In this document: positions 1 through 64,000 of the stretch, piece after piece
Numbering within the stretch: the stretch's first letter is position 1
Layout: the number at the start of each line of letters is the position of its first letter
NCBI GenBank assembly: GCA_046290225.1
Contig: JBKAGE010000006.1
Span: 1-64,000 of the forward strand
DNA length: 64,000 bases
Source: Bradymonadia bacterium
GTDB taxonomy: Bacteria > Myxococcota_A > Bradymonadia > UBA7976 > UBA1532
Reading direction: 5' to 3'
Program-made: the position numbers and the translations under genes
Notes under the pieces: generated by a model
The model's input: the letters and a program-made list of their open reading frames with translations, nothing else
The model's database searches: none
What the model was told of the DNA's origin: nothing

Positions 1-140
1 CTACACCTCTTTGGCACCAGTACTCGCATTCGCCAATTAGGCTCAACGATACCAACCAAAATGTGTAGGACGATCAGAGCCGGAGGCTACGGCGAGTGGA
101 TTTTCGCGCCGCCCGTGCGTGAAATCGTGGGCCTCACGGC

Positions 141-200
141 GGCTGACGCCGCCGTAGCGGCGGAGCTAGAGGCTGACGCCGCCGTAACGGCGGAGCTAGA
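141..200. repeat. 30-bp tandem duplication (2 copies, 1 mismatch) with GC-rich hairpins at the 3' end of trxB
   Basis: GGCTGACGCCGCCGTA(G/A)CGGCGGAGCTAGA at 141-170 and 171-200; perfect hairpin ACGGCGGC-TGAC-GCCGCCGT at 136-155. Confidence 0.9.
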
Positions 201-1137
201 GAGACTCCAGCCAGCGCTCGGCGTCGATGGCGGCGGCGCAGCCCATGCCAGCGGCAGTGACCGCCTGGCGGTAGATCGGATCAGCCACGTCACCGGCAGC
301 GAAAACGCCAGGGATGTTCGTCGCCGTGGAGGGGTGAGCCACCTTGAGGTAGCCCACGTCATCAGCGTCGAGGATGCCCGTGAAGAGATCAGTGTTGGGC
401 TTGTGGCCAATGGCGCTGAAGTAACCGTCGATGGGCAACAGGCGCTGCTCCTCGGTCTTCACGTTCATGATCTTCACGCCGGTGACCTTCTCACCGTCGC
501 CCACCACCTCTTGCGCCACCGTGTTCCAGAGGAACTCGATCTTCTCGTTTGCCAGGGCGCGCTCCTGCATGATCTTGCTCGCCCGGAGGGTGTCGCGGCG
601 GTGGATCAGGTACACCTTCGAAGCGAACTTGGTGAGGAAGTTCGCCTCCTCCATGGCGGTGTCACCGCCGCCGATCACGCAGATCTCCTTGCCGCGGAAG
701 AAGAAGCCATCACAGGTGGCGCAGGCGCTCACCCCGCGACCGAGATAGCCGCCGTCTTCAGCCTGGCCCTCACCGGGGATGCCGAGGTACTTCGCGCTGG
801 CCCCCGTGCAGATGATCACCGCATCGGCGGTGTGTAGCTCGGTCTCGTCCACCCAGAGCTTGAAGGGGCGCTCGCTGAAGTCGACCTTGGTCACGTGGCC
901 GTACTGCACCTCGAGGCCAAAGCGCACGGCCTGCTTCTCGAAGAGCTGCATCATGTCGGGGCCCATGACCCCCTCGGGGAAGCCCGGGTAGTTCTCCACG
1001 TCGGTGGTGGTGGTCAGCTGACCACCAGGCTGGATGCCAGTGACCATGAAGGGCTTGAGGTTGGCCCGGGCGGTGTAGAGGGCGGCGGTGTAGCCCGCAG
1101 GGCCCGAACCGATGATGAAGACGTGATGGTGGCTCAT
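196..1137 (-). CDS. trxB: Thioredoxin-disulfide reductase
   Basis: GSGPAGYTAA FAD motif, CATCDG redox motif, GGGDTAMEEA NADPH motif, GVFAAGDV. Confidence 0.97.
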   Translation of the reverse strand: MSHHHVFIIGSGPAGYTAALYTARANLKPFMVTGIQPGGQLTTTTDVENYPGFPEGVMGPDMMQLFEKQAVRFGLEVQYGHVTKVDFSERPFKLWVDETELHTADAVIICTGASAKYLGIPGEGQAEDGGYLGRGVSACATCDGFFFRGKEICVIGGGDTAMEEANFLTKFASKVYLIHRRDTLRASKIMQERALANEKIEFLWNTVAQEVVGDGEKVTGVKIMNVKTEEQRLLPIDGYFSAIGHKPNTDLFTGILDADDVGYLKVAHPSTATNIPGVFAAGDVADPIYRQAVTAAGMGCAAAIDAERWLESL

Positions 1138-1465
1138 GGGGTGCCTCGAAAAATGTGGAGGGGCTGAAAAACAAGCCTGAGGGATCTAGGGACGCCGTGG
1201 ACCCTGTCAAGGATCCAGGGAGACGATCTCAGTGGGTCTACTCACTCCGCTGCGCCGGTGCAACAGCAATCCCCTTGTGCCAGAAGGGCGAGATGCGCAT
1301 TATCTCGCCGCCTCTGGCCCGGCCCCGGGGATGTTCGAAGGGGTTTTTCAAACCCTGATGCAACCCTTACCCTGACGTGCGCGTCAACTTGTCGCTTCCG
1401 GGTCGGTGAAACGCCGGAAGGGACTGACGTCTCTTTGTGAGGCCCGGATCGAGAGGAGCTGGCAC

Positions 1466-2902
<1,437 letters not shown>

Positions 2903-2917
2903 GCAAGGAAGAAACCG

Positions 2918-3691
<774 letters not shown>

Positions 3692-3700
3692 GAGGTCGTC

Positions 3701-5008
3701 ATGGCTGTCGCACGTGATGTGACTGTGAGGGCCGAGGCCCAAGCACACCTGCTGGGCCTGTTTCAGGCCGCCGACGAGCCGCAGTGGCTGCAGGACCGTC
3801 GCCTCGAAGGGGTAAAGGCCCTCGAAGCCACCGGGTTGCCCCAGCGCCGCTCAGAAGACTGGAAGTACACCAACATCGGGCCGTGGCTGGAGACGCGCTA
3901 CGCCCTCGGCGACGGCGCCGGGGTCGACGCCCTGCCTGCAGATCTCGCCCAGGGTGCTCGGCTGGTCTTCGTCGATGGCCGCTTCCGCGCGGATCTCAGC
4001 GATGAGATCTCCGGGGTGACCGCAGGGGCGCTGAGCGCTCATCTCGATCGGCCCGCGGTGCAGGATCACCTCGGCCGCCACGCAGCACCTCAAGGCTTCG
4101 TGGCGCTCAACCAGGGCACCTTCACCGACGGCGCCCTGATCGAGGTGGCCCCGAACACTCAGGCAAGCGCGCCGATCAACCTGGTGCACCTGAGCACCGG
4201 TGAAGGCCGCGCCGCAGGCCTGCGCCACCTCGTGGTCCTCGGCCAGGGCGCCGAGGCGGAGGTGGTGATCCACGAGCGCACCACGGGCAGCGGCCCGAGC
4301 CTCACCCACGTGGTGGTGGAGATCGCCCTGGGCGACAACGCCGGGCTCGAGCTCGTCGATCTGCAAGAAGGTGGCCCTGAGGCATTCTACACCGCCCACA
4401 TGGCCGCCACGCTGGGCCGCGACGCCCGCTTGAGCCGCCGCGCTCTGGCCCTCGGCGGCCGAAGCAGCCGCGCCGAGGTGGTGGTGAACTTCGGCGCCGA
4501 GGGGGGCGAGGCCGATCTCAACGGTCTCTACCTCGCCCGAGGGCGTAGCCATCAAGATCATCACCTGACCCTGAACCACGCCCACTCCCGGTGCACCAGC
4601 GGGCAGCTCTACAAGGGCATCCTCGACGAGCACGGCCGTGGGGTGTTCACCGGCAAGGTGGTGGTGGCGGAGCACACGCACCAGAGCAAAGCGGAGCAGG
4701 GCAACCACAACTTGCTGCTCTCGAACGACGCCCACGCCAACACGCGCCCCCAGCTGGAGATCTACGCCGACGATGTGCAGTGCAGCCACGGCGCCACGGT
4801 GGGCCAGCTGGACGAAGAGGCGATGTTCTACCTGAGGGCCCGCGGCATCGGCGTGGCACGGGCCCGCGATCTGCTGACTTACGCATTCGCCAGCGAGGTG
4901 ATCGGCAACGACGCCACCGGCGCCTGGCTCGAGAGCCGCCTGCTGGGCTGGCTGCCGGGCCACACCGTCGCCGCTGTCGATTTGCATGCGGCCCTCGAGG
5001 AGCTCTGA
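3701..5008 (+). CDS. sufD: Fe-S cluster assembly protein SufD
   Basis: EDWKYT, PQLEIYADDVQCSHGATVG, FYLRARGI; position in suf operon. Confidence 0.95.
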   Translation: MAVARDVTVRAEAQAHLLGLFQAADEPQWLQDRRLEGVKALEATGLPQRRSEDWKYTNIGPWLETRYALGDGAGVDALPADLAQGARLVFVDGRFRADLSDEISGVTAGALSAHLDRPAVQDHLGRHAAPQGFVALNQGTFTDGALIEVAPNTQASAPINLVHLSTGEGRAAGLRHLVVLGQGAEAEVVIHERTTGSGPSLTHVVVEIALGDNAGLELVDLQEGGPEAFYTAHMAATLGRDARLSRRALALGGRSSRAEVVVNFGAEGGEADLNGLYLARGRSHQDHHLTLNHAHSRCTSGQLYKGILDEHGRGVFTGKVVVAEHTHQSKAEQGNHNLLLSNDAHANTRPQLEIYADDVQCSHGATVGQLDEEAMFYLRARGIGVARARDLLTYAFASEVIGNDATGAWLESRLLGWLPGHTVAAVDLHAALEEL

Positions 5009-5010
5009 AG

Positions 5011-6240
5011 ATGAACGCCCCCACCCTGAACGTCGAGGCGATCCGGGCCCAGTTCCCGGTGCTGAACCAAGAGGTGAACGGCCATCCTCTGGCCTACCTG
5101 GACAACGCCGCCAGCGCCCAACGGCCCCAAGCGGTCATCGACGCTCTGGTGGGGTACTACACCCAGGATCACGCCAACATCCACCGCGGGGTACACACCC
5201 TCAGCCAGAGAGCCACCGAGGCTTATGAGCGTGCCCGCATCGTGGTGCAGAAGTTCCTCAACGCCGAGCGATCTTCGGAGGTGATCTTCACCCGGGGCAC
5301 CACCGAAGCGGTGAACCTCGTCTGCGACGCCTTTACGGCGCTCCGCGTCGAGGCGGGAGACGAGATCGTCATCACGGCCATGGAGCACCACGCCAACCTG
5401 GTGCCCTGGCAACAGCTCTGCGCTCGAAAGGGTGCAAAGCTGGTGGTGGCGCCGATCTTCGACTCCGGTGAGCTCGACATCGAGACCTTCGAGCGTCTGC
5501 TGACGCCGAAGGTGAAGATGGCGGCCTTCGTACACGCCAGCAACGCCCTGGGCACCTTGAACCCCGTGGAGCACATGGTGTCCCTCTGTCGCGAGCGTGG
5601 GATCCCCACCCTGCTCGACGGCGCCCAGTGGATCCCCCACGGGCCCGTCGATGTGCAGGCTCTGGGCTGTGACTTCTATGTGTTCTCGGGCCACAAGGTG
5701 TATGGCCCCACGGGCATCGGGGTGCTCTGGGGCAAGCAGGCCCATCTCGAGGTGATGCAGCCCTATCAGCTGGGCGGCGACATGATCGAGACGGTGTCCT
5801 TCGAGAGCACCACCTTCAACGCACCACCGGCGAAGTTCGAGGCGGGTACACCCCACATCGCAGGGGCCGTGGGTCTCGCTGCAGCGCTGCAGTGGTTCGA
5901 GGGGGTGGGCTTTGAAGCTGTGGCTGCCTACGAGTCGATGTTGCTGGCCTATGCCACGGAGCGCATCGGCGCCGTAGAGGGTGTACGGCTCGTGGGCACT
6001 GCACCCAAGAAGGTCTCTGTGGTGTCTTTTGTGATGGACGGCGTGCACCCGAGTGATTTAGGGACCCTCGTCGACCAGCAAGGGGTGGCGGTCCGCACCG
6101 GCCACCACTGCACCGAGCCCCTGATGCACCGCCTCGGCGTGTCAGGGACCGCCAGAGCATCATTCGCCTGCTACAATACCCGGGCGGAGGTGGATCAACT
6201 GGTGGTGGCCCTCGAGAAGGCCCGCCGGTTGTTCCTGTGA
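5011..6240 (+). CDS. sufS: SufS-type cysteine desulfurase
   Basis: YLDNAAS, ANIHRGVH, MEHHAN, SGHK PLP lysine, RTGHHC catalytic Cys; ATG at 5011 after sufD stop. Confidence 0.95.
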   Translation: MNAPTLNVEAIRAQFPVLNQEVNGHPLAYLDNAASAQRPQAVIDALVGYYTQDHANIHRGVHTLSQRATEAYERARIVVQKFLNAERSSEVIFTRGTTEAVNLVCDAFTALRVEAGDEIVITAMEHHANLVPWQQLCARKGAKLVVAPIFDSGELDIETFERLLTPKVKMAAFVHASNALGTLNPVEHMVSLCRERGIPTLLDGAQWIPHGPVDVQALGCDFYVFSGHKVYGPTGIGVLWGKQAHLEVMQPYQLGGDMIETVSFESTTFNAPPAKFEAGTPHIAGAVGLAAALQWFEGVGFEAVAAYESMLLAYATERIGAVEGVRLVGTAPKKVSVVSFVMDGVHPSDLGTLVDQQGVAVRTGHHCTEPLMHRLGVSGTARASFACYNTRAEVDQLVVALEKARRLFL

Positions 6241-6256
6241 GCGTGAGGAGCCAGCC

Positions 6257-6760
6257 ATGAGCAATCTACTCAAAGACATGATCGACCAGGCAACCCAGGC
6301 GGCTGACGAGATGGCCGAGGGCGCGTCGAAGGTCCGTCAAGCGGCTGAAGACGCCGAGACCGCACCGGTGACGCCAGAGCCCCAGGTCGATGATGTGCAC
6401 GGCTGGCCCCCAGAGGCAGCCGCCGAGGTGGTGGCACAGGCGCAAGCACAGTCTGAAGAGGGGCTGCGAGAGCGCATCGTCGACGCCCTCAAGACGATCT
6501 ACGATCCCGAGATCCCGGTGAACATCTACGACTTGGGCCTGATCTACGAGGTGAACCTCGACGAGGACCGCAACGTCGAGGTGATCATGACCCTCACCTC
6601 ACCCCACTGCCCGGTGGCGGAGAGCATGCCCGCCGAGGTCGAAGCCCGCACCCGCCTGGTGCCTGGCACCTCCGACGTGAAGGTGGAGCTCACCTGGGAG
6701 CCTCCCTGGAACCCCGACTCCATGACCGACGAAGCGAAGCTCGAACTGGGGATGTTCTAG
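6257..6760 (+). CDS. sufT: SUF system DUF59/SufT-like Fe-S assembly protein with acidic N-terminal extension
   Basis: DPEIPVNIYDLGLIY, MTLTSPHCP, WEPPW motifs. Confidence 0.88.
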   Translation: MSNLLKDMIDQATQAADEMAEGASKVRQAAEDAETAPVTPEPQVDDVHGWPPEAAAEVVAQAQAQSEEGLRERIVDALKTIYDPEIPVNIYDLGLIYEVNLDEDRNVEVIMTLTSPHCPVAESMPAEVEARTRLVPGTSDVKVELTWEPPWNPDSMTDEAKLELGMF

Positions 6761-7145
6761 GCTCCGGGACTCCAGCCCCGTGAGCGGCCGCCCGAGCTGC
6801 GATCCGCGGCGTCTGGGCGGCGCCCCAATCCTCGAAGTAGCCTCCGGCTACTCCTGCGGTATGGGTCACCACCCAGCCACCACGCCTCACAGCTCAGTCG
6901 ACCACTCCCGTGGCCTCCGCCCCTCCGCACAGCACGTGCATAGATGGGTGATGGCTTTGGGGAGTGGATTGCGGGGCGCTTGCGCGTTTTGATGACTATG
7001 CGGTCACATTTTATTTAAAGTGTTTTTGGTGGAGTGCGTTGAAGCTCTCAGGTCGACAACAACCGAGTCGACCGAACGTTGCAGATCAGTGTAGAGCTTT
7101 CGAATCTGTCAATGCAGCCATCGAAACGCAGTTGGGGTCGTACAC

Positions 7146-8348
7146 ATGAAGACAAGAGTCCTCAAAATCATCCTGCCGATCTCGATGCTGCCGTGGGCAG
7201 CTCAGGCTGAGGATCCTGTTGTGCTGCTCAGCGGCGGCTACACATTTACCAGCGTTTGGGGCAGCTCTCCGGGGCACGGGCACGGCTTCGAGCTCAGCCT
7301 GCCCATCTTCCCCGACGACAAGGGCGTTGTCGGTTTCGCGCCACTTCTGCAAGGGCGCTGGCTCGACAATGATCAGGACATGAGCCTCACGGTGGGGGGT
7401 GAGCTGATCGGACCTCTGATCGGGCTCGAGATCGCCCACTCCACGCGCTACCGCGACGGGGTCAAACGCGAGGGGGTGCATCTTGGCCCCTTCATCTCGG
7501 CCTTTGGTGTGTTCAACCTTGCCGGTCGCTTCGTAATGCCCATCGACGAAGGTGCTGGAGAGTATGGTCTGACGCTCAGCATCAAGATCCCTCTGCCTGT
7601 GGCCGGCGAGTTCAACTTCGGCATCGGCGCACCACACGGTCGCCCACTCCGCATCGCAGGTCAGCCGGTTCGCGTTCAGGTGATGTACGGACCCCAGATC
7701 GGCCCTGGTGCCCCGGGGATGTCCGCCGAGATGCGCTGGCGCATTGCTCAGGCATGGATCGAAGATGCACAGATGGAGCATGCTTCGGTGGCGGCCTTTG
7801 ATTTGATTGCTGATCAGCTTGAAGGGCACGGCGCCCCATCAGCCCTCGTGGCCGAGGCCCGCCGCGCAGCCCGTGACGAGGCAGATCACGCGCGACGCTG
7901 TTTGAGCATCGCAGGGGCGCTGTTGGGCCGTCCGGTGTACCTCGCCCCCATCGACGATGCGGTCCTCACCACAGCCCGGGCTTCGATGCCGACGTTGAGC
8001 CAGATGGCCACGGACAGCCTCGAGGAAGGCTGCTTGGGCGAAGCTGTAGCGGCCGCAGAGATCACCTCGGCGGCCTGGCACGCCATGGGCCCGGTGGCGG
8101 CCCACATGCACACCATCGCTGCAGACGAAGCCCGACACGCCCGCCTTTCAGAGGCCATCGTCACCTGGGCCGAGGGGGTGGGTGGTGTTTCGGTCGCCGC
8201 CGCAGTACAGGCCGCTCGTGCCGCGCTCCCTCGACATGTGATGCCCCGTGCAGAGCCTCATGGCGTCACGGCACGAGATTGGGGTCGCCCCACCGCCGAG
8301 GCCCAGGTGCATGCCTTCATGCGTAGGCGCCATCAGCTCACAGCCTGA
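7146..8348 (+). CDS. Exported protein with C-terminal ferritin-like (di-iron) domain
   Basis: Signal peptide; beta-rich N-half; GRPL linker; EHASVAAF, DEADH, EEGCLGE, DEARH carboxylate/His motifs. Confidence 0.75.
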   Translation: MKTRVLKIILPISMLPWAAQAEDPVVLLSGGYTFTSVWGSSPGHGHGFELSLPIFPDDKGVVGFAPLLQGRWLDNDQDMSLTVGGELIGPLIGLEIAHSTRYRDGVKREGVHLGPFISAFGVFNLAGRFVMPIDEGAGEYGLTLSIKIPLPVAGEFNFGIGAPHGRPLRIAGQPVRVQVMYGPQIGPGAPGMSAEMRWRIAQAWIEDAQMEHASVAAFDLIADQLEGHGAPSALVAEARRAARDEADHARRCLSIAGALLGRPVYLAPIDDAVLTTARASMPTLSQMATDSLEEGCLGEAVAAAEITSAAWHAMGPVAAHMHTIAADEARHARLSEAIVTWAEGVGGVSVAAAVQAARAALPRHVMPRAEPHGVTARDWGRPTAEAQVHAFMRRRHQLTA

Positions 8349-8451
8349 TCGCAGCCGTCTGTTCACCTTCATTTGAGGTGATCCCTCACAAAACGCTCGC
8401 TGTCGTGTATCCCAGAGAGGTGGCAACACCGAAATCATGGGAGGAGGCGCG

Positions 8452-9711
8452 ATGTCGGCATCTGACAACGAGTATCTGCAGCAAGTCATCGTGAACAAGG
8501 CCGAGGTGGAGCGAGGCCTGAAGTCTCGCCGCAAGGCCCAGTCGTTCATGCCCGAGCAATCGATGGCATCACCGGCAGGCGGCCTCGGCGCCGACTTCGA
8601 CGATGGCCCTGCCGTCGACGTGCGCGTCACAGGCGCTCTGTGGTGGAAGAACGTCGTAGTGCCACCGAACGCCTTTGTGGTGCACACACGTCGGGGCCAT
8701 AATCAGCCACTCCACGTCGGGCTCGGGGTCTCGTTCAAATACAACCCCCGCACCGACGCGTTCCTCGTCGTGCCTGCGGCCATGCAGACCATCATCCTCA
8801 ACGCCAACTGCATCTGTCAGGAGCGACAGGGGATCCTGGTGCAAGGATACGTGCAGTGGGTCATCGACGACTTCGAGCTGGCATACCGCCGGCTCGACTT
8901 CAGCGACGTCTATGATCCGATGAAGGTGGTGAACATCCAGCTGAGGGAGCAGGCAGAGGCGGCCATCAAGGACACCGTGGCCACCATGAGCATCGACGAC
9001 GTGCTCGCGGACAAACAACCCATCATCGAGGTGCTCACCGCCCGACTGCGGAAGGTGGCAGAGGGCACCAACAACGACGAAGGCCTCGGGCTGCGCATCG
9101 TCACCGTGCAAATCAAAGAGGCGGTCATCAGCTCATCGAGGCTGTGGACCGATCTCCAGCGCCCCTTCCGGGCTCAACGGCGCAAGACCGCCCGCCTCGC
9201 AGAGCTCGAAGCCGAGGGCGAGATCAGCGCTCGGGAGGACGAAGCGGCCCGCCTCACCGCCGAGCAGGAGATCGCCCGACAGTCCGCCATCGCTCAGAGC
9301 CGCTCGAAGGCAGAAGCAGACGCCTTCGATCGTCAAATCGCCGAGCGCACGCGTCGATCCGAGCAAGAGGCTCAGCTCGCAGCCGAGCAGGCGGAGCGAC
9401 AACGCATCATCATCGAGCAGGAGTCCGCCGTGGCCCGCCTCAAGGCCGAGGCGGAGCAGCTCCTGGCGCGCCTCAACGCTGAGACCGAGGCCCTCGTAGC
9501 CGAGAGGCGCCTCGCGGTGGAGGCCCAACAACAGAAGGTGCGCAACGACATCTCACCTGCACAACTGCGGGCCCGGCTCATCGAGCAGCTGCCCGAGCTG
9601 GTCAAAGACATGCCTCAACCAGAGAAGCTCACCGAGATCCGGACCGGAGGAGAGGGGCTCACAGGGCCCGTGGCGGGGCTGGTGGGGCTGCTAAAGTTCC
9701 TCGACGGTTGA
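8452..9711 (+). CDS. SPFH/flotillin-family protein
   Basis: SPFH-like core (VQWVIDD, AIKDTVATMSIDDVL, GLRIVTVQIKE) then Ala/Glu coiled coil; GGAGGAGG RBS. Confidence 0.85.
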   Translation: MSASDNEYLQQVIVNKAEVERGLKSRRKAQSFMPEQSMASPAGGLGADFDDGPAVDVRVTGALWWKNVVVPPNAFVVHTRRGHNQPLHVGLGVSFKYNPRTDAFLVVPAAMQTIILNANCICQERQGILVQGYVQWVIDDFELAYRRLDFSDVYDPMKVVNIQLREQAEAAIKDTVATMSIDDVLADKQPIIEVLTARLRKVAEGTNNDEGLGLRIVTVQIKEAVISSSRLWTDLQRPFRAQRRKTARLAELEAEGEISAREDEAARLTAEQEIARQSAIAQSRSKAEADAFDRQIAERTRRSEQEAQLAAEQAERQRIIIEQESAVARLKAEAEQLLARLNAETEALVAERRLAVEAQQQKVRNDISPAQLRARLIEQLPELVKDMPQPEKLTEIRTGGEGLTGPVAGLVGLLKFLDG

Positions 9712-10251
9712 TCACTCTGCTGCGGCGGGGGGCAACAACACTGTGTCGATCACGTGGATCACGCCGTTCCCGGTGGTGATGTCGGTCATGGTGACCGCAG
9801 CGCCGCCTACAGTGACGTTGCCGTCGGCGTCGACCTCCACCGCCAGCTCGCTCCCCTGAAGGGTGGTGATCGACGACATGCCCACGACGTCAGCCGCGGT
9901 CAGCCGCTCGTCCACCACGTGGAAGGTGAGCACGTTGGCCAACGCAGCTTCGTCATCGAGCAGGCCCTCGAGGGCTCCGTCAGGTAGATCACCGAAAGCA
10001 TCGTTCGTCGGCGCGAACACCGTGAAGGGGCCTGCCCCGCTCAGCGTACCGTCGAGCTTTGCCGTGGTGACCGCAGTCACAAGAGTGCTGAACTGGTCAT
10101 CGCTGGCCGCAGCAGCCACCACGGTGGCGGGGCCTTGCTCTTCTTCCATGGCCGGCGTCGACTCTTCGTCGTCACCCCCACAGCCGACAGCGGTCATCGA
10201 AATCAGGGCGCACAGGGCCACGCGAATCCAACGATTCTTGAGCAAAGTCAT
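9712..10251 (-). CDS. Fasciclin (FAS1) domain lipoprotein
   Basis: Lipobox AVGC; GPFTVFAPTNDAF (H1) and NGVIHVIDTVL (H2). Confidence 0.93.
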   Translation of the reverse strand: MTLLKNRWIRVALCALISMTAVGCGGDDEESTPAMEEEQGPATVVAAAASDDQFSTLVTAVTTAKLDGTLSGAGPFTVFAPTNDAFGDLPDGALEGLLDDEAALANVLTFHVVDERLTAADVVGMSSITTLQGSELAVEVDADGNVTVGGAAVTMTDITTGNGVIHVIDTVLLPPAAAE

Positions 10252-10309
10252 CGTCATACTCCAATGTGTTCCATCCCTCGGAGCGTCTCTCTCGAGGGTC
10301 GACCTCTTG

Positions 10310-10336
10310 GACACGACGCGATCACAAAACCGCAAA
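10310..10336 (-). promoter_or_regulatory. Putative ECF sigma promoter TTTGCGG-N15-GTGTC upstream of fasciclin gene
   Basis: Same two boxes and 15-nt spacer as the motif upstream of the ECF gene (11140-11166). Confidence 0.6.
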
Positions 10337-10387
10337 CCGACCTTCAAAAAAATGTGAGTAGCAACAAAATACCCGCGGATTCCGGGC

Positions 10388-10906
10388 TCAGGGGAGCAGG
10401 AGCGTCCTCACGGGGTTGAGGGTGCCGTTCTGCGCCGTGATCGTGATGTCGCTCATCCGGCGCACTTGCGGTGCTGGCAGCGTGGTCTCGGCGAGGGTCT
10501 CCATCGATTTGCTGCTGCCCTTCGGCACGGTGCCGAGCACCACATGACGCGCCACCACCTGATATGCCCACTGGGGCTCGTCTCTCAAGCGGACCAGCAC
10601 CTCGGTGGGCAGCGCCTTGAAGGCGTCGTTCGTCGGGGCGAGCACTGTGTAGGGCCCGTTGTTGTCGAGGATCTCGTCGATCTCGGTGCGCTTCACCAGG
10701 TCGTTCCAGATCGACAGCTCAGCGCGCTCGGCGAGGGTCTCGTTGAGATCAGCCACCCTGTCACCGGGCTGATCCCAGGGGCCACGCTCGGCGCTGAGTA
10801 CCGGCAGCGCCCCAGCACCCCAGCGGGCTTCTTTTTGCGGGGTGCAGCCCCACGCGAGCAATACAGAGGTGACGATGAACGATGTGTGGACAACTCGGGA
10901 CGACAT
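10388..10906 (-). CDS. Second, more divergent fasciclin-domain lipoprotein
   Basis: Lipobox AWGC; GPYTVLAPTNDAF; NGTLNPVRTLL. Confidence 0.82.
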   Translation of the reverse strand: MSSRVVHTSFIVTSVLLAWGCTPQKEARWGAGALPVLSAERGPWDQPGDRVADLNETLAERAELSIWNDLVKRTEIDEILDNNGPYTVLAPTNDAFKALPTEVLVRLRDEPQWAYQVVARHVVLGTVPKGSSKSMETLAETTLPAPQVRRMSDITITAQNGTLNPVRTLLLP

Positions 10907-11139
10907 GGTGCCCTCTCCCTGAGGCCGCTGACCGTGCGGCGCACCCTTGAAGCACGTCGTTCGACGCGCTGCAGATGAGCACGGGCCTCGGGGAGACTCA
11001 GTGAGCTGACCCAGCGCTCAAGGTTCGACCACTCAAAAAACATCACCTGTGGAGCGTCCACGGCCTTCGCTTTGTATCTGGAGATCAGAAGGCCGGTGTC
11101 GCGTCTTCTGTTCGAAATCACATCCATCACATCGGTGGT

Positions 11140-11166
11140 TTTGCGGATCTGCAGCCATCGGGTGTC
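11140..11166 (+). promoter_or_regulatory. Putative autoregulatory ECF promoter TTTGCGG-N15-GTGTC
   Basis: About 45 nt upstream of the ECF start; matches motif at 10310-10336 on the minus strand. Confidence 0.6.
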
Positions 11167-11209
11167 TACCTCACAGAGCGGCCAGCGCGCCGAGAAACGC
11201 AGCGAGTAC

Positions 11210-11776
11210 GTGGTGAACGCCCCCCGAAACCCGAGACCATCCACCGCAGGGCCGATCGATCTCGATCAGCTCTACCGGCAATACGCCGGAGCGGTCCGTC
11301 GACGCGTCCGGCGGTTCTTCGGCGCCGACGAGAGCGAAGAGGTGGTGCAGGAGGTGTTCTTGAAGGCGATCGAGCGCATCGACAGCTTCAGAGGTGACTC
11401 GTCACCAGTGACCTGGCTCTACCGCCTCGCCACCAACCACTGCCTCAACCGGCTGCGTGACCAGAAGCGACAGCGCGCGCTGCTCGACGCTCATGCGCCA
11501 GTGCTACGCCGTCGACAGGTGACCCGTGCCACCCCCGAAGCGGCGCTGTTCATCGAGTCGCTGTGGCGTCAGCTCGACCCTACGCTGGCTCAAGTGGGGC
11601 TCTACTACTTCGTCGACGGCATGACTCAGGTGGAGATCGCCCGGCTCATGGGCGTGGCCGAGCGCACAGTGGGATACCGCTTGCGCAAGCTGCAATCCAT
11701 GGCCCGCGCAGCGGCAGAGCCCGCGCCGCCACCCGCAGCTTCAGAGGCCGCCGAGACGAACGCGAGGAGGATGTGA
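11210..11776 (+). CDS. ECF RNA polymerase sigma-70 factor (start codon uncertain)
   Basis: Region 2 EEVVQEVF...[21 protein letters not shown]; region 4 [18 protein letters not shown]. Confidence 0.93.
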
Positions 11777-12663
11777 TGGACCGGCCCGAGGGCGTCGGTA
11801 CAGACCCGTTGGCTCTGACCGACGCAGTGCAACCAGGGGCAGACCTGCTCACCTGGGATGGGCACCTGACTGATCTGACGATCGAGCGCGTGCTCTGTGC
11901 TGACTTGAACGCTCAAGAGCAGGCCGTGGTGCGGACGCACGTGCAGAGATGTGACGACTGCGCTGCAGATCTGCAGGCCATCGCCGAGGACGAGGGTTTG
12001 TCAGACGCCTCGCTGGTGAGCTTGCTCGGTGAAGCAGATACAGCCTCGACGGCGAAAGCCAGCGCTCCCCCTGCGACCACCCAAGGCAAAATCCTGGCAT
12101 TTCCCACAGTGGTGTTGAGCAGCCTCGCGCTCGCCGCGGCGGCCGCCCTGGTGTTGTGGATCACCCCTGGAGGGCAACCCACGACCGGGCAGCCGATCGA
12201 TCCTTCTCTCTCTGATCACATCGTACTCAAGGGCACCGACTTCGAATGGGAGGTCCACATCCACGACGGGTCGAGCGCCCAGCGCGCCCGTCACAACCAG
12301 CACGTGCGCCCTGGGGATCGCGTGGGTTTCAAAGTCTTGAGTCGCAAGGGTGGACACCTCGCCATCCTCGGCGTGGACGCCTCTGGCGCCACATATGTGG
12401 GCTACCCCCAAGGCAAGGCCCGCTCGGCACCGCTCTCTGCGGCAAAGGCCTTGAGCGACCTGCCCGACGCGCTGCGGTTCGACAGCGCCGGGGATCACGA
12501 GCGCCTCGTGGCGCTGCTCTGCCCGGCGCCTTTCTCCCTCGAAGAGGCACAGCGGCGTCTCGGCGAACGCGCCCACACGACATCTGATGCGCCGACCCCC
12601 TTGATCTGGCGCCAGTGCGACCAGAAAGAGCTGCGGCTGCGCAAGGGGTCGACACCCCAATGA
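11776..12663 (+). CDS. Zinc-binding (zf-HC2/ZAS) membrane anti-sigma factor with extracytoplasmic DUF4384-like domain
   Basis: HVQRCDDC (HxxxCxxC), single TM helix (LALAAAAALVLWI), LKG...VRPGDRVGF; TGATG coupling to ECF. Confidence 0.82.
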   Translation: MDRPEGVGTDPLALTDAVQPGADLLTWDGHLTDLTIERVLCADLNAQEQAVVRTHVQRCDDCAADLQAIAEDEGLSDASLVSLLGEADTASTAKASAPPATTQGKILAFPTVVLSSLALAAAAALVLWITPGGQPTTGQPIDPSLSDHIVLKGTDFEWEVHIHDGSSAQRARHNQHVRPGDRVGFKVLSRKGGHLAILGVDASGATYVGYPQGKARSAPLSAAKALSDLPDALRFDSAGDHERLVALLCPAPFSLEEAQRRLGERAHTTSDAPTPLIWRQCDQKELRLRKGSTPQ

Positions 12664-14228
12664 AGCTCTGGCTGCTCGCCCTCTCTCTTCTGGCCTTCGA
12701 GCTGATCGGGCCGGCGACGGCAGCGCCAGTCCGTTATGCCGTGGTCATCGGGGCCAACTATGGCGATCTCAGTGATCCACCCCTCACCTACGCAGAGCAC
12801 GACGCCGCTCGGGTGGCCGAGGTGCTGGGACGCCTCGGCGGGGTGGATCAAGAGCATGTCATCTTGCTCCGCAGCCCCACGGTCGGTGAGGTGGATCGGG
12901 TCATGTCCGGCCTCGGTGCCCGCATCACGGCGGCCCGCGCCGCCGGTGACGAGCCCGTGCTCTTCGTCTACTACAGCGGCCACGCCGACGCTGGCGGCCT
13001 GCACATGGGTGGCGCTCACCTGAGCTTTGCCCACCTCAAGGAGATGGCCACCGCGGCGACGCCGGAGGTCTCGGTCTTCATCGTGGACGCCTGTCGCTCT
13101 GGAGGGCTGACCCGCGTCAAGGGCGCGATGCCTGCGGATCCCTTCGAGATGAAGGTGGAGGATCGCCTCGACAGCGCCGGCGTGGCCATCATCACCAGCT
13201 CCGCCGTCGATGAAGAGGCCCAGGAGTCGGAGCGCCTCAAAGGCGGCGTCTTCACGCACCATCTGCTCAATGGGCTGCTCGGCGCCGCCGACGCATCTCG
13301 GGACGACGTCATCACCCTGAGCGAGGCTTATCGCTACGCGTATGCCCAGACACTCCGGGCCACGAGCAGCACCCGCTATGTGCAACATCCCACCTACGCA
13401 TTTCAGATGCGCGGCCGCGAGGAGCTGGTGCTCACCCGACTCAGTGGTCGGGCCGGTTTGGGTCGTATGCGCTTCCAGTCTCCAGGTCGGTACGTGGTGC
13501 TCGGAGACACGGAAGGCCGCATCTCCGAGCTGATGACCGAGGGGCCCACCGACATGCTGGTGAGCGCAGGGGGCTATCTGGTCCGCCGACGCGGTTCAGA
13601 AGCTGTTTACGAGGCTCAGATCGACATCCCCAGCGGCGGCGTCGGGGTGGTTCAGGCCGATCGCATGAGCCGCCGGCCCTATGGCCAGACCGTACGCAAG
13701 GGCACCCTCGATCGAAGCTATGTGATGAGCGTCTCCGGCGGCGCCGAGATCGGTGCGGCCCCCCTCGACGGCCTGTCGACGGGTCTATATGGCACCTTGG
13801 GGCTTCAGCTCGACCTGCAGTCGGTCACCCTACAGGGCCGCCTGCGATACGGCGCCACCGAGGGGGCGAATGCCGATCTCGCCCTCGCTCAGCAAGCGTG
13901 GGGGCTCGATCTCGGCGCGTACAAAGTGTTCGACGTGATCAGCAATGGTGGGTTCAACCTCGGCATGGGCCTCGGCGTGCGTCTCGGAGCTGATCTGCTC
14001 ACCCAACGCTTCGCGGGCTCTGCAGAGGCTGACGATCGACAGCAGGTCACGGCACGGGCTGCCCCTGTAGCCCGCTTGGAGATCGCACCCACAGCGGGCC
14101 TGCTCGGTACCCTCGACTGCGGTGTGGACACCTGGCTCATCGCCCGCCCCATCGATACAGGCGCTGAGCGCTACGACGTCACGCCAACCCCTTTCTGCAG
14201 CCTCGGGCTCGGGATCTATCTGCCATGA
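12660..14228 (+). CDS. Exported caspase-family (peptidase C14) protein with C-terminal beta-strand-rich, possibly outer-membrane, domain
   Basis: Signal peptide; RYAVVIGAN, FVYYSGHA (His), IVDACRSG (Cys), GGVFTHHLLNGLLGAAD; ATGA overlap with anti-sigma. Confidence 0.88.
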   Translation: MKLWLLALSLLAFELIGPATAAPVRYAVVIGANYGDLSDPPLTYAEHDAARVAEVLGRLGGVDQEHVILLRSPTVGEVDRVMSGLGARITAARAAGDEPVLFVYYSGHADAGGLHMGGAHLSFAHLKEMATAATPEVSVFIVDACRSGGLTRVKGAMPADPFEMKVEDRLDSAGVAIITSSAVDEEAQESERLKGGVFTHHLLNGLLGAADASRDDVITLSEAYRYAYAQTLRATSSTRYVQHPTYAFQMRGREELVLTRLSGRAGLGRMRFQSPGRYVVLGDTEGRISELMTEGPTDMLVSAGGYLVRRRGSEAVYEAQIDIPSGGVGVVQADRMSRRPYGQTVRKGTLDRSYVMSVSGGAEIGAAPLDGLSTGLYGTLGLQLDLQSVTLQGRLRYGATEGANADLALAQQAWGLDLGAYKVFDVISNGGFNLGMGLGVRLGADLLTQRFAGSAEADDRQQVTARAAPVARLEIAPTAGLLGTLDCGVDTWLIARPIDTGAERYDVTPTPFCSLGLGIYLP

Positions 14229-15412
14229 CACGCATCTCGTTGAAGGCGATTTCTCTGGCCATGGTGCTCGCGGGCTGTGGCGATCCGCTCGAAGACGCCA
14301 GCTACCGCGGCGAGCCCCTCCTGGTGCTTCAAGGCGAGGTTCGGGTACAGAGCACCGGCCTCACGGTGGACGAGGTGGCCGACTTGCCACAACCGGCCTC
14401 GGGCACGCTGCGAGTGGCCCTCTTCTGGTCCCGAGCGGCAGAGGCAGCGCAGCAGGTGAGCCTCATCGAGCAACAGGCGGTGACCACGTCGCGGTTCCCC
14501 GCCCGCTATGCCCTCTCCTTGTATTCGCCGCCGCCGATGGAGGTGATGGTGGAGGCGCCAGAGGGCAACGGTGAGGTCGCGGTGGGTCTGCTGCTGGTCT
14601 ACATCGACGCCAACGAAGACGGCCGCTGGGATCCGGCGACGGACAGGCTGGTGGGGGGCGCCCGCCAACGCGCCCTGGTTTACACCCCCAGCGGGGCGTC
14701 GAGCCCTTTCTTCGGCGATCTGCAGCCTGGTTACCACCGCGTCCGCACCGCCGCCGACGGTCGCGCCTGCTTTCAACAAGCGCACACCGACTTTCACAGC
14801 GAGACCGACAACGAGCTGCCGCTCTACATCGACATGACGTTCCCCACTCAGGTGCTCATCGATCTCGACTGCGACGGACACCACCTCGAGTGGTCATCGA
14901 TCTGCCCGAGCCCCGAGGCCCTGGCCTTGCAATGTCAGGGCACCGATCGCACTGGGGATCTGGTCTGGCAGTGTGGCACGTGCCCTCAATCCCCGCTCAC
15001 TGACATCTGTCCGCCCCCGACGACCCTGGTGACCGAGTGCCCAGGCCTCGACCCCATGCTCTGCGACGCGTGCCCCCGAGAGCCAGATCCCCAGCTCGAC
15101 TGCGAGCCGGCCTTCTCCGAGTGCCGCTCGGCACAACCCGAGAGCCCCCTGTGTGAGGGCGAATTAGCGATCTGTGTCGACGAGCTGAACGATCCGGTGC
15201 GCTGTCTGGACTATGCTGATGCCTGCTTCGCGGCCCCGGACCGCCAGGGTGCCTGTCTGCGCTTCTTCACCACATGCCACGAGGCTGCGCTGGGGGTGCC
15301 GCCCACCTTCGGAGCGACGTGCCGTTCGATCGGGGAAACGTGTTTGCAGCAGGGCGGTGAGATGGAGGCGTGTCGCCAACGCTTCGAGCGCTGTGCGCAG
15401 AGCAACGGCTGA
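14225..15412 (+). CDS. Lipoprotein with Cys-rich C-terminal half
   Basis: Lipobox LAGC; DANEDGRWD Ca-binding-like motif; many Cys; ATGA overlap with caspase gene. Confidence 0.8.
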   Translation: MTRISLKAISLAMVLAGCGDPLEDASYRGEPLLVLQGEVRVQSTGLTVDEVADLPQPASGTLRVALFWSRAAEAAQQVSLIEQQAVTTSRFPARYALSLYSPPPMEVMVEAPEGNGEVAVGLLLVYIDANEDGRWDPATDRLVGGARQRALVYTPSGASSPFFGDLQPGYHRVRTAADGRACFQQAHTDFHSETDNELPLYIDMTFPTQVLIDLDCDGHHLEWSSICPSPEALALQCQGTDRTGDLVWQCGTCPQSPLTDICPPPTTLVTECPGLDPMLCDACPREPDPQLDCEPAFSECRSAQPESPLCEGELAICVDELNDPVRCLDYADACFAAPDRQGACLRFFTTCHEAALGVPPTFGATCRSIGETCLQQGGEMEACRQRFERCAQSNG

Positions 15413-15428
15413 CCCTCGCTTTGCTTGG

Positions 15429-15463
15429 AGCGGACGGCCGTGCCTTTGGCACCGCCGTCCGCT
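15429..15463. repeat. REP-like palindrome, copy 1
   Basis: AGCGGACGGC-C-GTGCC-TTT-GGCAC-C-GCCGTCCGCT; near-identical copy at 59457-59495. Confidence 0.85.
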
Positions 15464-15506
15464 ACAGACGCAGCGAAGCGAAAGCTTTTGCTGGGTCGTC
15501 CGCTCA

Positions 15507-16202
15507 CTACATCCGCGCCACGGCGGTGATCATCTCTTCGATGACCCCTTCGTCGAGGGGGGCGTTCCGCCACCACCTGACCTGACCCTCACCGTCGACC
15601 ACCAGGAACAGTGGTAGACCCATACCCGCCCGCTCGATGAGACTTCGGGGAGTGAGCTTCACGTGGGCTTCGTCGCGTTGCCACAAGGGGTAGACCCACT
15701 GCGGCGCCCGGGGATCAGCCTTCACCTTCTTGAGATCGTCGACGGCCATACTCACCAGGGCGCCGTTCACCTGCTCGAGCTCGATCTGCAGCTGTTTGAG
15801 GTGGGCGAGCTCCTGTGGGGTCGTACAGGGCTTGCACCATGTGGCCCAGAAGGCCAGCACCACCCCTCGGGGGCGGCCGAGATGCTGCATGATCTTCTGC
15901 TTGCGGCCACGATCAGAGGTATGGGCCACCAAGGTGGCCTTGCCCAGATCGACCCGACCATGGTCGAGGGGCTTGAGCGATACGGGGCGGAACGGCGCCA
16001 TGCCTGCCCGCTGCTCTGCGAGACGTAGCCGATCTTTGAGGGCGGACATCTCTCCGCTCATCTTCTGCAGCTGGCCATTGAGCTGCACCACCTGCTGCTC
16101 AAGCTGGGCCTTCTGCCGGCGCAAAACCTCGCCCTCCCGGCTCTGAGCCGGGCCACCACACGCGATCAGGCACAGGGCGAGGGCCGCTGACAGAGCGCGC
16201 AT
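15507..16202 (-). CDS. TlpA/ResA-like thioredoxin-fold lipoprotein with N-terminal coiled coil
   Basis: Lipobox LIAC; FWATWCKPC; GLP cis-Pro loop; TGATG overlap with upstream OmpA gene. Confidence 0.82.
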   Translation of the reverse strand: MRALSAALALCLIACGGPAQSREGEVLRRQKAQLEQQVVQLNGQLQKMSGEMSALKDRLRLAEQRAGMAPFRPVSLKPLDHGRVDLGKATLVAHTSDRGRKQKIMQHLGRPRGVVLAFWATWCKPCTTPQELAHLKQLQIELEQVNGALVSMAVDDLKKVKADPRAPQWVYPLWQRDEAHVKLTPRSLIERAGMGLPLFLVVDGEGQVRWWRNAPLDEGVIEEMITAVARM

Positions 16203-17008
16203 CAAAAGACTGCGTCGTCAGATTCGTAGCAGGGGTAGGCGAAAATGAGGGCGCTGCGGTTGGCCTGCTTGGTGCTCAGGCGCTTGTTGGTGAGCCGCTC
16301 CACATCGAGGTCGGTCAGGTACATCTTGCTGTGACCATAGGTGATGTAACCCACCTTCGTCTTGTCGAGGCCGATCTGACCCACCATGTACTGGCGGGTG
16401 TGCTCCGCGCGCTTGAGGGCAAGCTCGAGGTTCTTGCGCCACGGGCCGTCCTTGCTGGCGCGGCCCACGATGATGACGTAGCCCTTCTCGCCCCGCAGGT
16501 TCTCGATGAACCGCTGCATCTGGGCTTTGTCCGTGGCGTCGAGCTTGGTGCCGTTGGCGGGGAACGTGATCAATGTGTGGGGCAGCCGCCGGGTGAGCAG
16601 CATGTACTGATCACGGCTGATCTGCTCTGCCTGATCGACCTGCTTGCACATGCCCTGATGGCAGGCGCTCACCACCTCGTTGACGTGCTTGACGAACTCT
16701 TCCTCGCTGCAGAACGCCTCACGGGCATAAATGGCCCGAGCGTGGATCTCACAGGCGTGATGATCGGGGTAGTCGGCGCAGATGGAGGAGAGCCGCCGCT
16801 TCTGATCGTCGAGCTGGGTCTGGGTGCTCTGCAGCTGCTCGGTGGCGTCGAGGAGCTCCCGGGTCTTCTCTTCGTACTGGACCTGGGTGATCTCCTGGTT
16901 GTCGGCATACGGATCATCCTCAGGGCCCGTCTGGGCCCCGCCACAGGCGCTCAGCCCGAGGGCGGCGAGGGTGCATGTGATCGAAATGCGTGCGCGCGAG
17001 TTCAGCAT
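16202..17008 (-). CDS. OmpA-like (peptidoglycan-binding) domain lipoprotein
   Basis: Lipobox LSAC; VGRASKDG...NLELALKRA...NRS. Confidence 0.78.
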   Translation of the reverse strand: MLNSRARISITCTLAALGLSACGGAQTGPEDDPYADNQEITQVQYEEKTRELLDATEQLQSTQTQLDDQKRRLSSICADYPDHHACEIHARAIYAREAFCSEEEFVKHVNEVVSACHQGMCKQVDQAEQISRDQYMLLTRRLPHTLITFPANGTKLDATDKAQMQRFIENLRGEKGYVIIVGRASKDGPWRKNLELALKRAEHTRQYMVGQIGLDKTKVGYITYGHSKMYLTDLDVERLTNKRLSTKQANRSALIFAYPCYESDDAVF

Positions 17009-17135
17009 GAGGGCTCCCGCTGATGAGGGGTTTGCCTCGATTAGCGCTGAAACAGCGGTGGGGGTCAATCTTTGGGGGACTCAGGTGGGTAAAGAGGCCC
17101 GCTCTGTCGGGTGAGGGCCTCTCAAGACGCTGGGC

Positions 17136-17909
17136 TTACTCGCCCTCGGTCTTCTCCTCTGCGGGGGCGGCCTCTTCGGCCTTCTCGGCAGGTGCGGCCT
17201 CGGCGGGCGCAGCCTCAGCAGCCTTCTCTGCAGGTGCGGCCTCGGCTGCCCCCTCTGCGGGCGCAGCCTCTTCGCCAGCGGGCGCAGCTTCCTCAGCGGG
17301 CGCGGCCTCAGCGGGTGCAGCCTCTTCAGCCTTCTCGGCTGCAGCCTCTGCAGGCGCGGCCTCTTCAGCCGCAGCGCCGGCCTCGGCAGGGGCATCGCCA
17401 GCGGCCTCGGCGGGGGCCTCTTCACCCTCCGCGTCGGCCTCTTCGCCCTCGACCTTGCCCTTGATCTTCACCCGACCTTCGGTCTCCTCTTTGACGCGCT
17501 TTTTGATACGCCGCTTCCGCTGCTTGGCGGCGGCCTTCTTCTTACCCTTCTTCGTGGCCCTCTTCGCGGCCTTCGCGCCCTTGTTGGCGGCGATGGCCCT
17601 CTGAGCTGCGGTGCGGGCCTTCTTGGTCATGCTCATGGCCACCTTGCCGTTGCCCTTCTTGAGGGCGGCGCGGGCTTTCGCCTGAGTCTTCACAGCTTCG
17701 GCGAGGGCGCCCTTGGCCTTGCCACCCTGGGCCACGGCCCTCTTGGCGTCCTTGATGATCGACTGGGTCTTGTCGATCTGGGCCCTGGGGGCCTTGAGCT
17801 TGGCATTGCCTCGCTTGGCCCGCTGCATCTGGGGCTCGGCAGAGGCCGACATCGGGGCCACAACGAGGCCCGCGGTCATCAGAAAAATCAGCGCAAAAAT
17901 TCGGCGCAT
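17136..17909 (-). CDS. Exported protein with Lys/Arg-rich N-half and Glu/Ala/Pro-repeat acidic tail
   Basis: Signal peptide ending ASA; GAGGAG RBS; EAAPAE repeats. Confidence 0.75.
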   Translation of the reverse strand: MRRIFALIFLMTAGLVVAPMSASAEPQMQRAKRGNAKLKAPRAQIDKTQSIIKDAKRAVAQGGKAKGALAEAVKTQAKARAALKKGNGKVAMSMTKKARTAAQRAIAANKGAKAAKRATKKGKKKAAAKQRKRRIKKRVKEETEGRVKIKGKVEGEEADAEGEEAPAEAAGDAPAEAGAAAEEAAPAEAAAEKAEEAAPAEAAPAEEAAPAGEEAAPAEGAAEAAPAEKAAEAAPAEAAPAEKAEEAAPAEEKTEGE

Positions 17910-18203
17910 GGTGCACTCCTCCTCAAAGGGCGCGACCGGTTTTGGTCGCTGGCCGGCACTACGCCACGACCTCTGAGCCTATTCAATGCTTTTGAAACGT
18001 TTTGCGTCGTACACCACACAGCCCCGAGGGGTTCGGTGTTTTGACTTGCGGGGTTGTTGTATTGAGAGGCCCTCCAAAAGCACCTGAATCCGACAGGCCG
18101 GCTTTTGAGGGAAGGATGAAGGCCCCATCATCGTCAGGGCTTGCCGGAGAGTGACTCGAGAGATACTCGGCGGATCTGGGCCGCTGACAGGAGGACAGGC
18201 GAA

Positions 18204-18818
18204 ATGAACAACAAGATGCTGGCGATCACCCTCGCAGCCCTGGCCCTGCCAGGCCTCGCCGAGGCCCGAAAGTTCACCTTTGGTGTGGGCGGACTTCTGG
18301 GCTTCAACGGTGATCTCGATGTCGATGAAGTGAAGATTGAGGGCAACGGCAATCGGGGCACAGATGACGACATCGAGAGCATCCGCGGCATCGTCGCCTT
18401 CGCGGAGACCCCACTCAACCAGCCCAATCTCCGCGTCGGCGCTCGCCTCGCCTACATCACCTCGGAAGGCGACGACAGCGACTCCGACATCACCACAATC
18501 GACGTCGGCGCTCAGGGTCGCTACCTGTTTCCTCAGAAGGGGTTCACCCCCTTCGTCACCGGCGCCCTGGGGTTGAGCCGCTTCAGCGCCGAGGGTGACT
18601 TCTTCAACGTCAACAACGACGTTGAGGCCGAAGCCTGGGGCTACCACCTGGTGCTCGGGGGCGGCGCGGAGTGGAAGCTCGACAGCGTCTCGCTCTTCGG
18701 CACCTTCACGTACAGCCGCCACGCCGGCTCACCGGAAGGCGAAGAGCAGAACACCGAGTTCACCTTCGAAGACACAGTACTCACCGCATTCCACCTCACG
18801 GTGGGTGTGCTCTTCTGA
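18204..18818 (+). CDS. Outer-membrane beta-barrel protein (8-stranded OmpA/OmpW-like)
   Basis: Signal peptide, alternating amphipathic strands, C-terminal Phe; GGAGG RBS. Confidence 0.8.
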   Translation: MNNKMLAITLAALALPGLAEARKFTFGVGGLLGFNGDLDVDEVKIEGNGNRGTDDDIESIRGIVAFAETPLNQPNLRVGARLAYITSEGDDSDSDITTIDVGAQGRYLFPQKGFTPFVTGALGLSRFSAEGDFFNVNNDVEAEAWGYHLVLGGGAEWKLDSVSLFGTFTYSRHAGSPEGEEQNTEFTFEDTVLTAFHLTVGVLF

Positions 18819-18865
18819 GGCCTGCCCGACGCTGATATGCTCCGCTCGATTTCAGCGGAGTATAC

Positions 18866-21181
18866 ATGGCCCCCCCACCGAACGACGACACCCCCCAGGC
18901 ACAGCCCCCACTCGAAGAGGCTCCCCCAAAGCTGACCGCCCCAAAGCAGGTGGCTGGCGGCGCTGCCGCGGTGCGCTCAGCCTTGCGACATGCTCAGGCA
19001 CAGATGGGGAGCGTGCGGGGGCTCAAGACCCTCGCCCGGATGAACCAGTTCGACGGCTTCGACTGCCCGGGGTGCGCGTGGCCCGACGCCGATGATCATC
19101 GGTCGAGGGCGGCGGAGTATTGTGAAAACGGGGCCAAGGCCATCGCCGAAGAGGCCACGGTCAAGCGCGTCGATGCATCGTTCTTCGCCGCCCACAGCGT
19201 GAAGCACTTGGCCACTCAGAGCGATTACTGGCTCAGCCAGCAAGGGCGCCTCACCTCGCCCATGGTGCTCGAGCCTGGTGCCACTCACTACACCCCCATC
19301 AGCTGGGATGATGCTTTTGGCACCATCGCCGAGCACCTGAACGGGCTGTCGAACCCCGACGAGGCCATCTTCTACACCTCAGGACGCACCTCGAACGAAG
19401 CAGCATTCCTGTATCAGCTGTTCGTGCGGCAGTACGGCACGAACAACCTGCCCGACTGTTCGAACATGTGTCACGAGTCGAGCGGCACCGGCCTCGGCGA
19501 AGCCATCGGCATCGGCAAGGGCACCGTCACCCTCGGCGACTTCGAGAAATCCGATTTGATCTTCGTGATCGGTCAGAACCCCGGCACCAACCACCCACGC
19601 ATGTTGCTGGCGCTGCAGGGGGCCAAACGGGCCGGGGCGCGCATCGTGCACGTGAACCCGCTCCCCGAGGCGGGGCTGATCAAGTTCAAGAACCCCCAGG
19701 AGGTGGGCGGTTGGCTCGGCGGGGGCACAGCACTCGCTGATCTGTTCCTGCAGGTGCGCATCAACGGCGACGTGGCCTTGCTGAAGGGGATCATGAAGGC
19801 CCTCATCGAGGCGGAGGACCGTGAGCCCGGCGCCGGCGTGAACGGCGCCTTCATCGATGCCAAGACCGAAGGGTTCAGTGCCTTCGCCGACGATCTGCGC
19901 CAGACCCGATGGTCGGAGATCACCGAGCGCTCCGGCCTGGACGAGCAGTCGATCCGTGGAGCTGCGGCTCTGGCCATGGAGACCGATCGCATCATCATCT
20001 GCTGGGCCATGGGGCTCACCCAGCATCACAACGGCGTGGCCAACGTGCAGAGCTGCGCCAACCTGTTACTGATGCGGGGGGCCATTGGCCACGAGGGCGC
20101 CGGGGCGTGCCCGGTCCGAGGCCATTCGAACGTGCAGGGCGATCGCACCATGGGCATCTGGGAGAAGCCCAAGCCGGCGTTCCTCGACGCCTTGGGCGCT
20201 CACTTCGACTTCGAGCCCCCGCGACATCACGGCGTCGATGCCGTGAACGCCATCAAGGCCATGCATCGCGGCGACGGCAAAGTGTTCTTCGCCATGGGGG
20301 GCAACTTCCTGTCGGCCACCCCCGACACCGAGTACACGGCAGACGCTCTGCGCCGCTGCGATCTCACGGTGCAGGTGTCGACGAAGCTCAATCGCAGTCA
20401 CCTTGTCACCGGCAAGCGGGCCATCATCCTGCCCTGCCTGGGTCGCACCGAGCGCGACGTACAGCCATCTGGGGTTCAGTTCGTGAGCGTGGAGAACTCC
20501 ATGGGGGTGGTGCATCAGTCCAACGGCACCCTGCCCCCCGCCTCTGACGATCTGCTCAGCGAGCCCCGGCTCGTGGCCCGCCTCGCCGAGGCCACCCTCG
20601 GGGATCGCTCCTCTGTGCCCTGGAGCACCCTCGCCGACGATTACGACCGGATTCGGGCGGCCATCGAGGCGGTGATCCCAGGTTTTGACGACTACAACGT
20701 AAGGGTCAGAGCGCGCGGGGGTTTCTACCTGCCCAACGGCCCGCGACACGGTGAGTTTTCCACAGAAAACTCAAAGGCAAAGTTTACGGTGCACCCCATT
20801 CCTGTTCACCTCCTCGAAGAGGACGAGCTGATGATGATGACGGTGCGCAGTCACGACCAGTACAACACCACCATCTACGGCCTCGACGACCGGTACCGCG
20901 GGGTGCTCGGCGGCCGACGGGTGGTGTTCATGCACCGCGACGACATGGCCGCCCGAGGGCTCTCTGCAGGAGACGCGGTCGATCTCACCAGCACCTACGA
21001 AGACGGGGTGCGGCGGGTCGAGGCGTTCTATGCGGTGCCTTACGACATCCCTCGGCGGTGCGTGGCCACCTATTTCCCCGAGGCCAACCCCCTGGTGCCG
21101 ATCCACCAGGTGGCTCGACGGAGCAACACCCCGGCGAGCAAGCAGATTCGGGTGCGGGTGCACCCTCGGAGGCCTGCGTGA
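18866..21181 (+). CDS. FdhF/YdeP-family molybdopterin oxidoreductase
   Basis: GFDCPGCAWPD, EYCENGAKA, NNLPDCSNMCHE, RGHSNVQGDRTMG, RSHDQYNTTIYG. Confidence 0.93.
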   Translation: MAPPPNDDTPQAQPPLEEAPPKLTAPKQVAGGAAAVRSALRHAQAQMGSVRGLKTLARMNQFDGFDCPGCAWPDADDHRSRAAEYCENGAKAIAEEATVKRVDASFFAAHSVKHLATQSDYWLSQQGRLTSPMVLEPGATHYTPISWDDAFGTIAEHLNGLSNPDEAIFYTSGRTSNEAAFLYQLFVRQYGTNNLPDCSNMCHESSGTGLGEAIGIGKGTVTLGDFEKSDLIFVIGQNPGTNHPRMLLALQGAKRAGARIVHVNPLPEAGLIKFKNPQEVGGWLGGGTALADLFLQVRINGDVALLKGIMKALIEAEDREPGAGVNGAFIDAKTEGFSAFADDLRQTRWSEITERSGLDEQSIRGAAALAMETDRIIICWAMGLTQHHNGVANVQSCANLLLMRGAIGHEGAGACPVRGHSNVQGDRTMGIWEKPKPAFLDALGAHFDFEPPRHHGVDAVNAIKAMHRGDGKVFFAMGGNFLSATPDTEYTADALRRCDLTVQVSTKLNRSHLVTGKRAIILPCLGRTERDVQPSGVQFVSVENSMGVVHQSNGTLPPASDDLLSEPRLVARLAEATLGDRSSVPWSTLADDYDRIRAAIEAVIPGFDDYNVRVRARGGFYLPNGPRHGEFSTENSKAKFTVHPIPVHLLEEDELMMMTVRSHDQYNTTIYGLDDRYRGVLGGRRVVFMHRDDMAARGLSAGDAVDLTSTYEDGVRRVEAFYAVPYDIPRRCVATYFPEANPLVPIHQVARRSNTPASKQIRVRVHPRRPA

Positions 21182-21819
21182 ACCACATCCTCGTCGCCAG
21201 CCCGGACACCGATATGCTGGCCCTCATCGCTGATCGTATGCGGGCTGAAGGCTATGTCCCCCACGAGGCCGCGGAGCCTCTTGGAGTGATGCTCAACGCG
21301 GTGGCCTGCGATCTGGTGCTGATGGATGAAGCCCTCGACCCTGAGGGGGCTCTGCTCGGCGCGCTGCGGCGAGATCACCCCGAGCTGCCGCTGATGGTGG
21401 TGACCCGACAAGGCAGCGAGAGCGCATGCGCCGACATGCAGATCGACCTGCTCGATCTCGACGCCCTGCATCAGGCGGCCACTCACCTGCTGCGCCATGG
21501 CATGGAGCAGCCCCTCACGGGTCGCATCGACACTGCCCACGGCTACATCGATCTCGATGCGCAGCAGATGGTGAGCCGTCACGGCTCCGCCCGCCTCACG
21601 GCCTTGGAGACCGAGCTGGTGGCCTACCTCTACATCCGCCGCGGGCGCGCAGTCTCACGGCGGGAGCTGCTCGCAGAGGTCTGGGACGTGAACGAGGCGA
21701 TGCAGACCCGAACCATCGACGTGATCGTGGGCAAGCTGCGCCGCAAGTTGGAACGTGATCCTACCCAGGGGCCAGTCATCGTCACGGTAAAGAACATCGG
21801 CTACGCCTGGCGAGGCTGA
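21178..21819 (+). CDS. OmpR-type winged-helix regulator with atypical receiver domain
   Basis: C-terminal SRRELLAEVW...TRTIDV...KLRRKLE...IVTVKNIGY; GTGA overlap with YdeP stop. Confidence 0.82.
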   Translation: MNHILVASPDTDMLALIADRMRAEGYVPHEAAEPLGVMLNAVACDLVLMDEALDPEGALLGALRRDHPELPLMVVTRQGSESACADMQIDLLDLDALHQAATHLLRHGMEQPLTGRIDTAHGYIDLDAQQMVSRHGSARLTALETELVAYLYIRRGRAVSRRELLAEVWDVNEAMQTRTIDVIVGKLRRKLERDPTQGPVIVTVKNIGYAWRG

Positions 21820-21897
21820 GCCTCAGCGGATCCCCCTGGATTTCACGGCCCCTTTCCGGCACACTCCCCGCGCTCGAAGCCTGTCCTGGGGACTCTC

Positions 21898-22683
21898 ATG
21901 CGTCACACTCTGTTTCAGCCCCTCGTCCTGTTGGCCATCGCCACGCTGACCTTCGGTTGTGAAGGTGATGACGACGAGGGCGGCGGCGCTGGCGGCAACG
22001 CTGAAGCCGCAGGTGGCAGTGGTGGCAGCGACAGTGAAGGCCTCGCCCGACTCTTTGGCCAGGATGAAGATCAGGCTGCTGAGACGCCCCGGAACTCCGG
22101 GGCGGACCCCAGCGGTGAGGGCGGCGGTGAGCCCGCTCGACAGCCCGGTGATCTCGAGGATCCTGCAGAGACCCCAGCCAGCGCAGAGTGCTTGAGCGTA
22201 TGTGCTGATCTGGTGTCCTGTCTGAACGACTTGTGTGCGGCGAACCTCGGGGCCAATGAGTGTGACACGCTCTGCATTGGGGTCGACGACGCCGAGCTCG
22301 CCGAGGTCCCCACCTGTGACGACTTGCGCATGGTCGACGCCGGCGATCTCTGCGACGAGCTCTTCGGTGAGCCCTCGACCCCGGAACGCACCCCTGAGCC
22401 GGTGGAGTCCCCTCGGCCAGATCCCGAGCCGGAGCCCACTGATCCCGAGCCCACTGATCCCGAGCCCACTGATCCCGAGCCGCCCATCGAGGATCCAGTC
22501 GAGGTGCCACAGGAAGTTACGGACACCTGCTGCGCGTTCTACGACTGTGCCAGTGACTGCTTCGGGGACGGCGTGTGTGTACTCGAGAACTGCGACCCCT
22601 TGTGCGGTGCCATCCCCGGCACCGAGGGCCTGGACTGCGAGTCGGCCTGTGCATCCCTGATCCCAGAGGCGGCCTGCTACTGA
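21898..22683 (+). CDS. Cys-rich acidic lipoprotein with Pro-rich linker
   Basis: Lipobox TFGC; two Cys clusters separated by (EPTDP)3. Confidence 0.78.
   Translation: MRHTLFQPLVLLAIATLTFGCEGDDDEGGGAGGNAEAAGGSGGSDSEGLARLFGQDEDQAAETPRNSGADPSGEGGGEPARQPGDLEDPAETPASAECLSVCADLVSCLNDLCAANLGANECDTLCIGVDDAELAEVPTCDDLRMVDAGDLCDELFGEPSTPERTPEPVESPRPDPEPEPTDPEPTDPEPTDPEPPIEDPVEVPQEVTDTCCAFYDCASDCFGDGVCVLENCDPLCGAIPGTEGLDCESACASLIPEAACY
22432..22480 (+). repeat. 15-bp in-frame tandem repeat x3
   Basis: GAGCCCACTGATCCC repeated, encoding EPTDP. Confidence 0.9.
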
Positions 22684-22825
22684 GGTCAGCAGTCACATCG
22701 CTGCGCGTTCACTCTACAGAGCGCTCGTGTCACTGGCCTCAATGGCCACCTTTTAAGGCCCCTCGCACAACCCCACCCCCACCTCGCCCATCCACACCGA
22801 TCGACACCTTCACCTGGGAGCCACA

Positions 22826-24103
22826 GTGAAGAGCACCGTGAAGAGCACCGTGAAGACCACAACGCCCCGTCAGGGCAGCCGCCTCTTTCAAGGCCTGCTC
22901 GCCGTCGTTGTCCTCGCCGGCGGCGGCTTCATGGCCAAGAAGCTCGTGGCATCGAGGCAGCCAGCGAAGCGCAAGCCGGCGGTCAGCCGAGGCGCCCTCG
23001 TAGATGTCTTCATCGCGAGCGCGTCTTCTCAAAAAGCCATCATCACCGCTCAAGGCACCGTGATCCCTGCGCAGCAGGTCACCCTTCAGCCACAGGTTCA
23101 GGGCGCGATCACCGAGATCAACCCCCAGCTGGTGCCCGGCGGTCGTGTGCAGGCAGGTGATGCGCTGTTGGAGATCGACGCCTCTGACTATCGCCTCGCC
23201 GTAGAGCAACAGCAGGCCAACCTCGCCCGGGCAGAGTTCGAACTCGAGGTAGAGCGAGGCCGCAAGCTGGTGGCCGATCGAGAGTGGAAGCTGCTGAAGA
23301 AGCGCGGTGGCGCGAAGGGCTCGGGCACCCTCGCCCGACGGGAGCCTCACATCAAGGTGGCCAAAGCCACCGTGCGCGGGGCCAAGAGCGCCCTGCGCCG
23401 GGCCCGCCTCGATGTGAACCGCACGCGGCTCTCGGCCCCCTTCAACGCCATCGTGGAAGCAGAGTCTGTAGAGGTTGGGCAAGTGATCCGCCCTGGCGTC
23501 GCCGTGGCCACCCTCGTGGGCACCGACGCCTTCTGGGTGCAGACCTCGGTGCCCATGGACGAGCTGGGCTGGATGCAGTTGCCCGACGCTCAGGGCAAGG
23601 GCGGCGCCAAAGCCCATGTGGTCTATCGCCACGAGGGCAAAGAGGTGCGCCGAGAGGGTCGCGTCGTGCGCTTGCTCGGCCGCCTCGACCCAGTGGGCCG
23701 CATGGCCCGCCTCATGGTGCAGGTCGAGCGCCCGCTTGAAGGGTCTCCCCTACTGCTCGGGGCGTTTGTCTCCGTGGAGATCGAAGGTCGCGGCCTCGAC
23801 GCTGTCTATGAGGTACCGCGCCTCGCCGTCCGGACCGACGATACGCTCTGGAAGGTCAAGGCCGACAACACCCTGGTCATCAGTCCCGTCAAGGTGATCC
23901 GCAAGCGGGCGCAGACCGTACTCGTCGCCGAGGGGGTGGGCGAAGGCGACAAGATCGTCACCAGCAAACTCACCGCCCCGGTGCCGGGGATGAAGCTGCG
24001 CACGCCAGGGCAACGCCCCGACTCTCCAGAGGCCAACGCCCAGACCGGCGATGCCCCCTCCGACGCCTCGCCCAAGGCGAGCGGCTCGGAGAAAACCCTG
24101 TGA
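22826..24103 (+). CDS. RND efflux periplasmic adaptor (MFP) subunit
   Basis: N-terminal TM; PQVQGAI, GDALLEID, LSAPFNAIV motifs; directly upstream of AcrB-family gene. Confidence 0.92.
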   Translation: MKSTVKSTVKTTTPRQGSRLFQGLLAVVVLAGGGFMAKKLVASRQPAKRKPAVSRGALVDVFIASASSQKAIITAQGTVIPAQQVTLQPQVQGAITEINPQLVPGGRVQAGDALLEIDASDYRLAVEQQQANLARAEFELEVERGRKLVADREWKLLKKRGGAKGSGTLARREPHIKVAKATVRGAKSALRRARLDVNRTRLSAPFNAIVEAESVEVGQVIRPGVAVATLVGTDAFWVQTSVPMDELGWMQLPDAQGKGGAKAHVVYRHEGKEVRREGRVVRLLGRLDPVGRMARLMVQVERPLEGSPLLLGAFVSVEIEGRGLDAVYEVPRLAVRTDDTLWKVKADNTLVISPVKVIRKRAQTVLVAEGVGEGDKIVTSKLTAPVPGMKLRTPGQRPDSPEANAQTGDAPSDASPKASGSEKTL

Positions 24104-27100
24104 GCATGCGCGGTCCCGTGGCCTGGATGACCCGCCACGGGGTGGCGGCGAACCTGTTGATGCTGCTCTGCCTCCTGGGCGGGGTGCTGACGTCGTTCAA
24201 GATCAAACAAGAGGTGTTCCCCGAGTTCGAGCTCGACCGCATCAGCATCTCGGTCCCCTACCCCGGCGCCGGCCCTGAGGAAGTCGAGAAGGGCATCGTG
24301 CAGTCCATCGAGGAAGCAGTGCGTGGCCTCGACGGCGTGAAGCGCATCACCGCCTCGGCCTTCGAAGGCAGTGGCCGCGCCACTTTGGAGCTGCTCGACG
24401 GCGCTGATCCCGATCGCGTGCTCAGCGACGTCAAGACCGCCATCGATCGCATCACCAGCTTCCCAGAAGACGCCGAGCAGCCCGTGATCTCGCTGCTCCT
24501 CAACCGCTCTCAGGTGATCTCCCTCGTGGTCTATGGCGATCTGCCCGAGCAGACCCTGCGGGCCATCGGCGAGCAGACCCGAGACGAGCTGCTGGCCCTC
24601 AAGTCGATCACTCAGGTTGATCTCACCGGGGTCCGTCCGCGGGAGATCGCCGTGGAGATCCCCCAGCAGGCGTTGCGGGCCTACAACCTCACCCTGCCCC
24701 GGGTGGCTCAGATGATCCGCCAGGCCGCGGTGGAGCTGCCCGCTGGGGCGGTGAAGACGCCAGGGGGCGAGGTCCTGCTGCGCACCGACGAGCGCCGCGA
24801 GCTGGGCAAAGAGTTCGCCACCCTGCCTGTGGTCACGGGGCCAGATGGGGTACGGGTGTCATTGGGTCAGGTGGCCGACATCACCGACGGCTTCTCGGAG
24901 ACCGACGAGTACGCGCGGTTCAACGGCAAGCCCGCCGTGCGCATCGAGGTGTTCCGCGTCGGCGAGCAGACCCCCATCGAGATCGCCAACGCCGTGAAGG
25001 GCTACATCGCCGACCGAGCTCAGACGCTGCCGCCGGGGGTGGAGTTCGCGGTGTGGAACGATCGATCGCAGGTCTATCGAGATCGCGTCGATCTGCTCAA
25101 ACGCAACGCCGTCTTCGGGCTGATCCTCGTGTTCCTCACGTTGGGGGCGTTCCTCGAGATCCGGCTGGCCTTCTGGGTGATGCTGGGCATCCCCATCAGC
25201 TTCCTGGGCTCGTTCCTGCTGATGCCCAGCCTCGACGTCTCGTTCAACATGCTGTCGCTCTTCGCCTTCATCGTCACCCTGGGCATCGTGGTGGACGACG
25301 CCATCGTGGTGGGGGAGAACATCTACGAGTGGCGACAGAAACACCCCAAGGCGCCCCCCACGGAGATCGCCATCAAAGCGGCCCAGCAGGTGGCCTCACC
25401 GGTCATCTTCGCCGTGCTCACCACCGTGGTGGCCTTCTCGCCCCTGCTCTTCGTGCCCGGCATCAGCGGCAAGTTCTTTCGGGTGATCCCGCTCATCGTG
25501 ATCTCGGTGCTGGTGCTCAGCCTCGTCGAGTCGCTCTTCGTGCTCCCGGCCCACCTGGCCCACCTCAAGCCCCAGAGGAAGTCGGGGCTGCTGTACACGA
25601 TCACCGCCCCTCAGCGCTGGACCTCTCGGGGTCTGGTGCGCTTCATCAACGGCATCTATGTGCCCGTGGCCCAGGCCTGCGTGCGCTGGCGCTATCTCAC
25701 CCTCGCCACGGGGGTGGCCCTCTTGATGGCCTCTGTGGGGCTCATCGGCGGTGGCTTCATCAACTTCACCTTCCTGCCTCGAGTAGAGGGTGATCAGGTC
25801 ACAGTGACCGCCCGCCTGCCCTTCGGCACCCCTGCGGAGCAGACCGAGAAGGTGCAGGCCCGCCTGCTTCAAGCCGCACAAGATGTGGTGGACCAGATCG
25901 GCACCGACTCGAGCGAAGGTGTGTACTCCACAGTAGGTCGCGGCGCCGGCGGTGGCGGCCCAGTGCCCCGAGCAGGGAGCACCGGCAGCCACATCACCGC
26001 GGTCACGCTGCTGCTGGTGCCTTCGAATAAACGCGACGTCACCTCTCGCGAGGTGACCCGCATGTGGCGCAAAGCCGCGGGCGACATCCCCGGAGTGGAG
26101 ACCCTGAGCTTCAAATTCAGCACTGGCCCCGGTGCTGGCGCTCCAGTCTCGGTCCTGCTCAGCCATCCTGACGTGGAGATCCTCGAGACAGCCGCCGCTC
26201 GCCTCGGACGCACGCTCGAAGACTTCACCGGAGTGAAGGACATCGACCCGGGCTTCTCTCAGGGCAAGCGCCAGCTCAACTTCAAGCTCACCCCTGAGGG
26301 CGAAGCGGCAGGGCTCACCCAAACCGATCTCGCCCGGCAACTCAGAGGTTCGTTCTTCGGCGCCGAGGCGCTGCGACAGCAGCGTGGTCGCGACGAGCTT
26401 CGGGTGATGGTGCGCCTGCCCCTCGCTGACAGGCAGACGGAGCAGGCCCTCGAGTCGATGCTGCTGCGCACCCCCACGGGGGAGATCCCGCTGTCTCAGG
26501 CGGCCACCGTCGATGAAGGCCGGGCCTACACCGAGATCCGCCGAGAGGACGCCCGGCGCATTTTGAACGTCACCGCCGACGTCGATCGGTCGGTGGCCAA
26601 CGCCGACAAAGTGCTCAGCTCTCTAACCACCCAGGTGATGCCCCAGCTCAAAGCCGACTTCCCAGGGCTGGAGTTCGAATTCGGCGGTGAGCGCCGAGAG
26701 CGCAACGACTCACTCGCCAGCCTTGGCATCGGCTTCATCTTCGCCCTGCTGTGCATCTATGGCTTGCTGGCAATCCCGTTCCGCAGCTACTTGCAACCTG
26801 CCATCGTGATGTCGGTGATCCCCTTTGGCCTCGTCGGGGCCGTGGTGGGCCACATGGTGCTGGGCTACGATCTCAGCATCATCAGCATGTTCGGCATCGT
26901 GGCCCTGGCGGGCATCGTGGTGAACGACTCGTTGATCCTGGTCGTGTCCATCAACGAGATGCGCGACGAGGGCATGTCACCCTACGAGGCGGTGGTGGCC
27001 GGCGGCGCCCGCCGGTTCCGGCCGATTCTGCTGACCTCGCTCACGACGTTCTTCGGGCTGATGCCCATGATCTTCGAGCCCTCGGTGCAGGCCCGCTTCT

Positions 27101-27285
27101 TGATCCCCATGGCCATCAGCCTGGGCTTCGGGGTGCTCTTCGTCACCTTCATCGTGCTCATCATCGTGCCGGCGATTTACTGTATCCTCGAAGATGTTCG
27201 AGGCCTTCTGGGACTGGAGGATCGCGAGGTGATGAATGCACCACAGACGATCACGGGCTACGGTCACGCTGCTGAAGACGCCTGA
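24100..27285 (+). CDS. RND efflux permease (AcrB/AcrD/AcrF family)
   Basis: 1061 aa; GIVVDDAIVVGEN, GIVVNDS, RFRPILLTSLTT. Confidence 0.95.
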   Translation: MSMRGPVAWMTRHGVAANLLMLLCLLGGVLTSFKIKQEVFPEFELDRISISVPYPGAGPEEVEKGIVQSIEEAVRGLDGVKRITASAFEGSGRATLELLDGADPDRVLSDVKTAIDRITSFPEDAEQPVISLLLNRSQVISLVVYGDLPEQTLRAIGEQTRDELLALKSITQVDLTGVRPREIAVEIPQQALRAYNLTLPRVAQMIRQAAVELPAGAVKTPGGEVLLRTDERRELGKEFATLPVVTGPDGVRVSLGQVADITDGFSETDEYARFNGKPAVRIEVFRVGEQTPIEIANAVKGYIADRAQTLPPGVEFAVWNDRSQVYRDRVDLLKRNAVFGLILVFLTLGAFLEIRLAFWVMLGIPISFLGSFLLMPSLDVSFNMLSLFAFIVTLGIVVDDAIVVGENIYEWRQKHPKAPPTEIAIKAAQQVASPVIFAVLTTVVAFSPLLFVPGISGKFFRVIPLIVISVLVLSLVESLFVLPAHLAHLKPQRKSGLLYTITAPQRWTSRGLVRFINGIYVPVAQACVRWRYLTLATGVALLMASVGLIGGGFINFTFLPRVEGDQVTVTARLPFGTPAEQTEKVQARLLQAAQDVVDQIGTDSSEGVYSTVGRGAGGGGPVPRAGSTGSHITAVTLLLVPSNKRDVTSREVTRMWRKAAGDIPGVETLSFKFSTGPGAGAPVSVLLSHPDVEILETAAARLGRTLEDFTGVKDIDPGFSQGKRQLNFKLTPEGEAAGLTQTDLARQLRGSFFGAEALRQQRGRDELRVMVRLPLADRQTEQALESMLLRTPTGEIPLSQAATVDEGRAYTEIRREDARRILNVTADVDRSVANADKVLSSLTTQVMPQLKADFPGLEFEFGGERRERNDSLASLGIGFIFALLCIYGLLAIPFRSYLQPAIVMSVIPFGLVGAVVGHMVLGYDLSIISMFGIVALAGIVVNDSLILVVSINEMRDEGMSPYEAVVAGGARRFRPILLTSLTTFFGLMPMIFEPSVQARFLIPMAISLGFGVLFVTFIVLIIVPAIYCILEDVRGLLGLEDREVMNAPQTITGYGHAAEDA

Positions 27286-27391
27286 TCCACCCTCGGGATT
27301 GCACATCTGGCCACGTTGGTCTCGAGGCTGACCCCGTGCTACCGTCGTCGCACCTCCACTCCGATCGAGAACCTGCCAGGGGGATGTGCTC

Positions 27392-29029
27392 ATGGACCCC
27401 GAGTGGATCTTTCTTCTACTCATCACGGTGGCGTGCTCACTCCCCCTCCTCACATACCAAAAACGCGACACAATCGTAGGCACACAAGCCGATCGACAAC
27501 GCGACATCTACACATCAGCCGCCGAGCAGTTGAACGCAGAGCTCTACCTCGAGGACGACAACCTCGAAGTCGTCATAGGGTTTCGTCGGAGCGCAGGCGA
27601 CTTCTCGATCCAATGTGAATGCCTTCACACCGACTCAGGCGGTTTCGTGTGTGAAGTTGTCGTGCATGATCACATCCAGCTGCCGTTCACTCAGATGGGG
27701 ATCGAAACAGACAGCGCCACTGAGCATGATCCTCACAATATGTACGCGGATTTGAGCGGGTACACCGTGCTCGACTTCGGCAAGCAGTCTCAGCTGGCCC
27801 ACAAGATGGAACAGCACAGCATCTCAGTCTGTAAGGGCAGGCGATACACATCACGCTTCGAAGCCGAGCAGGCTGACATCATCGTTGAGCGCACCCGGCA
27901 TATGCTGAACATCGCTGAAGAGGTCATGCGCGCAGCAGCCCACGCAGACATCCCCTCCAACCTGCGAAGTCATGTCGATCTCGCGCCGACGGCTCAGATC
28001 CGGATGAAGTATCTCACGTGGCTCCTTGAGTACTATCCAGGACACACGGAGACGCGCTCAGCTGCTGAGATGGCCACACAGGATTCTGATCCCGAGATGC
28101 GGCTGAAGGGTGCAATGGCGTTGGGCAGCGGCGGTCACTCGGCGTTGTGGTCTTTGGTGAAGAACCCTGTTGTGACTGACCAGGTACGCACCGACGCGTT
28201 CACCCACTGGCAGGAAGTACATGCTCATGATCCCCGGGTGCTCACCTTGATCGCCCAGTCTCACCTCTACCTTGCCTCGAGCCCTCAACTGGCCGGTGCG
28301 CTCTTTGAAATGTCTGTTGGTCTGGCATCCCAACAGCCAGAACAACGTGATGACCTCAGCGCAGCTTTCTGGTCGGCGCTCATACACGAAGAGGTACCGG
28401 AGACTCTACGGATCATGGCATTCCAGTTCTGGCGAGATCTCACTGAGCCAGCAGCACAGGAGATGGTTACGCTTCTGCACACCCTCGAGCCTCGGCTGGG
28501 CACCTTTCCGGATCTCTCAAGCGCGCTCTTTCACGCATGCGCCCGGCTTAGATTTGAGCACTCTGAGCATCGCCATGCGCTCGTCGAGACACTTGAGCGT
28601 GTGCTCCTGCAGCCCTGTGATCCCGACGCATCGCAACACGTGCTGCCGCTGGCAAACGCGCTGCTCGAGATCGTGCCCCCTGACGCATGCACGCCCACCC
28701 TCGTGTCGATGCTGAGCACCAACAGCTTCGAGGTGCAGTCCCTCGCCATCGAGGCTTTGACTCGACTTGGGGATCGCCGGGCGTTGGGTCCCCTGACGAG
28801 ATACACCGACGACGTGTCCAATGAGCCTCAGCTCCAAGACGACGCTCAAGCGGCGATCACAGCCATCGAAGCCAGGGAGGGGCCACGGGCGTTCGGTGGG
28901 CTCTCTCTGGCTCAGAGCGATGATCCTCAGGGTGCTTTGAGCTTCGATGAACGCGGCAAGCTCTCCCAACTTGCAGACGACTCATCTTCTACCCCCAACC
29001 GCCGAACTCCGGAGACTTCGAAGACCTGA
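27392..29029 (+). CDS. Membrane-anchored HEAT-repeat protein
   Basis: N-terminal TM; HEAT-like DSDPEMRLKGAMALG and VQSLAIEALTRLGDRRAL. Confidence 0.65.
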   Translation: MDPEWIFLLLITVACSLPLLTYQKRDTIVGTQADRQRDIYTSAAEQLNAELYLEDDNLEVVIGFRRSAGDFSIQCECLHTDSGGFVCEVVVHDHIQLPFTQMGIETDSATEHDPHNMYADLSGYTVLDFGKQSQLAHKMEQHSISVCKGRRYTSRFEAEQADIIVERTRHMLNIAEEVMRAAAHADIPSNLRSHVDLAPTAQIRMKYLTWLLEYYPGHTETRSAAEMATQDSDPEMRLKGAMALGSGGHSALWSLVKNPVVTDQVRTDAFTHWQEVHAHDPRVLTLIAQSHLYLASSPQLAGALFEMSVGLASQQPEQRDDLSAAFWSALIHEEVPETLRIMAFQFWRDLTEPAAQEMVTLLHTLEPRLGTFPDLSSALFHACARLRFEHSEHRHALVETLERVLLQPCDPDASQHVLPLANALLEIVPPDACTPTLVSMLSTNSFEVQSLAIEALTRLGDRRALGPLTRYTDDVSNEPQLQDDAQAAITAIEAREGPRAFGGLSLAQSDDPQGALSFDERGKLSQLADDSSSTPNRRTPETSKT

Positions 29030-29107
29030 TACAGCGTGCATTTCGAGCAACCACCTCCCGCATTCGGGCATTCTCCCCGATGCCAGATCACACACCTCGG
29101 AAGCCAC

Positions 29108-30262
29108 ATGCAGAACTTCGATTTCCAGAACCCCACCCGCATCCTCTTCGGTGAAGGGCAGATCGCTCAGATTGCCGAGGCGATCCCCGCCGACGCCCGC
29201 GTGCTGCTGCTCTATGGTGGCGGCTCAATCAAGCGTAACGGCGTCTATGATCAGACCGTGAAGGCGCTGACCGGTCATACCTTCCTCGAATTCGGCGGCG
29301 TCGAGCCCAACCCCACCCTGGAGACGCTGAGCAAGGCCATCGACCTGGTGAAGGCCGAGGCGCTTGACTTTGTGCTCGCAGTGGGTGGAGGCAGCGTCGC
29401 CGATGGCGCCAAGTTCGTCGCCGCCGGGGCCCGCTTCGAAGGCGATCCCTGGGCCATCATCGCCGAGAAAGCGCCGGTGACCGCAGCCCTGGACATCGGG
29501 GTGATCTTGACCCTCCCGGCGACGGGCTCAGAGAGCAATGGTGGCTCGGTGGTGACCCGGAAGGCCACCCAGCAGAAGCTGTTCTTCAACAGCCCGCTCG
29601 TCTACCCGAAGTTCGCCGTGCTCGACCCTACGACCACCTACAGCCTACCGCCTCGGCAAACGGCGAATGGGGTGGTGGACGCCTTCGTGCACACCATGGA
29701 GCAATACCTCACCTACCCCGCCGACGCGCCGCTGCAGGATCGTTTCGCCGAGGGCATCTTGCTCACCCTCATCGAAGAGGGGCCCAAGGTGCTGACCAAC
29801 CCCACCGACTACACAGCACGGGCCAACGTGATGTGGTCCGCCACCATGGCCCTCAACGGCCTCATCGGCCGCGGGGTGCCCCAAGACTGGACCACTCACA
29901 TGATCGGCCACGAGATCACTGCGGCCCATGGCCTCGACCATGCCCAGACCCTGGCCATCGTGCTGCCGGCGGTGATGACCCGCCGCATCGAGCAGAAGGG
30001 CGCCAAGCTGCTGCAGTACGCCCGCCGTGTCTGGGGCATCGACACCGCCGACGAAGACACTGCACGACATGAAGCCATCGATCGCACCCGGCGCTTCTTC
30101 GAGTCCCTCGGCGTGCCGACCCGGTTGAGCGCATACGACATCGACGCATCGGCCATCGATGCGCTGGTGGGGCGCCTCGAAGCACACGGCATGGTGGCTT
30201 TGAGCGAGCGCGGCGACATCACGCCAGCCATTTCTCGGGAGATTCTTGCCCTCGCGGTGTGA
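29108..30262 (+). CDS. Iron-containing NADPH-dependent alcohol/aldehyde dehydrogenase (YqhD/BdhA family)
   Basis: NPTRILFG, YGGGSIK, GGGSVAD, TLPATGSE, DAFVHTMEQY, HMIGHE, HAQTL. Confidence 0.93.
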   Translation: MQNFDFQNPTRILFGEGQIAQIAEAIPADARVLLLYGGGSIKRNGVYDQTVKALTGHTFLEFGGVEPNPTLETLSKAIDLVKAEALDFVLAVGGGSVADGAKFVAAGARFEGDPWAIIAEKAPVTAALDIGVILTLPATGSESNGGSVVTRKATQQKLFFNSPLVYPKFAVLDPTTTYSLPPRQTANGVVDAFVHTMEQYLTYPADAPLQDRFAEGILLTLIEEGPKVLTNPTDYTARANVMWSATMALNGLIGRGVPQDWTTHMIGHEITAAHGLDHAQTLAIVLPAVMTRRIEQKGAKLLQYARRVWGIDTADEDTARHEAIDRTRRFFESLGVPTRLSAYDIDASAIDALVGRLEAHGMVALSERGDITPAISREILALAV

Positions 30263-30318
30263 CCGACCCCCCTCATTCTGCATCATGGCCAAGGCACCCA
30301 TCACGTAAAGGGCCCACC

Positions 30319-31347
30319 ATGGCCACCCCCGTGAACATCATCTCTGGCTTCCTTGGCACCGGAAAAACCACCGCTCTGCGGCATCTGCTGGCGCGCAAGC
30401 CCGAAAGCGAGCGCTGGGCCATCATCGTGAACGAGTTCGGTGAGGTGGGCATCGACGGCGCCATGCTCGAAGGCTCCCCTGGAGCCGAAGGTGTTCAGAT
30501 CAAGGAGCTGCCCGGCGGGTGCATTTGCTGTACGGCGGGGGTGATGTTCCAGTTGGCGGTGGTGCAGGTGATGCAACAGCAGAAGCCCGATCGGCTGCTC
30601 ATCGAGCCCACGGGGCTGGCCACCTTGCAGAGCATCATCGACACCTTCCACGGCGCAGGGCTGCGGGACAGCACCGAAGTGCGCTCAGTGATCACGCTCA
30701 TCGACCCGGCCCACTGGGCGTCAGATCGTCATCGAGCCCATGAGACGTATCAGAGCCAGGTGCAGGCGGCGGATGTCCTGCTGGCGAGCCGGGCAGATCT
30801 CTCCGCAGGTGAGTTCTTGGAGCGCTTTCACAGCGAAGCCGCGACGCTGTTTCCGCCCAAACAACACATCGGAGAGGTGGAGCACGGGCACCTCGATCTC
30901 GCGCTGCTTGATCTCGCCCGCCCCCAGAAGGAAAGCCACCAGGTAGAGGCCACCCATCACCACCATGATGATGGACATCATGATCACCATCACCACGACC
31001 ATGACCATCATCACCATGGGGCGCCAAAGCCAGCCGTCGAAGGTGCACCCCACGTCGCACACGGCGACGAAGCCGAGGCATGTGGTTGGGTGCTCCCTCA
31101 CACGTGGATCTTCAACTGGCAGCAACTCATGCTCTGGATCGATGGCACGCCCTGGGCAGAGCGCATCAAGGGGGTGTTGCGGACCGAGCGCGGGTGGATC
31201 GCCCTGAACGTGACTCCGGAAGATGTGAGCACCACAGCAACGGCTCATCGTCGAGACAGCCGGATCGAGGTCATCGCAGCCCAGGGCGTGAGTCCGGACT
31301 GGGAAGAGCTCCACGGGGCGCTGCTGGCGTGTCGGGTGGAGATCTGA
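30319..31347 (+). CDS. COG0523/CobW-family GTPase (metallochaperone) with His-rich insert
   Basis: GFLGTGKTT, NEFGEVGIDG, GCICC, EPTG; poly-His/Asp linker. Confidence 0.92.
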   Translation: MATPVNIISGFLGTGKTTALRHLLARKPESERWAIIVNEFGEVGIDGAMLEGSPGAEGVQIKELPGGCICCTAGVMFQLAVVQVMQQQKPDRLLIEPTGLATLQSIIDTFHGAGLRDSTEVRSVITLIDPAHWASDRHRAHETYQSQVQAADVLLASRADLSAGEFLERFHSEAATLFPPKQHIGEVEHGHLDLALLDLARPQKESHQVEATHHHHDDGHHDHHHHDHDHHHHGAPKPAVEGAPHVAHGDEAEACGWVLPHTWIFNWQQLMLWIDGTPWAERIKGVLRTERGWIALNVTPEDVSTTATAHRRDSRIEVIAAQGVSPDWEELHGALLACRVEI

Positions 31348-31363
31348 GCGCAGCGCGCGCTCA
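31345..31363. terminator. Short hairpin between convergent genes, bounded by both stop codons
   Basis: TGAGCGC-AGCGC-GCGCTCA; no U-tract. Confidence 0.35.
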
Positions 31364-33316
31364 ATCAGTCAGCGCCTTGTTGCCTTCGATGATGGCGTCC
31401 ACCACCGAGGCATCGGCGAGGGTGGAGGTGTCACCCAGCTCCGAAGCGCGGCCCTCGGCGATCTTCCGCAGAATACGGCGCATCACCTTCCCCGAGCGGG
31501 TCTTGGGCAGGCCCGGCACGAACTGGATCTTGTCCACCTTCGCGACGACACCGATGCGGGTACGCACCACCTGATTCAAGCGCTTCGCCATGTCGTCGGA
31601 GCCCTCGAAGCCCGGCTGCAACACGAGGTAGGCGTATACACCCTGGCCCTTGATCGGGTGGGGGTAGCCCACCACCGCGGCCTCGGCCACCTCGTCGTCC
31701 GAGGTGAGCGCTGACTCGAACTCTGCGGTGCCCATACGGTGACCCGAGACGTTGATCACGTCGTCGATGCGGCCGGTGATCCAGTAGTAGCCTTCGGTGT
31801 CTCGGCGGCAGCCGTCTCCCGTGAAGTAGTACCCCGGGTACATCTGGAAGTAGGTCGACACGTAACGCTCGTGATCCCCCCAGACCGTACGGGCCTGCCC
31901 GGGCCAGGGCTGGGTCATCACCAGACGGCCGTCGCCGGGGCCCCGCATGATCTTGCCGTCGCCGTCGAGCAACAGCGGGAAGATGCCTGGCATGGGGTAG
32001 GTAGCCGAGCCTGGCCGCGTGGGGGTGGCGGGGGCGATGGGCGAGATGCAGATGCCCCCGGTCTCGGTCTGCCACCACGTGTCGACGATGTTGCAGCGCT
32101 TCTCGCCGACGACGTTGTAGTACCAGTGCCACGCCTCGGGGTTGATGGGCTCCCCCACCGTACCCAGCACCCGCAAGCTGGAGCGGTTGTACTTGTTCAC
32201 CAGCTCGTCGCCGTGGGCCGCCAGAGCGCGGATCGCCGTGGGCGCGGTGTAGAAGATGGTGATGCGGTGCCGGGCCACCATGTCCCAGTAACGCCCAGCG
32301 TCGGGGTAGGTGGGCACCGACTCGAACATGAAGGTGGTGGCGCCGTTGGAGAGCGGCCCGTACACGATGTAGCTGTGGCCTGTGATCCACCCCACGTCGG
32401 CGACACAGGCGTAGACATCTTCTTCGCGCAGGTCGAAGACCGTGCGGTGGGTGTAGTTGGTGTACGTGATGTAGCCACCGCAGGTGTGCACCACCCCCTT
32501 CGGCCGGCCGGTGCTGCCTGAGGTGTAGAGGATGAACAGCGGATCTTCCGCGTCGACGATGGTGGCCTCGCAGTCAGGCGAAGCCTTCTCCACAGCCTCG
32601 TGCCACCAGACGTCGCGCCCCTCTGTCCAGCCCACATCACCACCAGTGCGCTGATACACCAGCACGCTGCGCACGCCCTGCTCACCCTCGAGGGCCTGAT
32701 CCACCGTCTGCTTCAAGGGCACCTTGCGCGTGCCTCGCAGGCCCTCGTCCTGAGTGATGATCATCTCGGCGTCGCAGTCTCGCACGCGGTCCCGCAGGGC
32801 CTCGGCAGAGAAGCCGCCGAAGACCACCGAGTGGATCGCCCCGATGCGGGCGCAGGCGAGCATGGCGATGGCCGCCTCGGGCACCATGCCCATGTAGATG
32901 ATGACCCGCTCGCCCTTCTTGACCCCGAGATCCTTCATGGCGTTCGCCGCCTTGCAGACCTCAGCGTGCAGCTCACGGTAAGTGATGCGGCGCACGTCGG
33001 TGGGCTCGTCGCCCTCCCACAAGATGGCCACTTTGTCGGCCCGGGTGGCGAGGTGTCGATCGAGGCAGCTCTCAGTGACGTTGAGCTGCCCGTCGGCGAA
33101 CCAGGAGAACGGACCGTCCTTGACGTCGTCGTAGCCGCCCTGCAGCCCCACGGTGGGTGGGGTGCGCCAGGTGATGTGATCCTTGGTCACATCGAGCCAG
33201 AACCCGTCCGGATCGGCCTGACACCGCATGTATTCACGGCGGTAGGCGTCCATGCTGGCGATGGTGTTCACCGAGCCGGCGGTGACTCTCGGGGGCACGT
33301 CGAAGGTCTGCGTCAT
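31361..33316 (-). CDS. acs: Acetate--CoA ligase
   Basis: [38 protein letters not shown]. Confidence 0.95.
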
Positions 33317-33463
33317 GACTGCTCTCTCGTGGTGAGGCAACCCCCAGCAGGGGCTGTGGTGGAAAGGCTGCATCGGTTTTACACAGCACAGTACATGCTG
33401 TGAAGGCGATGTGAAGCGCCGAGCTCAGGTTGAAACCCACAAGGCCGCCTCAGGTCACATGCA

Positions 33464-33479
33464 TGTGACACACGTCACA
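33464..33479. promoter_or_regulatory. CRP/FNR-family binding site (perfect CRP core) upstream of acs
   Basis: TGTGA-CACACG-TCACA; overlaps palindrome GTCACATGCATGTGAC (33454-33469). Confidence 0.6.
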
Positions 33480-33502
33480 CACCCATGACGCTGGTCCACA
33501 AG

Positions 33503-33528
33503 GTGGCTGATCAATCAGCCACTTTTTT
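33503..33528 (+). terminator. Intrinsic-terminator-like hairpin in a divergent intergenic region
   Basis: GTGGCTGA-TCAA-TCAGCCAC followed by TTTTTT. Confidence 0.5.
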
Positions 33529-33583
33529 CACACACCCCGCCAAGAGCCACAGCCTAACCCCCCAACTTTACTCAACACAGTTT

Positions 33584-33599
33584 TGGCATATGAGCTGCT
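33584..33599 (+). promoter_or_regulatory. Putative sigma54 (-24/-12) promoter
   Basis: TGGCATATGAGCTGCT, GG-N10-GC, about 45 nt upstream of CDS 33643. Confidence 0.55.
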
Positions 33600-33642
33600 A
33601 TCCCCTCGAAGCATCTACGCCTGACGTTGTTGGAGTGTCCAC

Positions 33643-34893
33643 ATGAAGCTGCGCCCGCTCGCCCTCGCCGCCCTGATGAGCTCTCTCACCCTCTCCGCTT
33701 GTGCCCCAGAAGACGAGGAGTTGCAGAAGGCCTCTGGCGGTGAAGAAGAAGCGCTCACCGACAGCAAGGCTGACTCCTTCTTCAGGCCGACGCAGCACGG
33801 CGACATCGCCTTTGGCGTGCCTTCGAATGGCACGCTCGGCACAGACACCCGATTCCACGCCTGGAACTTCGACCTCACCGACAAAGCCGGGGTGAGCCTG
33901 GAGACCAGCTCCAGCAACCGCAACCTCGACACGGTGATGTACCTCTACCGCTGGAACGACCAGACGGAGACTTGGGGTCGCTACATCGCCAAGAACGACG
34001 ACGCCTCCCGCGACACCCTGTTCTCCCGCATCGCCAAAGAGCTGGAGACCGGCAAGTACCGCGTGATCGTCAAGGGGCTCAAGCGGGCCACCTCGGGGCC
34101 CTTCAGCGTGAAGATCGAGTGTGAGGGCGCCGGCTGCGCAGCGAACGCCCCCGAGCCTCCGTCCATCGAGGTCTCCAACGACGGCCGATTTACCGATGGT
34201 TGCGCCGAGCGGCTCTACACCGTGCTCGACTCCGGGGTCATGGGCACCCGCGAAGAGTACGTCACCCTCGATCAGGCGGCGGCTTTGATGCCCGAGATGT
34301 ATCAGGCTGCGCTGTGGTACGGCTCGGAGCACCTCGACGACTACGCCCCCGAAGAGCTCGAAGCCCTGGAGCTCGAGGTGAGCGCCGTGCTGCTCGAAGA
34401 CGGCATCCTGGTCGAGGTGACCGACGGCGGCGACTACTCCATGGAGTATCTCTTTACTCCTGGCCGTCTGCTCATGGAGCGCTTCAACGATCAGAGCCCC
34501 TGGGTCAGCTACTTCTGCGCCGAGGCCGACGAGATCGAGGTGGCAGAGCCCGACGAGTGGTGTGCTGGTGAGTTGCTCGACACCCTGCCCCACAACGATG
34601 ACGACGCCGGTGAAGGCCCCAGCGGTGTGCAGGCGAACGCCGAAGACACTGAAGACTACCCTGCGGCGGTCATGCACGCGGTCTCTCTCTACCGCAGCGA
34701 CGCCGCCATCGACGCCGAGAAGTCCGTCGAGTGGTCCACCGTCACCTGGACGGGCGGCTGGACGCAGGGCTGGGAGATCACGCTCCAGGCTGAAGGGCTC
34801 GACGCCACGACCTATGTGGTGCGCGACGATGACTCCGAGCAGAAAGCCCTCATCCGCATCGACGCCCAGGGCTACACCGCGGTGTGCAAATAA
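33643..34893 (+). CDS. Acidic lipoprotein with PPC-like (pre-peptidase C-terminal) domain
   Basis: Lipobox LSAC; KAD motif; LDTVMYLY...NDD...SRI...LETGKYRVIV. Confidence 0.75.
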   Translation: MKLRPLALAALMSSLTLSACAPEDEELQKASGGEEEALTDSKADSFFRPTQHGDIAFGVPSNGTLGTDTRFHAWNFDLTDKAGVSLETSSSNRNLDTVMYLYRWNDQTETWGRYIAKNDDASRDTLFSRIAKELETGKYRVIVKGLKRATSGPFSVKIECEGAGCAANAPEPPSIEVSNDGRFTDGCAERLYTVLDSGVMGTREEYVTLDQAAALMPEMYQAALWYGSEHLDDYAPEELEALELEVSAVLLEDGILVEVTDGGDYSMEYLFTPGRLLMERFNDQSPWVSYFCAEADEIEVAEPDEWCAGELLDTLPHNDDDAGEGPSGVQANAEDTEDYPAAVMHAVSLYRSDAAIDAEKSVEWSTVTWTGGWTQGWEITLQAEGLDATTYVVRDDDSEQKALIRIDAQGYTAVCK

Positions 34894-34897
34894 CCCC

Positions 34898-35413
34898 TCA
34901 CTGACTCCGGGTCGCCCAGCTCCACTGCGCCGCCTTCGATCGGATCAAATCCTCACACGAGATCGAGTGGTATGCGTAGTGGATGACCATGTTGGCTTCG
35001 CCCTCAACGGTCGTCGTGCCATTCCGCCGCGTGCCCTCTGCATCTGGCCGGGCCATGTTGATGACCTTCACGCCAGCGAGCCGGCCTGAAGACACGCCGC
35101 CGTTCCAGCGAAAGGTGAAGTTCACCGCATCGGCAGGTGATTGAGGCTTGCCTCCGAGGGTGACGACCCCCTTACCCCCAGATGCACCACACACTTTGGT
35201 TTTCTCTGCTTCGGTGAGGCCCTTCTTCTCGGGGCCTACGACGACGATGGCCTTACCCCCTTTGGGTGTGATGACAAGCTTCTTGATCGGCTGCGTCTTC
35301 TGCTTGCCCTTCTTCACAGCTGCTTTACGGGCCGGCGCCTCTCTGTCCGCCGAAGCCACGGCGGGGACCAGACACAACGCAGCCACCGCCATCATCCATC
35401 CATGTGCACGCAT
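34898..35413 (-). CDS. Hypothetical basic secreted protein
   Basis: Signal peptide ending ASA; GAGAGG RBS; no recognised domain. Confidence 0.65.
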   Translation of the reverse strand: MRAHGWMMAVAALCLVPAVASADREAPARKAAVKKGKQKTQPIKKLVITPKGGKAIVVVGPEKKGLTEAEKTKVCGASGGKGVVTLGGKPQSPADAVNFTFRWNGGVSSGRLAGVKVINMARPDAEGTRRNGTTTVEGEANMVIHYAYHSISCEDLIRSKAAQWSWATRSQ

Positions 35414-35632
35414 CTTCCTCTCCCTCTCTTTCATGATCATGAGCTTGGGCAGCGTGCCTCTCCTGGCACATCAACAGCCCTCACTCATCTGCATACACAT
35501 CAGCTGACACATCTTTTTTCAAGGCAGGGCAAACACGGCTGTTCTGCCCGTCTTTGTGCGCCTCGCGCGCGGTACAGTTGAAGTCCCTGAGCCCTTACGC
35601 CAGGATACGCGCCGAATCCCCCGGAGGTGCGT

Positions 35633-36946
35633 GTGGTCTTCTCTCTGTTTCGCAAACGCTTCGACAAGGTGGTGGCTCAGGCCGACAAGCTCTTCGAAGC
35701 CGGTCAGCTCGGTCTCGCCCGCGGTGAGTACGCCGACGCTCTGAACCGCTTCAAAGAGGGGCAGGACGACGCAGGGGAAAAGGCCCGTGTCGAAGCGCGC
35801 CTCAAAGAGGTGCACAGCAAACTCGCAGATGTGCAGATCGAGAACGGCAAACGGTTCCTGGGCATCAACAACTTCGAGGACGCCCACGGCTGCTTCGAAG
35901 CAGCCCTCGCCCTCGCCGAGCAGGCGGGCGACCAGGCGTCGATGGATCGCGCCCACGCCGCCCTCGACGGCCTCGACGAGGCCAAGGACGAGAGCAGCCG
36001 CGCCGCCCAGGCGAAGCGCGAGGCCATGGCCATCGACGCCCACACCCACTCAGACGAGAACGCCGAGTTCGCGCTGCTCATCTCGACCTTCGCCGACGAG
36101 CGGGAAGAGGCCTACATGGCCCTGGGCCCCGAGTTCCGCGATGGCTACATCGAGCTGAACGAGGGCAACGGCCGCAAAGCGCTCAAGCACTTCGACAAGG
36201 TGCCCGACAAGAGCTCTCCCTGGCTGTCGTACGAGCGCGGCCGGGCATTCCACGTGCTCGGCGGCGTGAACGAGGCCGTGCAGGCCTTCGAGAAGGCCGC
36301 CGCAGGCCTGGAAGATGGCCCTCTGGTGCTGCCGGTGTTGAGCAACCTCGTCGACGCCTGCCTCAAGCTCGGCCGGTTCGAGCTGGCCGAGAAAGCCCTC
36401 GATCGCCACGTGCAGATCGAAGGGGGCAAGCTGGAGACCCCCGAGGCCTGCACCATGCGCATCGGCCTGATGCGGGCGCAGAAACAGCACAAGAAGGCCA
36501 TCGAGTACCTGCGCGCTCGCCTGAAGCAGACCCCGAGCGAGCTGGCGCTGTGGCGCCTGCTGGGCATCACCTGTGAGGAAGCCGGCCGCGACACCGACGC
36601 CATCGGCGCATACGAGCAGGTCATGGCCCTGCGCTGGCGCTTCAACCCTGAGCGCAACGTCGTCGACTGCGACCAGTTCTCCGCCTTCCGCCTCGCCGAG
36701 CTTCTGCTCAAGACCGGGGGAGATCCTGATCGCGCCTTGCAGCTCACCGCTGCGCTGATGTTGCAGATGGGCCCCGAAGGTCGCTGGCAGCCCATGATCT
36801 TGCGGGCCATGGTCCTGCAGAACAGCGGCCGCGGCAGCGAAGCGATCCGCCAAGTGGAGGAAGAGCTCTCCGTGCTGTCGCCGCGGGCGCCGGCAGAAGC
36901 TCGCCAGCAGCTCACTGGCCTGCTCGCCGAACTGAAGAAGGCTTAA
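35633..36946 (+). CDS. Tetratricopeptide-repeat protein
   Basis: Repeated TPR-like helices (YERGRAFH...AVQAFEKA; LWRLLG...AIGAYEQ); GGAGG RBS. Confidence 0.8.
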   Translation: MVFSLFRKRFDKVVAQADKLFEAGQLGLARGEYADALNRFKEGQDDAGEKARVEARLKEVHSKLADVQIENGKRFLGINNFEDAHGCFEAALALAEQAGDQASMDRAHAALDGLDEAKDESSRAAQAKREAMAIDAHTHSDENAEFALLISTFADEREEAYMALGPEFRDGYIELNEGNGRKALKHFDKVPDKSSPWLSYERGRAFHVLGGVNEAVQAFEKAAAGLEDGPLVLPVLSNLVDACLKLGRFELAEKALDRHVQIEGGKLETPEACTMRIGLMRAQKQHKKAIEYLRARLKQTPSELALWRLLGITCEEAGRDTDAIGAYEQVMALRWRFNPERNVVDCDQFSAFRLAELLLKTGGDPDRALQLTAALMLQMGPEGRWQPMILRAMVLQNSGRGSEAIRQVEEELSVLSPRAPAEARQQLTGLLAELKKA

Positions 36947-36947
36947 C

Positions 36948-38093
36948 TTGGGCCGCCGGGCCACACCGGTGCTGTATGGCACCCTGCTCGCCTGCCTCGG
37001 TGCAGCCTCGCTCTGGGGCTGTGACGACAAAGCCGGTGAAGCCCTGGCCCTGAAAGAAGGCCTCGCCGCCGCCCGAGAGGCAGGGCGCGTGAAGCCTCTC
37101 TCCGAAGCACCGCCTGACACCGGCGCCCGGCTCGAGGCAGCCCTCGACCGCAACTTCCCCAAGCTCGTCAGCCAGCTCGGCCCCGTGAAGATGACTGTCG
37201 AGGGGCGATACACCCTCGAGCTCGAAGGCAACCCCGAGGTGGCCCTCGTAGAGTCGCTGGTCCTCGAGATCGATCGCGAGGGGCAGTTCAGGCTCATCCA
37301 CAAGAATGTCGCCGCCGACGGGCAGGACGGCCGCAAGAGCCGAGGCCGGCGGTGCTGGCGCGTGGATGGCAAGGGTTACACCGCCCGCCTGTCTGGCCCC
37401 GCCACCACACTGGAGACCCCGGGGCAGACCCTCGACATGTGCCTCGCCACGACAGTCGAGCCGATGACCGGCCTGGTGGCCCTGTTGTCGGATCATCTCA
37501 ACTCCACCCCCGCAGAGCGGAGCACGGTGGCCAACCGCGATGCCCTCACGGTGGTGTTGAGCCGTGCCGGGGAAGGCACCGCCCTGCCTCCACCGGTGCC
37601 CATGGCCTGGCCCGAGCCCCGTGATCCAACGCTCGCTCGGTATGGCCTCGACGCTGAAGGCAACCCCGCCCCCAGGCCGCCTCTGGTGGCCACCCACACC
37701 GAGCCCGTCGATCTGCGCGGCACGCTCAAGCTCGACGTACAGACAGGGATCCCTCTGAAGGGCAGCTTCGAGGGTACGCTCATCGCCACGAAGTTCGACG
37801 CCCGACGCACCCTGCGCTTCGAGGTCAAAATCGACACAGTGCCCTTCAACGGCGAGCTCAAGCCCCCTGTGCAGACCCGCCTGTACGGTGCACGCCAGCG
37901 TCTGTTCCAAGACTGCGAAGTCCTTCTGGGCAAAGGGGGCTGTCTCACGGTGGCGGATGACGAGGTGGTGCTGCCCAAGCCTGGCGATGCCCCCGCCTTG
38001 AAGATCCAGAGTGATGGCGAAGACGCGGACGAGCCCGTGACGCCCGAGAAGCAGAAGCCACGTCGCCGCAAGCGACGGAGGAAGCGGCGATGA
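36948..38093 (+). CDS. Hypothetical lipoprotein with basic C-terminal tail
   Basis: Lipobox LWGC; ends RRRKRRRKRR; ATGA overlap with proB. Confidence 0.7.
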   Translation: MGRRATPVLYGTLLACLGAASLWGCDDKAGEALALKEGLAAAREAGRVKPLSEAPPDTGARLEAALDRNFPKLVSQLGPVKMTVEGRYTLELEGNPEVALVESLVLEIDREGQFRLIHKNVAADGQDGRKSRGRRCWRVDGKGYTARLSGPATTLETPGQTLDMCLATTVEPMTGLVALLSDHLNSTPAERSTVANRDALTVVLSRAGEGTALPPPVPMAWPEPRDPTLARYGLDAEGNPAPRPPLVATHTEPVDLRGTLKLDVQTGIPLKGSFEGTLIATKFDARRTLRFEVKIDTVPFNGELKPPVQTRLYGARQRLFQDCEVLLGKGGCLTVADDEVVLPKPGDAPALKIQSDGEDADEPVTPEKQKPRRRKRRRKRR

Positions 38094-39235
38094 GTTCGAG
38101 CGAGAGACCACAGGCCTTCGACGGCGCCACCCGCGTGGTGGTGAAAATCGGCAGCGCTGTACTGCGCCGTGGTGCAGGCTTCGACCGGGTGGCCTTTGTC
38201 TCCCTCGTGCGCGATCTCGCCGCCCTCGTCGAGCGCGGCGTTCGTCCTGTGGTGGTGAGCAGCGGTGCCGTGGCCCTGGGCATGGCTCGCATGGGGGTAG
38301 ATAAGCGCCCCGCCCAGACCACTGATCTGCAGGCTCTGGCGGCCATTGGCCAGGGCTATTTGATGCGCGCCTGGGAAGATGAGCTGCGAGGATACGAGCT
38401 GCACGCCGCTCAGTTATTGCTCACCCACGACGATCTCCGCGATCGCACACGCTATCTCAACGCCTGCCAGACCCTCAAAGCGCTGCTCCAGTTCCCCAAC
38501 GTAGTGCCCATCATCAACGAGAACGACACCGTGGCGGTGGACGAGATCAAGATGGGGGACAACGATTTGCTCTCGGCGCAGGTGGTGGGCATGGCCAATG
38601 CCGGCTGCCTCGTGATTCTGTCCGATACAGACGGCTTCTATGACCGCCGCCCGGACGAAGCCGGAGCGATGCGCCTGAGCCGCATAGACACCCTCACCGA
38701 AGACATGAAGACAGCCGCTCAGGGATCCACGAGCGGTCTGGGCAGCGGCGGCATGCACACCAAAGTGACAGCCATGGAGCGTGTGGGGCAGCTCGGCGTG
38801 CCGGGCATCATCGCCGGAGGCCGCACCCCCGATGTTCTGGCCCGACTCTATGACGGCGCCGATCTGGGCACTTGGTTCGACCCCACCACCACCACACTCC
38901 ATGGTCGTAAATCCTGGATCGCCACTGCTCCGAAGTCCGCAGGGCGCATCCACGTCGACGCTGGGGCCCGAGATGCATTGCTCAACGGCCAGGGCAGCCT
39001 CCTCCCGGTAGGCATCAAGCGTGTGGAGGGTGACTTCAAAGCCAAGGAGGTGGTGACACTGGTGGGCCCCGACGGCGTCGCTTTCGCCCGAGGCCAGGCA
39101 GTCCATGGTGCCGAAGCGATCCGCCAGATGCAGGGCAAGCAGTCATCAGAAGCAAGCGCTGAGGGTACCTTCACCCCCCGGGGCTCGGTGGTCGTCGATC
39201 GCAACACCCTGGTCATCCCCGAAGGCACCTCGTGA
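38090..39235 (+). CDS. proB: Glutamate 5-kinase with PUA domain
   Basis: VVKIGS, VSSGAVALG, PIINENDTV, GDNDLLSA, GSGGMHTK, SLLPVGI. Confidence 0.95.
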   Translation: MSSSERPQAFDGATRVVVKIGSAVLRRGAGFDRVAFVSLVRDLAALVERGVRPVVVSSGAVALGMARMGVDKRPAQTTDLQALAAIGQGYLMRAWEDELRGYELHAAQLLLTHDDLRDRTRYLNACQTLKALLQFPNVVPIINENDTVAVDEIKMGDNDLLSAQVVGMANAGCLVILSDTDGFYDRRPDEAGAMRLSRIDTLTEDMKTAAQGSTSGLGSGGMHTKVTAMERVGQLGVPGIIAGGRTPDVLARLYDGADLGTWFDPTTTTLHGRKSWIATAPKSAGRIHVDAGARDALLNGQGSLLPVGIKRVEGDFKAKEVVTLVGPDGVAFARGQAVHGAEAIRQMQGKQSSEASAEGTFTPRGSVVVDRNTLVIPEGTS

Positions 39236-41115
39236 TCGCCGCGCTCGTGGCTCTGGCTCTCGGGGCACTGTTCCTGCTCGACGCCCTCTCCACCCGAGGT
39301 CAGCTCGACCGCCTCGAATACCTGCCCCCAGTCCCAGACGACATCAATCTCGAAGGATATCGGCTCGTGCACGCCCCGGGCGTGGAGGTCGACGCTGACA
39401 CAGTGGCCGCCAGCGTGGCGCTGATGCAGTCTCGGGGGTGGTCAGTCCTGCACCTGATGCCCGGCCGGATGTCGGCGCTGCCAGCGTGGGCAGCCATCAG
39501 AGCGCTCTCTCCCGAGAAGATGGTCAAAGCACCCCTCGATCCAGGCAGCACGGCAGGCCACGCCCTCATCGTCACCGACGACGTTGCGGAGCGATCCCGT
39601 CTCTCGGAGATTGCCGATCGACCCACCTTCATCAGTGAAGCCCGTCGCTTGAAGAGCTTCGTCGATCCGCCCGGTGCTCTCGGCGCCGCCGTGGTGCCGC
39701 AGCTCACGGGGCTCAACCCCTTCGCCCCCCGCTCGGGCCTTCGTGCGCTCATGGGCCCTTCAGATCGCATCGCGGTGTGGGCCAGCCCCATCATCTGGCT
39801 GCTCATGATCTGGGCCCTCGTGGGCTCGCCCACCCTGGGCCTCGTGGCGGTGGCGCTGTTCCATCTGCAGCTGCCCATTGCCCTCCTCGGTGGCACAGTA
39901 CAGGCCGAGGGGTTGTGGTCAAGCGCTCTGCTCCGCTGGCCCCTCGAGATCACCCAATGGTGGCGGTGGCTCACCGAGGCCCCCTACCCCCCCGGCGCTG
40001 ACCCTTCCGAGGCACTGCGGCCGGTCTACACTGAAGAGCTCGCTCAAGGCACAGCCCGCTTCTTCGCGCCCCGTCGGCCAGATTGCCCGATGTGCGGTGC
40101 ACAGGCCCTGAGTCCTCACGTCCACGTAGGTGACCTGTATCAATCGAAGCCGGGCACCTTCACCCTCGATCGCTGCGGGGGCTGTGGCCATGTGTTCCAG
40201 AACCCCGCCCTCACCCTCGAGGGTCTCGACTTCTACTATCGGGACTTCTACGACGGCCTCGGCGGCCGCACCCTCGAGGCCCTCTTCGCCGCGGGCTTCC
40301 AGCCCTATGTCGATCGAGCGGCCCTGGTGCGCAGCCAGCTCGGCGAAGATCGAGAGAGCCTGCGCTGGCTCGATGTGGGGTGTGGCCATGGGCATTTCTG
40401 CGCCCACACACAGCCCATGATGCCCCACGTGACCTTCGACGGCCTCGATCTCGGTGAGGCCGTCGAAGAGGCCACCCGACGTCGTTGGATCAACACGGGC
40501 CTGCGTGGTCTGTTCCCCGAGCTGGCGCCCACCTTCGATGCCCCCTACGACGTGGTGTCGATGAGCCACTACCTCGAGCACACCCTGGATCCACGCGCCG
40601 AGCTTCAGGCTGCAGCGACCGCCCTCGTCGAGGGCGGCCTGCTGTTCATCGAGGTCCCTGATCCTCAGTGCACCATGGCCCACCGCCTCGGCCGTTGGTG
40701 GATGCCCTGGCTCCAACCTCAACATCTGCACTTGATGCCCATGGGTGTACTGGAGCAGCGTCTGACCGAGGCTGGTTTCGAAGTCGTGGCGCGTCAGGGC
40801 GCCGAGGCTCATGTACCCAACGATCTGACGATGGCGCTGGTGCTCCTGGGCTCCCGCCTCGCGCCACGACTCGACATGCCCTGGCGCCCACGCACGACCG
40901 CCCTGGAGACGCTGCGCCATGGCCTGGTCTGGGTGACGCTCATCCCCTTCATCGGCGCCGCCATGGGGCTGGATCGGCTGCTCAAGGGTTGGGTCACGGG
41001 TGCTGGTCACGGGAACGCGTATCGCGTGGTGGCCCGCAAGGTGGGCGCTGCACCCGATGACGTCGACCCGGTGGTCACTACGACGCAGCCGCCCCCAGAT
41101 GACGCCAGCCGGTGA
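39232..41115 (+). CDS. Membrane-domain + zinc-ribbon + class I SAM-dependent methyltransferase fusion
   Basis: N-terminal TM segments; CPMC...CGGC; LDVGCGHG; MSHYLEH; IEVPD; PQHL. Confidence 0.8.
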   Translation: MIAALVALALGALFLLDALSTRGQLDRLEYLPPVPDDINLEGYRLVHAPGVEVDADTVAASVALMQSRGWSVLHLMPGRMSALPAWAAIRALSPEKMVKAPLDPGSTAGHALIVTDDVAERSRLSEIADRPTFISEARRLKSFVDPPGALGAAVVPQLTGLNPFAPRSGLRALMGPSDRIAVWASPIIWLLMIWALVGSPTLGLVAVALFHLQLPIALLGGTVQAEGLWSSALLRWPLEITQWWRWLTEAPYPPGADPSEALRPVYTEELAQGTARFFAPRRPDCPMCGAQALSPHVHVGDLYQSKPGTFTLDRCGGCGHVFQNPALTLEGLDFYYRDFYDGLGGRTLEALFAAGFQPYVDRAALVRSQLGEDRESLRWLDVGCGHGHFCAHTQPMMPHVTFDGLDLGEAVEEATRRRWINTGLRGLFPELAPTFDAPYDVVSMSHYLEHTLDPRAELQAAATALVEGGLLFIEVPDPQCTMAHRLGRWWMPWLQPQHLHLMPMGVLEQRLTEAGFEVVARQGAEAHVPNDLTMALVLLGSRLAPRLDMPWRPRTTALETLRHGLVWVTLIPFIGAAMGLDRLLKGWVTGAGHGNAYRVVARKVGAAPDDVDPVVTTTQPPPDDASR

Positions 41116-42029
41116 GCCTCGGTGATCTGTGATAAAGGCAACACCTCGCCGACCACTGGCCAGATGACACGCTGGCCCAACAGCACAGCGAGATCCTTCA
41201 TCTCGATCTGGCTGCCCAACGCCACCGAGAACAACGCCCGCCGCCCTCGACCCCAAAGCTTCGTGCCGAGCATCTGCAGCAGTACCACCATCGAGAGCCA
41301 CAGCGTGAGGTAACGCCCCTGTGCGGTGAGCACCGAGCGACATCGCCAGAACCCGGCCGTCCCCGAAGCGTCGAAGACCACGTCGTAGCGCATGCCTGAC
41401 TGTGTGAAGCTCGTGGTGGTGTAGTCGATGATCTCCACCGCGCCCAACGCGCGTACCTGCTCGGCATCTCGCCCTCGACACACCGCGGTGACCTCTGCGC
41501 CGAGGTGACACGCCATCTGCACAGCGAAGCGCCCCACCCCACCAGCAGCCCCAATGATCAAGACCTGCTCTCCAGGCTTCACCCGGGCCAGCTGATGCAT
41601 GAACTTCTGCGCCGTGAGCCCGCCATATGGCGTCGCCGCAGCCTCGACGTAGCTCACCCCCTCGGGCATCTGAGTCACGACACCATCTTCTCGGACCACG
41701 AGATACTCTGCGCAGGCGCCATGATCGCACGTGCCGAAGACATCGTCTCCAACAGCAAACAACGTCACCCCCTCGCCCACAGCGACGACCTGACCAGCGA
41801 AGTTGGTCCCCGGTACGGCATGTCGAGGGTGGAGAAGGCCCGAGACCATGCGACCCAGTAGCCAGCCCAGTCCTGGATAGTCCGCAGCCCGCAGCCGCAG
41901 ATCACCCCGCGTCACCGACGAGGCATGCACGCGCACTTTGATCTGCCCTGGCCCGGCGTCCGGCGCGGGTACGTCGGTTACAGTGAGCACGTCAGGGGTA
42001 CCGTAGCGTGTGTGGGTTGCGGCCTTCAT
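41007..42029 (-). CDS. NAD(P)-dependent MDR-family (quinone/enoyl reductase-like) oxidoreductase
   Basis: YGTPDVL, PGTNFAG.V.AVG, GAAGGVG, YDVVFD. Confidence 0.9.
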   Translation of the reverse strand: MKAATHTRYGTPDVLTVTDVPAPDAGPGQIKVRVHASSVTRGDLRLRAADYPGLGWLLGRMVSGLLHPRHAVPGTNFAGQVVAVGEGVTLFAVGDDVFGTCDHGACAEYLVVREDGVVTQMPEGVSYVEAAATPYGGLTAQKFMHQLARVKPGEQVLIIGAAGGVGRFAVQMACHLGAEVTAVCRGRDAEQVRALGAVEIIDYTTTSFTQSGMRYDVVFDASGTAGFWRCRSVLTAQGRYLTLWLSMVVLLQMLGTKLWGRGRRALFSVALGSQIEMKDLAVLLGQRVIWPVVGEVLPLSQITEAHRLASSGGGCVVVTTGSTSSGAAPTLRATTRYAFP

Positions 42030-42075
42030 GGTGAGACACCTCGTTCATGCAGTCGAAGATGTACTCACCCTACCC

Positions 42076-42132
42076 ATGCACAGCTGCATTCATCTTCCCC
42101 CAATCCCGCATCTGGTTTATGCATTTCTGTAT
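42076..42132. promoter_or_regulatory. Candidate LysR-family operator palindromes between divergent genes
   Basis: ATGCA-CAGC-TGCAT (42076-42089) and ATGCA-TTTC-TGTAT (42119-42132). Confidence 0.5.
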
Positions 42133-43018
42133 GGAATGGCGCAGCATATGTTTCGACTGGAACCGGGCGAGGGCATTCCTCGTCACCGCAGAAGAGGGCT
42201 CTTTCTCCGCGGCAGCTCGGGCGATGGGCATGGCTCAACCCACCATAGGACGCCAGGTGGCGGCACTTGAGGAGGAGTTGTCTGTCACCCTCTTCGAGCG
42301 TGTGGGGCAGCGACTACAGCTCACCGAGGCGGGCCTCGATCTCGTGGAACACGTACGCCTCATGGCCGAGGCGGCGAATCGGCTCTCTCTCGCCGCAACG
42401 GGCCGCTCCACAGCACTGGAGGGTGTGGTGAGCCTCACAGCGAGCGAGGTGATCTCGGTGCACGTGTTGCCCCCCATCATCGCGCACCTCAGAGCCACCC
42501 ACCCTGGCATCGAGCTCGAGCTGGTGGCGACGAATACACCCAGTGACTTGCAGCGTCGTGAGGCTGACATCGCGATCCGTAGCTTCAGGCCTACCGAGGC
42601 CGATCTCACCGCTCGCAAGATCGGAGAAAGTGCCGCACATCTCTATGCATCGCCGAGCTACCTCGAAGAGCTCGGAGGCATCTCAAGCCCCACCGACCTG
42701 AACGCAGCCACGTTTCTGGGTTTCAACCGCGAGCCTGCGCTGATGCAGGGGCTCAATGCCGCCATGGGGCTCTCATTGACCCCCTCGAACTTCGCGTTCT
42801 TGTCAGAGAGCCAGCTGGCTCAATGGGCGATGACCTGCGCAGGCCTGGGTGTGTGCATCATGTTGGCCGAAGTGGGCGACGCCGAGCCCCGCGTGCAGCG
42901 GGTGTTGCCCGAGCATCCGGGCATTCCCGTACCCACATGGCTGACGACACACCGGGAGGTGCACACCAACCGACGCATCCGAGTGGTGTTCGACCTCATC
43001 GCGGAGCTGTGGCGATGA
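42131..43018 (+). CDS. LysR-family transcriptional regulator
   Basis: EEGSFSAAARAMGMAQPTIGRQVAALEEEL...LFER HTH; READIAIR. Confidence 0.95.
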   Translation: MEWRSICFDWNRARAFLVTAEEGSFSAAARAMGMAQPTIGRQVAALEEELSVTLFERVGQRLQLTEAGLDLVEHVRLMAEAANRLSLAATGRSTALEGVVSLTASEVISVHVLPPIIAHLRATHPGIELELVATNTPSDLQRREADIAIRSFRPTEADLTARKIGESAAHLYASPSYLEELGGISSPTDLNAATFLGFNREPALMQGLNAAMGLSLTPSNFAFLSESQLAQWAMTCAGLGVCIMLAEVGDAEPRVQRVLPEHPGIPVPTWLTTHREVHTNRRIRVVFDLIAELWR

Positions 43019-43114
43019 CACGCTGAGCACAGACATCGCTCACCCCGCAAAAACACGGAAGAGAACGAGGGCCTGCAAGCGTAGAGGTCGGGTGTATGCC
43101 GAAATGGAGCCCCG

Positions 43115-44296
43115 ATGTCTGCCGAGCACCCCCATGACACCCTGGTCAAAGCCCTCTTTCGAGACACCCGCAACATCGCGGCCGAGCTTCGACGTCTATT
43201 GCCTGACCATGTGATCGACCGCATCGACCTGTCATCAGTCCGGCTCGCCGACGGCGTGTCCGTCGACCCCAAGCTCCGCGACAAAGCCACCGACTTGTGG
43301 TTCGAAGCCCGCTTTCATGGGGGTCAACAAGGCTACATTTTCATGTTGTACGAGCACCAATCCTCGGTGAAGCACGAGATGGCGTGGCGCATGGTGGATT
43401 ACATGACCCGCTTCTGGCGCGACTGGATAGACGCCCAAAAGGGCCGTGACGCACCAGCCTTCCCATTGCCCGCGATCGTCCCCGTCGTGCTCTACCACGG
43501 CGCCCGACGCTGGACCGCTCCCCAACACTTCGTCGAGCTGCTCGATCTCGATGACGAGAGCCGGGCCGCCCTCTCACCTTACTTGCTTCAACTGCGATAC
43601 CGGCTCGAAGACCTGGGCGCCCTGTCGCAGGCAGAGCTGCTCGAGCAAACTGAGCAGCTGCCTCACATGCTTGGCGTCGCGTTTCTGCTCATGAGAGCCG
43701 TCGTACGCAGCGAGGATCTACTCGCCATCCTCAACAGTATTCGGGCCCAGTTCGTAGGGTTCCTTCGCATCGCCGGTCCGGATGAGATTCAAACCATCAT
43801 CAGCTATATTGAGAACACCCTTCACCGCCAGGATGTCGAAACCACCCTTGTCGAGCTCGTCGAGCACGCTGATGCAGATGAGCAGGAGGTCATCATGGAG
43901 ACCAGAAACATCTACGCTCGAGAGAGGTTCAGAAGCGCCCATGAGCGAGGCCTTGCAGAAGGCCATGCTGAGGGCCTGGAGCAGGGCCATGCCGAGGGCC
44001 TGGAGCAGGGCCATGCCGAGGGCCTGGAGCAGGGCCATGCCAAGGGCCTTGAACAAGGTCTTGAACAAGGTCTTGAGCAGGGTCTTGAGCAGGGTCTTGA
44101 GCAGGGTCTTGAACAAGGTCTTGAGCAAGGCCGGCTTGATGCAGCCCGCTCTTTGCTGAAACGCCAGATGACCATCAAGTTCGGTGCATTGGACGAAGCG
44201 ATCTTCGAGCGCATCGATGGTGCCAGTTTGGAGACGCTCCAGCTTTGGATGGAACGCATCATCACAGCTCAGACGGCCGAAGAGCTCATGCTCTGA
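43115..44296 (+). CDS. Rpn/YhgA-like (Transposase_31) PD-(D/E)xK nuclease with repeat linker and DUF4351-like C-terminus
   Basis: HDTLVK, TDLWFEA, YEHQS, PAIVPVVLYHG...W; GLEQ repeats; RQMTIKFG...L..W.ERI..A. Confidence 0.9.
   Translation: MSAEHPHDTLVKALFRDTRNIAAELRRLLPDHVIDRIDLSSVRLADGVSVDPKLRDKATDLWFEARFHGGQQGYIFMLYEHQSSVKHEMAWRMVDYMTRFWRDWIDAQKGRDAPAFPLPAIVPVVLYHGARRWTAPQHFVELLDLDDESRAALSPYLLQLRYRLEDLGALSQAELLEQTEQLPHMLGVAFLLMRAVVRSEDLLAILNSIRAQFVGFLRIAGPDEIQTIISYIENTLHRQDVETTLVELVEHADADEQEVIMETRNIYARERFRSAHERGLAEGHAEGLEQGHAEGLEQGHAEGLEQGHAKGLEQGLEQGLEQGLEQGLEQGLEQGLEQGRLDAARSLLKRQMTIKFGALDEAIFERIDGASLETLQLWMERIITAQTAEELML
43895..44296 (+). CDS. Predicted internal small protein (RpnS-type antitoxin), in frame inside rpn
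   Basis: AGGAGGT-CATC-ATG in frame, just before the repeat region. Confidence 0.6.
   Translation: METRNIYARERFRSAHERGLAEGHAEGLEQGHAEGLEQGHAEGLEQGHAKGLEQGLEQGLEQGLEQGLEQGLEQGLEQGRLDAARSLLKRQMTIKFGALDEAIFERIDGASLETLQLWMERIITAQTAEELML
43949..44130 (+). repeat. Coding tandem repeats: 24-bp (GHAEGLEQ) then 12-bp (GLEQ x7)
   Basis: GGCCATGCCGAGGGCCTGGAGCAG and GGTCTTGA(A/G)CA(A/G) arrays. Confidence 0.9.
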
Positions 44297-44306
44297 GCAC
44301 AGTGCG

Positions 44307-45125
44307 TCAGCTGAGCGTTCTACGATCGGCCAATATCAGAGTCACATGTGGATAGACGGCTCCGGGTGCTGACCACCTCACCTCTCGCTTCAAGTCGGCA
44401 GCACTCTCGACCACCTCAGCTCTGCTCAGGGGTCGGGCGAACCCAAAGCGTGGATCAAAAATCTCCCCCTCTGTGGCTTCGACCTGCCTCAACCCGCCGA
44501 CGAGACCGCCGATATGACGAGCGCCTGCGACGACGCGTCCCCCAGGGGCAGCCCGGAGCGGGCCGTCGCCATCAGCGAGCCAGAAACTCGCCAACAACGG
44601 GCCCTGAGGCGTGAGCGTATCTGCAGTGCGCCAGATCGCCCTGCGCACCTGAACATCGAGCACATGGTGCACACTGCCCCACCCGAGCAGGCACGCATCG
44701 TAGGGGCCCATGAGCCCATCGAGGCCGGCGATCATCTCTCGATACCCTGCGGTCCAGCACTGTCGGGCACCTGCGGCTCGCAGCGCCGGCAACAGCTCCT
44801 CTGCGGGCTCCAGAGCATCCACGGTATATCCAAGGGCCACGAGAGCAGCCACCTCGCGACCAGAGCCAGCACCACCCACGAGGATCATCGCCGGCGCAGG
44901 GGGCAGCGCCGTGGCGAACCATTCGGACTCCCATGGATGCAAGGTGTCGATGGCCGTACGCCATGTGGCCCCGTATAGCGGGGCCACCAGAGACTCACGC
45001 TCTTCGAGGGTGAGGGCGCGGCTCAAAAATGCGCCCATCGACAAGCGTCCAGCCTGTTGGGCCCGACGCAGCGCCTCGTCGGCTCGCGCCCAGGCGACGA
45101 CAGCTGAGGTGAGTAAACGACGCAT
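44307..45125 (-). CDS. Class I SAM-dependent methyltransferase-like protein
   Basis: LVGGAGSGRE, DALEP, GWGSVHH; TGATG coupling to the FAD subunit. Confidence 0.7.
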   Translation of the reverse strand: MRRLLTSAVVAWARADEALRRAQQAGRLSMGAFLSRALTLEERESLVAPLYGATWRTAIDTLHPWESEWFATALPPAPAMILVGGAGSGREVAALVALGYTVDALEPAEELLPALRAAGARQCWTAGYREMIAGLDGLMGPYDACLLGWGSVHHVLDVQVRRAIWRTADTLTPQGPLLASFWLADGDGPLRAAPGGRVVAGARHIGGLVGGLRQVEATEGEIFDPRFGFARPLSRAEVVESAADLKREVRWSAPGAVYPHVTLILADRRTLS

Positions 45126-45973
45126 CAGCCCTGGGGCAAGCTGCTCAACCAGGCCCGAAGCGTACGGGTGGCCACCGCCATACGGTAGTCAGCGGTGCTG
45201 CGCACATCATCGATGGGGGTGATGTCGTTGCGGAGCAAATCGGCCGCTGCGGCATCAGGGGCCTTACCCACGAGGGCAGCCTCCACTGCTGAGCAGCGGA
45301 CCGTCGTGGCCGCCACGCTCCCAAAGGCCACTCGCGCCTCGGTGACGATGCCGCCTTCGATGCGGGCGCGACCACCGAACATGACCTTGCTGATTGCCTG
45401 AGCGAGGCGGGTACCCACCTTGCGGAAGTGCGTGTGATCAGCCACGTGGCGGGCAGGCAGCCAGATGGCCGTGAGCAGCTCGTCGGCCTCGATGGCCAGG
45501 GTGCGATAACCCACATACAGCTCTGCCATGGGGATCCGCCGTGCGCCTCTGGCGGCGCTGGCCACCTCGATCTCTGCATCGAGAGACATCAACACCGGCA
45601 TGGTGTCGCCTGCGGGGCTGGCACCAGCGATGTTCCCCCCGAGGGTGCCCCGGTTCTGGATCTGTACCGCCCCCACTGTACGAGAGGCCTCCACCAATGT
45701 GGGCGCGTACGCCTGCACCGAGGTGTCGTGGATCAAGTCGGTGTAGGTGGTCAGCGCGCCGATTTTAAGCTGACCGTCGACCTCGGTGATGCCTTTGAGG
45801 GCCTGCACCGACCACAGGTTGATGACCTGCTTCGGCGCTACGCTGCCCAGCTCGATGGCCACCATGAGATCGGTACCACCAGCGAGCGGGCTGGCTTCAG
45901 GGTGCGTTGCCCGGGCAGCGAGGGCCTCGTCGAGGGTGGTGGGCGTGATCACCTCTGCGTGACATGTCAGCAT
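45125..45973 (-). CDS. Xanthine dehydrogenase-family FAD-binding (medium) subunit
   Basis: LAGGTDL, QIQNRGTLGGN, ASPAGD, PIDDVRSTADYR. Confidence 0.92.
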   Translation of the reverse strand: MLTCHAEVITPTTLDEALAARATHPEASPLAGGTDLMVAIELGSVAPKQVINLWSVQALKGITEVDGQLKIGALTTYTDLIHDTSVQAYAPTLVEASRTVGAVQIQNRGTLGGNIAGASPAGDTMPVLMSLDAEIEVASAARGARRIPMAELYVGYRTLAIEADELLTAIWLPARHVADHTHFRKVGTRLAQAISKVMFGGRARIEGGIVTEARVAFGSVAATTVRCSAVEAALVGKAPDAAAADLLRNDITPIDDVRSTADYRMAVATRTLRAWLSSLPQG

Positions 45974-46440
45974 GCCTCACCTCCATCCACAGCGAAGGCC
46001 TGCACCACAGACTCCACGATCTTCTGGTAGCCCGTGCAGCGGCAGAGATTGCCGGCGAGGGCCTCGCGGACCTGAATCGCAGTGGGCTTCGGGGTGTGGG
46101 CCAGCAGCTCTGCAGCAGCGACCAGGAAGCCCGGCGTGCAGATACCGCACTGGGCGCCACCATGCTCCAAGAACGCTTGCTGTACCGGATGCAGCGTATC
46201 CTGGGTCTCCAGACCCTCCACCGTGACCAGCGCGGCGCCGTGAACCTGCACCACGGGCACGAGGCAACTGTTCACCGACTTGCCGTCGATGAGCACCGTG
46301 CACGCGCCACACTCACCTTCGCCACAGCCCTCTTTGCTGCCGGTGACTCGGAGATCCTCCCGCAACACGTCGAGTAGACGGGCCATGGGCGGGGCATCGA
46401 CCTGGGCCTCGGCCCCGTTCAGCGTGAACTTGATCTGCAT
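45967..46440 (-). CDS. Xanthine dehydrogenase-family [2Fe-2S] (small) subunit
   Basis: GCGEGECGACT, QCGICTPG, NLCRCTGY. Confidence 0.94.
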   Translation of the reverse strand: MQIKFTLNGAEAQVDAPPMARLLDVLREDLRVTGSKEGCGEGECGACTVLIDGKSVNSCLVPVVQVHGAALVTVEGLETQDTLHPVQQAFLEHGGAQCGICTPGFLVAAAELLAHTPKPTAIQVREALAGNLCRCTGYQKIVESVVQAFAVDGGEAC

Positions 46441-48716
46441 CACAGATCCTCCTGGGCGAGCAGCCCCACCATGACCCGCTCCGGAGTCATAGGCTGATGA
46501 TCCAGGGCCACTCCAGTGGCCCGCTCTACGGCCTGAGCCACCGCAGCGGCAGGACAATCCATGGGGATCTCTCCGATGCCCTTGGCGCCGTAGGGCCCCC
46601 CAGCGAAGGGGATCTCCACCAGCACGGTCTCCATGTACGGGGCGTCGAGCGTCGTGGGGATGATGTAATTGGTGAGCCGGTTGTTGGCCATACCGCCTTG
46701 CTCGTCGAGGACCACCTCTTCACAGGTGGCATAACCCAAGGCCTGCAGGGCGCCCCCCTCAAGCTGCCCTGAGCAGAGCACGGGGTTGAGGGCCTTACCC
46801 ACGTCGGTGGCCTGAATGAATCGCCGATAGAGTACCTCGCCCGTGTCGAGATCGACGTCCACGTCGACGATGGCGCAGGACCACCCGTAGGTGGGGTAGG
46901 CCTCACCGGTGTAGGTGGCTGGATCCCACTCAACGCCCTCATCTTTGTACTGGGCCTGCACCCGCAAAGGCACTGTGGTGGTGCGGCGCTGAATCAGCGC
47001 TTCAAAGCTCACCTCTGGATCGGTCTCGCCGAGCTCTGCTCGTAGAGCCTCTTCGAGCATTTTGGCCCCCTGCAAGACCACCCCGCCCACCACCATGGCG
47101 GTGCGGCTGGCCACCGTGGGCCCGGAGTCGGGCACGATGCCGGTGTCGTGGGGGGCGTTCCGTACCCGCTCCGCGGGCAGGTTCAACGCCTCGGCAGCGA
47201 TCTGCGGGAAGATGGTCTCGGTGCCCTGACCAATGTCGGTGCTCGCGGTGTAGATGACCACGTCGTCACCCTCGAGAGCGAGATCCACCTTGCCCTTGAT
47301 GTTGGCCTCACCGTTCCCGGTGAACCCGCAGCCATGCCACGCGATGGCCACGCCTCGGCCCGACCTTCGTCGAGCGGCGTCGGCGCCTCCGCCAGGCCGG
47401 TCGACCACGGGGGAAGGCGGCAATGGGGCCTCTGCAGCGGCGAGGGCTTTGTCGAGGACCTCGAAGGCCCCGGTGTCTTCGAGCGTCTGGCCCGTGGGGG
47501 TCACGTCGCCGTCGCGGTAGAGGTTGGTCCTGCGTACTGCCACGGGGTCGAGGTCCAGCTCACGGGCGATGCGATCGATGTGGCGCTCGATGGCCCACAT
47601 GACCTGGGGGGCGCCAAAGCCCCGGAATGCACCGTTCGGCGGCGTGTGTGTGGCCACCATCACCCCATCGAGGTCGATGTCGTCGCAGGCGTACGCCCCA
47701 CCGGCGTGGATGATGCCTCGGCTGAGGACCACCGGCGACAGGGTGTTGTACGCCCCGCCGTCGAAGATCATGTGAGCCTTCAACGCCCGGAGCTTCCCTG
47801 TGGCCTTCTCCACCGCAGTGCGATAGCGGAACACAGCAGGGTGGCGCTTGGTGGTGGCCCGCAGATCTTCGTCGCGGCGGTAGATGAGCTTCACGGGCTT
47901 GCCAGTCTTGAGGGCCAGCGTCGCCGCGTGGATCGACACCATCGACGGGTACTCTTCTTTCCCGCCGAAGCCGCCACCCGTGACCGCCTGGACCACGTTC
48001 AGCCGATCCGAGACCTCGGGGAAGGCCCGCTTCATGGCTTTGACAATGTAGTACGGGCACTGCATCGAGCCGATGAGGGTGAGCCCACCGTCTTCACGGG
48101 GAGAGGCGATCATCCCCTGAGGCTCGATGTAGAGCTGCTCCTGAAGACTCACCGTATAGCGGCCCTCGACAATGGTCAGGGCATCATCCGTCTCGGCGCC
48201 CTCAAGCACCGCGTCGGCGTCACCCCGAGCGATGCCGATGCGCTTGAAGACGTTGGCCCCGTCGCCCTGGTCGAAGATCACCGTCTCGTGGCCTTCGGCG
48301 GCCTCGAGATCGAAGACCGGCTCGAGGGGGGTGTAGTCGACGATGACGTGCTTCACCGCCTCAAGGGCCTGATCCCGCGTGGGGGCCGCGATCAGCGCCA
48401 CAGGCTCCGTGGCGTGACGCACCTCGGTGCCCACCGCCGCGAGGGCAGGCTGGTCGTCGGTCATCAGCGCCACGAGGTTCTCGCCGGGGATGTCCGCGGC
48501 CGTGGCGAGGGTGATGCCGGTCCAGTCGTAATTCGGGTCGAGGGTGATGCTGTTCACCAGGGCCCGTGCGTAGGGGGATCGCACCGTGGCCCCGTACAGG
48601 CAACCCTCAGGGCGGATGTCGTCGACATAGCGAGCGGCGCCGGTGACCTTGTCTCGGCCATCGGCACGCACCCGGCTCTGCCCGACGACGCGGGTGGCTT
48701 GGTTGGGTGTGTTCAT
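46440..48716 (-). CDS. Xanthine dehydrogenase-family molybdopterin-binding (large) subunit
   Basis: KVTGAARY, GGGFGGK, AFRGFGAPQ, DIGQG, AKGIGE. Confidence 0.94.
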   Translation of the reverse strand: MNTPNQATRVVGQSRVRADGRDKVTGAARYVDDIRPEGCLYGATVRSPYARALVNSITLDPNYDWTGITLATAADIPGENLVALMTDDQPALAAVGTEVRHATEPVALIAAPTRDQALEAVKHVIVDYTPLEPVFDLEAAEGHETVIFDQGDGANVFKRIGIARGDADAVLEGAETDDALTIVEGRYTVSLQEQLYIEPQGMIASPREDGGLTLIGSMQCPYYIVKAMKRAFPEVSDRLNVVQAVTGGGFGGKEEYPSMVSIHAATLALKTGKPVKLIYRRDEDLRATTKRHPAVFRYRTAVEKATGKLRALKAHMIFDGGAYNTLSPVVLSRGIIHAGGAYACDDIDLDGVMVATHTPPNGAFRGFGAPQVMWAIERHIDRIARELDLDPVAVRRTNLYRDGDVTPTGQTLEDTGAFEVLDKALAAAEAPLPPSPVVDRPGGGADAARRRSGRGVAIAWHGCGFTGNGEANIKGKVDLALEGDDVVIYTASTDIGQGTETIFPQIAAEALNLPAERVRNAPHDTGIVPDSGPTVASRTAMVVGGVVLQGAKMLEEALRAELGETDPEVSFEALIQRRTTTVPLRVQAQYKDEGVEWDPATYTGEAYPTYGWSCAIVDVDVDLDTGEVLYRRFIQATDVGKALNPVLCSGQLEGGALQALGYATCEEVVLDEQGGMANNRLTNYIIPTTLDAPYMETVLVEIPFAGGPYGAKGIGEIPMDCPAAAVAQAVERATGVALDHQPMTPERVMVGLLAQEDL

Positions 48717-48879
48717 ATGAGTTTCATAGCAGATGCACAGTCAGAGGTCAGCGTTCACTCGGGTGAGGGTCCCACGAGCGCGGCTCTTGCCGCCCACCAC
48801 TGCCCATCCCAGACACGCTGGATCGACCGTATGGTGGGGTCCGTCGGGGTTGTCGTCTGCGAGCTCCGCGCCATGTAGC

Positions 48880-49124
48880 TCTAGAGCGTTATGCGGAAGA
48901 AACTGACGGAGCAGGCGAAGAACATCGGCGAGAGGTCGAAGGAAGAAAGCGCAGGGAGCCTGTCTGGCCTGAGGCCAGACGCTTCGGAGTCGACAGAGGC
49001 GAAGCCGGCGGAGCGTAGAAGCGCCCGAAGGGCAGGCTCTGAAGAAGCACCGAGCATTTCTGAGTTCGAGATCTCGTTGATGGGCGAGTCTGGTGTGGCA
49101 GGTAATTCCGCATAACGCTCTAGA
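48880..49124. mobile_element. MITE-like non-autonomous element with perfect 19-bp inverted ends (including terminal CTAG)
   Basis: TCTAGAGCGTTATGCGGAA (48880-48898) and TTCCGCATAACGCTCTAGA (49106-49124); no transposase inside. Confidence 0.78.
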
Positions 49125-50142
49125 TTTCGAGCGCAGCTCTGAACGCCTCGGGCAGAGCTGCCACTACAGCAGCGCATGCCGCATCAGACAACAGGGCAAG
49201 CCGATCGATGATCATCTGCCGGCTACGCTCCACATAGGGCCGGGCCAGATAGCTGACCTGCTCGCCGTACATCGGGATCACGAAGGCTTTCTCCCCCGAG
49301 CCGAGGGCTGCCGCGTTCGCCTGCACGAAGGGGGCCCAGGTGGTGCTCATCTGCTCGAGGACGAAGTCCGCGAAAGGGGTGATCTTGGGCAGAGCCGTCA
49401 ACTCGCCAGTGCCATCCCAGGTGTCCGCCCGGCGCTCGCACCAGTCGATGACTGTAGGAAAGCGATCGTGGATCACCGCCTTGGGGGCGGGATCGTAGTT
49501 GAAGTGCGCTCGCAGGCCTCCGAGCACGATACAATCCAGGGCAGTGGGGCGGCCACCGAGCAAAAATGCCGTCTGTTGGAGCTGAGACTCCGCGGCTTCG
49601 AGGATCGCCAGATACTCCTCTTCTGCAGCTTTCTTCTGCGTGGCCGAGCCCACCCCTGTGGCCCTACAAACACGGGTACCCCAAGCGATGAGCTTCTCGG
49701 CCATCTCCTGGTCCCCACCGGTGGCGCTCATGGACAGCAGCGCGTGGTTCTCGGGGTAGCTCCAGCGCCAGTGGACCGCTGTGCGGGGGATCCACTCGTC
49801 GAAGTGCTCTTCAAGGATCTGCGCCAGCACGCCCACAGCCCCCTCGGGGAACATCGCTCGGGCCGGGTAGCGGGTGTCGAGCAGCTGCATGATGGGAGTG
49901 GTGTCAGCGAGCATCCAGTGCTCGGGGGTGTGCAGCAACGGGATCTGATGCGTGCCTGATCGCATCTGCAGTTCCCAGGCGTTGTCCGAGGTCTTCGGGA
50001 CGAAGTCGTACTCAGCGCCGTAGAAGATCAGCGCCGCTTCGAGCTTGCGGGTGAAGTAGCTCTGTTGCCAGCCATAGAGGGTGTATCGCCCCGGCGCCGG
50101 GGCTTTGAGTTTGGGCTTCTCGACACCGCGGGGCGTGAACAT
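49120..50142 (-). CDS. Glutathione S-transferase-family protein
   Basis: SYFTRKL, QIPLL...DTTPI, FLLGGRPTALD; GGAG RBS. Confidence 0.82.
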   Translation of the reverse strand: MFTPRGVEKPKLKAPAPGRYTLYGWQQSYFTRKLEAALIFYGAEYDFVPKTSDNAWELQMRSGTHQIPLLHTPEHWMLADTTPIMQLLDTRYPARAMFPEGAVGVLAQILEEHFDEWIPRTAVHWRWSYPENHALLSMSATGGDQEMAEKLIAWGTRVCRATGVGSATQKKAAEEEYLAILEAAESQLQQTAFLLGGRPTALDCIVLGGLRAHFNYDPAPKAVIHDRFPTVIDWCERRADTWDGTGELTALPKITPFADFVLEQMSTTWAPFVQANAAALGSGEKAFVIPMYGEQVSYLARPYVERSRQMIIDRLALLSDAACAAVVAALPEAFRAALEI

Positions 50143-50187
50143 GGGGACATCTCCTGGGTAGACAGGAGATCTGTACTACAAAATCAC

Positions 50188-50865
50188 TCAGAGCGACGAC
50201 GTGGTCAGCCACTGATTGAGCAGGACTCGATCACCCTCGGTGAGCGCATCGACCTGACGGCGAATACGCTGGATGCGGCGGTGCACCGTGCTTCGGTTCA
50301 CCCCACGGTGACGCGCCATCTCGGCGCCGCTGCCCATGGCGAGCAGCGCCTGGAGGAACTCGATGTCCTTCGGAGGCATGTCCACCTCGGGCAGCGCCCC
50401 TTCGTCGAGCTGCTCAAGCTGGGCCTGAGCCTGACGGCGGTGCCGGTTGCGCTCGACCGCCTCAAGGACGGCGCGCTCGTCGAAACCGCGGTCCTGTGCG
50501 CGGATCAGACGCTCCGGCTCAGTGTTCGACATCGGCTGACGGGCCTGACGCTTCGCCCGGTGGAGCAGCGAGCGGAAGGTGATCACCCGGATGAAGCGCA
50601 TGAGGCCCTCGAGGGTATCACCGCGGTAGTTCAAGATGCCTGGCTGAGCGCCCTCGCGGGCAGAGAGCAGCTGGCAGAACACCTCGGAGGCTGCGTCTTC
50701 CCAATCGTCGGGACGCAAACTGCTGGAGAACCGCGCCCGACCGATGGCCTCTGCCGTGCGCACGGTGTGATCGAAGAGCACGCGCCAGAACTGGCGGGCT
50801 TCAGGCTCGCTGCGGCGGGTGACGAAGCGACGCAGTTGATCATGACTCAGCGTGATCTCAACCAT
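50188..50865 (-). CDS. Divergent ECF-type sigma factor-like protein
   Basis: DWEDAASEVF region-2-like; GAEMARHRGVNRSTVHRRI HTH; GGAGGAG RBS; overlaps upstream gene. Confidence 0.62.
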   Translation of the reverse strand: MVEITLSHDQLRRFVTRRSEPEARQFWRVLFDHTVRTAEAIGRARFSSSLRPDDWEDAASEVFCQLLSAREGAQPGILNYRGDTLEGLMRFIRVITFRSLLHRAKRQARQPMSNTEPERLIRAQDRGFDERAVLEAVERNRHRRQAQAQLEQLDEGALPEVDMPPKDIEFLQALLAMGSGAEMARHRGVNRSTVHRRIQRIRRQVDALTEGDRVLLNQWLTTSSL

Positions 50866-51292
50866 CGTTCTCCTCCTTCCCCTGGCGCAGAGGGCCGTTG
50901 CCGATCGACGTCGTCGTGCCCGGAGGCGTCAGCGGACCGTTACCGATCGACGAAGTCGACCCGGGCGGGGCCGTCTTGGAAGAGCTGGTCACCTTCAGAG
51001 CCACGCCAGGATCAGAGGGCCTGAACTCGAAGGGGCCCTCTTCGTCGGCGTGATCGATGCTCATCACGTGGACGCAGAGCTGCTCGTGGCAGTTGAGTCG
51101 ATACACATCCCAGAGCCAGCCCTCGGCGGTAAAGACCTCGATCTCCACCACCGACGTCGGGGCGTTGATCACCTCGAGGATCACCTCTTCGGTCTCCGGG
51201 GCAGACGACGGGCCGGGATCACATCCCAGAAGCGCAGCGCCCATCACGATGGCCCACAGGGGGGCACAGATGTTCTTGAGCGTGTTGTGCAT
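50858..51292 (-). CDS. Small lipoprotein with duplicated C-terminal 14-aa motif
   Basis: Lipobox LLGC; PPGSTSSIGNGPLT/PPGTTTSIGNGPLR; GAGGGAG RBS. Confidence 0.7.
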   Translation of the reverse strand: MHNTLKNICAPLWAIVMGAALLGCDPGPSSAPETEEVILEVINAPTSVVEIEVFTAEGWLWDVYRLNCHEQLCVHVMSIDHADEEGPFEFRPSDPGVALKVTSSSKTAPPGSTSSIGNGPLTPPGTTTSIGNGPLRQGKEENDG

Positions 51293-51363
51293 GACTCCCT
51301 CTTTCACTCCCTCTTATTCTTGCGGTCTGGCAGATGGTGGGCCGAACTTAAATATCGTGCGTC

Positions 51364-51981
51364 TCAGAACGCGGAGCCCCTCTGTCGCAGCACGGCAAGA
51401 TCATTGTCCTGGTCGATGAACGTCTCCAATTGCACCACCAGGGGGTTGGGATAGGCCTCGCGGATTCGGGTCAGCAAGGCATCTGCTTCATCTTCTTCGC
51501 CGAGGCGCAGCAAGCAGGCCAGCACGTTCCCCAGAGCCTGGGCCGAGCGGACCAGCTCGAGAGAGCGCGAGTATTGCTCGAGCGCCTCTTCGTACCTCTC
51601 CATCAAGAAAGCGATGGCCCCTCGATGGCGCGCGAGGGCCGCCAGCGTGTGGCGGCGCTCGTCGTCGTGCTCGAGGCACAGGGCCTCGTATTCGAGCTCA
51701 CCGGCATAACGGCAAGCGGCCTTGAAGGCCTTGAACCGCGGTGAGGTGCTCACGACGCACAGCATCGAAAGCGCCCGGGGCCGATGGAACAGACCGGCGG
51801 CCTCTGCAGCGGCGATCCGTCGCTCCAAGGCGTCGATGCTCGCCCCCTCTTCTGCTGCGGCCAGAATGGCCGAGGCCTCTTCACGGGCGCCCTCAGGCAT
51901 GTGCTCGGTGAAAGCCTGAGTCACGTACGCTTCTTCTTCCAGTTGCTGGAAGATGCGTTCGAACAGCAGAGAGCGATCCAT
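51364..51981 (-). CDS. Cytoplasmic TPR-containing protein
   Basis: HRGAIAFLMERYEEALEQYSRSLEL, GNVLACLLRLGEEDEA, terminal DNDLAVLR. Confidence 0.72.
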   Translation of the reverse strand: MDRSLLFERIFQQLEEEAYVTQAFTEHMPEGAREEASAILAAAEEGASIDALERRIAAAEAAGLFHRPRALSMLCVVSTSPRFKAFKAACRYAGELEYEALCLEHDDERRHTLAALARHRGAIAFLMERYEEALEQYSRSLELVRSAQALGNVLACLLRLGEEDEADALLTRIREAYPNPLVVQLETFIDQDNDLAVLRQRGSAF

Positions 51982-52096
51982 GGGACGCCTTTCCAGAGCG
52001 GCGCACGCGCGGCCTGTTGCCGGGCAACACCTGCTCACACACAACACGTGGTACGAATGTCGGGCATGTTGCATCCCGAAGGCGTAGATTTAGACC

Positions 52097-54406
52097 ATGT
52101 GCAGGTTTTTGCCCGTAAAATTCGTCATCTGCTCCCTCATCGCGGTGTTTTTTTCAGCCTGTGATGATGACTCGCCCTCGAACGAGATGTCTTCGACGAC
52201 CGATCAGGGCGTGGTCGATGACAGCGGCACCTCTGACGCTGGCGTGCCCCCTGATGCAGCGCACGTGGACACCGGCTCGACGGACGCAGACATACCCCCA
52301 GAGCTGATCTCTGAAGAAGAAGCCATGGACCACATCGATCCATTCATCGGCTCAGGTGGCTTGGGCTTCAACCACGGCGCCATGACCCCTGCGGCTCAGA
52401 GACCACATGGCTTCGTGCGGCTGGGACCCGACACCACACGGGCGGGCGTGCACCCCGACTTCCACCACTTCAGCGGCTACCACTTCGATGATCCCGACAC
52501 GCGGGGCTTCAGCCACACGCGCTTCGTGGGCACCGGCATCGCCGACTTCGGCAACCTGAGGGTGTTGCCCACCCGCAGCCCCGAGCAGGTCGACTTCACC
52601 GCCATGGACAAATCCACGGAGCAGGCGTCGCCTGGCCGATATCAGGTGTATCTCCCCGAGATGCAGGTCCTCGCCGAGTTGACCACCACCCCCTTCGGCG
52701 GGCTGCATCGATACACTTTCGAAGAAGACGGCTGGCTGCAGTTCGACGCAGCATCGAGCGTCTCCGAGGGCGGCGTGCGGGCCGTGGAGATCGAGGTCGA
52801 AGGTGATCGCCTGACAGGCGCGGTGACCTACGCCGGACCCATGACCGGCAGAGGGCACGCCGAAGGCTTCACCCTCTTCTTTTATGGTCGACTCGACCCC
52901 GCGCCCACAGAGGTCGTCGAGCTCAGCGAGGGGCGCGTGGCCCTCAGCGTCGAAGCGGGGGTGACTACCCTCGACCTCGCCGTATCGCTCATCAACGCAG
53001 ATCAAGCCCGGGCCAACTTCGACGCCGAGCTCGCAGACACCGACTTCGACACCGCCGCTGAGGCCTCACGGGCTGACTGGGCTGCGCTGATCGGCAAGGT
53101 CAGGGTGAGCCGCGGCACAGAGGCTGATCTCGAGCGGTTCTACACCGCCCTCTATCACACCCACGCCATGCCCACCCGCTACGACGAAATGGGGCGTTAC
53201 CGCGGCATAGACAACCAAGTGCACACCCTCGATCGCGAAGGGGGCTACTACAGCGATCTCTCGCTGTGGGACACCTTCCGCACCCTGCACCCCTGGTACA
53301 CGCTCGCTCACCCCGAGCTGCAGCGCGACTGCCTGAACTCTCTGCTCGACATGGCCGTGCAAGGCGGCTCGATGCCCCGGTGGCCGGCGATCAACACCTA
53401 TGGCAGCAGCATGATCAGCTCCAGCGCCGATCATCTCTTCGCTGAGGGGGCTCTCAAGGGCATCGAGGGCGTCGACTATGCGTCGGCCTTCGACATCTTG
53501 TGGGCGGGGGCCAACGGGCCCACCCAGTATGCCGGGCGTCGCTCCATCGAGGACTACCTGAACCTCGGATACGTCTCGGTGGAGAGCACGGGGGGCTCGG
53601 TCTCCCGCACAGTGGAGTATGCCTGGGCTGACGCCTCGCTGGCCCGCCTCGCAGAGCGCCTCGGCCATACAGAAGAAGCGATGACCCTCACCGAGCGCAG
53701 CTTCGCGTGGCGCGCCCTGCTCGACCCGAGCACTGGCTTCCTCACCCCGAAGACTGTCGGCGGCGAGTTCATGGAGATCCGACCCACCTCGATCCACATG
53801 GAAGGCGACGCCCCCTATGTAGAAGGATCTGCGTGGCACTGGCGGTTCTATGCTTTTCAGCACCCTGAGGCCCTCGCTGAGGCCCTCGCAGAAGCCACAG
53901 GCAACCCCGAAGCCCTGGCAGAGGCCCTCGATGTCTTCTTCCAGCGCTCGGGCTTCGGCGAAGGGCGTTGGGTGCCCACGCGGCCAGATCCGTATTACTG
54001 GCAGGGCAACGAGCCTGATCTGCACAGCCCGTGGCTGTACTACGCCGCTGGGCGGCCCGAGTCTGCCCAGCGCTGGATCAGAGCCATCCAACAGAAAGCC
54101 TATGGCCTCGGCGCTGATGGTCTCGTGGGCAACGACGACGGCGGCACCCTCAGCGCGTGGCTGCTCTTCAGCGCTGTGGGGCTCTACCCCGTGGCCGGCT
54201 CAGACCAGTATCTGCTCTCACCGCCGCTCTTTGAGCGCATCCACATCGATCGTGGCGATCAGGTGATCAAGATCCGCGCCCCTGGCGCTTCGCTCGACGC
54301 CTGGCGCATCAACGAGGCCCGCTTGAACGACCAGCCGATCACCGACGGCCTGACCCATGATGTGTTGCTCGATGGCACTTTATGGCTGCAGATGGCTGCG
54401 CCCTGA
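52097..54406 (+). CDS. GH92 alpha-1,2-mannosidase-family lipoprotein
   Basis: Lipobox FSAC; DPFIGS, GFSHT, SLWDTFR, SVSRTVEYAWAD, QGNEP, GNDDGG. Confidence 0.93.
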   Translation: MCRFLPVKFVICSLIAVFFSACDDDSPSNEMSSTTDQGVVDDSGTSDAGVPPDAAHVDTGSTDADIPPELISEEEAMDHIDPFIGSGGLGFNHGAMTPAAQRPHGFVRLGPDTTRAGVHPDFHHFSGYHFDDPDTRGFSHTRFVGTGIADFGNLRVLPTRSPEQVDFTAMDKSTEQASPGRYQVYLPEMQVLAELTTTPFGGLHRYTFEEDGWLQFDAASSVSEGGVRAVEIEVEGDRLTGAVTYAGPMTGRGHAEGFTLFFYGRLDPAPTEVVELSEGRVALSVEAGVTTLDLAVSLINADQARANFDAELADTDFDTAAEASRADWAALIGKVRVSRGTEADLERFYTALYHTHAMPTRYDEMGRYRGIDNQVHTLDREGGYYSDLSLWDTFRTLHPWYTLAHPELQRDCLNSLLDMAVQGGSMPRWPAINTYGSSMISSSADHLFAEGALKGIEGVDYASAFDILWAGANGPTQYAGRRSIEDYLNLGYVSVESTGGSVSRTVEYAWADASLARLAERLGHTEEAMTLTERSFAWRALLDPSTGFLTPKTVGGEFMEIRPTSIHMEGDAPYVEGSAWHWRFYAFQHPEALAEALAEATGNPEALAEALDVFFQRSGFGEGRWVPTRPDPYYWQGNEPDLHSPWLYYAAGRPESAQRWIRAIQQKAYGLGADGLVGNDDGGTLSAWLLFSAVGLYPVAGSDQYLLSPPLFERIHIDRGDQVIKIRAPGASLDAWRINEARLNDQPITDGLTHDVLLDGTLWLQMAAP

Positions 54407-54423
54407 AGGGTGCACAGCCCATC

Positions 54424-54439
54424 TGGTACGTGTTATGCA
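54424..54439 (+). promoter_or_regulatory. Putative sigma54 (-24/-12) promoter
   Basis: TGGTACGTGTTATGCA, GG-N10-GC. Confidence 0.55.
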
Positions 54440-54573
54440 CGCTCAATCTACCCTGAGGTCGATAAACAGCATGGTGTCCTGAAGAGGGCCTGAGCACGTC
54501 ACTCTGTGTGACCTCGGCGCCTCAACGTGGCAGCCCCATTTGCCACCAGGTACACCATGCATGGGAGGTGAGC

Positions 54574-56193
54574 GTGTCTCGATTCACTCGTCATTGCGTG
54601 TTCCCCATCACCCTGATGGCCGCCCTGATGGCCGCCCTGGCGGCCTGCGGCGAGGGTGAGTTCGACGCCAAGCCGGAGGCGGTGGCGCTCGACACCACAG
54701 CGGTGCACCTCGAGAGCGTGCAGGATGCCACGGGGATCCACAGCATCTTCGCTGATGGCGTCGATCTCTTCGCCAACGTCGGCGGGTACTACATCATCGG
54801 TTCGTGTGGTGGCCCGGATGATCCTGGGGAGAACGTGGTCTCTCTCGGAGGCGACGGCCGCACGCTCCACGCCCCAGGTGGTTGTCCCGGGGCGCCCTAC
54901 CGCCTGACCATCGAAGGCGACAATCCCAAGCGCGTCACCCTCGAGGTGGGGCCGATGCCCGTGGATTACGCCACCCTCTCGGTGCCCCTCGATCCGGTGC
55001 GTACCTTGTTCACCGAGTTCCGTATCTCGGGTGATCGATATGAGGTGGGCTGTGGCGCCAGCTGGGATCGCCGCCGAGGCAATGGTGGGGCCTTCGACAG
55101 CATCCCGCAGCCCTGTCATATCCCCAACCACGGCCCCGTGGGCGCCGCCCGTACTCAAGTCGGGCCGGGATACTGGGCAGAGATCAGCGGCCCTGTGGCC
55201 CGGATCCGCCGTACACTCGTCGAGGGGCACATCGACGAGCTGTTCTTCTACAACCACCCCTACACCCGAAACATGGAGTACAGCTTCGGCCCAGTCCGCC
55301 GTGGAGAGACTGTGCGCATGGTGGAGGAGCTGGCAATTCTACCCCCTGGTGGTGCTCAGGCGCCGGCGCCCGAAGCCCCCGCCCCCGAAGCTCCACCGCC
55401 AGTGTCCACAGGTGGGGATCCCCTCGATCTGCTCTACCGCGCCATCTTCTGGCGTGATGCCGATCCTGCAGGCCGGGGGACCTTCGGCCCTCGCGTGACT
55501 TCGGTGGCTGGTATGAAGCAGGTGGCAGCGGATCTTCTGGCCTCACCGGAGTTCGCCGGGGTGACGTCGCAACGGTCGAGCGCCGAGATCCTCGAGCAGT
55601 TCTATCGCGGCCTCCTGGGCCGCGCCCTCGATCCGAGCGGCCGGGAGAGCTGGCAAGGCCAGGTACAACGCGGCGAGTACGGCGCGGTCATCTACGCGCT
55701 GCTCGACTCTCAAGAGTTCCGCAACGCCCACCCGGGCCTCGCCGATGGTGGCGCGGTGGCTCCACCCCCGGCGAATGATCCGCCCGCGAGCCCGCCCCCA
55801 GCCAATGATCCACCGCCCGTGGCGGATGATCAGCCGCCCGCGGTGGGTGCTGCGGGCGCCCAGCTCCTGCCCCCGCTCTACGAGGCCATCTTCGCCCGAG
55901 CAGCTGATGACTCGGGGCTGGGCACCTTTGGCCCCACGGTGGACGCGGCGGGTTATGAGGGCCTGAAGCAGGTGGCGCGACAGATGATCCCCTCACCAGA
56001 GTGGGAGGCCCGGCGCGCTTCGAACACCCACGGCGCGCTGCTGGATCAGTTCTATCGCGGTCTGATGGGTCGCCCGGTGGATCCTGCGGGCCAGGGCACG
56101 TTCCTGCCATGGGTACGCGAGGGCCGGTACCTGCAGGTGCTCGACGCCCTCATCGACTCGCCAGAGTTCCGAGGCCGTTTTCCTGGATATTGA
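54574..56193 (+). CDS. Lipoprotein with two DUF4214-like C-terminal modules
   Basis: Lipobox LAAC; repeated LY.AIF.R.AD..G...SPEF and FYRGL.GR..DP.G...SQEF/SPEF; Pro-rich linkers. Confidence 0.75.
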   Translation: MSRFTRHCVFPITLMAALMAALAACGEGEFDAKPEAVALDTTAVHLESVQDATGIHSIFADGVDLFANVGGYYIIGSCGGPDDPGENVVSLGGDGRTLHAPGGCPGAPYRLTIEGDNPKRVTLEVGPMPVDYATLSVPLDPVRTLFTEFRISGDRYEVGCGASWDRRRGNGGAFDSIPQPCHIPNHGPVGAARTQVGPGYWAEISGPVARIRRTLVEGHIDELFFYNHPYTRNMEYSFGPVRRGETVRMVEELAILPPGGAQAPAPEAPAPEAPPPVSTGGDPLDLLYRAIFWRDADPAGRGTFGPRVTSVAGMKQVAADLLASPEFAGVTSQRSSAEILEQFYRGLLGRALDPSGRESWQGQVQRGEYGAVIYALLDSQEFRNAHPGLADGGAVAPPPANDPPASPPPANDPPPVADDQPPAVGAAGAQLLPPLYEAIFARAADDSGLGTFGPTVDAAGYEGLKQVARQMIPSPEWEARRASNTHGALLDQFYRGLMGRPVDPAGQGTFLPWVREGRYLQVLDALIDSPEFRGRFPGY

Positions 56194-56985
56194 TCATTCG
56201 TCCGCAGCGCCGGGGTGCATCTGCATCAGAGCGAAGTGGGCCCCCTGCGGGTCGAGTATCTGAGCGAAGAAGCCCACACCCTCAGCCTCCATCGTGGGTA
56301 CGACGATCTTGGCCCCCATGGCCTCAGCCCGAGCCACGCTCTCTTCACAATTCTCGACACAGATGTAAGGCACCCAGTGGGGCGGTACCTCACCCCAAGA
56401 GGGGTCGATGCTGATCACACCACCGTTGGCGCGCTCACCATTCTTCACGGTGGTGTACGCCATCGGACCCTCTTCAACCTCTGCCGTCCAGCCAAAGACC
56501 TTGTTGTAGAACTCAAGTGATCCCGGCACGTCGCGGGTGGCGAGTTCATTCCAGGTGAGGCAGCCAGGCTCGTTCACCCGGGTGGCCCCGATGTGCTCGC
56601 CGGGCTGCCACAGAAACACAGGCGCACCAGAAGGATCAGTCAACGCCGCCATCTGCCCGGAGCTGCCGATCTCACACGCGGGCATCTTCACCTGACCACC
56701 GGCAGCTTCGGCCCTGGCCAGCACAGGCCCAATCTCGTCGACGGAGACATAGTTGCACCAGAAGGCCGGCACGCCAGGGGCGCGCATCTCCTCGGGCAAG
56801 CTGTAGGCTGCGGCCACGGTGTCACCATCCTTGAGGAACATGGTGTACGTGCTGCCGTTGGGTGCGGGTACATCCTGGGCAGACCAGCCGAAGAGTTCGC
56901 TGTAGAATGCCTTGGCACCGTCGAGGTCGAGGGCCGCGAGGTCGATCCAGCTGAAGGTGCCGTGGGTGTACTTGTCCATCTTCAT
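56194..56985 (-). CDS. Two-domain VOC/glyoxalase-family protein
   Basis: WIDL...FYSELFGW, WNELAT...FYNKVFGW, DPSGA/DPQGA. Confidence 0.9.
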   Translation of the reverse strand: MKMDKYTHGTFSWIDLAALDLDGAKAFYSELFGWSAQDVPAPNGSTYTMFLKDGDTVAAAYSLPEEMRAPGVPAFWCNYVSVDEIGPVLARAEAAGGQVKMPACEIGSSGQMAALTDPSGAPVFLWQPGEHIGATRVNEPGCLTWNELATRDVPGSLEFYNKVFGWTAEVEEGPMAYTTVKNGERANGGVISIDPSWGEVPPHWVPYICVENCEESVARAEAMGAKIVVPTMEAEGVGFFAQILDPQGAHFALMQMHPGAADE

Positions 56986-57110
56986 GGGAATGGCTCCATG
57001 TAAAGCCCCATCGAGGGGCTGGGCTGTCGTCACGTGGTTGAATGTGTATATGAGGGTGTAACGAACACCTTCACACTGCGCAACATTTGTTCAGACAAAA
57101 AGAGGTTCTG

Positions 57111-59459
57111 ATGAGGAATCGCCACCTTCTGGCGACGATGACGAGTCTGCTGGCCACGACATGGGGCGCGGGGTGCGATGACGGTGGGGGCAGCGCTGAG
57201 ATCTCTGATGCCACGACTCTGTCAGACGCCATGGCGCGACCCACCCCCGACATGGGGACAGCGCCCACGCCTGATGCCGACATCGCCGACATGCAGGTGG
57301 TCTCTCCTGACATGCAGATGCCCGACGCCGAGCCCTCAGGGTGTGGGACTGCAGCCAGCCCGCTGCCTGACGATCTCATCGAGCTGAGCCATGACGACGG
57401 CACGCCCTCTGCCCACATCGGTATGCAGGATTGGGCGGTGAACACAGGCACGGCAGAGCACGCCCTTGGCGACAGCCCGCTCTGGTCCTCGATCCGGTTC
57501 GACATCGAGCGCCCTGCGGAGATCTATGGCTTCGCGGTGCAGTGGGCCCCCATGGCCGACGCAGATCCCGAGATGACGCTCGAGGCCGGTCTGTATCCCG
57601 ACTTCGGATACAACGGCTTCGACTTCTGGCGTTGGGATCCGCTCTGGACGGGCACCCGCTGCGCAGGTGAAGTGACAGAGGGCGAGTGGCTCACCTACAC
57701 GTTCGACACGCCAGTGCAGATCACCACGCCGGGGCTGGTCCATGTGGCGCACCGACGCGAGGGTCGCGCTGATCCGGCGTGGATGTTCGATGGCTCCACG
57801 GTGAACGAAGATGGCAGCTGCGGCGCCTTTGGAGACTGCTCTTCAGGCCTCAATCTACCGGAAGCGGAGCCCGCTCAGTTCTACAACGGGGTCTCGTTTC
57901 CCTTTCAGTACGACTTCATGGTGCGGCTCTATGTGCGCTACACCGAGCCCGAAGCCACCCCGACCTTCGTCGTGGACGAGGCCCACGCCGACCTGCCCCG
58001 AGCCGGCCATGTATCGTATGGCGATTACGACCTCGACGGCGATGACGATCTGCTGCTCAACGGTCGCTTGTGGGCCAATGACGGCACCGGCGACCTCACC
58101 GACGTCACCGAAGAGTCCGGCCTGAGCGACGGCCCGGCTACGGGCGGTGTCTGGGGCGACTACGACAATGACGGCTGTCTCGATCTGTTGCGCTTCGCCG
58201 AAACCCCTGCAGCCCCCGACTCTCTGTGGCGCAGCAACTGTGACGGTACCTTCACCGAAGTCACTGAAGCTGCAGGCCTCGTAGATGCCCAGGCCTACAA
58301 CCCGTGCGGCAACCCCGAGACCAACCTGCACAGCCCCACGGCAGCGGCGGCCTGGATCGACATCGACGCCGACGGCTTGCTCGACCTTTATCTGTCGAAC
58401 TTCATCTGCTGGGACAATGGCGGCACGTACACCGACGAGATCTATCGCAATCTCGGCGACGGCACCTTCGAGAGCATCACCGGTGACCGGGGCTTCAACA
58501 GCAGCCAGACCCCAAGCCGGGGCGCCGCCCCCATCGACGTCGATCGAGACGGCGACGTCGATCTCTTCGTGAACAATTACCGTCTCGTGGCCAACCTCTT
58601 CTACGAGAACCAGGGGGACGGCACTGTGGAGGAGCGGGCCGAACTGCTTCAGCTCACAGGAGAGCGCTTCGAGGGCTGGTACGGCCACACCATCGGCGCC
58701 GCCTGGGGTGATCTGGACAACGATGGTGATTTCGATCTGGTGGCTGCGAACCTGGCCCACCCACGCTTCTACGATTTCTCAGACAAGACCGAGATCTTGC
58801 TGCAGGATCGCTTCGGCACCTTCGCCGACTCCGCGAAGCCCTGGGACGTCACCGGCAGCCCCTCGGGTCTGCGCTACCAGGAGACCCACTCGGTGCCCAC
58901 CCTCGCCGACTTCGACAGCGACGGCGCCCTCGATCTGGTGATCACCGCGGTCTACGACGGTCGCCCCACCGACTTCTACTGGGGCAACGGCGACGGCACC
59001 TTCACCCTCGACGCGTGGCGCTCGGGCATCACCACCACCAACGGCTGGGGGGTGGCCTCCGGCGATGTTGATGGTGACGGGGCCCCCGATGTCTTCGCCC
59101 ACCAGCTCTTCACCAACCGCCTGCCTGCTGAGCGCCGCGGTCACTGGCTTCAGATCCGGGTCATCGGCGACGACGGCTCGAACTTCGCCGCCATTGGCGC
59201 CACGGTAGAAGTACGCCTACCCGACGACGAGGTCCGATTGCGTCATGTGCAGGGCGGCACAGGCAAGGGCGGGCAGGACTCGATGTACCTGCACGTGGGC
59301 CTCGGCGATCTCACCGAGGCATCATCGATCGCGGTGATGTTCCCCGGCGGCAAGACGGTGGAATACGCCGGACCCTTCGAGGCGGATCAACGGGTGTGGT
59401 TGTTGGAGAGTGGCGCCGCAGTCGAAGGCTTCGAGGTGCCTGAGGTACTGCGACGCTGA
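57111..59459 (+). CDS. FG-GAP/VCBS-repeat lipoprotein with ASPIC/UnbV domain (CRTAC1-like)
   Basis: Lipobox GAGC; repeated D.D.DG..DL motifs; AIGATV...LHVGLG. Confidence 0.88.
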   Translation: MRNRHLLATMTSLLATTWGAGCDDGGGSAEISDATTLSDAMARPTPDMGTAPTPDADIADMQVVSPDMQMPDAEPSGCGTAASPLPDDLIELSHDDGTPSAHIGMQDWAVNTGTAEHALGDSPLWSSIRFDIERPAEIYGFAVQWAPMADADPEMTLEAGLYPDFGYNGFDFWRWDPLWTGTRCAGEVTEGEWLTYTFDTPVQITTPGLVHVAHRREGRADPAWMFDGSTVNEDGSCGAFGDCSSGLNLPEAEPAQFYNGVSFPFQYDFMVRLYVRYTEPEATPTFVVDEAHADLPRAGHVSYGDYDLDGDDDLLLNGRLWANDGTGDLTDVTEESGLSDGPATGGVWGDYDNDGCLDLLRFAETPAAPDSLWRSNCDGTFTEVTEAAGLVDAQAYNPCGNPETNLHSPTAAAAWIDIDADGLLDLYLSNFICWDNGGTYTDEIYRNLGDGTFESITGDRGFNSSQTPSRGAAPIDVDRDGDVDLFVNNYRLVANLFYENQGDGTVEERAELLQLTGERFEGWYGHTIGAAWGDLDNDGDFDLVAANLAHPRFYDFSDKTEILLQDRFGTFADSAKPWDVTGSPSGLRYQETHSVPTLADFDSDGALDLVITAVYDGRPTDFYWGNGDGTFTLDAWRSGITTTNGWGVASGDVDGDGAPDVFAHQLFTNRLPAERRGHWLQIRVIGDDGSNFAAIGATVEVRLPDDEVRLRHVQGGTGKGGQDSMYLHVGLGDLTEASSIAVMFPGGKTVEYAGPFEADQRVWLLESGAAVEGFEVPEVLRR

Positions 59460-59495
59460 GCGGACGACCGTGCCTTTGGCACCGTCGTCCGCTCA
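59457..59495. repeat. REP-like palindrome, copy 2, spanning both convergent stop codons
   Basis: TGAGCGGACGAC-C-GTGCC-TTT-GGCAC-C-GTCGTCCGCTCA. Confidence 0.85.
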
Positions 59496-60293
59496 AAACC
59501 GCCAGAACATGTCGAATTGCGGAGTAAAGCTCTTCTGGGGCAGGAACACGTACAGTGGCGGGAAGTGGTAGTTGCCGTAGCCCCCGCCCACCTTCAGATT
59601 GAAGGTCTCCCAGCGCCAGTAGAGGCTTACGCTCCAGTTCCCCGTGAACCCCTCCGACTCGTCAGCCACGTCACCGCCACCGAAGACGTCCACCTCAGTC
59701 TGTTGATCGAGGGTGAAGGTGGTCTTTGCCTGAGCCGAGGCTGACTGCTCAAGCATGATGTTCGCTTCGAAGATGAGGGCCAGGTGGTCGCCCACCCGCC
59801 ACTCTAGAGCAGGTGTGAGGCTGGTGGTGTCCACGGCGAGCAAACCATCGACGTTTTGATCTTCGTCGTCTCCTGTAGAGACAGCCCCCTCGCCACTGCC
59901 GGTGATTTGAGTGATGTTCAGCGCGAGGTGAAAGCCCCAATCACCCCACTCGTAGCCACCCACCAGGTTGATGGGCACCGCAGTGAGCTGTGCAGTCTCT
60001 TCGTCAACGCCGAAGGCGCTCAAATTGATGGAGAACACCCCCAGCTTGGCTCCGAGGGACCACGGACCGCTCTGCAGACCGTGCCATTTGACGGTGGCGT
60101 TGGGCCCCAGGGCCCAGAAGATGCTGTGAGTGCCCACCTGCCAGCGATCGGTGATCCCATAATGCAGACCCCAGAGCCCCAGCTTGAACTCACCGTCATC
60201 TAGGGTATAGGCGGTGTATTCAGTACGCGCTTTGGGCTCGGGGCCGTCAGCGAGGGCAGGTGTGGCGAGGCACAGGCCAGCGAGCAACCCCAT
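59493..60293 (-). CDS. Putative outer-membrane beta-barrel protein
   Basis: Signal peptide ending ALA; amphipathic strands; C-terminal FWRF. Confidence 0.7.
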   Translation of the reverse strand: MGLLAGLCLATPALADGPEPKARTEYTAYTLDDGEFKLGLWGLHYGITDRWQVGTHSIFWALGPNATVKWHGLQSGPWSLGAKLGVFSINLSAFGVDEETAQLTAVPINLVGGYEWGDWGFHLALNITQITGSGEGAVSTGDDEDQNVDGLLAVDTTSLTPALEWRVGDHLALIFEANIMLEQSASAQAKTTFTLDQQTEVDVFGGGDVADESEGFTGNWSVSLYWRWETFNLKVGGGYGNYHFPPLYVFLPQKSFTPQFDMFWRF

Positions 60294-60297
60294 CACT

Positions 60298-61134
60298 CTA
60301 CCAATCAAAGCTGCCCCCCTCCTCGTCAGTGCAACTGCCCCCCGTGAAGGTCTCGTTGACGCTGCACTGCCACGTCCGCGCTCCGCGGATCGTCACTGCG
60401 AGGGTGTCCAGGCCCGAGGTGGGCACCGCGACGATGATGTCTTCCCCAGAGGGCAGCGGCTGGCGCATCTGCACCTCTTCTCCATCGAGCCTCAGCTCCA
60501 ACGAGAGTGGCTTCACGGCGTCTTCGGCCCGTTGCGAGGTGCCCTCGAGCACCAACAAGAACCCGGCCTCTGGATCCTGAAATGGGGTGAGCAGTTGAAT
60601 GCTCCCGTCGAAGCGCACCTGACGGTCGCCGAGGGTGAGGTGGCAATCTCGCAAGTTGCCCCAGAAGGTTTCGCCGAGGCCATTGTCGATGTTGAAGACG
60701 TTGGTCAGCTCGAGCCGGCCTTGCAGGCCGTCGCCCCAACCACCGCACTGATGGCGAAGCCGGCCCCAGCCACCAGCAGAGAACGAGAACGACTGCCCCT
60801 GCCTTTGCTCTCCGAGCAGCAGCCCATCTTCACGGGTGTGCACGGTGAGGGCGTCGCTGCTCTGCCCGGCCTGCCCCCACTGACTTACGAGTTCGAAGGT
60901 GAACTCCAACAGCAACAGCGCATCGGCGACATCGACGAGCCCTGTGGCGAAGTCTTCGATGGCCGCTGGGGCGTTCTGCGCGGTCAGCTCGCCCGCAGGC
61001 TCAAGATAGCGTTCGAGGGTGGCACGTACGTTGGGGGGTGTGGGCGCAGGCTCGCTGTCTTCACCTCCACAGCCGCCGCTGAGAGACACCACTGGGATCA
61101 TCAACGATAATGCGAGGGTTCTGAACACGTACAT
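60298..61134 (-). CDS. Hypothetical lipoprotein
   Basis: Lipobox SGGC; probably co-transcribed with the beta-barrel gene. Confidence 0.65.
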   Translation of the reverse strand: MYVFRTLALSLMIPVVSLSGGCGGEDSEPAPTPPNVRATLERYLEPAGELTAQNAPAAIEDFATGLVDVADALLLLEFTFELVSQWGQAGQSSDALTVHTREDGLLLGEQRQGQSFSFSAGGWGRLRHQCGGWGDGLQGRLELTNVFNIDNGLGETFWGNLRDCHLTLGDRQVRFDGSIQLLTPFQDPEAGFLLVLEGTSQRAEDAVKPLSLELRLDGEEVQMRQPLPSGEDIIVAVPTSGLDTLAVTIRGARTWQCSVNETFTGGSCTDEEGGSFDW

Positions 61135-61303
61135 GATGGGGTTCCGTGAGTGGTCTGGCGCTGTCATAGGCAACGGCGGCGCGGTATCGATCCTTCACCT
61201 GATCGTACAGCGTGTTCGGATTGTTCGTGCAATGCGTTCGGATCGAGTTGAGCGCACAGCATGGACCCCGCGATGCATTCGTTTTATGGACCAGCCTGTG
61301 CCC

Positions 61304-62972
61304 TCAACGGCTTCCGACCGGCATCACGACCCTGAACCCGACCATGCTCTGATTCTGCTGCGGCAGCATTTTGCCTCGGCGCGTCGCGGAGAGCTCATCG
61401 CGGGGGCTGTACCAGCTCCCACCGCGTCTGACCCGAGCACGCCCGCTGTTGTATTGTGCAACTTTAGAGTCTCGATGAGTGTAGTTGGGCACATAGATGT
61501 CCTCGACCCACTCCCAGACATTTCCGACCATGTCGCAAACCCCCTGCTCAGTATTGCCCTTCGTGGTGCTGCATACAGGCCACGTGGAACTCCGTCCACA
61601 CCCCTCACCGGCACTGTCCACAGTGACGGCATGCATGCACGAGATCTCGTTCCCAGCCCAAGGATAACGTTGCGCCTTACCTCGACTCCGCGCTGTGTAT
61701 TCCCACTCAGCTTCTGTAGGCAGCCGCCCTCCAACCCATTGAGCAAAGGCCCTCGCCTGCTCCCAGGACACACAATTCACGGGATGGTCCCGCCTCTCAT
61801 ACTTGCCCCAATTGCAGTAGCTGCCTTTGTCTGGTTTCGTACACTTACCCTCGTTGACACATTCCCCGTACTGACTGACAGTGACTTCACTCTTTGAAAT
61901 ACGAAAAGAGTCAACCTTGGCGTTATAGGTGTATTTCTCATCACTGTCACCTTTCTCATTGCCCATGAGAAAGTCACCACCAGCGATATAGACCAGCTCT
62001 ACACCTATCTGACCGGCCTTACCTGTTGACCTGCACTCAATTTGATAATTCTCGATGACCTGCATCCATGTGCCATATGCATCGTTGAATTCGTCCTTGA
62101 GTTGTTTCTTTTTTTCAGCAGGAAGAGTGGAGTCTTTGAGTTTCATCAGCTTGTCGAGCTTCTTTTTATCAAGCTCGTACTTCTCGATCACGAGAGTGGC
62201 TTTGTCGCACTTTGCCGCCACCTCTTTGGAGATCTGGGTCCAATATTTGGCACGCTTGTTGGCATTGTCCTTGATCTCTTGAGATGCGCCTTTGTAAGCG
62301 GACAGCTTGCTCCAGAGACTCGCCTTCTCAATCGCGGTCTTGTCTTTTGACTTTTCCCCATCAACTGCAGCACTCGTAGTGCTGCAGCATGCCCACATCC
62401 AAGTCAGCGAGACTTCCAAGATCTGGCTGCACCTGCTCAGGCATCACGAGCAAGGTGTTCTGGTTTTGCAGTGGTACGCCGAGACCAAAAGTCTTCTTTG
62501 CACCAGACTTCTGTTTGAGTGTTCTGAAAACCTGAGCAGACATTTTCTGCACGAGGGTATCAAGCTGAGACACACCCAAGGCTGTGCCATTTTGAGAGCT
62601 CTTCAATGCACCAGTCTGTGTATCGTACAACCTCATGGAGACTTTGATGTCCCCACCCACCTCTACGAAGCTCCCGGAAACAATGTAATCAGCACCAATG
62701 TTTCTGCCCGTCTCGACTTCACACTCTCCTTCGCACTGAGCAAGGTCGACACCTGGCGGCAACATCTCCAAGATGTTCTCTCTGGTCATCACGAGAAACT
62801 CTGACTCAGACAGACTGACCGCCTCACCTCGGACGAGGTCGACCATGTATGACACTTGAACAGGCCTGAGACCTGCTCCATTGGCAAACTCGAGCACTGC
62901 GATTTTCTGCTTTGCCTGTGATGGCCTGGGCAGAGCCAGGCACAGTGCGAACAAGCACCACTTCAACGACAT
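61304..62972 (-). pseudogene. Exported CsgG/FlgO-like + FGE-sulfatase (SUMF1) domain protein split by a frameshift near 62372
   Basis: ORF 62361-62972 (signal peptide, KIAVLEF, GRNIGADYIVSG) overlaps ORF 61304-62419 (FLMG, SEVTVSQY, RLPTEAEWEY, DMVGNVWEW, RGGSW, GFR); removing one base joins them. Confidence 0.72.
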
Positions 62973-63239
62973 CCTCAAGAACCTTTCGCGCCAAATCTGG
63001 AGAGCGTTCTCATAATCTTTAAGATGTTCTCATTCAACTGCGTACAGCGGCGAAGTTGAATGATTGCTCATGAAGGCTCGGCTTTGCAGAGGGTGTACCA
63101 ACCCATCATCTGGCCTCTATCTGAGCGGACGAGCAGCCCCAGAGGTCATCGAACGTACAATAGAGTGCATTGCTTGCCCCACACCCCCTGAACGACTGGC
63201 TCAAGTGCAGCTCGGCTGCTACACGACGGCCAAAGATGC

Positions 63240-64000
<761 letters not shown>

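Follow-up and report, generated by a model that had tools for sequence, protein, structure and literature searches.

A four-gene ECF sigma factor operon of a Bradymonadia bacterium encoding a caspase-fold protease, probably tethered to the outer membrane, as candidate site-1 enzyme for its anti-sigma factor

In the DegS/RseA/RseP pathway, a site-1 cut of a single-pass anti-sigma factor is followed by RseP, and the Fec type of signalling adds an outer-membrane partner. Metacaspase genes are also found beside sigma factors: 4 of 5 Myxococcus xanthus metacaspases are reported to be encoded in an operon with a sigma-70 factor, and such operons also occur in Anaeromyxobacter, Haliangium, Sorangium, Ralstonia and Fibrobacter (Asplund-Samuelsson et al. 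2012, PMC3501461). This linkage has been known since 2012, and its mechanism is not explained in the accessible parts of the literature found. In M. xanthus, a periplasmic caspase-fold His-Cys domain of the anti-sigma factor DdvA has been proposed as a site-1 protease, and DdvA without its periplasmic domain is reported to be cut by RseP (PMC11506125). The anti-sigma factor Csx30's C-terminal domain is described as DUF4384 in one group of its orthologues (PMC10028731, 10.1101/2022.08.17.504292), and the PCaspase of Haliangium is described as activated by cleavage (10.1101/2023.06.23.546230). Craspase and DdvA are close mechanistic precedents for the locus described here. For a possible connection with the act operon of M. 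xanthus (ActD), a literature search yielded no paper. A search covering mainly open-access papers, with part of their supplements and tables, likewise turned up no account of a C14 protease that is anchored by a barrel and accompanied by an ECF/anti-sigma pair.

The window, that is, the whole stretch of 64,000 nucleotides analysed (contig JBKAGE010000006.1 of a Bradymonadia bacterium), carries on its plus strand genes for an ECF sigma factor (11210..11776, GTG start at 11210 or 11213), an anti-sigma factor (11776..12663), a C14 protease (12660..14228) and a lipoprotein (14225..15412). Direct reading of the sequence gives the overlaps TGATG (11774-11778), ATGA (12660-12663) and ATGA (14225-14228), so the overlaps described as translational coupling in a sequence-only reading of this DNA are present at all three junctions. 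The sigma factor is a short protein (188 aa) with sigma regions 2 and 4 only, as is characteristic of ECF factors (Sigma70_r2, 4.7e-17; Sigma70_r4_2, 3.1e-6; TIGR02937 above its cut-off). Its gene is separated by 303 bp from two minus-strand genes arranged head to head with it, and both of these, as that reading had also held, are divergent genes for fasciclin (FAS1) lipoproteins: FAS1a (9712..10257, start possibly at 10251; PF02469, E 9.2e-39), with the lipobox-like AVGC read by eye, and FAS1b (10388..10906; PF02469, 5.3e-14), whose fasciclin domain is degenerate because the match spans only profile positions 2-80 of 123.

Contig C8 of this genome has the same gene order, and so do most of the 80 relative loci surveyed (best 80 of 509), so that it is more than chance. 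These 80 loci were picked by likeness to the query, and several share one genome. In this best 80 of 509, where at least 1700 bp of upstream sequence was present, the ECF gene was found in 64 of 65 loci and the anti-sigma gene in 62 of 65, and a lipoprotein homologue adjoins the cassette in 68 of 74; this gene-neighbourhood survey bears out the earlier expectation of a conserved cassette. Homologues occur in 15 of 18 same-family genomes, and cassette genes are present at 24 of 28 loci located via the lipoprotein. The four genes travel together, and the four-gene signalling operon is real and is common in myxobacteria. A single-protein scan of the genome contigs gave nothing, and an alignment-based scan did give matches. 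Elsewhere, the plasmid collection gave 4 matches, all weak and partial, and a homologue search with the anti-sigma alignment gave just 6 proteins with uninformative names.

The C14 protein matches PF00656 above the cut-off (3.7e-13) and contains YSGH108 and DAC145RSG, that is, a peptidase C14B (orthocaspase/metacaspase-like) fold with a His-Cys dyad. H108 and C145 are invariant in 119 homologues, a hydrophobic N-terminal signal (judged by hydrophobicity) is found in 115 of 118, and the model has an N-terminal helix, in agreement with the earlier description of an exported and catalytically intact protease. The AlphaFold2 model (pLDDT 89.7, pTM 0.84) is laid out as a signal peptide, a caspase domain (residues 23-260), a PEGA-like sandwich (267-331), a helix (341-347) and an 8-stranded outer-membrane barrel (354-520). 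In structure comparison, the caspase domain resembles procaspase-7 (Z 19.1, rmsd 3.0, 209 aligned). The barrel is modelled as eight amphipathic antiparallel strands and matches OmpA (E 1.2e-7) as well as OmpX and NspA; Atlas gave PEGA and OMP_b-brl look-alikes for the C-terminus, and one homologue carries PF13505. Thus, the C-terminus previously described only as beta-rich is modelled as an outer-membrane barrel, an identity which that description had missed. It ends in YLP rather than the usual terminal Phe, and an aromatic residue is among the last four in 88 of 119 homologues. Given the sandwich and the barrel of the model, the enzyme is probably periplasmic and tethered to the outer membrane.

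A different topology is conceivable, in which, like an autotransporter, the protein exposes its caspase domain at the cell surface or sheds it, and the domain acts on outside substrates (prey, biofilm, surface proteins). This would suit the succession of N-terminal passenger, short helix and C-terminal barrel, the many glycines on one face of the barrel strands and the Autotransporter-labelled clusters among the weaker Atlas feature matches (score 0.88-0.90). We consider it very improbable, however: the barrel is modelled with 8 strands and matches OmpA, OmpX and NspA, in which the termini are periplasmic and the lumen is too narrow for a passenger, and the motif of the anti-sigma factor described below would be left unexplained.

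As to the specificity of the enzyme, D48 and D143 are invariant in the 119 homologues, and D48 aligns with the aspartate of the metacaspase NDA motif. Two such pocket aspartates are reported to confer basic P1 specificity (PMC6426788), and the inferred residue mapping, by metacaspase alignment and by position, places D48 and D143 in such a two-aspartate S1 pocket; an acidic pocket of this kind fits cleavage after Arg or Lys. The protease itself contains two basic-Gly sites. The predicted activation site, R152-V-K154/G155 (the slash marks the predicted cut; 13113..13124, plus strand), lies in the loop after the catalytic Cys and is invariant in 119 homologues, and despite this invariance residues 150-154 have a pLDDT under 50. 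The second, V345-R346-K347/G348 (13692..13703, plus strand), is situated just before the barrel, with R346, K/R347 and G348 each found in 70 of 71 sequences, and is predicted to be a release site or a barrel plug; it lies in an ordered helix (pLDDT 97) and is therefore unlike an exposed cut site. In addition, an EF-hand-like loop occupies residues 211-222.

The anti-sigma factor (295 aa) had been described as having HxxxCxxC, one transmembrane helix and an external domain, and all three were recovered. H55-xxx-C59-xx-C62 reads as the motif of zinc-binding anti-sigma factors (ZAS) in a predicted cytoplasmic N-terminal domain, a single hydrophobic segment (residues 111-129) would form the membrane helix, and a DUF4384-like domain is predicted to be periplasmic. 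HxxxCxxC is found in 43 of 49 relatives, and the anti-sigma factor of the C8 paralogue is without the motif cysteines. The window protein matches DUF4384 (PF14326) weakly (E 0.002, 18.5 bits, under the 27-bit cut-off) and itself has no zf-HC2 match; among 68 aligned relatives, 37 match DUF4384 (at E <= 0.01) and 27 zf-HC2. The family profile matches the anti-sigma domains of ChrR (E 1.5e-6), RsiW and DdvA (E 0.003). Cys249 and Cys281 are invariant in the periplasmic domain and are compatible with a disulfide there.

A predicted cleavage site of the same basic-Gly kind, V150-L-K152/G153 (12223..12234, plus strand; family consensus R-x-K/R-G), follows the membrane helix. In aligned relatives the basic residue is K/R in 71 of 71, the next residue is Gly in 66 of 71 and Arg stands at -2 in 58 of 71, where the window protein has Val. 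The site lies 7-44 residues (median 14.5) past the helix in 68 of 71 anti-sigma factors. R-x-[KR]-G is present in 57 of 71 anti-sigma factors vs 12.8 in shuffles, and it is not enriched in the 71 ECF factors (17, shuffled 16.0). The four barrel-type cassettes of this genome all have a K-G or K-A version. As a point against cleavage by the protease, a related anti-sigma factor (C55) has an RG motif, yet no adjacent caspase-fold gene. The Lys/Arg choice of anti-sigma factor and protease co-varies in plain count (Fisher p ~0.001); co-evolution of the two was not borne out on the tree (independent pairs, p = 1).

These patterns point to the anti-sigma factor as substrate, as the claim of a dedicated site-1 protease had it, and we judge it probable, by a modest degree, that the membrane anti-sigma factor receives its first cut from the protease, which so switches on the sigma factor. 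The protease might instead be an output of the system: the sigma factor would induce it so that surface lipoproteins are processed or shed, or the envelope is remodelled, while the anti-sigma factor senses alone and its basic-Gly motif either forms the structural beginning of the DUF4384-like domain or acts as bait that restrains the protease. Its gene does sit within an operon with a predicted sigma-controlled promoter, the motif is directly followed by the opening strand of the periplasmic domain, the Lys/Arg co-variation was not upheld on the tree, and PCaspase is described as having broad specificity and as likewise cutting an inhibitor (10.1101/2023.06.23.546230). However, the co-encoded lipoproteins show no motif enrichment (5 of 59, shuffled 4.2); by eye, moreover, most anti-sigma factors that this genome encodes away from any caspase-fold gene have no motif, and those beside TPR-CHAT genes on contigs C40, C38 and C78 have xRG at its position. 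An output role of the protease is thus unlikely.

In the preferred reading, that of a first cut by the protease, the barrel would hold the caspase domain as a zymogen on the periplasmic side, and a cell-surface or envelope signal would lead to activation by a cut at K154/G155; the co-encoded lipoprotein, or calcium at the EF-hand-like loop, may act as the gate for this signal. The active protease would then cut the anti-sigma factor at K152/G153 and remove the DUF4384-like domain, RseP and cytoplasmic proteases would carry the process to its end, and the freed sigma factor would transcribe the operon that encodes it, along with a few genes for exported lipoproteins, here including FAS1a. An RseP-type site-2 protease is present, with two loci above the TIGR00054 cut-off. 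For a barrel-tethered enzyme to cut at a distance of about 15-25 residues from the inner membrane, release or a long reach is needed, a difficulty for this reading. It is possible, although we lean against this extended version, that the tethered zymogen is itself the cell-surface receptor, in which a signal exposes K154/G155 for activation and K347/G348 for release from the barrel, that the protease, once free, traverses the periplasm to cut the anti-sigma factor at the same basic-Gly code, and that myxobacteria have several such channels per genome, separated by one residue of the sigma recognition helix that sets the -35 word.

Contact signalling in the manner of FecA-FecR-FecI would dispense with this cut: the barrel would be the receptor, the caspase/PEGA part would touch the anti-sigma factor, the housekeeping proteases Prc and RseP would cut, and the dyad would serve self-maturation only. 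The layout is indeed the same, namely an outer-membrane barrel with a periplasmic N-terminal domain, a single-pass anti-sigma factor and an ECF factor, and the two basic-Gly sites of the protease could explain why the dyad is kept. It is nevertheless quite unlikely, as it does not account for the basic-Gly motif in all 71 of 71 anti-sigma factors, and the large TonB-dependent receptors are not resembled by an 8-stranded barrel that has no plug domain. Nor is the anti-sigma factor of FecR type: FecR families are absent from the matches of the anti-sigma family, which are DUF4384 and zf-HC2.

The lipoprotein has a lipobox cysteine (Cys18) in 56 of 56 sequences and consists of a conserved beta domain (~30-230) and a variable tail of six CX6C repeats. 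The earlier reading cast it as ligand or modulator of the protease, which it may be, and its gene is tightly linked to the cassette. A Pfam search gave no match, the beta domain belonging to no named family. With the model (pLDDT 78), Foldseek gave nothing at E <= 0.001, the top match being a pilotin (0.017); the best Z of VIA, 7.5, concerns the helical tail only, the beta domain being scarcely covered, and Atlas gave unnamed Myxococcota clusters only, plus sub-threshold YscW/Ig-like rows. An apparent protease-lipoprotein fusion (L035) was rejected, since its sequence looks frameshifted within the final strands of the barrel.

A predicted autoregulatory ECF promoter, TTTGCGG-N15-GTGTC, lies ahead of the operon (11140..11166, plus strand). 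Its motif, learnt from 65 relative loci with genes masked, is present in about three quarters of them; 3 of 12 refined seeds converged on it, and these had the three best likelihoods. An unmasked search of the 330 bp before each ECF gene gave coding repeats only, since that stretch is often occupied by another gene. Scored with a matrix from which this genome was left out, the operon site has the top score (20.4 bits) among 17.2 million genome positions, and no sigma-70-type promoter was found in a scan. Sigma residue 151 goes with the -35 word (Arg is paired with TGCC in 19 of 19, and a different residue with a different word in 16 of 17), and on the tree there are just 4 independent pairs, all in the same direction (p 0.125). 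Genome-wide at 12 bits there are 22 motif matches vs 20 antisense and 11-17 with shifted spacers; there is no clear excess over controls, and therefore a wider regulon is not callable.

The same TTTGCGG-N15-GTGTC is predicted as ECF promoter of FAS1a (10310..10336, minus strand, ~55 bp before the start). The upstream region ranks 5 of 4229 with the relatives-only matrix and 2 with a G-type sub-matrix, and among 5000 resampled controls, 4 score as high. FAS1b has no good ECF motif upstream (best site 6.9 bits, rank 343 and 124), and a terminator-like hairpin (10371..10387, minus strand) between FAS1b and the FAS1a promoter is weak (4 in the region vs 2.2 in shuffles). No fasciclin gene was found beside any of the 80 relative cassettes (best 80 of 509; 59 with at least 3500 bp upstream, the window control being detected), so the fasciclin is a local target only. 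It could be that the fasciclin genes lie here by chance and that the FAS1a motif is a coincidence, which would concern the output only; the bare FAS1b upstream region, the 0 of 80 loci, the lack of any PF02469 match in the four relatives that carry the closest cassettes (G004, G006, G008 and G013) and scores of at most 5.2 bits in 21 fasciclin ORF rows of relatives all agree with this. The rank of FAS1a under a matrix blind to this genome speaks against it, as does its TGCGG variant, which is that of this operon and not the TGCCA of the C8 paralogue; chance is rather unlikely, and FAS1a is likely a target of the sigma factor in this genome. Of the earlier proposal that the output is FAS1 adhesins, the FAS1a part therefore finds support and the FAS1b part does not.

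The promoter motif and its link to FAS1a are new here. If the model is true, a large share of such proteases would be envelope signalling enzymes and not cell-death proteases, and they would supply the site-1 step so far only proposed for DdvA. Release followed by cutting would, if true, make a caspase-driven pathway from outer membrane to promoter whose first cut is independent both of TonB and of any general envelope protease. The testable handles are the three cut sites predicted above, the consensus of the promoter, the sigma residue on which promoter choice may depend, and FAS1a as a named target gene.

MPT70 and MPT83 are fasciclin proteins. Mycobacterial SigK-RskA likewise has an ECF factor, which controls mpt70/mpt83, and its accessible description does not mention a protease partner; its fasciclin link is conserved, whereas that found here is confined to this genome (PMC7509140). 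The ECF216 group, from Myxococcales with a zinc-finger single-TM anti-sigma factor at +1, is a loose fit by description only, and neither a caspase nor a conserved promoter is named in the part of that description available (Casas-Pastor 2021). The operons of PMC3501461, likened here by description, are presented in the accessible text without naming an anti-sigma factor, barrel, lipoprotein, cleavage site or promoter and without a mechanism. Like the present locus, DdvS/DdvA combines an ECF factor with a single-pass zinc anti-sigma factor, but the DdvA protease is described as a TPR-CHAT domain inside the anti-sigma factor and DdvS as controlling a CBASS/CRISPR island (PMC11506125), whereas here the 295-aa anti-sigma factor is without CHAT, the protease is a separate C14 protein on a modelled outer-membrane barrel, and no defence genes were seen beside the operon. 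In craspase (Csx29/Csx30/CASP-sigma), Csx29 cuts Csx30 in the linker that joins the sigma-binding part of Csx30 to its C-terminal domain, but Csx29 is a CHAT protease switched on by target RNA via Cas7-11 and cutting after Met427 (PMC10028731, 10.1101/2022.08.17.504292); a membrane helix and a barrel are not described in the accessible text, unlike the probably periplasmic C14 enzyme with predicted Lys/Arg specificity here. The PCaspase of Haliangium is, like the protease here, a C14 protease of myxobacteria whose gene accompanies that of a sigma factor, but it acts in a type III CRISPR cascade and cuts a sigma factor (PCc-sigma) and an inhibitor (PCi), and no export signal or barrel is mentioned in the available part of its description (10.1101/2023.06.23.546230). 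Compared with DegS/RseA/RseP and FecA/FecR/FecI, the site-1 enzyme proposed here would differ in being an operon-encoded caspase-fold cysteine protease fused to a small outer-membrane barrel.

The six-gene layout described by the sequence-only reading was borne out in the window, and the overlaps TGATG (11774-11778), ATGA (12660-12663) and ATGA (14225-14228) are all present. Pfam and NCBIfam searches identified the ECF sigma factor, the C14 peptidase and two fasciclin domains, gave the anti-sigma factor a weak DUF4384 score and returned no match for the lipoprotein; in Pfam the fasciclin match of FAS1b (10388-10906, minus strand) spans only 80 of 123 profile positions. Named homologues belong for the most part to the Myxococcota. 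The host genome (8.6 Mb, 99% complete) has a complete four-gene paralogue on contig C8, C34 and C79 each carry a further cassette of ECF, anti-sigma and barrel-type caspase genes, and its remaining two PF00656 genes (C78 and C62) likewise adjoin ECF / anti-sigma pairs. A protease homologue search, in which 8000 candidates were scored, gave 1137 proteins at E <= 1e-20, and homologues occur in 15 of 18 genomes of the same family at 1-6 copies per genome. A locus scan limited to a single genome for each species yielded 509 stretches; the best 80 by similarity to the query were retained, and some of these come from one genome. Of these best 80 of 509, 65 have 1700 bp or more of upstream sequence, and the ECF gene is found in 64 of them and the anti-sigma gene in 62; 74 have 600 bp or more of downstream sequence, and in 68 of them a lipoprotein homologue stands before or after the cassette. 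With the lipoprotein as the query, matches were obtained in 23 of 151 genomes of the phylum, and cassette genes lie no more than 1.5 kb away in 24 of 28 loci of other genomes, the four exceptions being the weakest matches. The cassette is real and conserved, and the gene-neighbourhood survey by which its conservation was to be judged upholds it.

The C8 paralogue (57673-62071) begins with a gene for a very acidic lipoprotein-like protein, both zinc cysteines of its anti-sigma factor are gone, and its promoter is a TTTGCCA...GTGTCACAC variant, which also precedes several exported-looking genes on C41, C63, C37 and C78. The C34 (367900-372970) and C79 (152716-159953) cassettes have caspases with differing C-terminal regions, adjoin a vWA-like lipoprotein and a large repeat protein, and retain K-G past the membrane helix of their anti-sigma factors. 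Ten records titled Enterobacteriaceae or Enterobacterales (L005, L008, L026, L043, L050, L057, L059, L064, L067 and L081) hold a myxobacterial-type cassette, and these titles are probably wrong labels on assembled bins. The single reading frame of protease and lipoprotein at another scanned locus (L035:5911-8544) is probably a frameshift artefact and not a true fusion.

TTTGCGG-N15-GTGTC stands ahead of both the ECF gene (11140-11166, plus strand) and FAS1a (10310-10336, minus strand), a likeness first spotted by eye and circular as sole evidence. As a test, the non-coding DNA ahead of 65 relative operons, this genome being excluded, was used to train a motif whose width and two-block shape had been fixed after the window motif was seen. 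The best one, tTgCC-N15-G.gTC.aAc, occurs in about three quarters of the 65 relative loci. Scored with this relatives-only matrix, the window operon site comes 1st of 17.2 million genome positions; among 4229 upstream regions FAS1a takes 5th place and the C8 operon 13th, and the best site ahead of FAS1b reaches only 6.9 bits. When only the 10 relative sites carrying G at the variable -35 position were used, a selection prompted by the window, the resulting G-type sub-matrix put the operon 1st and FAS1a 2nd; with a matrix built on the remaining 24 sites, FAS1a came 91st. The FAS1a promoter score was reached by 4 of 5000 resampled controls. In addition, across 36 rows (35 whose site scores at least 15 bits, plus the C8 paralogue at 13.2) the -35 word varies with residue 151 of sigma region 4.2, Arg going with TGCC in 19/19 and other residues with other words in 16/17; on the protease tree (31 rows) this amounts to four independent pairs, all concordant (p 0.125). 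From the matrix ranks and this correspondence, these sigma factors probably recognise the motif, and this ECF copy probably has FAS1a among its targets. No wider regulon is named because genome-wide motif matches show no excess over controls. The promoter's first gene in relatives frequently encodes an acidic, lipoprotein-like protein with CX6C repeats (at least three in 12 of the 24 listed), the repeat also found in the tail of the window lipoprotein. At a further scanned locus, a second promoter motif (L032:4535, minus strand, 16.7 bits) faces a divergent gene for a 470-aa lipoprotein, in parallel to FAS1a.

The proposal that FAS1 adhesins are the output probably holds for FAS1a (9712-10257, minus strand) by its motif rank, and not for FAS1b by its low score. 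None of the best 80 of 509 loci, 59 of them with at least 3500 bp upstream, has a fasciclin gene, the window control being detected; the four relatives with the closest cassettes have no PF02469 match, and the fasciclin genes of relatives are without the motif (at most 5.2 bits in 21 partly redundant rows). These results would suit FAS1a as a chance neighbour, which its rank and the resampled controls make rather unlikely.

An SPFH / Band 7 gene (8437-9711) has its stop codon directly against that of FAS1a with zero gap. The exported-looking protein encoded at 7146-8348 is beta-rich in its N-terminal half and ferritin-like in its C-terminal half (Rubrerythrin, E 0.046), and, of all upstream regions, that of a similar ferritin-like gene on C82 carries the promoter motif with the second-highest score. 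Convergent genes at 15507-17909 encode a thioredoxin-like lipoprotein, an OmpA-family lipoprotein and an exported protein, Lys-rich and then Glu/Ala-rich. The window also holds a SUF-like iron-sulfur assembly operon (1466-6760, translations judged by eye) and, at 50188-51981, a divergent sigma-like gene preceded by genes for a small lipoprotein and a helical protein.

The AlphaFold2 model of the protease (119 homologues; pLDDT 89.7, pTM 0.84) opens with an N-terminal helix, followed by a caspase domain (residues 23-260) and a small beta-sandwich (267-331); a short helix (341-347) then leads into eight long strands (354-520). The caspase domain compares with procaspase-7 at Z 19.1 and rmsd 3.0 over 209 residues, the eight-stranded domain resembles OmpA, OmpX and NspA (E 1e-7 to 2e-5), and Atlas look-alikes of the parts are PEGA and OMP_b-brl. 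The C-terminus, singled out earlier for structure prediction, is thus modelled as a beta-sandwich and an OmpA/OmpX/NspA-like barrel. In barrels of this type the N- and C-termini are both periplasmic, so the caspase domain should sit in the periplasm, hanging from its barrel as a tether; its display at the surface, which a barrel might also bring to mind, is very improbable with such termini. H108, C145, D48 and D143 are invariant in the homologue alignment, and D48 and D143 would occupy the metacaspase pocket positions accepting Arg or Lys described in PMC6426788. The protease also has an EF-hand-like loop (D211, D215, E222).

Anti-sigma factors of the window and 70 of the 80 loci were aligned (n=71), ten loci without wholly extractable genes being left out. 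At position 152 (window numbering) 50 of them have Lys and the other 21 Arg; Gly follows directly in 66, and Arg stands two residues before in 58. R-x-[KR]-G occurs in 57/71 anti-sigma factors versus 12.8 in shuffles, and is not above chance in lipoproteins (5/59) or ECFs (17/71). The protease itself has R152-x-K154-G155 in a low-confidence model loop past the catalytic Cys and V345-R346-K347-G348 directly ahead of the barrel. Three points count against cleavage: the window anti-sigma has Val at the place of the family Arg, Lys/Arg co-variation between anti-sigma and protease (Fisher p about 0.001 in a plain count) vanishes on the tree, and K347-G348 falls in an ordered helix of the model. Contact signalling without direct cutting by the protease is quite unlikely beside the conservation of the word in anti-sigma factors. 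By eye, anti-sigma factors adjoining TPR-CHAT genes on C40, C38 and C78 have xRG past the membrane helix, as has that on C55 without such a neighbour, and most others of this genome are without it. ECF / anti-sigma pairs with an xRG-like word there lie at C40:105241-109624, C38:285017-292103, C78:360875-367056, C68:13056-17659 and C55:56575-58149; most of the five adjoin TPR-CHAT genes, the genome having 11 CHAT matches, and CHAT proteases may follow a cleavage logic equivalent to that of the C14 cassettes.

The model considered most likely, with a moderate degree of confidence, is that the barrel-tethered zymogen would be activated through a cut at K154|G155, the activated protease would cleave the anti-sigma factor at K152|G153, RseP (two loci over the cut-off in this genome by family search) would complete sigma release, and the freed sigma factor would transcribe its own operon and FAS1a. 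A full version, in which release of the protease at K347|G348 would solve its access to the inner membrane, is doubtful. That the protease is an output and not the switch would agree with its gene lying under the operon promoter, and is unlikely beside the lack of enrichment of the basic-Gly word in the co-encoded lipoproteins. The beta domain of the lipoprotein has no named relative in family and Atlas searches.

As for known systems, the cassette mechanism is without description in the literature examined, and no published description of the barrel-anchored form was found in this incomplete coverage. In the ECF classification (PMC7826278), "caspase" is absent from the main text and from the supplement portion examined; by its description there, the Myxococcales group ECF216 fits the window ECF loosely, and is reported without a conserved promoter. 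In the parts of the sources available, sigma-70 / metacaspase operons of M. xanthus and other genera were listed in 2012 without mechanism (Asplund-Samuelsson, PMC3501461), a periplasmic CHAT domain was proposed as site-1 protease of DdvA/DdvS, for which RseP cleavage was shown (PMC11506125), Csx30, whose C-terminal domain is DUF4384 in some cases, is cut by Csx29 (10.1101/2022.08.17.504292, PMC10028731), and the cleavage-activated PCaspase cuts a sigma factor (10.1101/2023.06.23.546230); further related literature includes PMC7509140, PMC8999054 and PMC12288465. Beside these systems, the cassette is a variation on regulated anti-sigma proteolysis and not a separate class.
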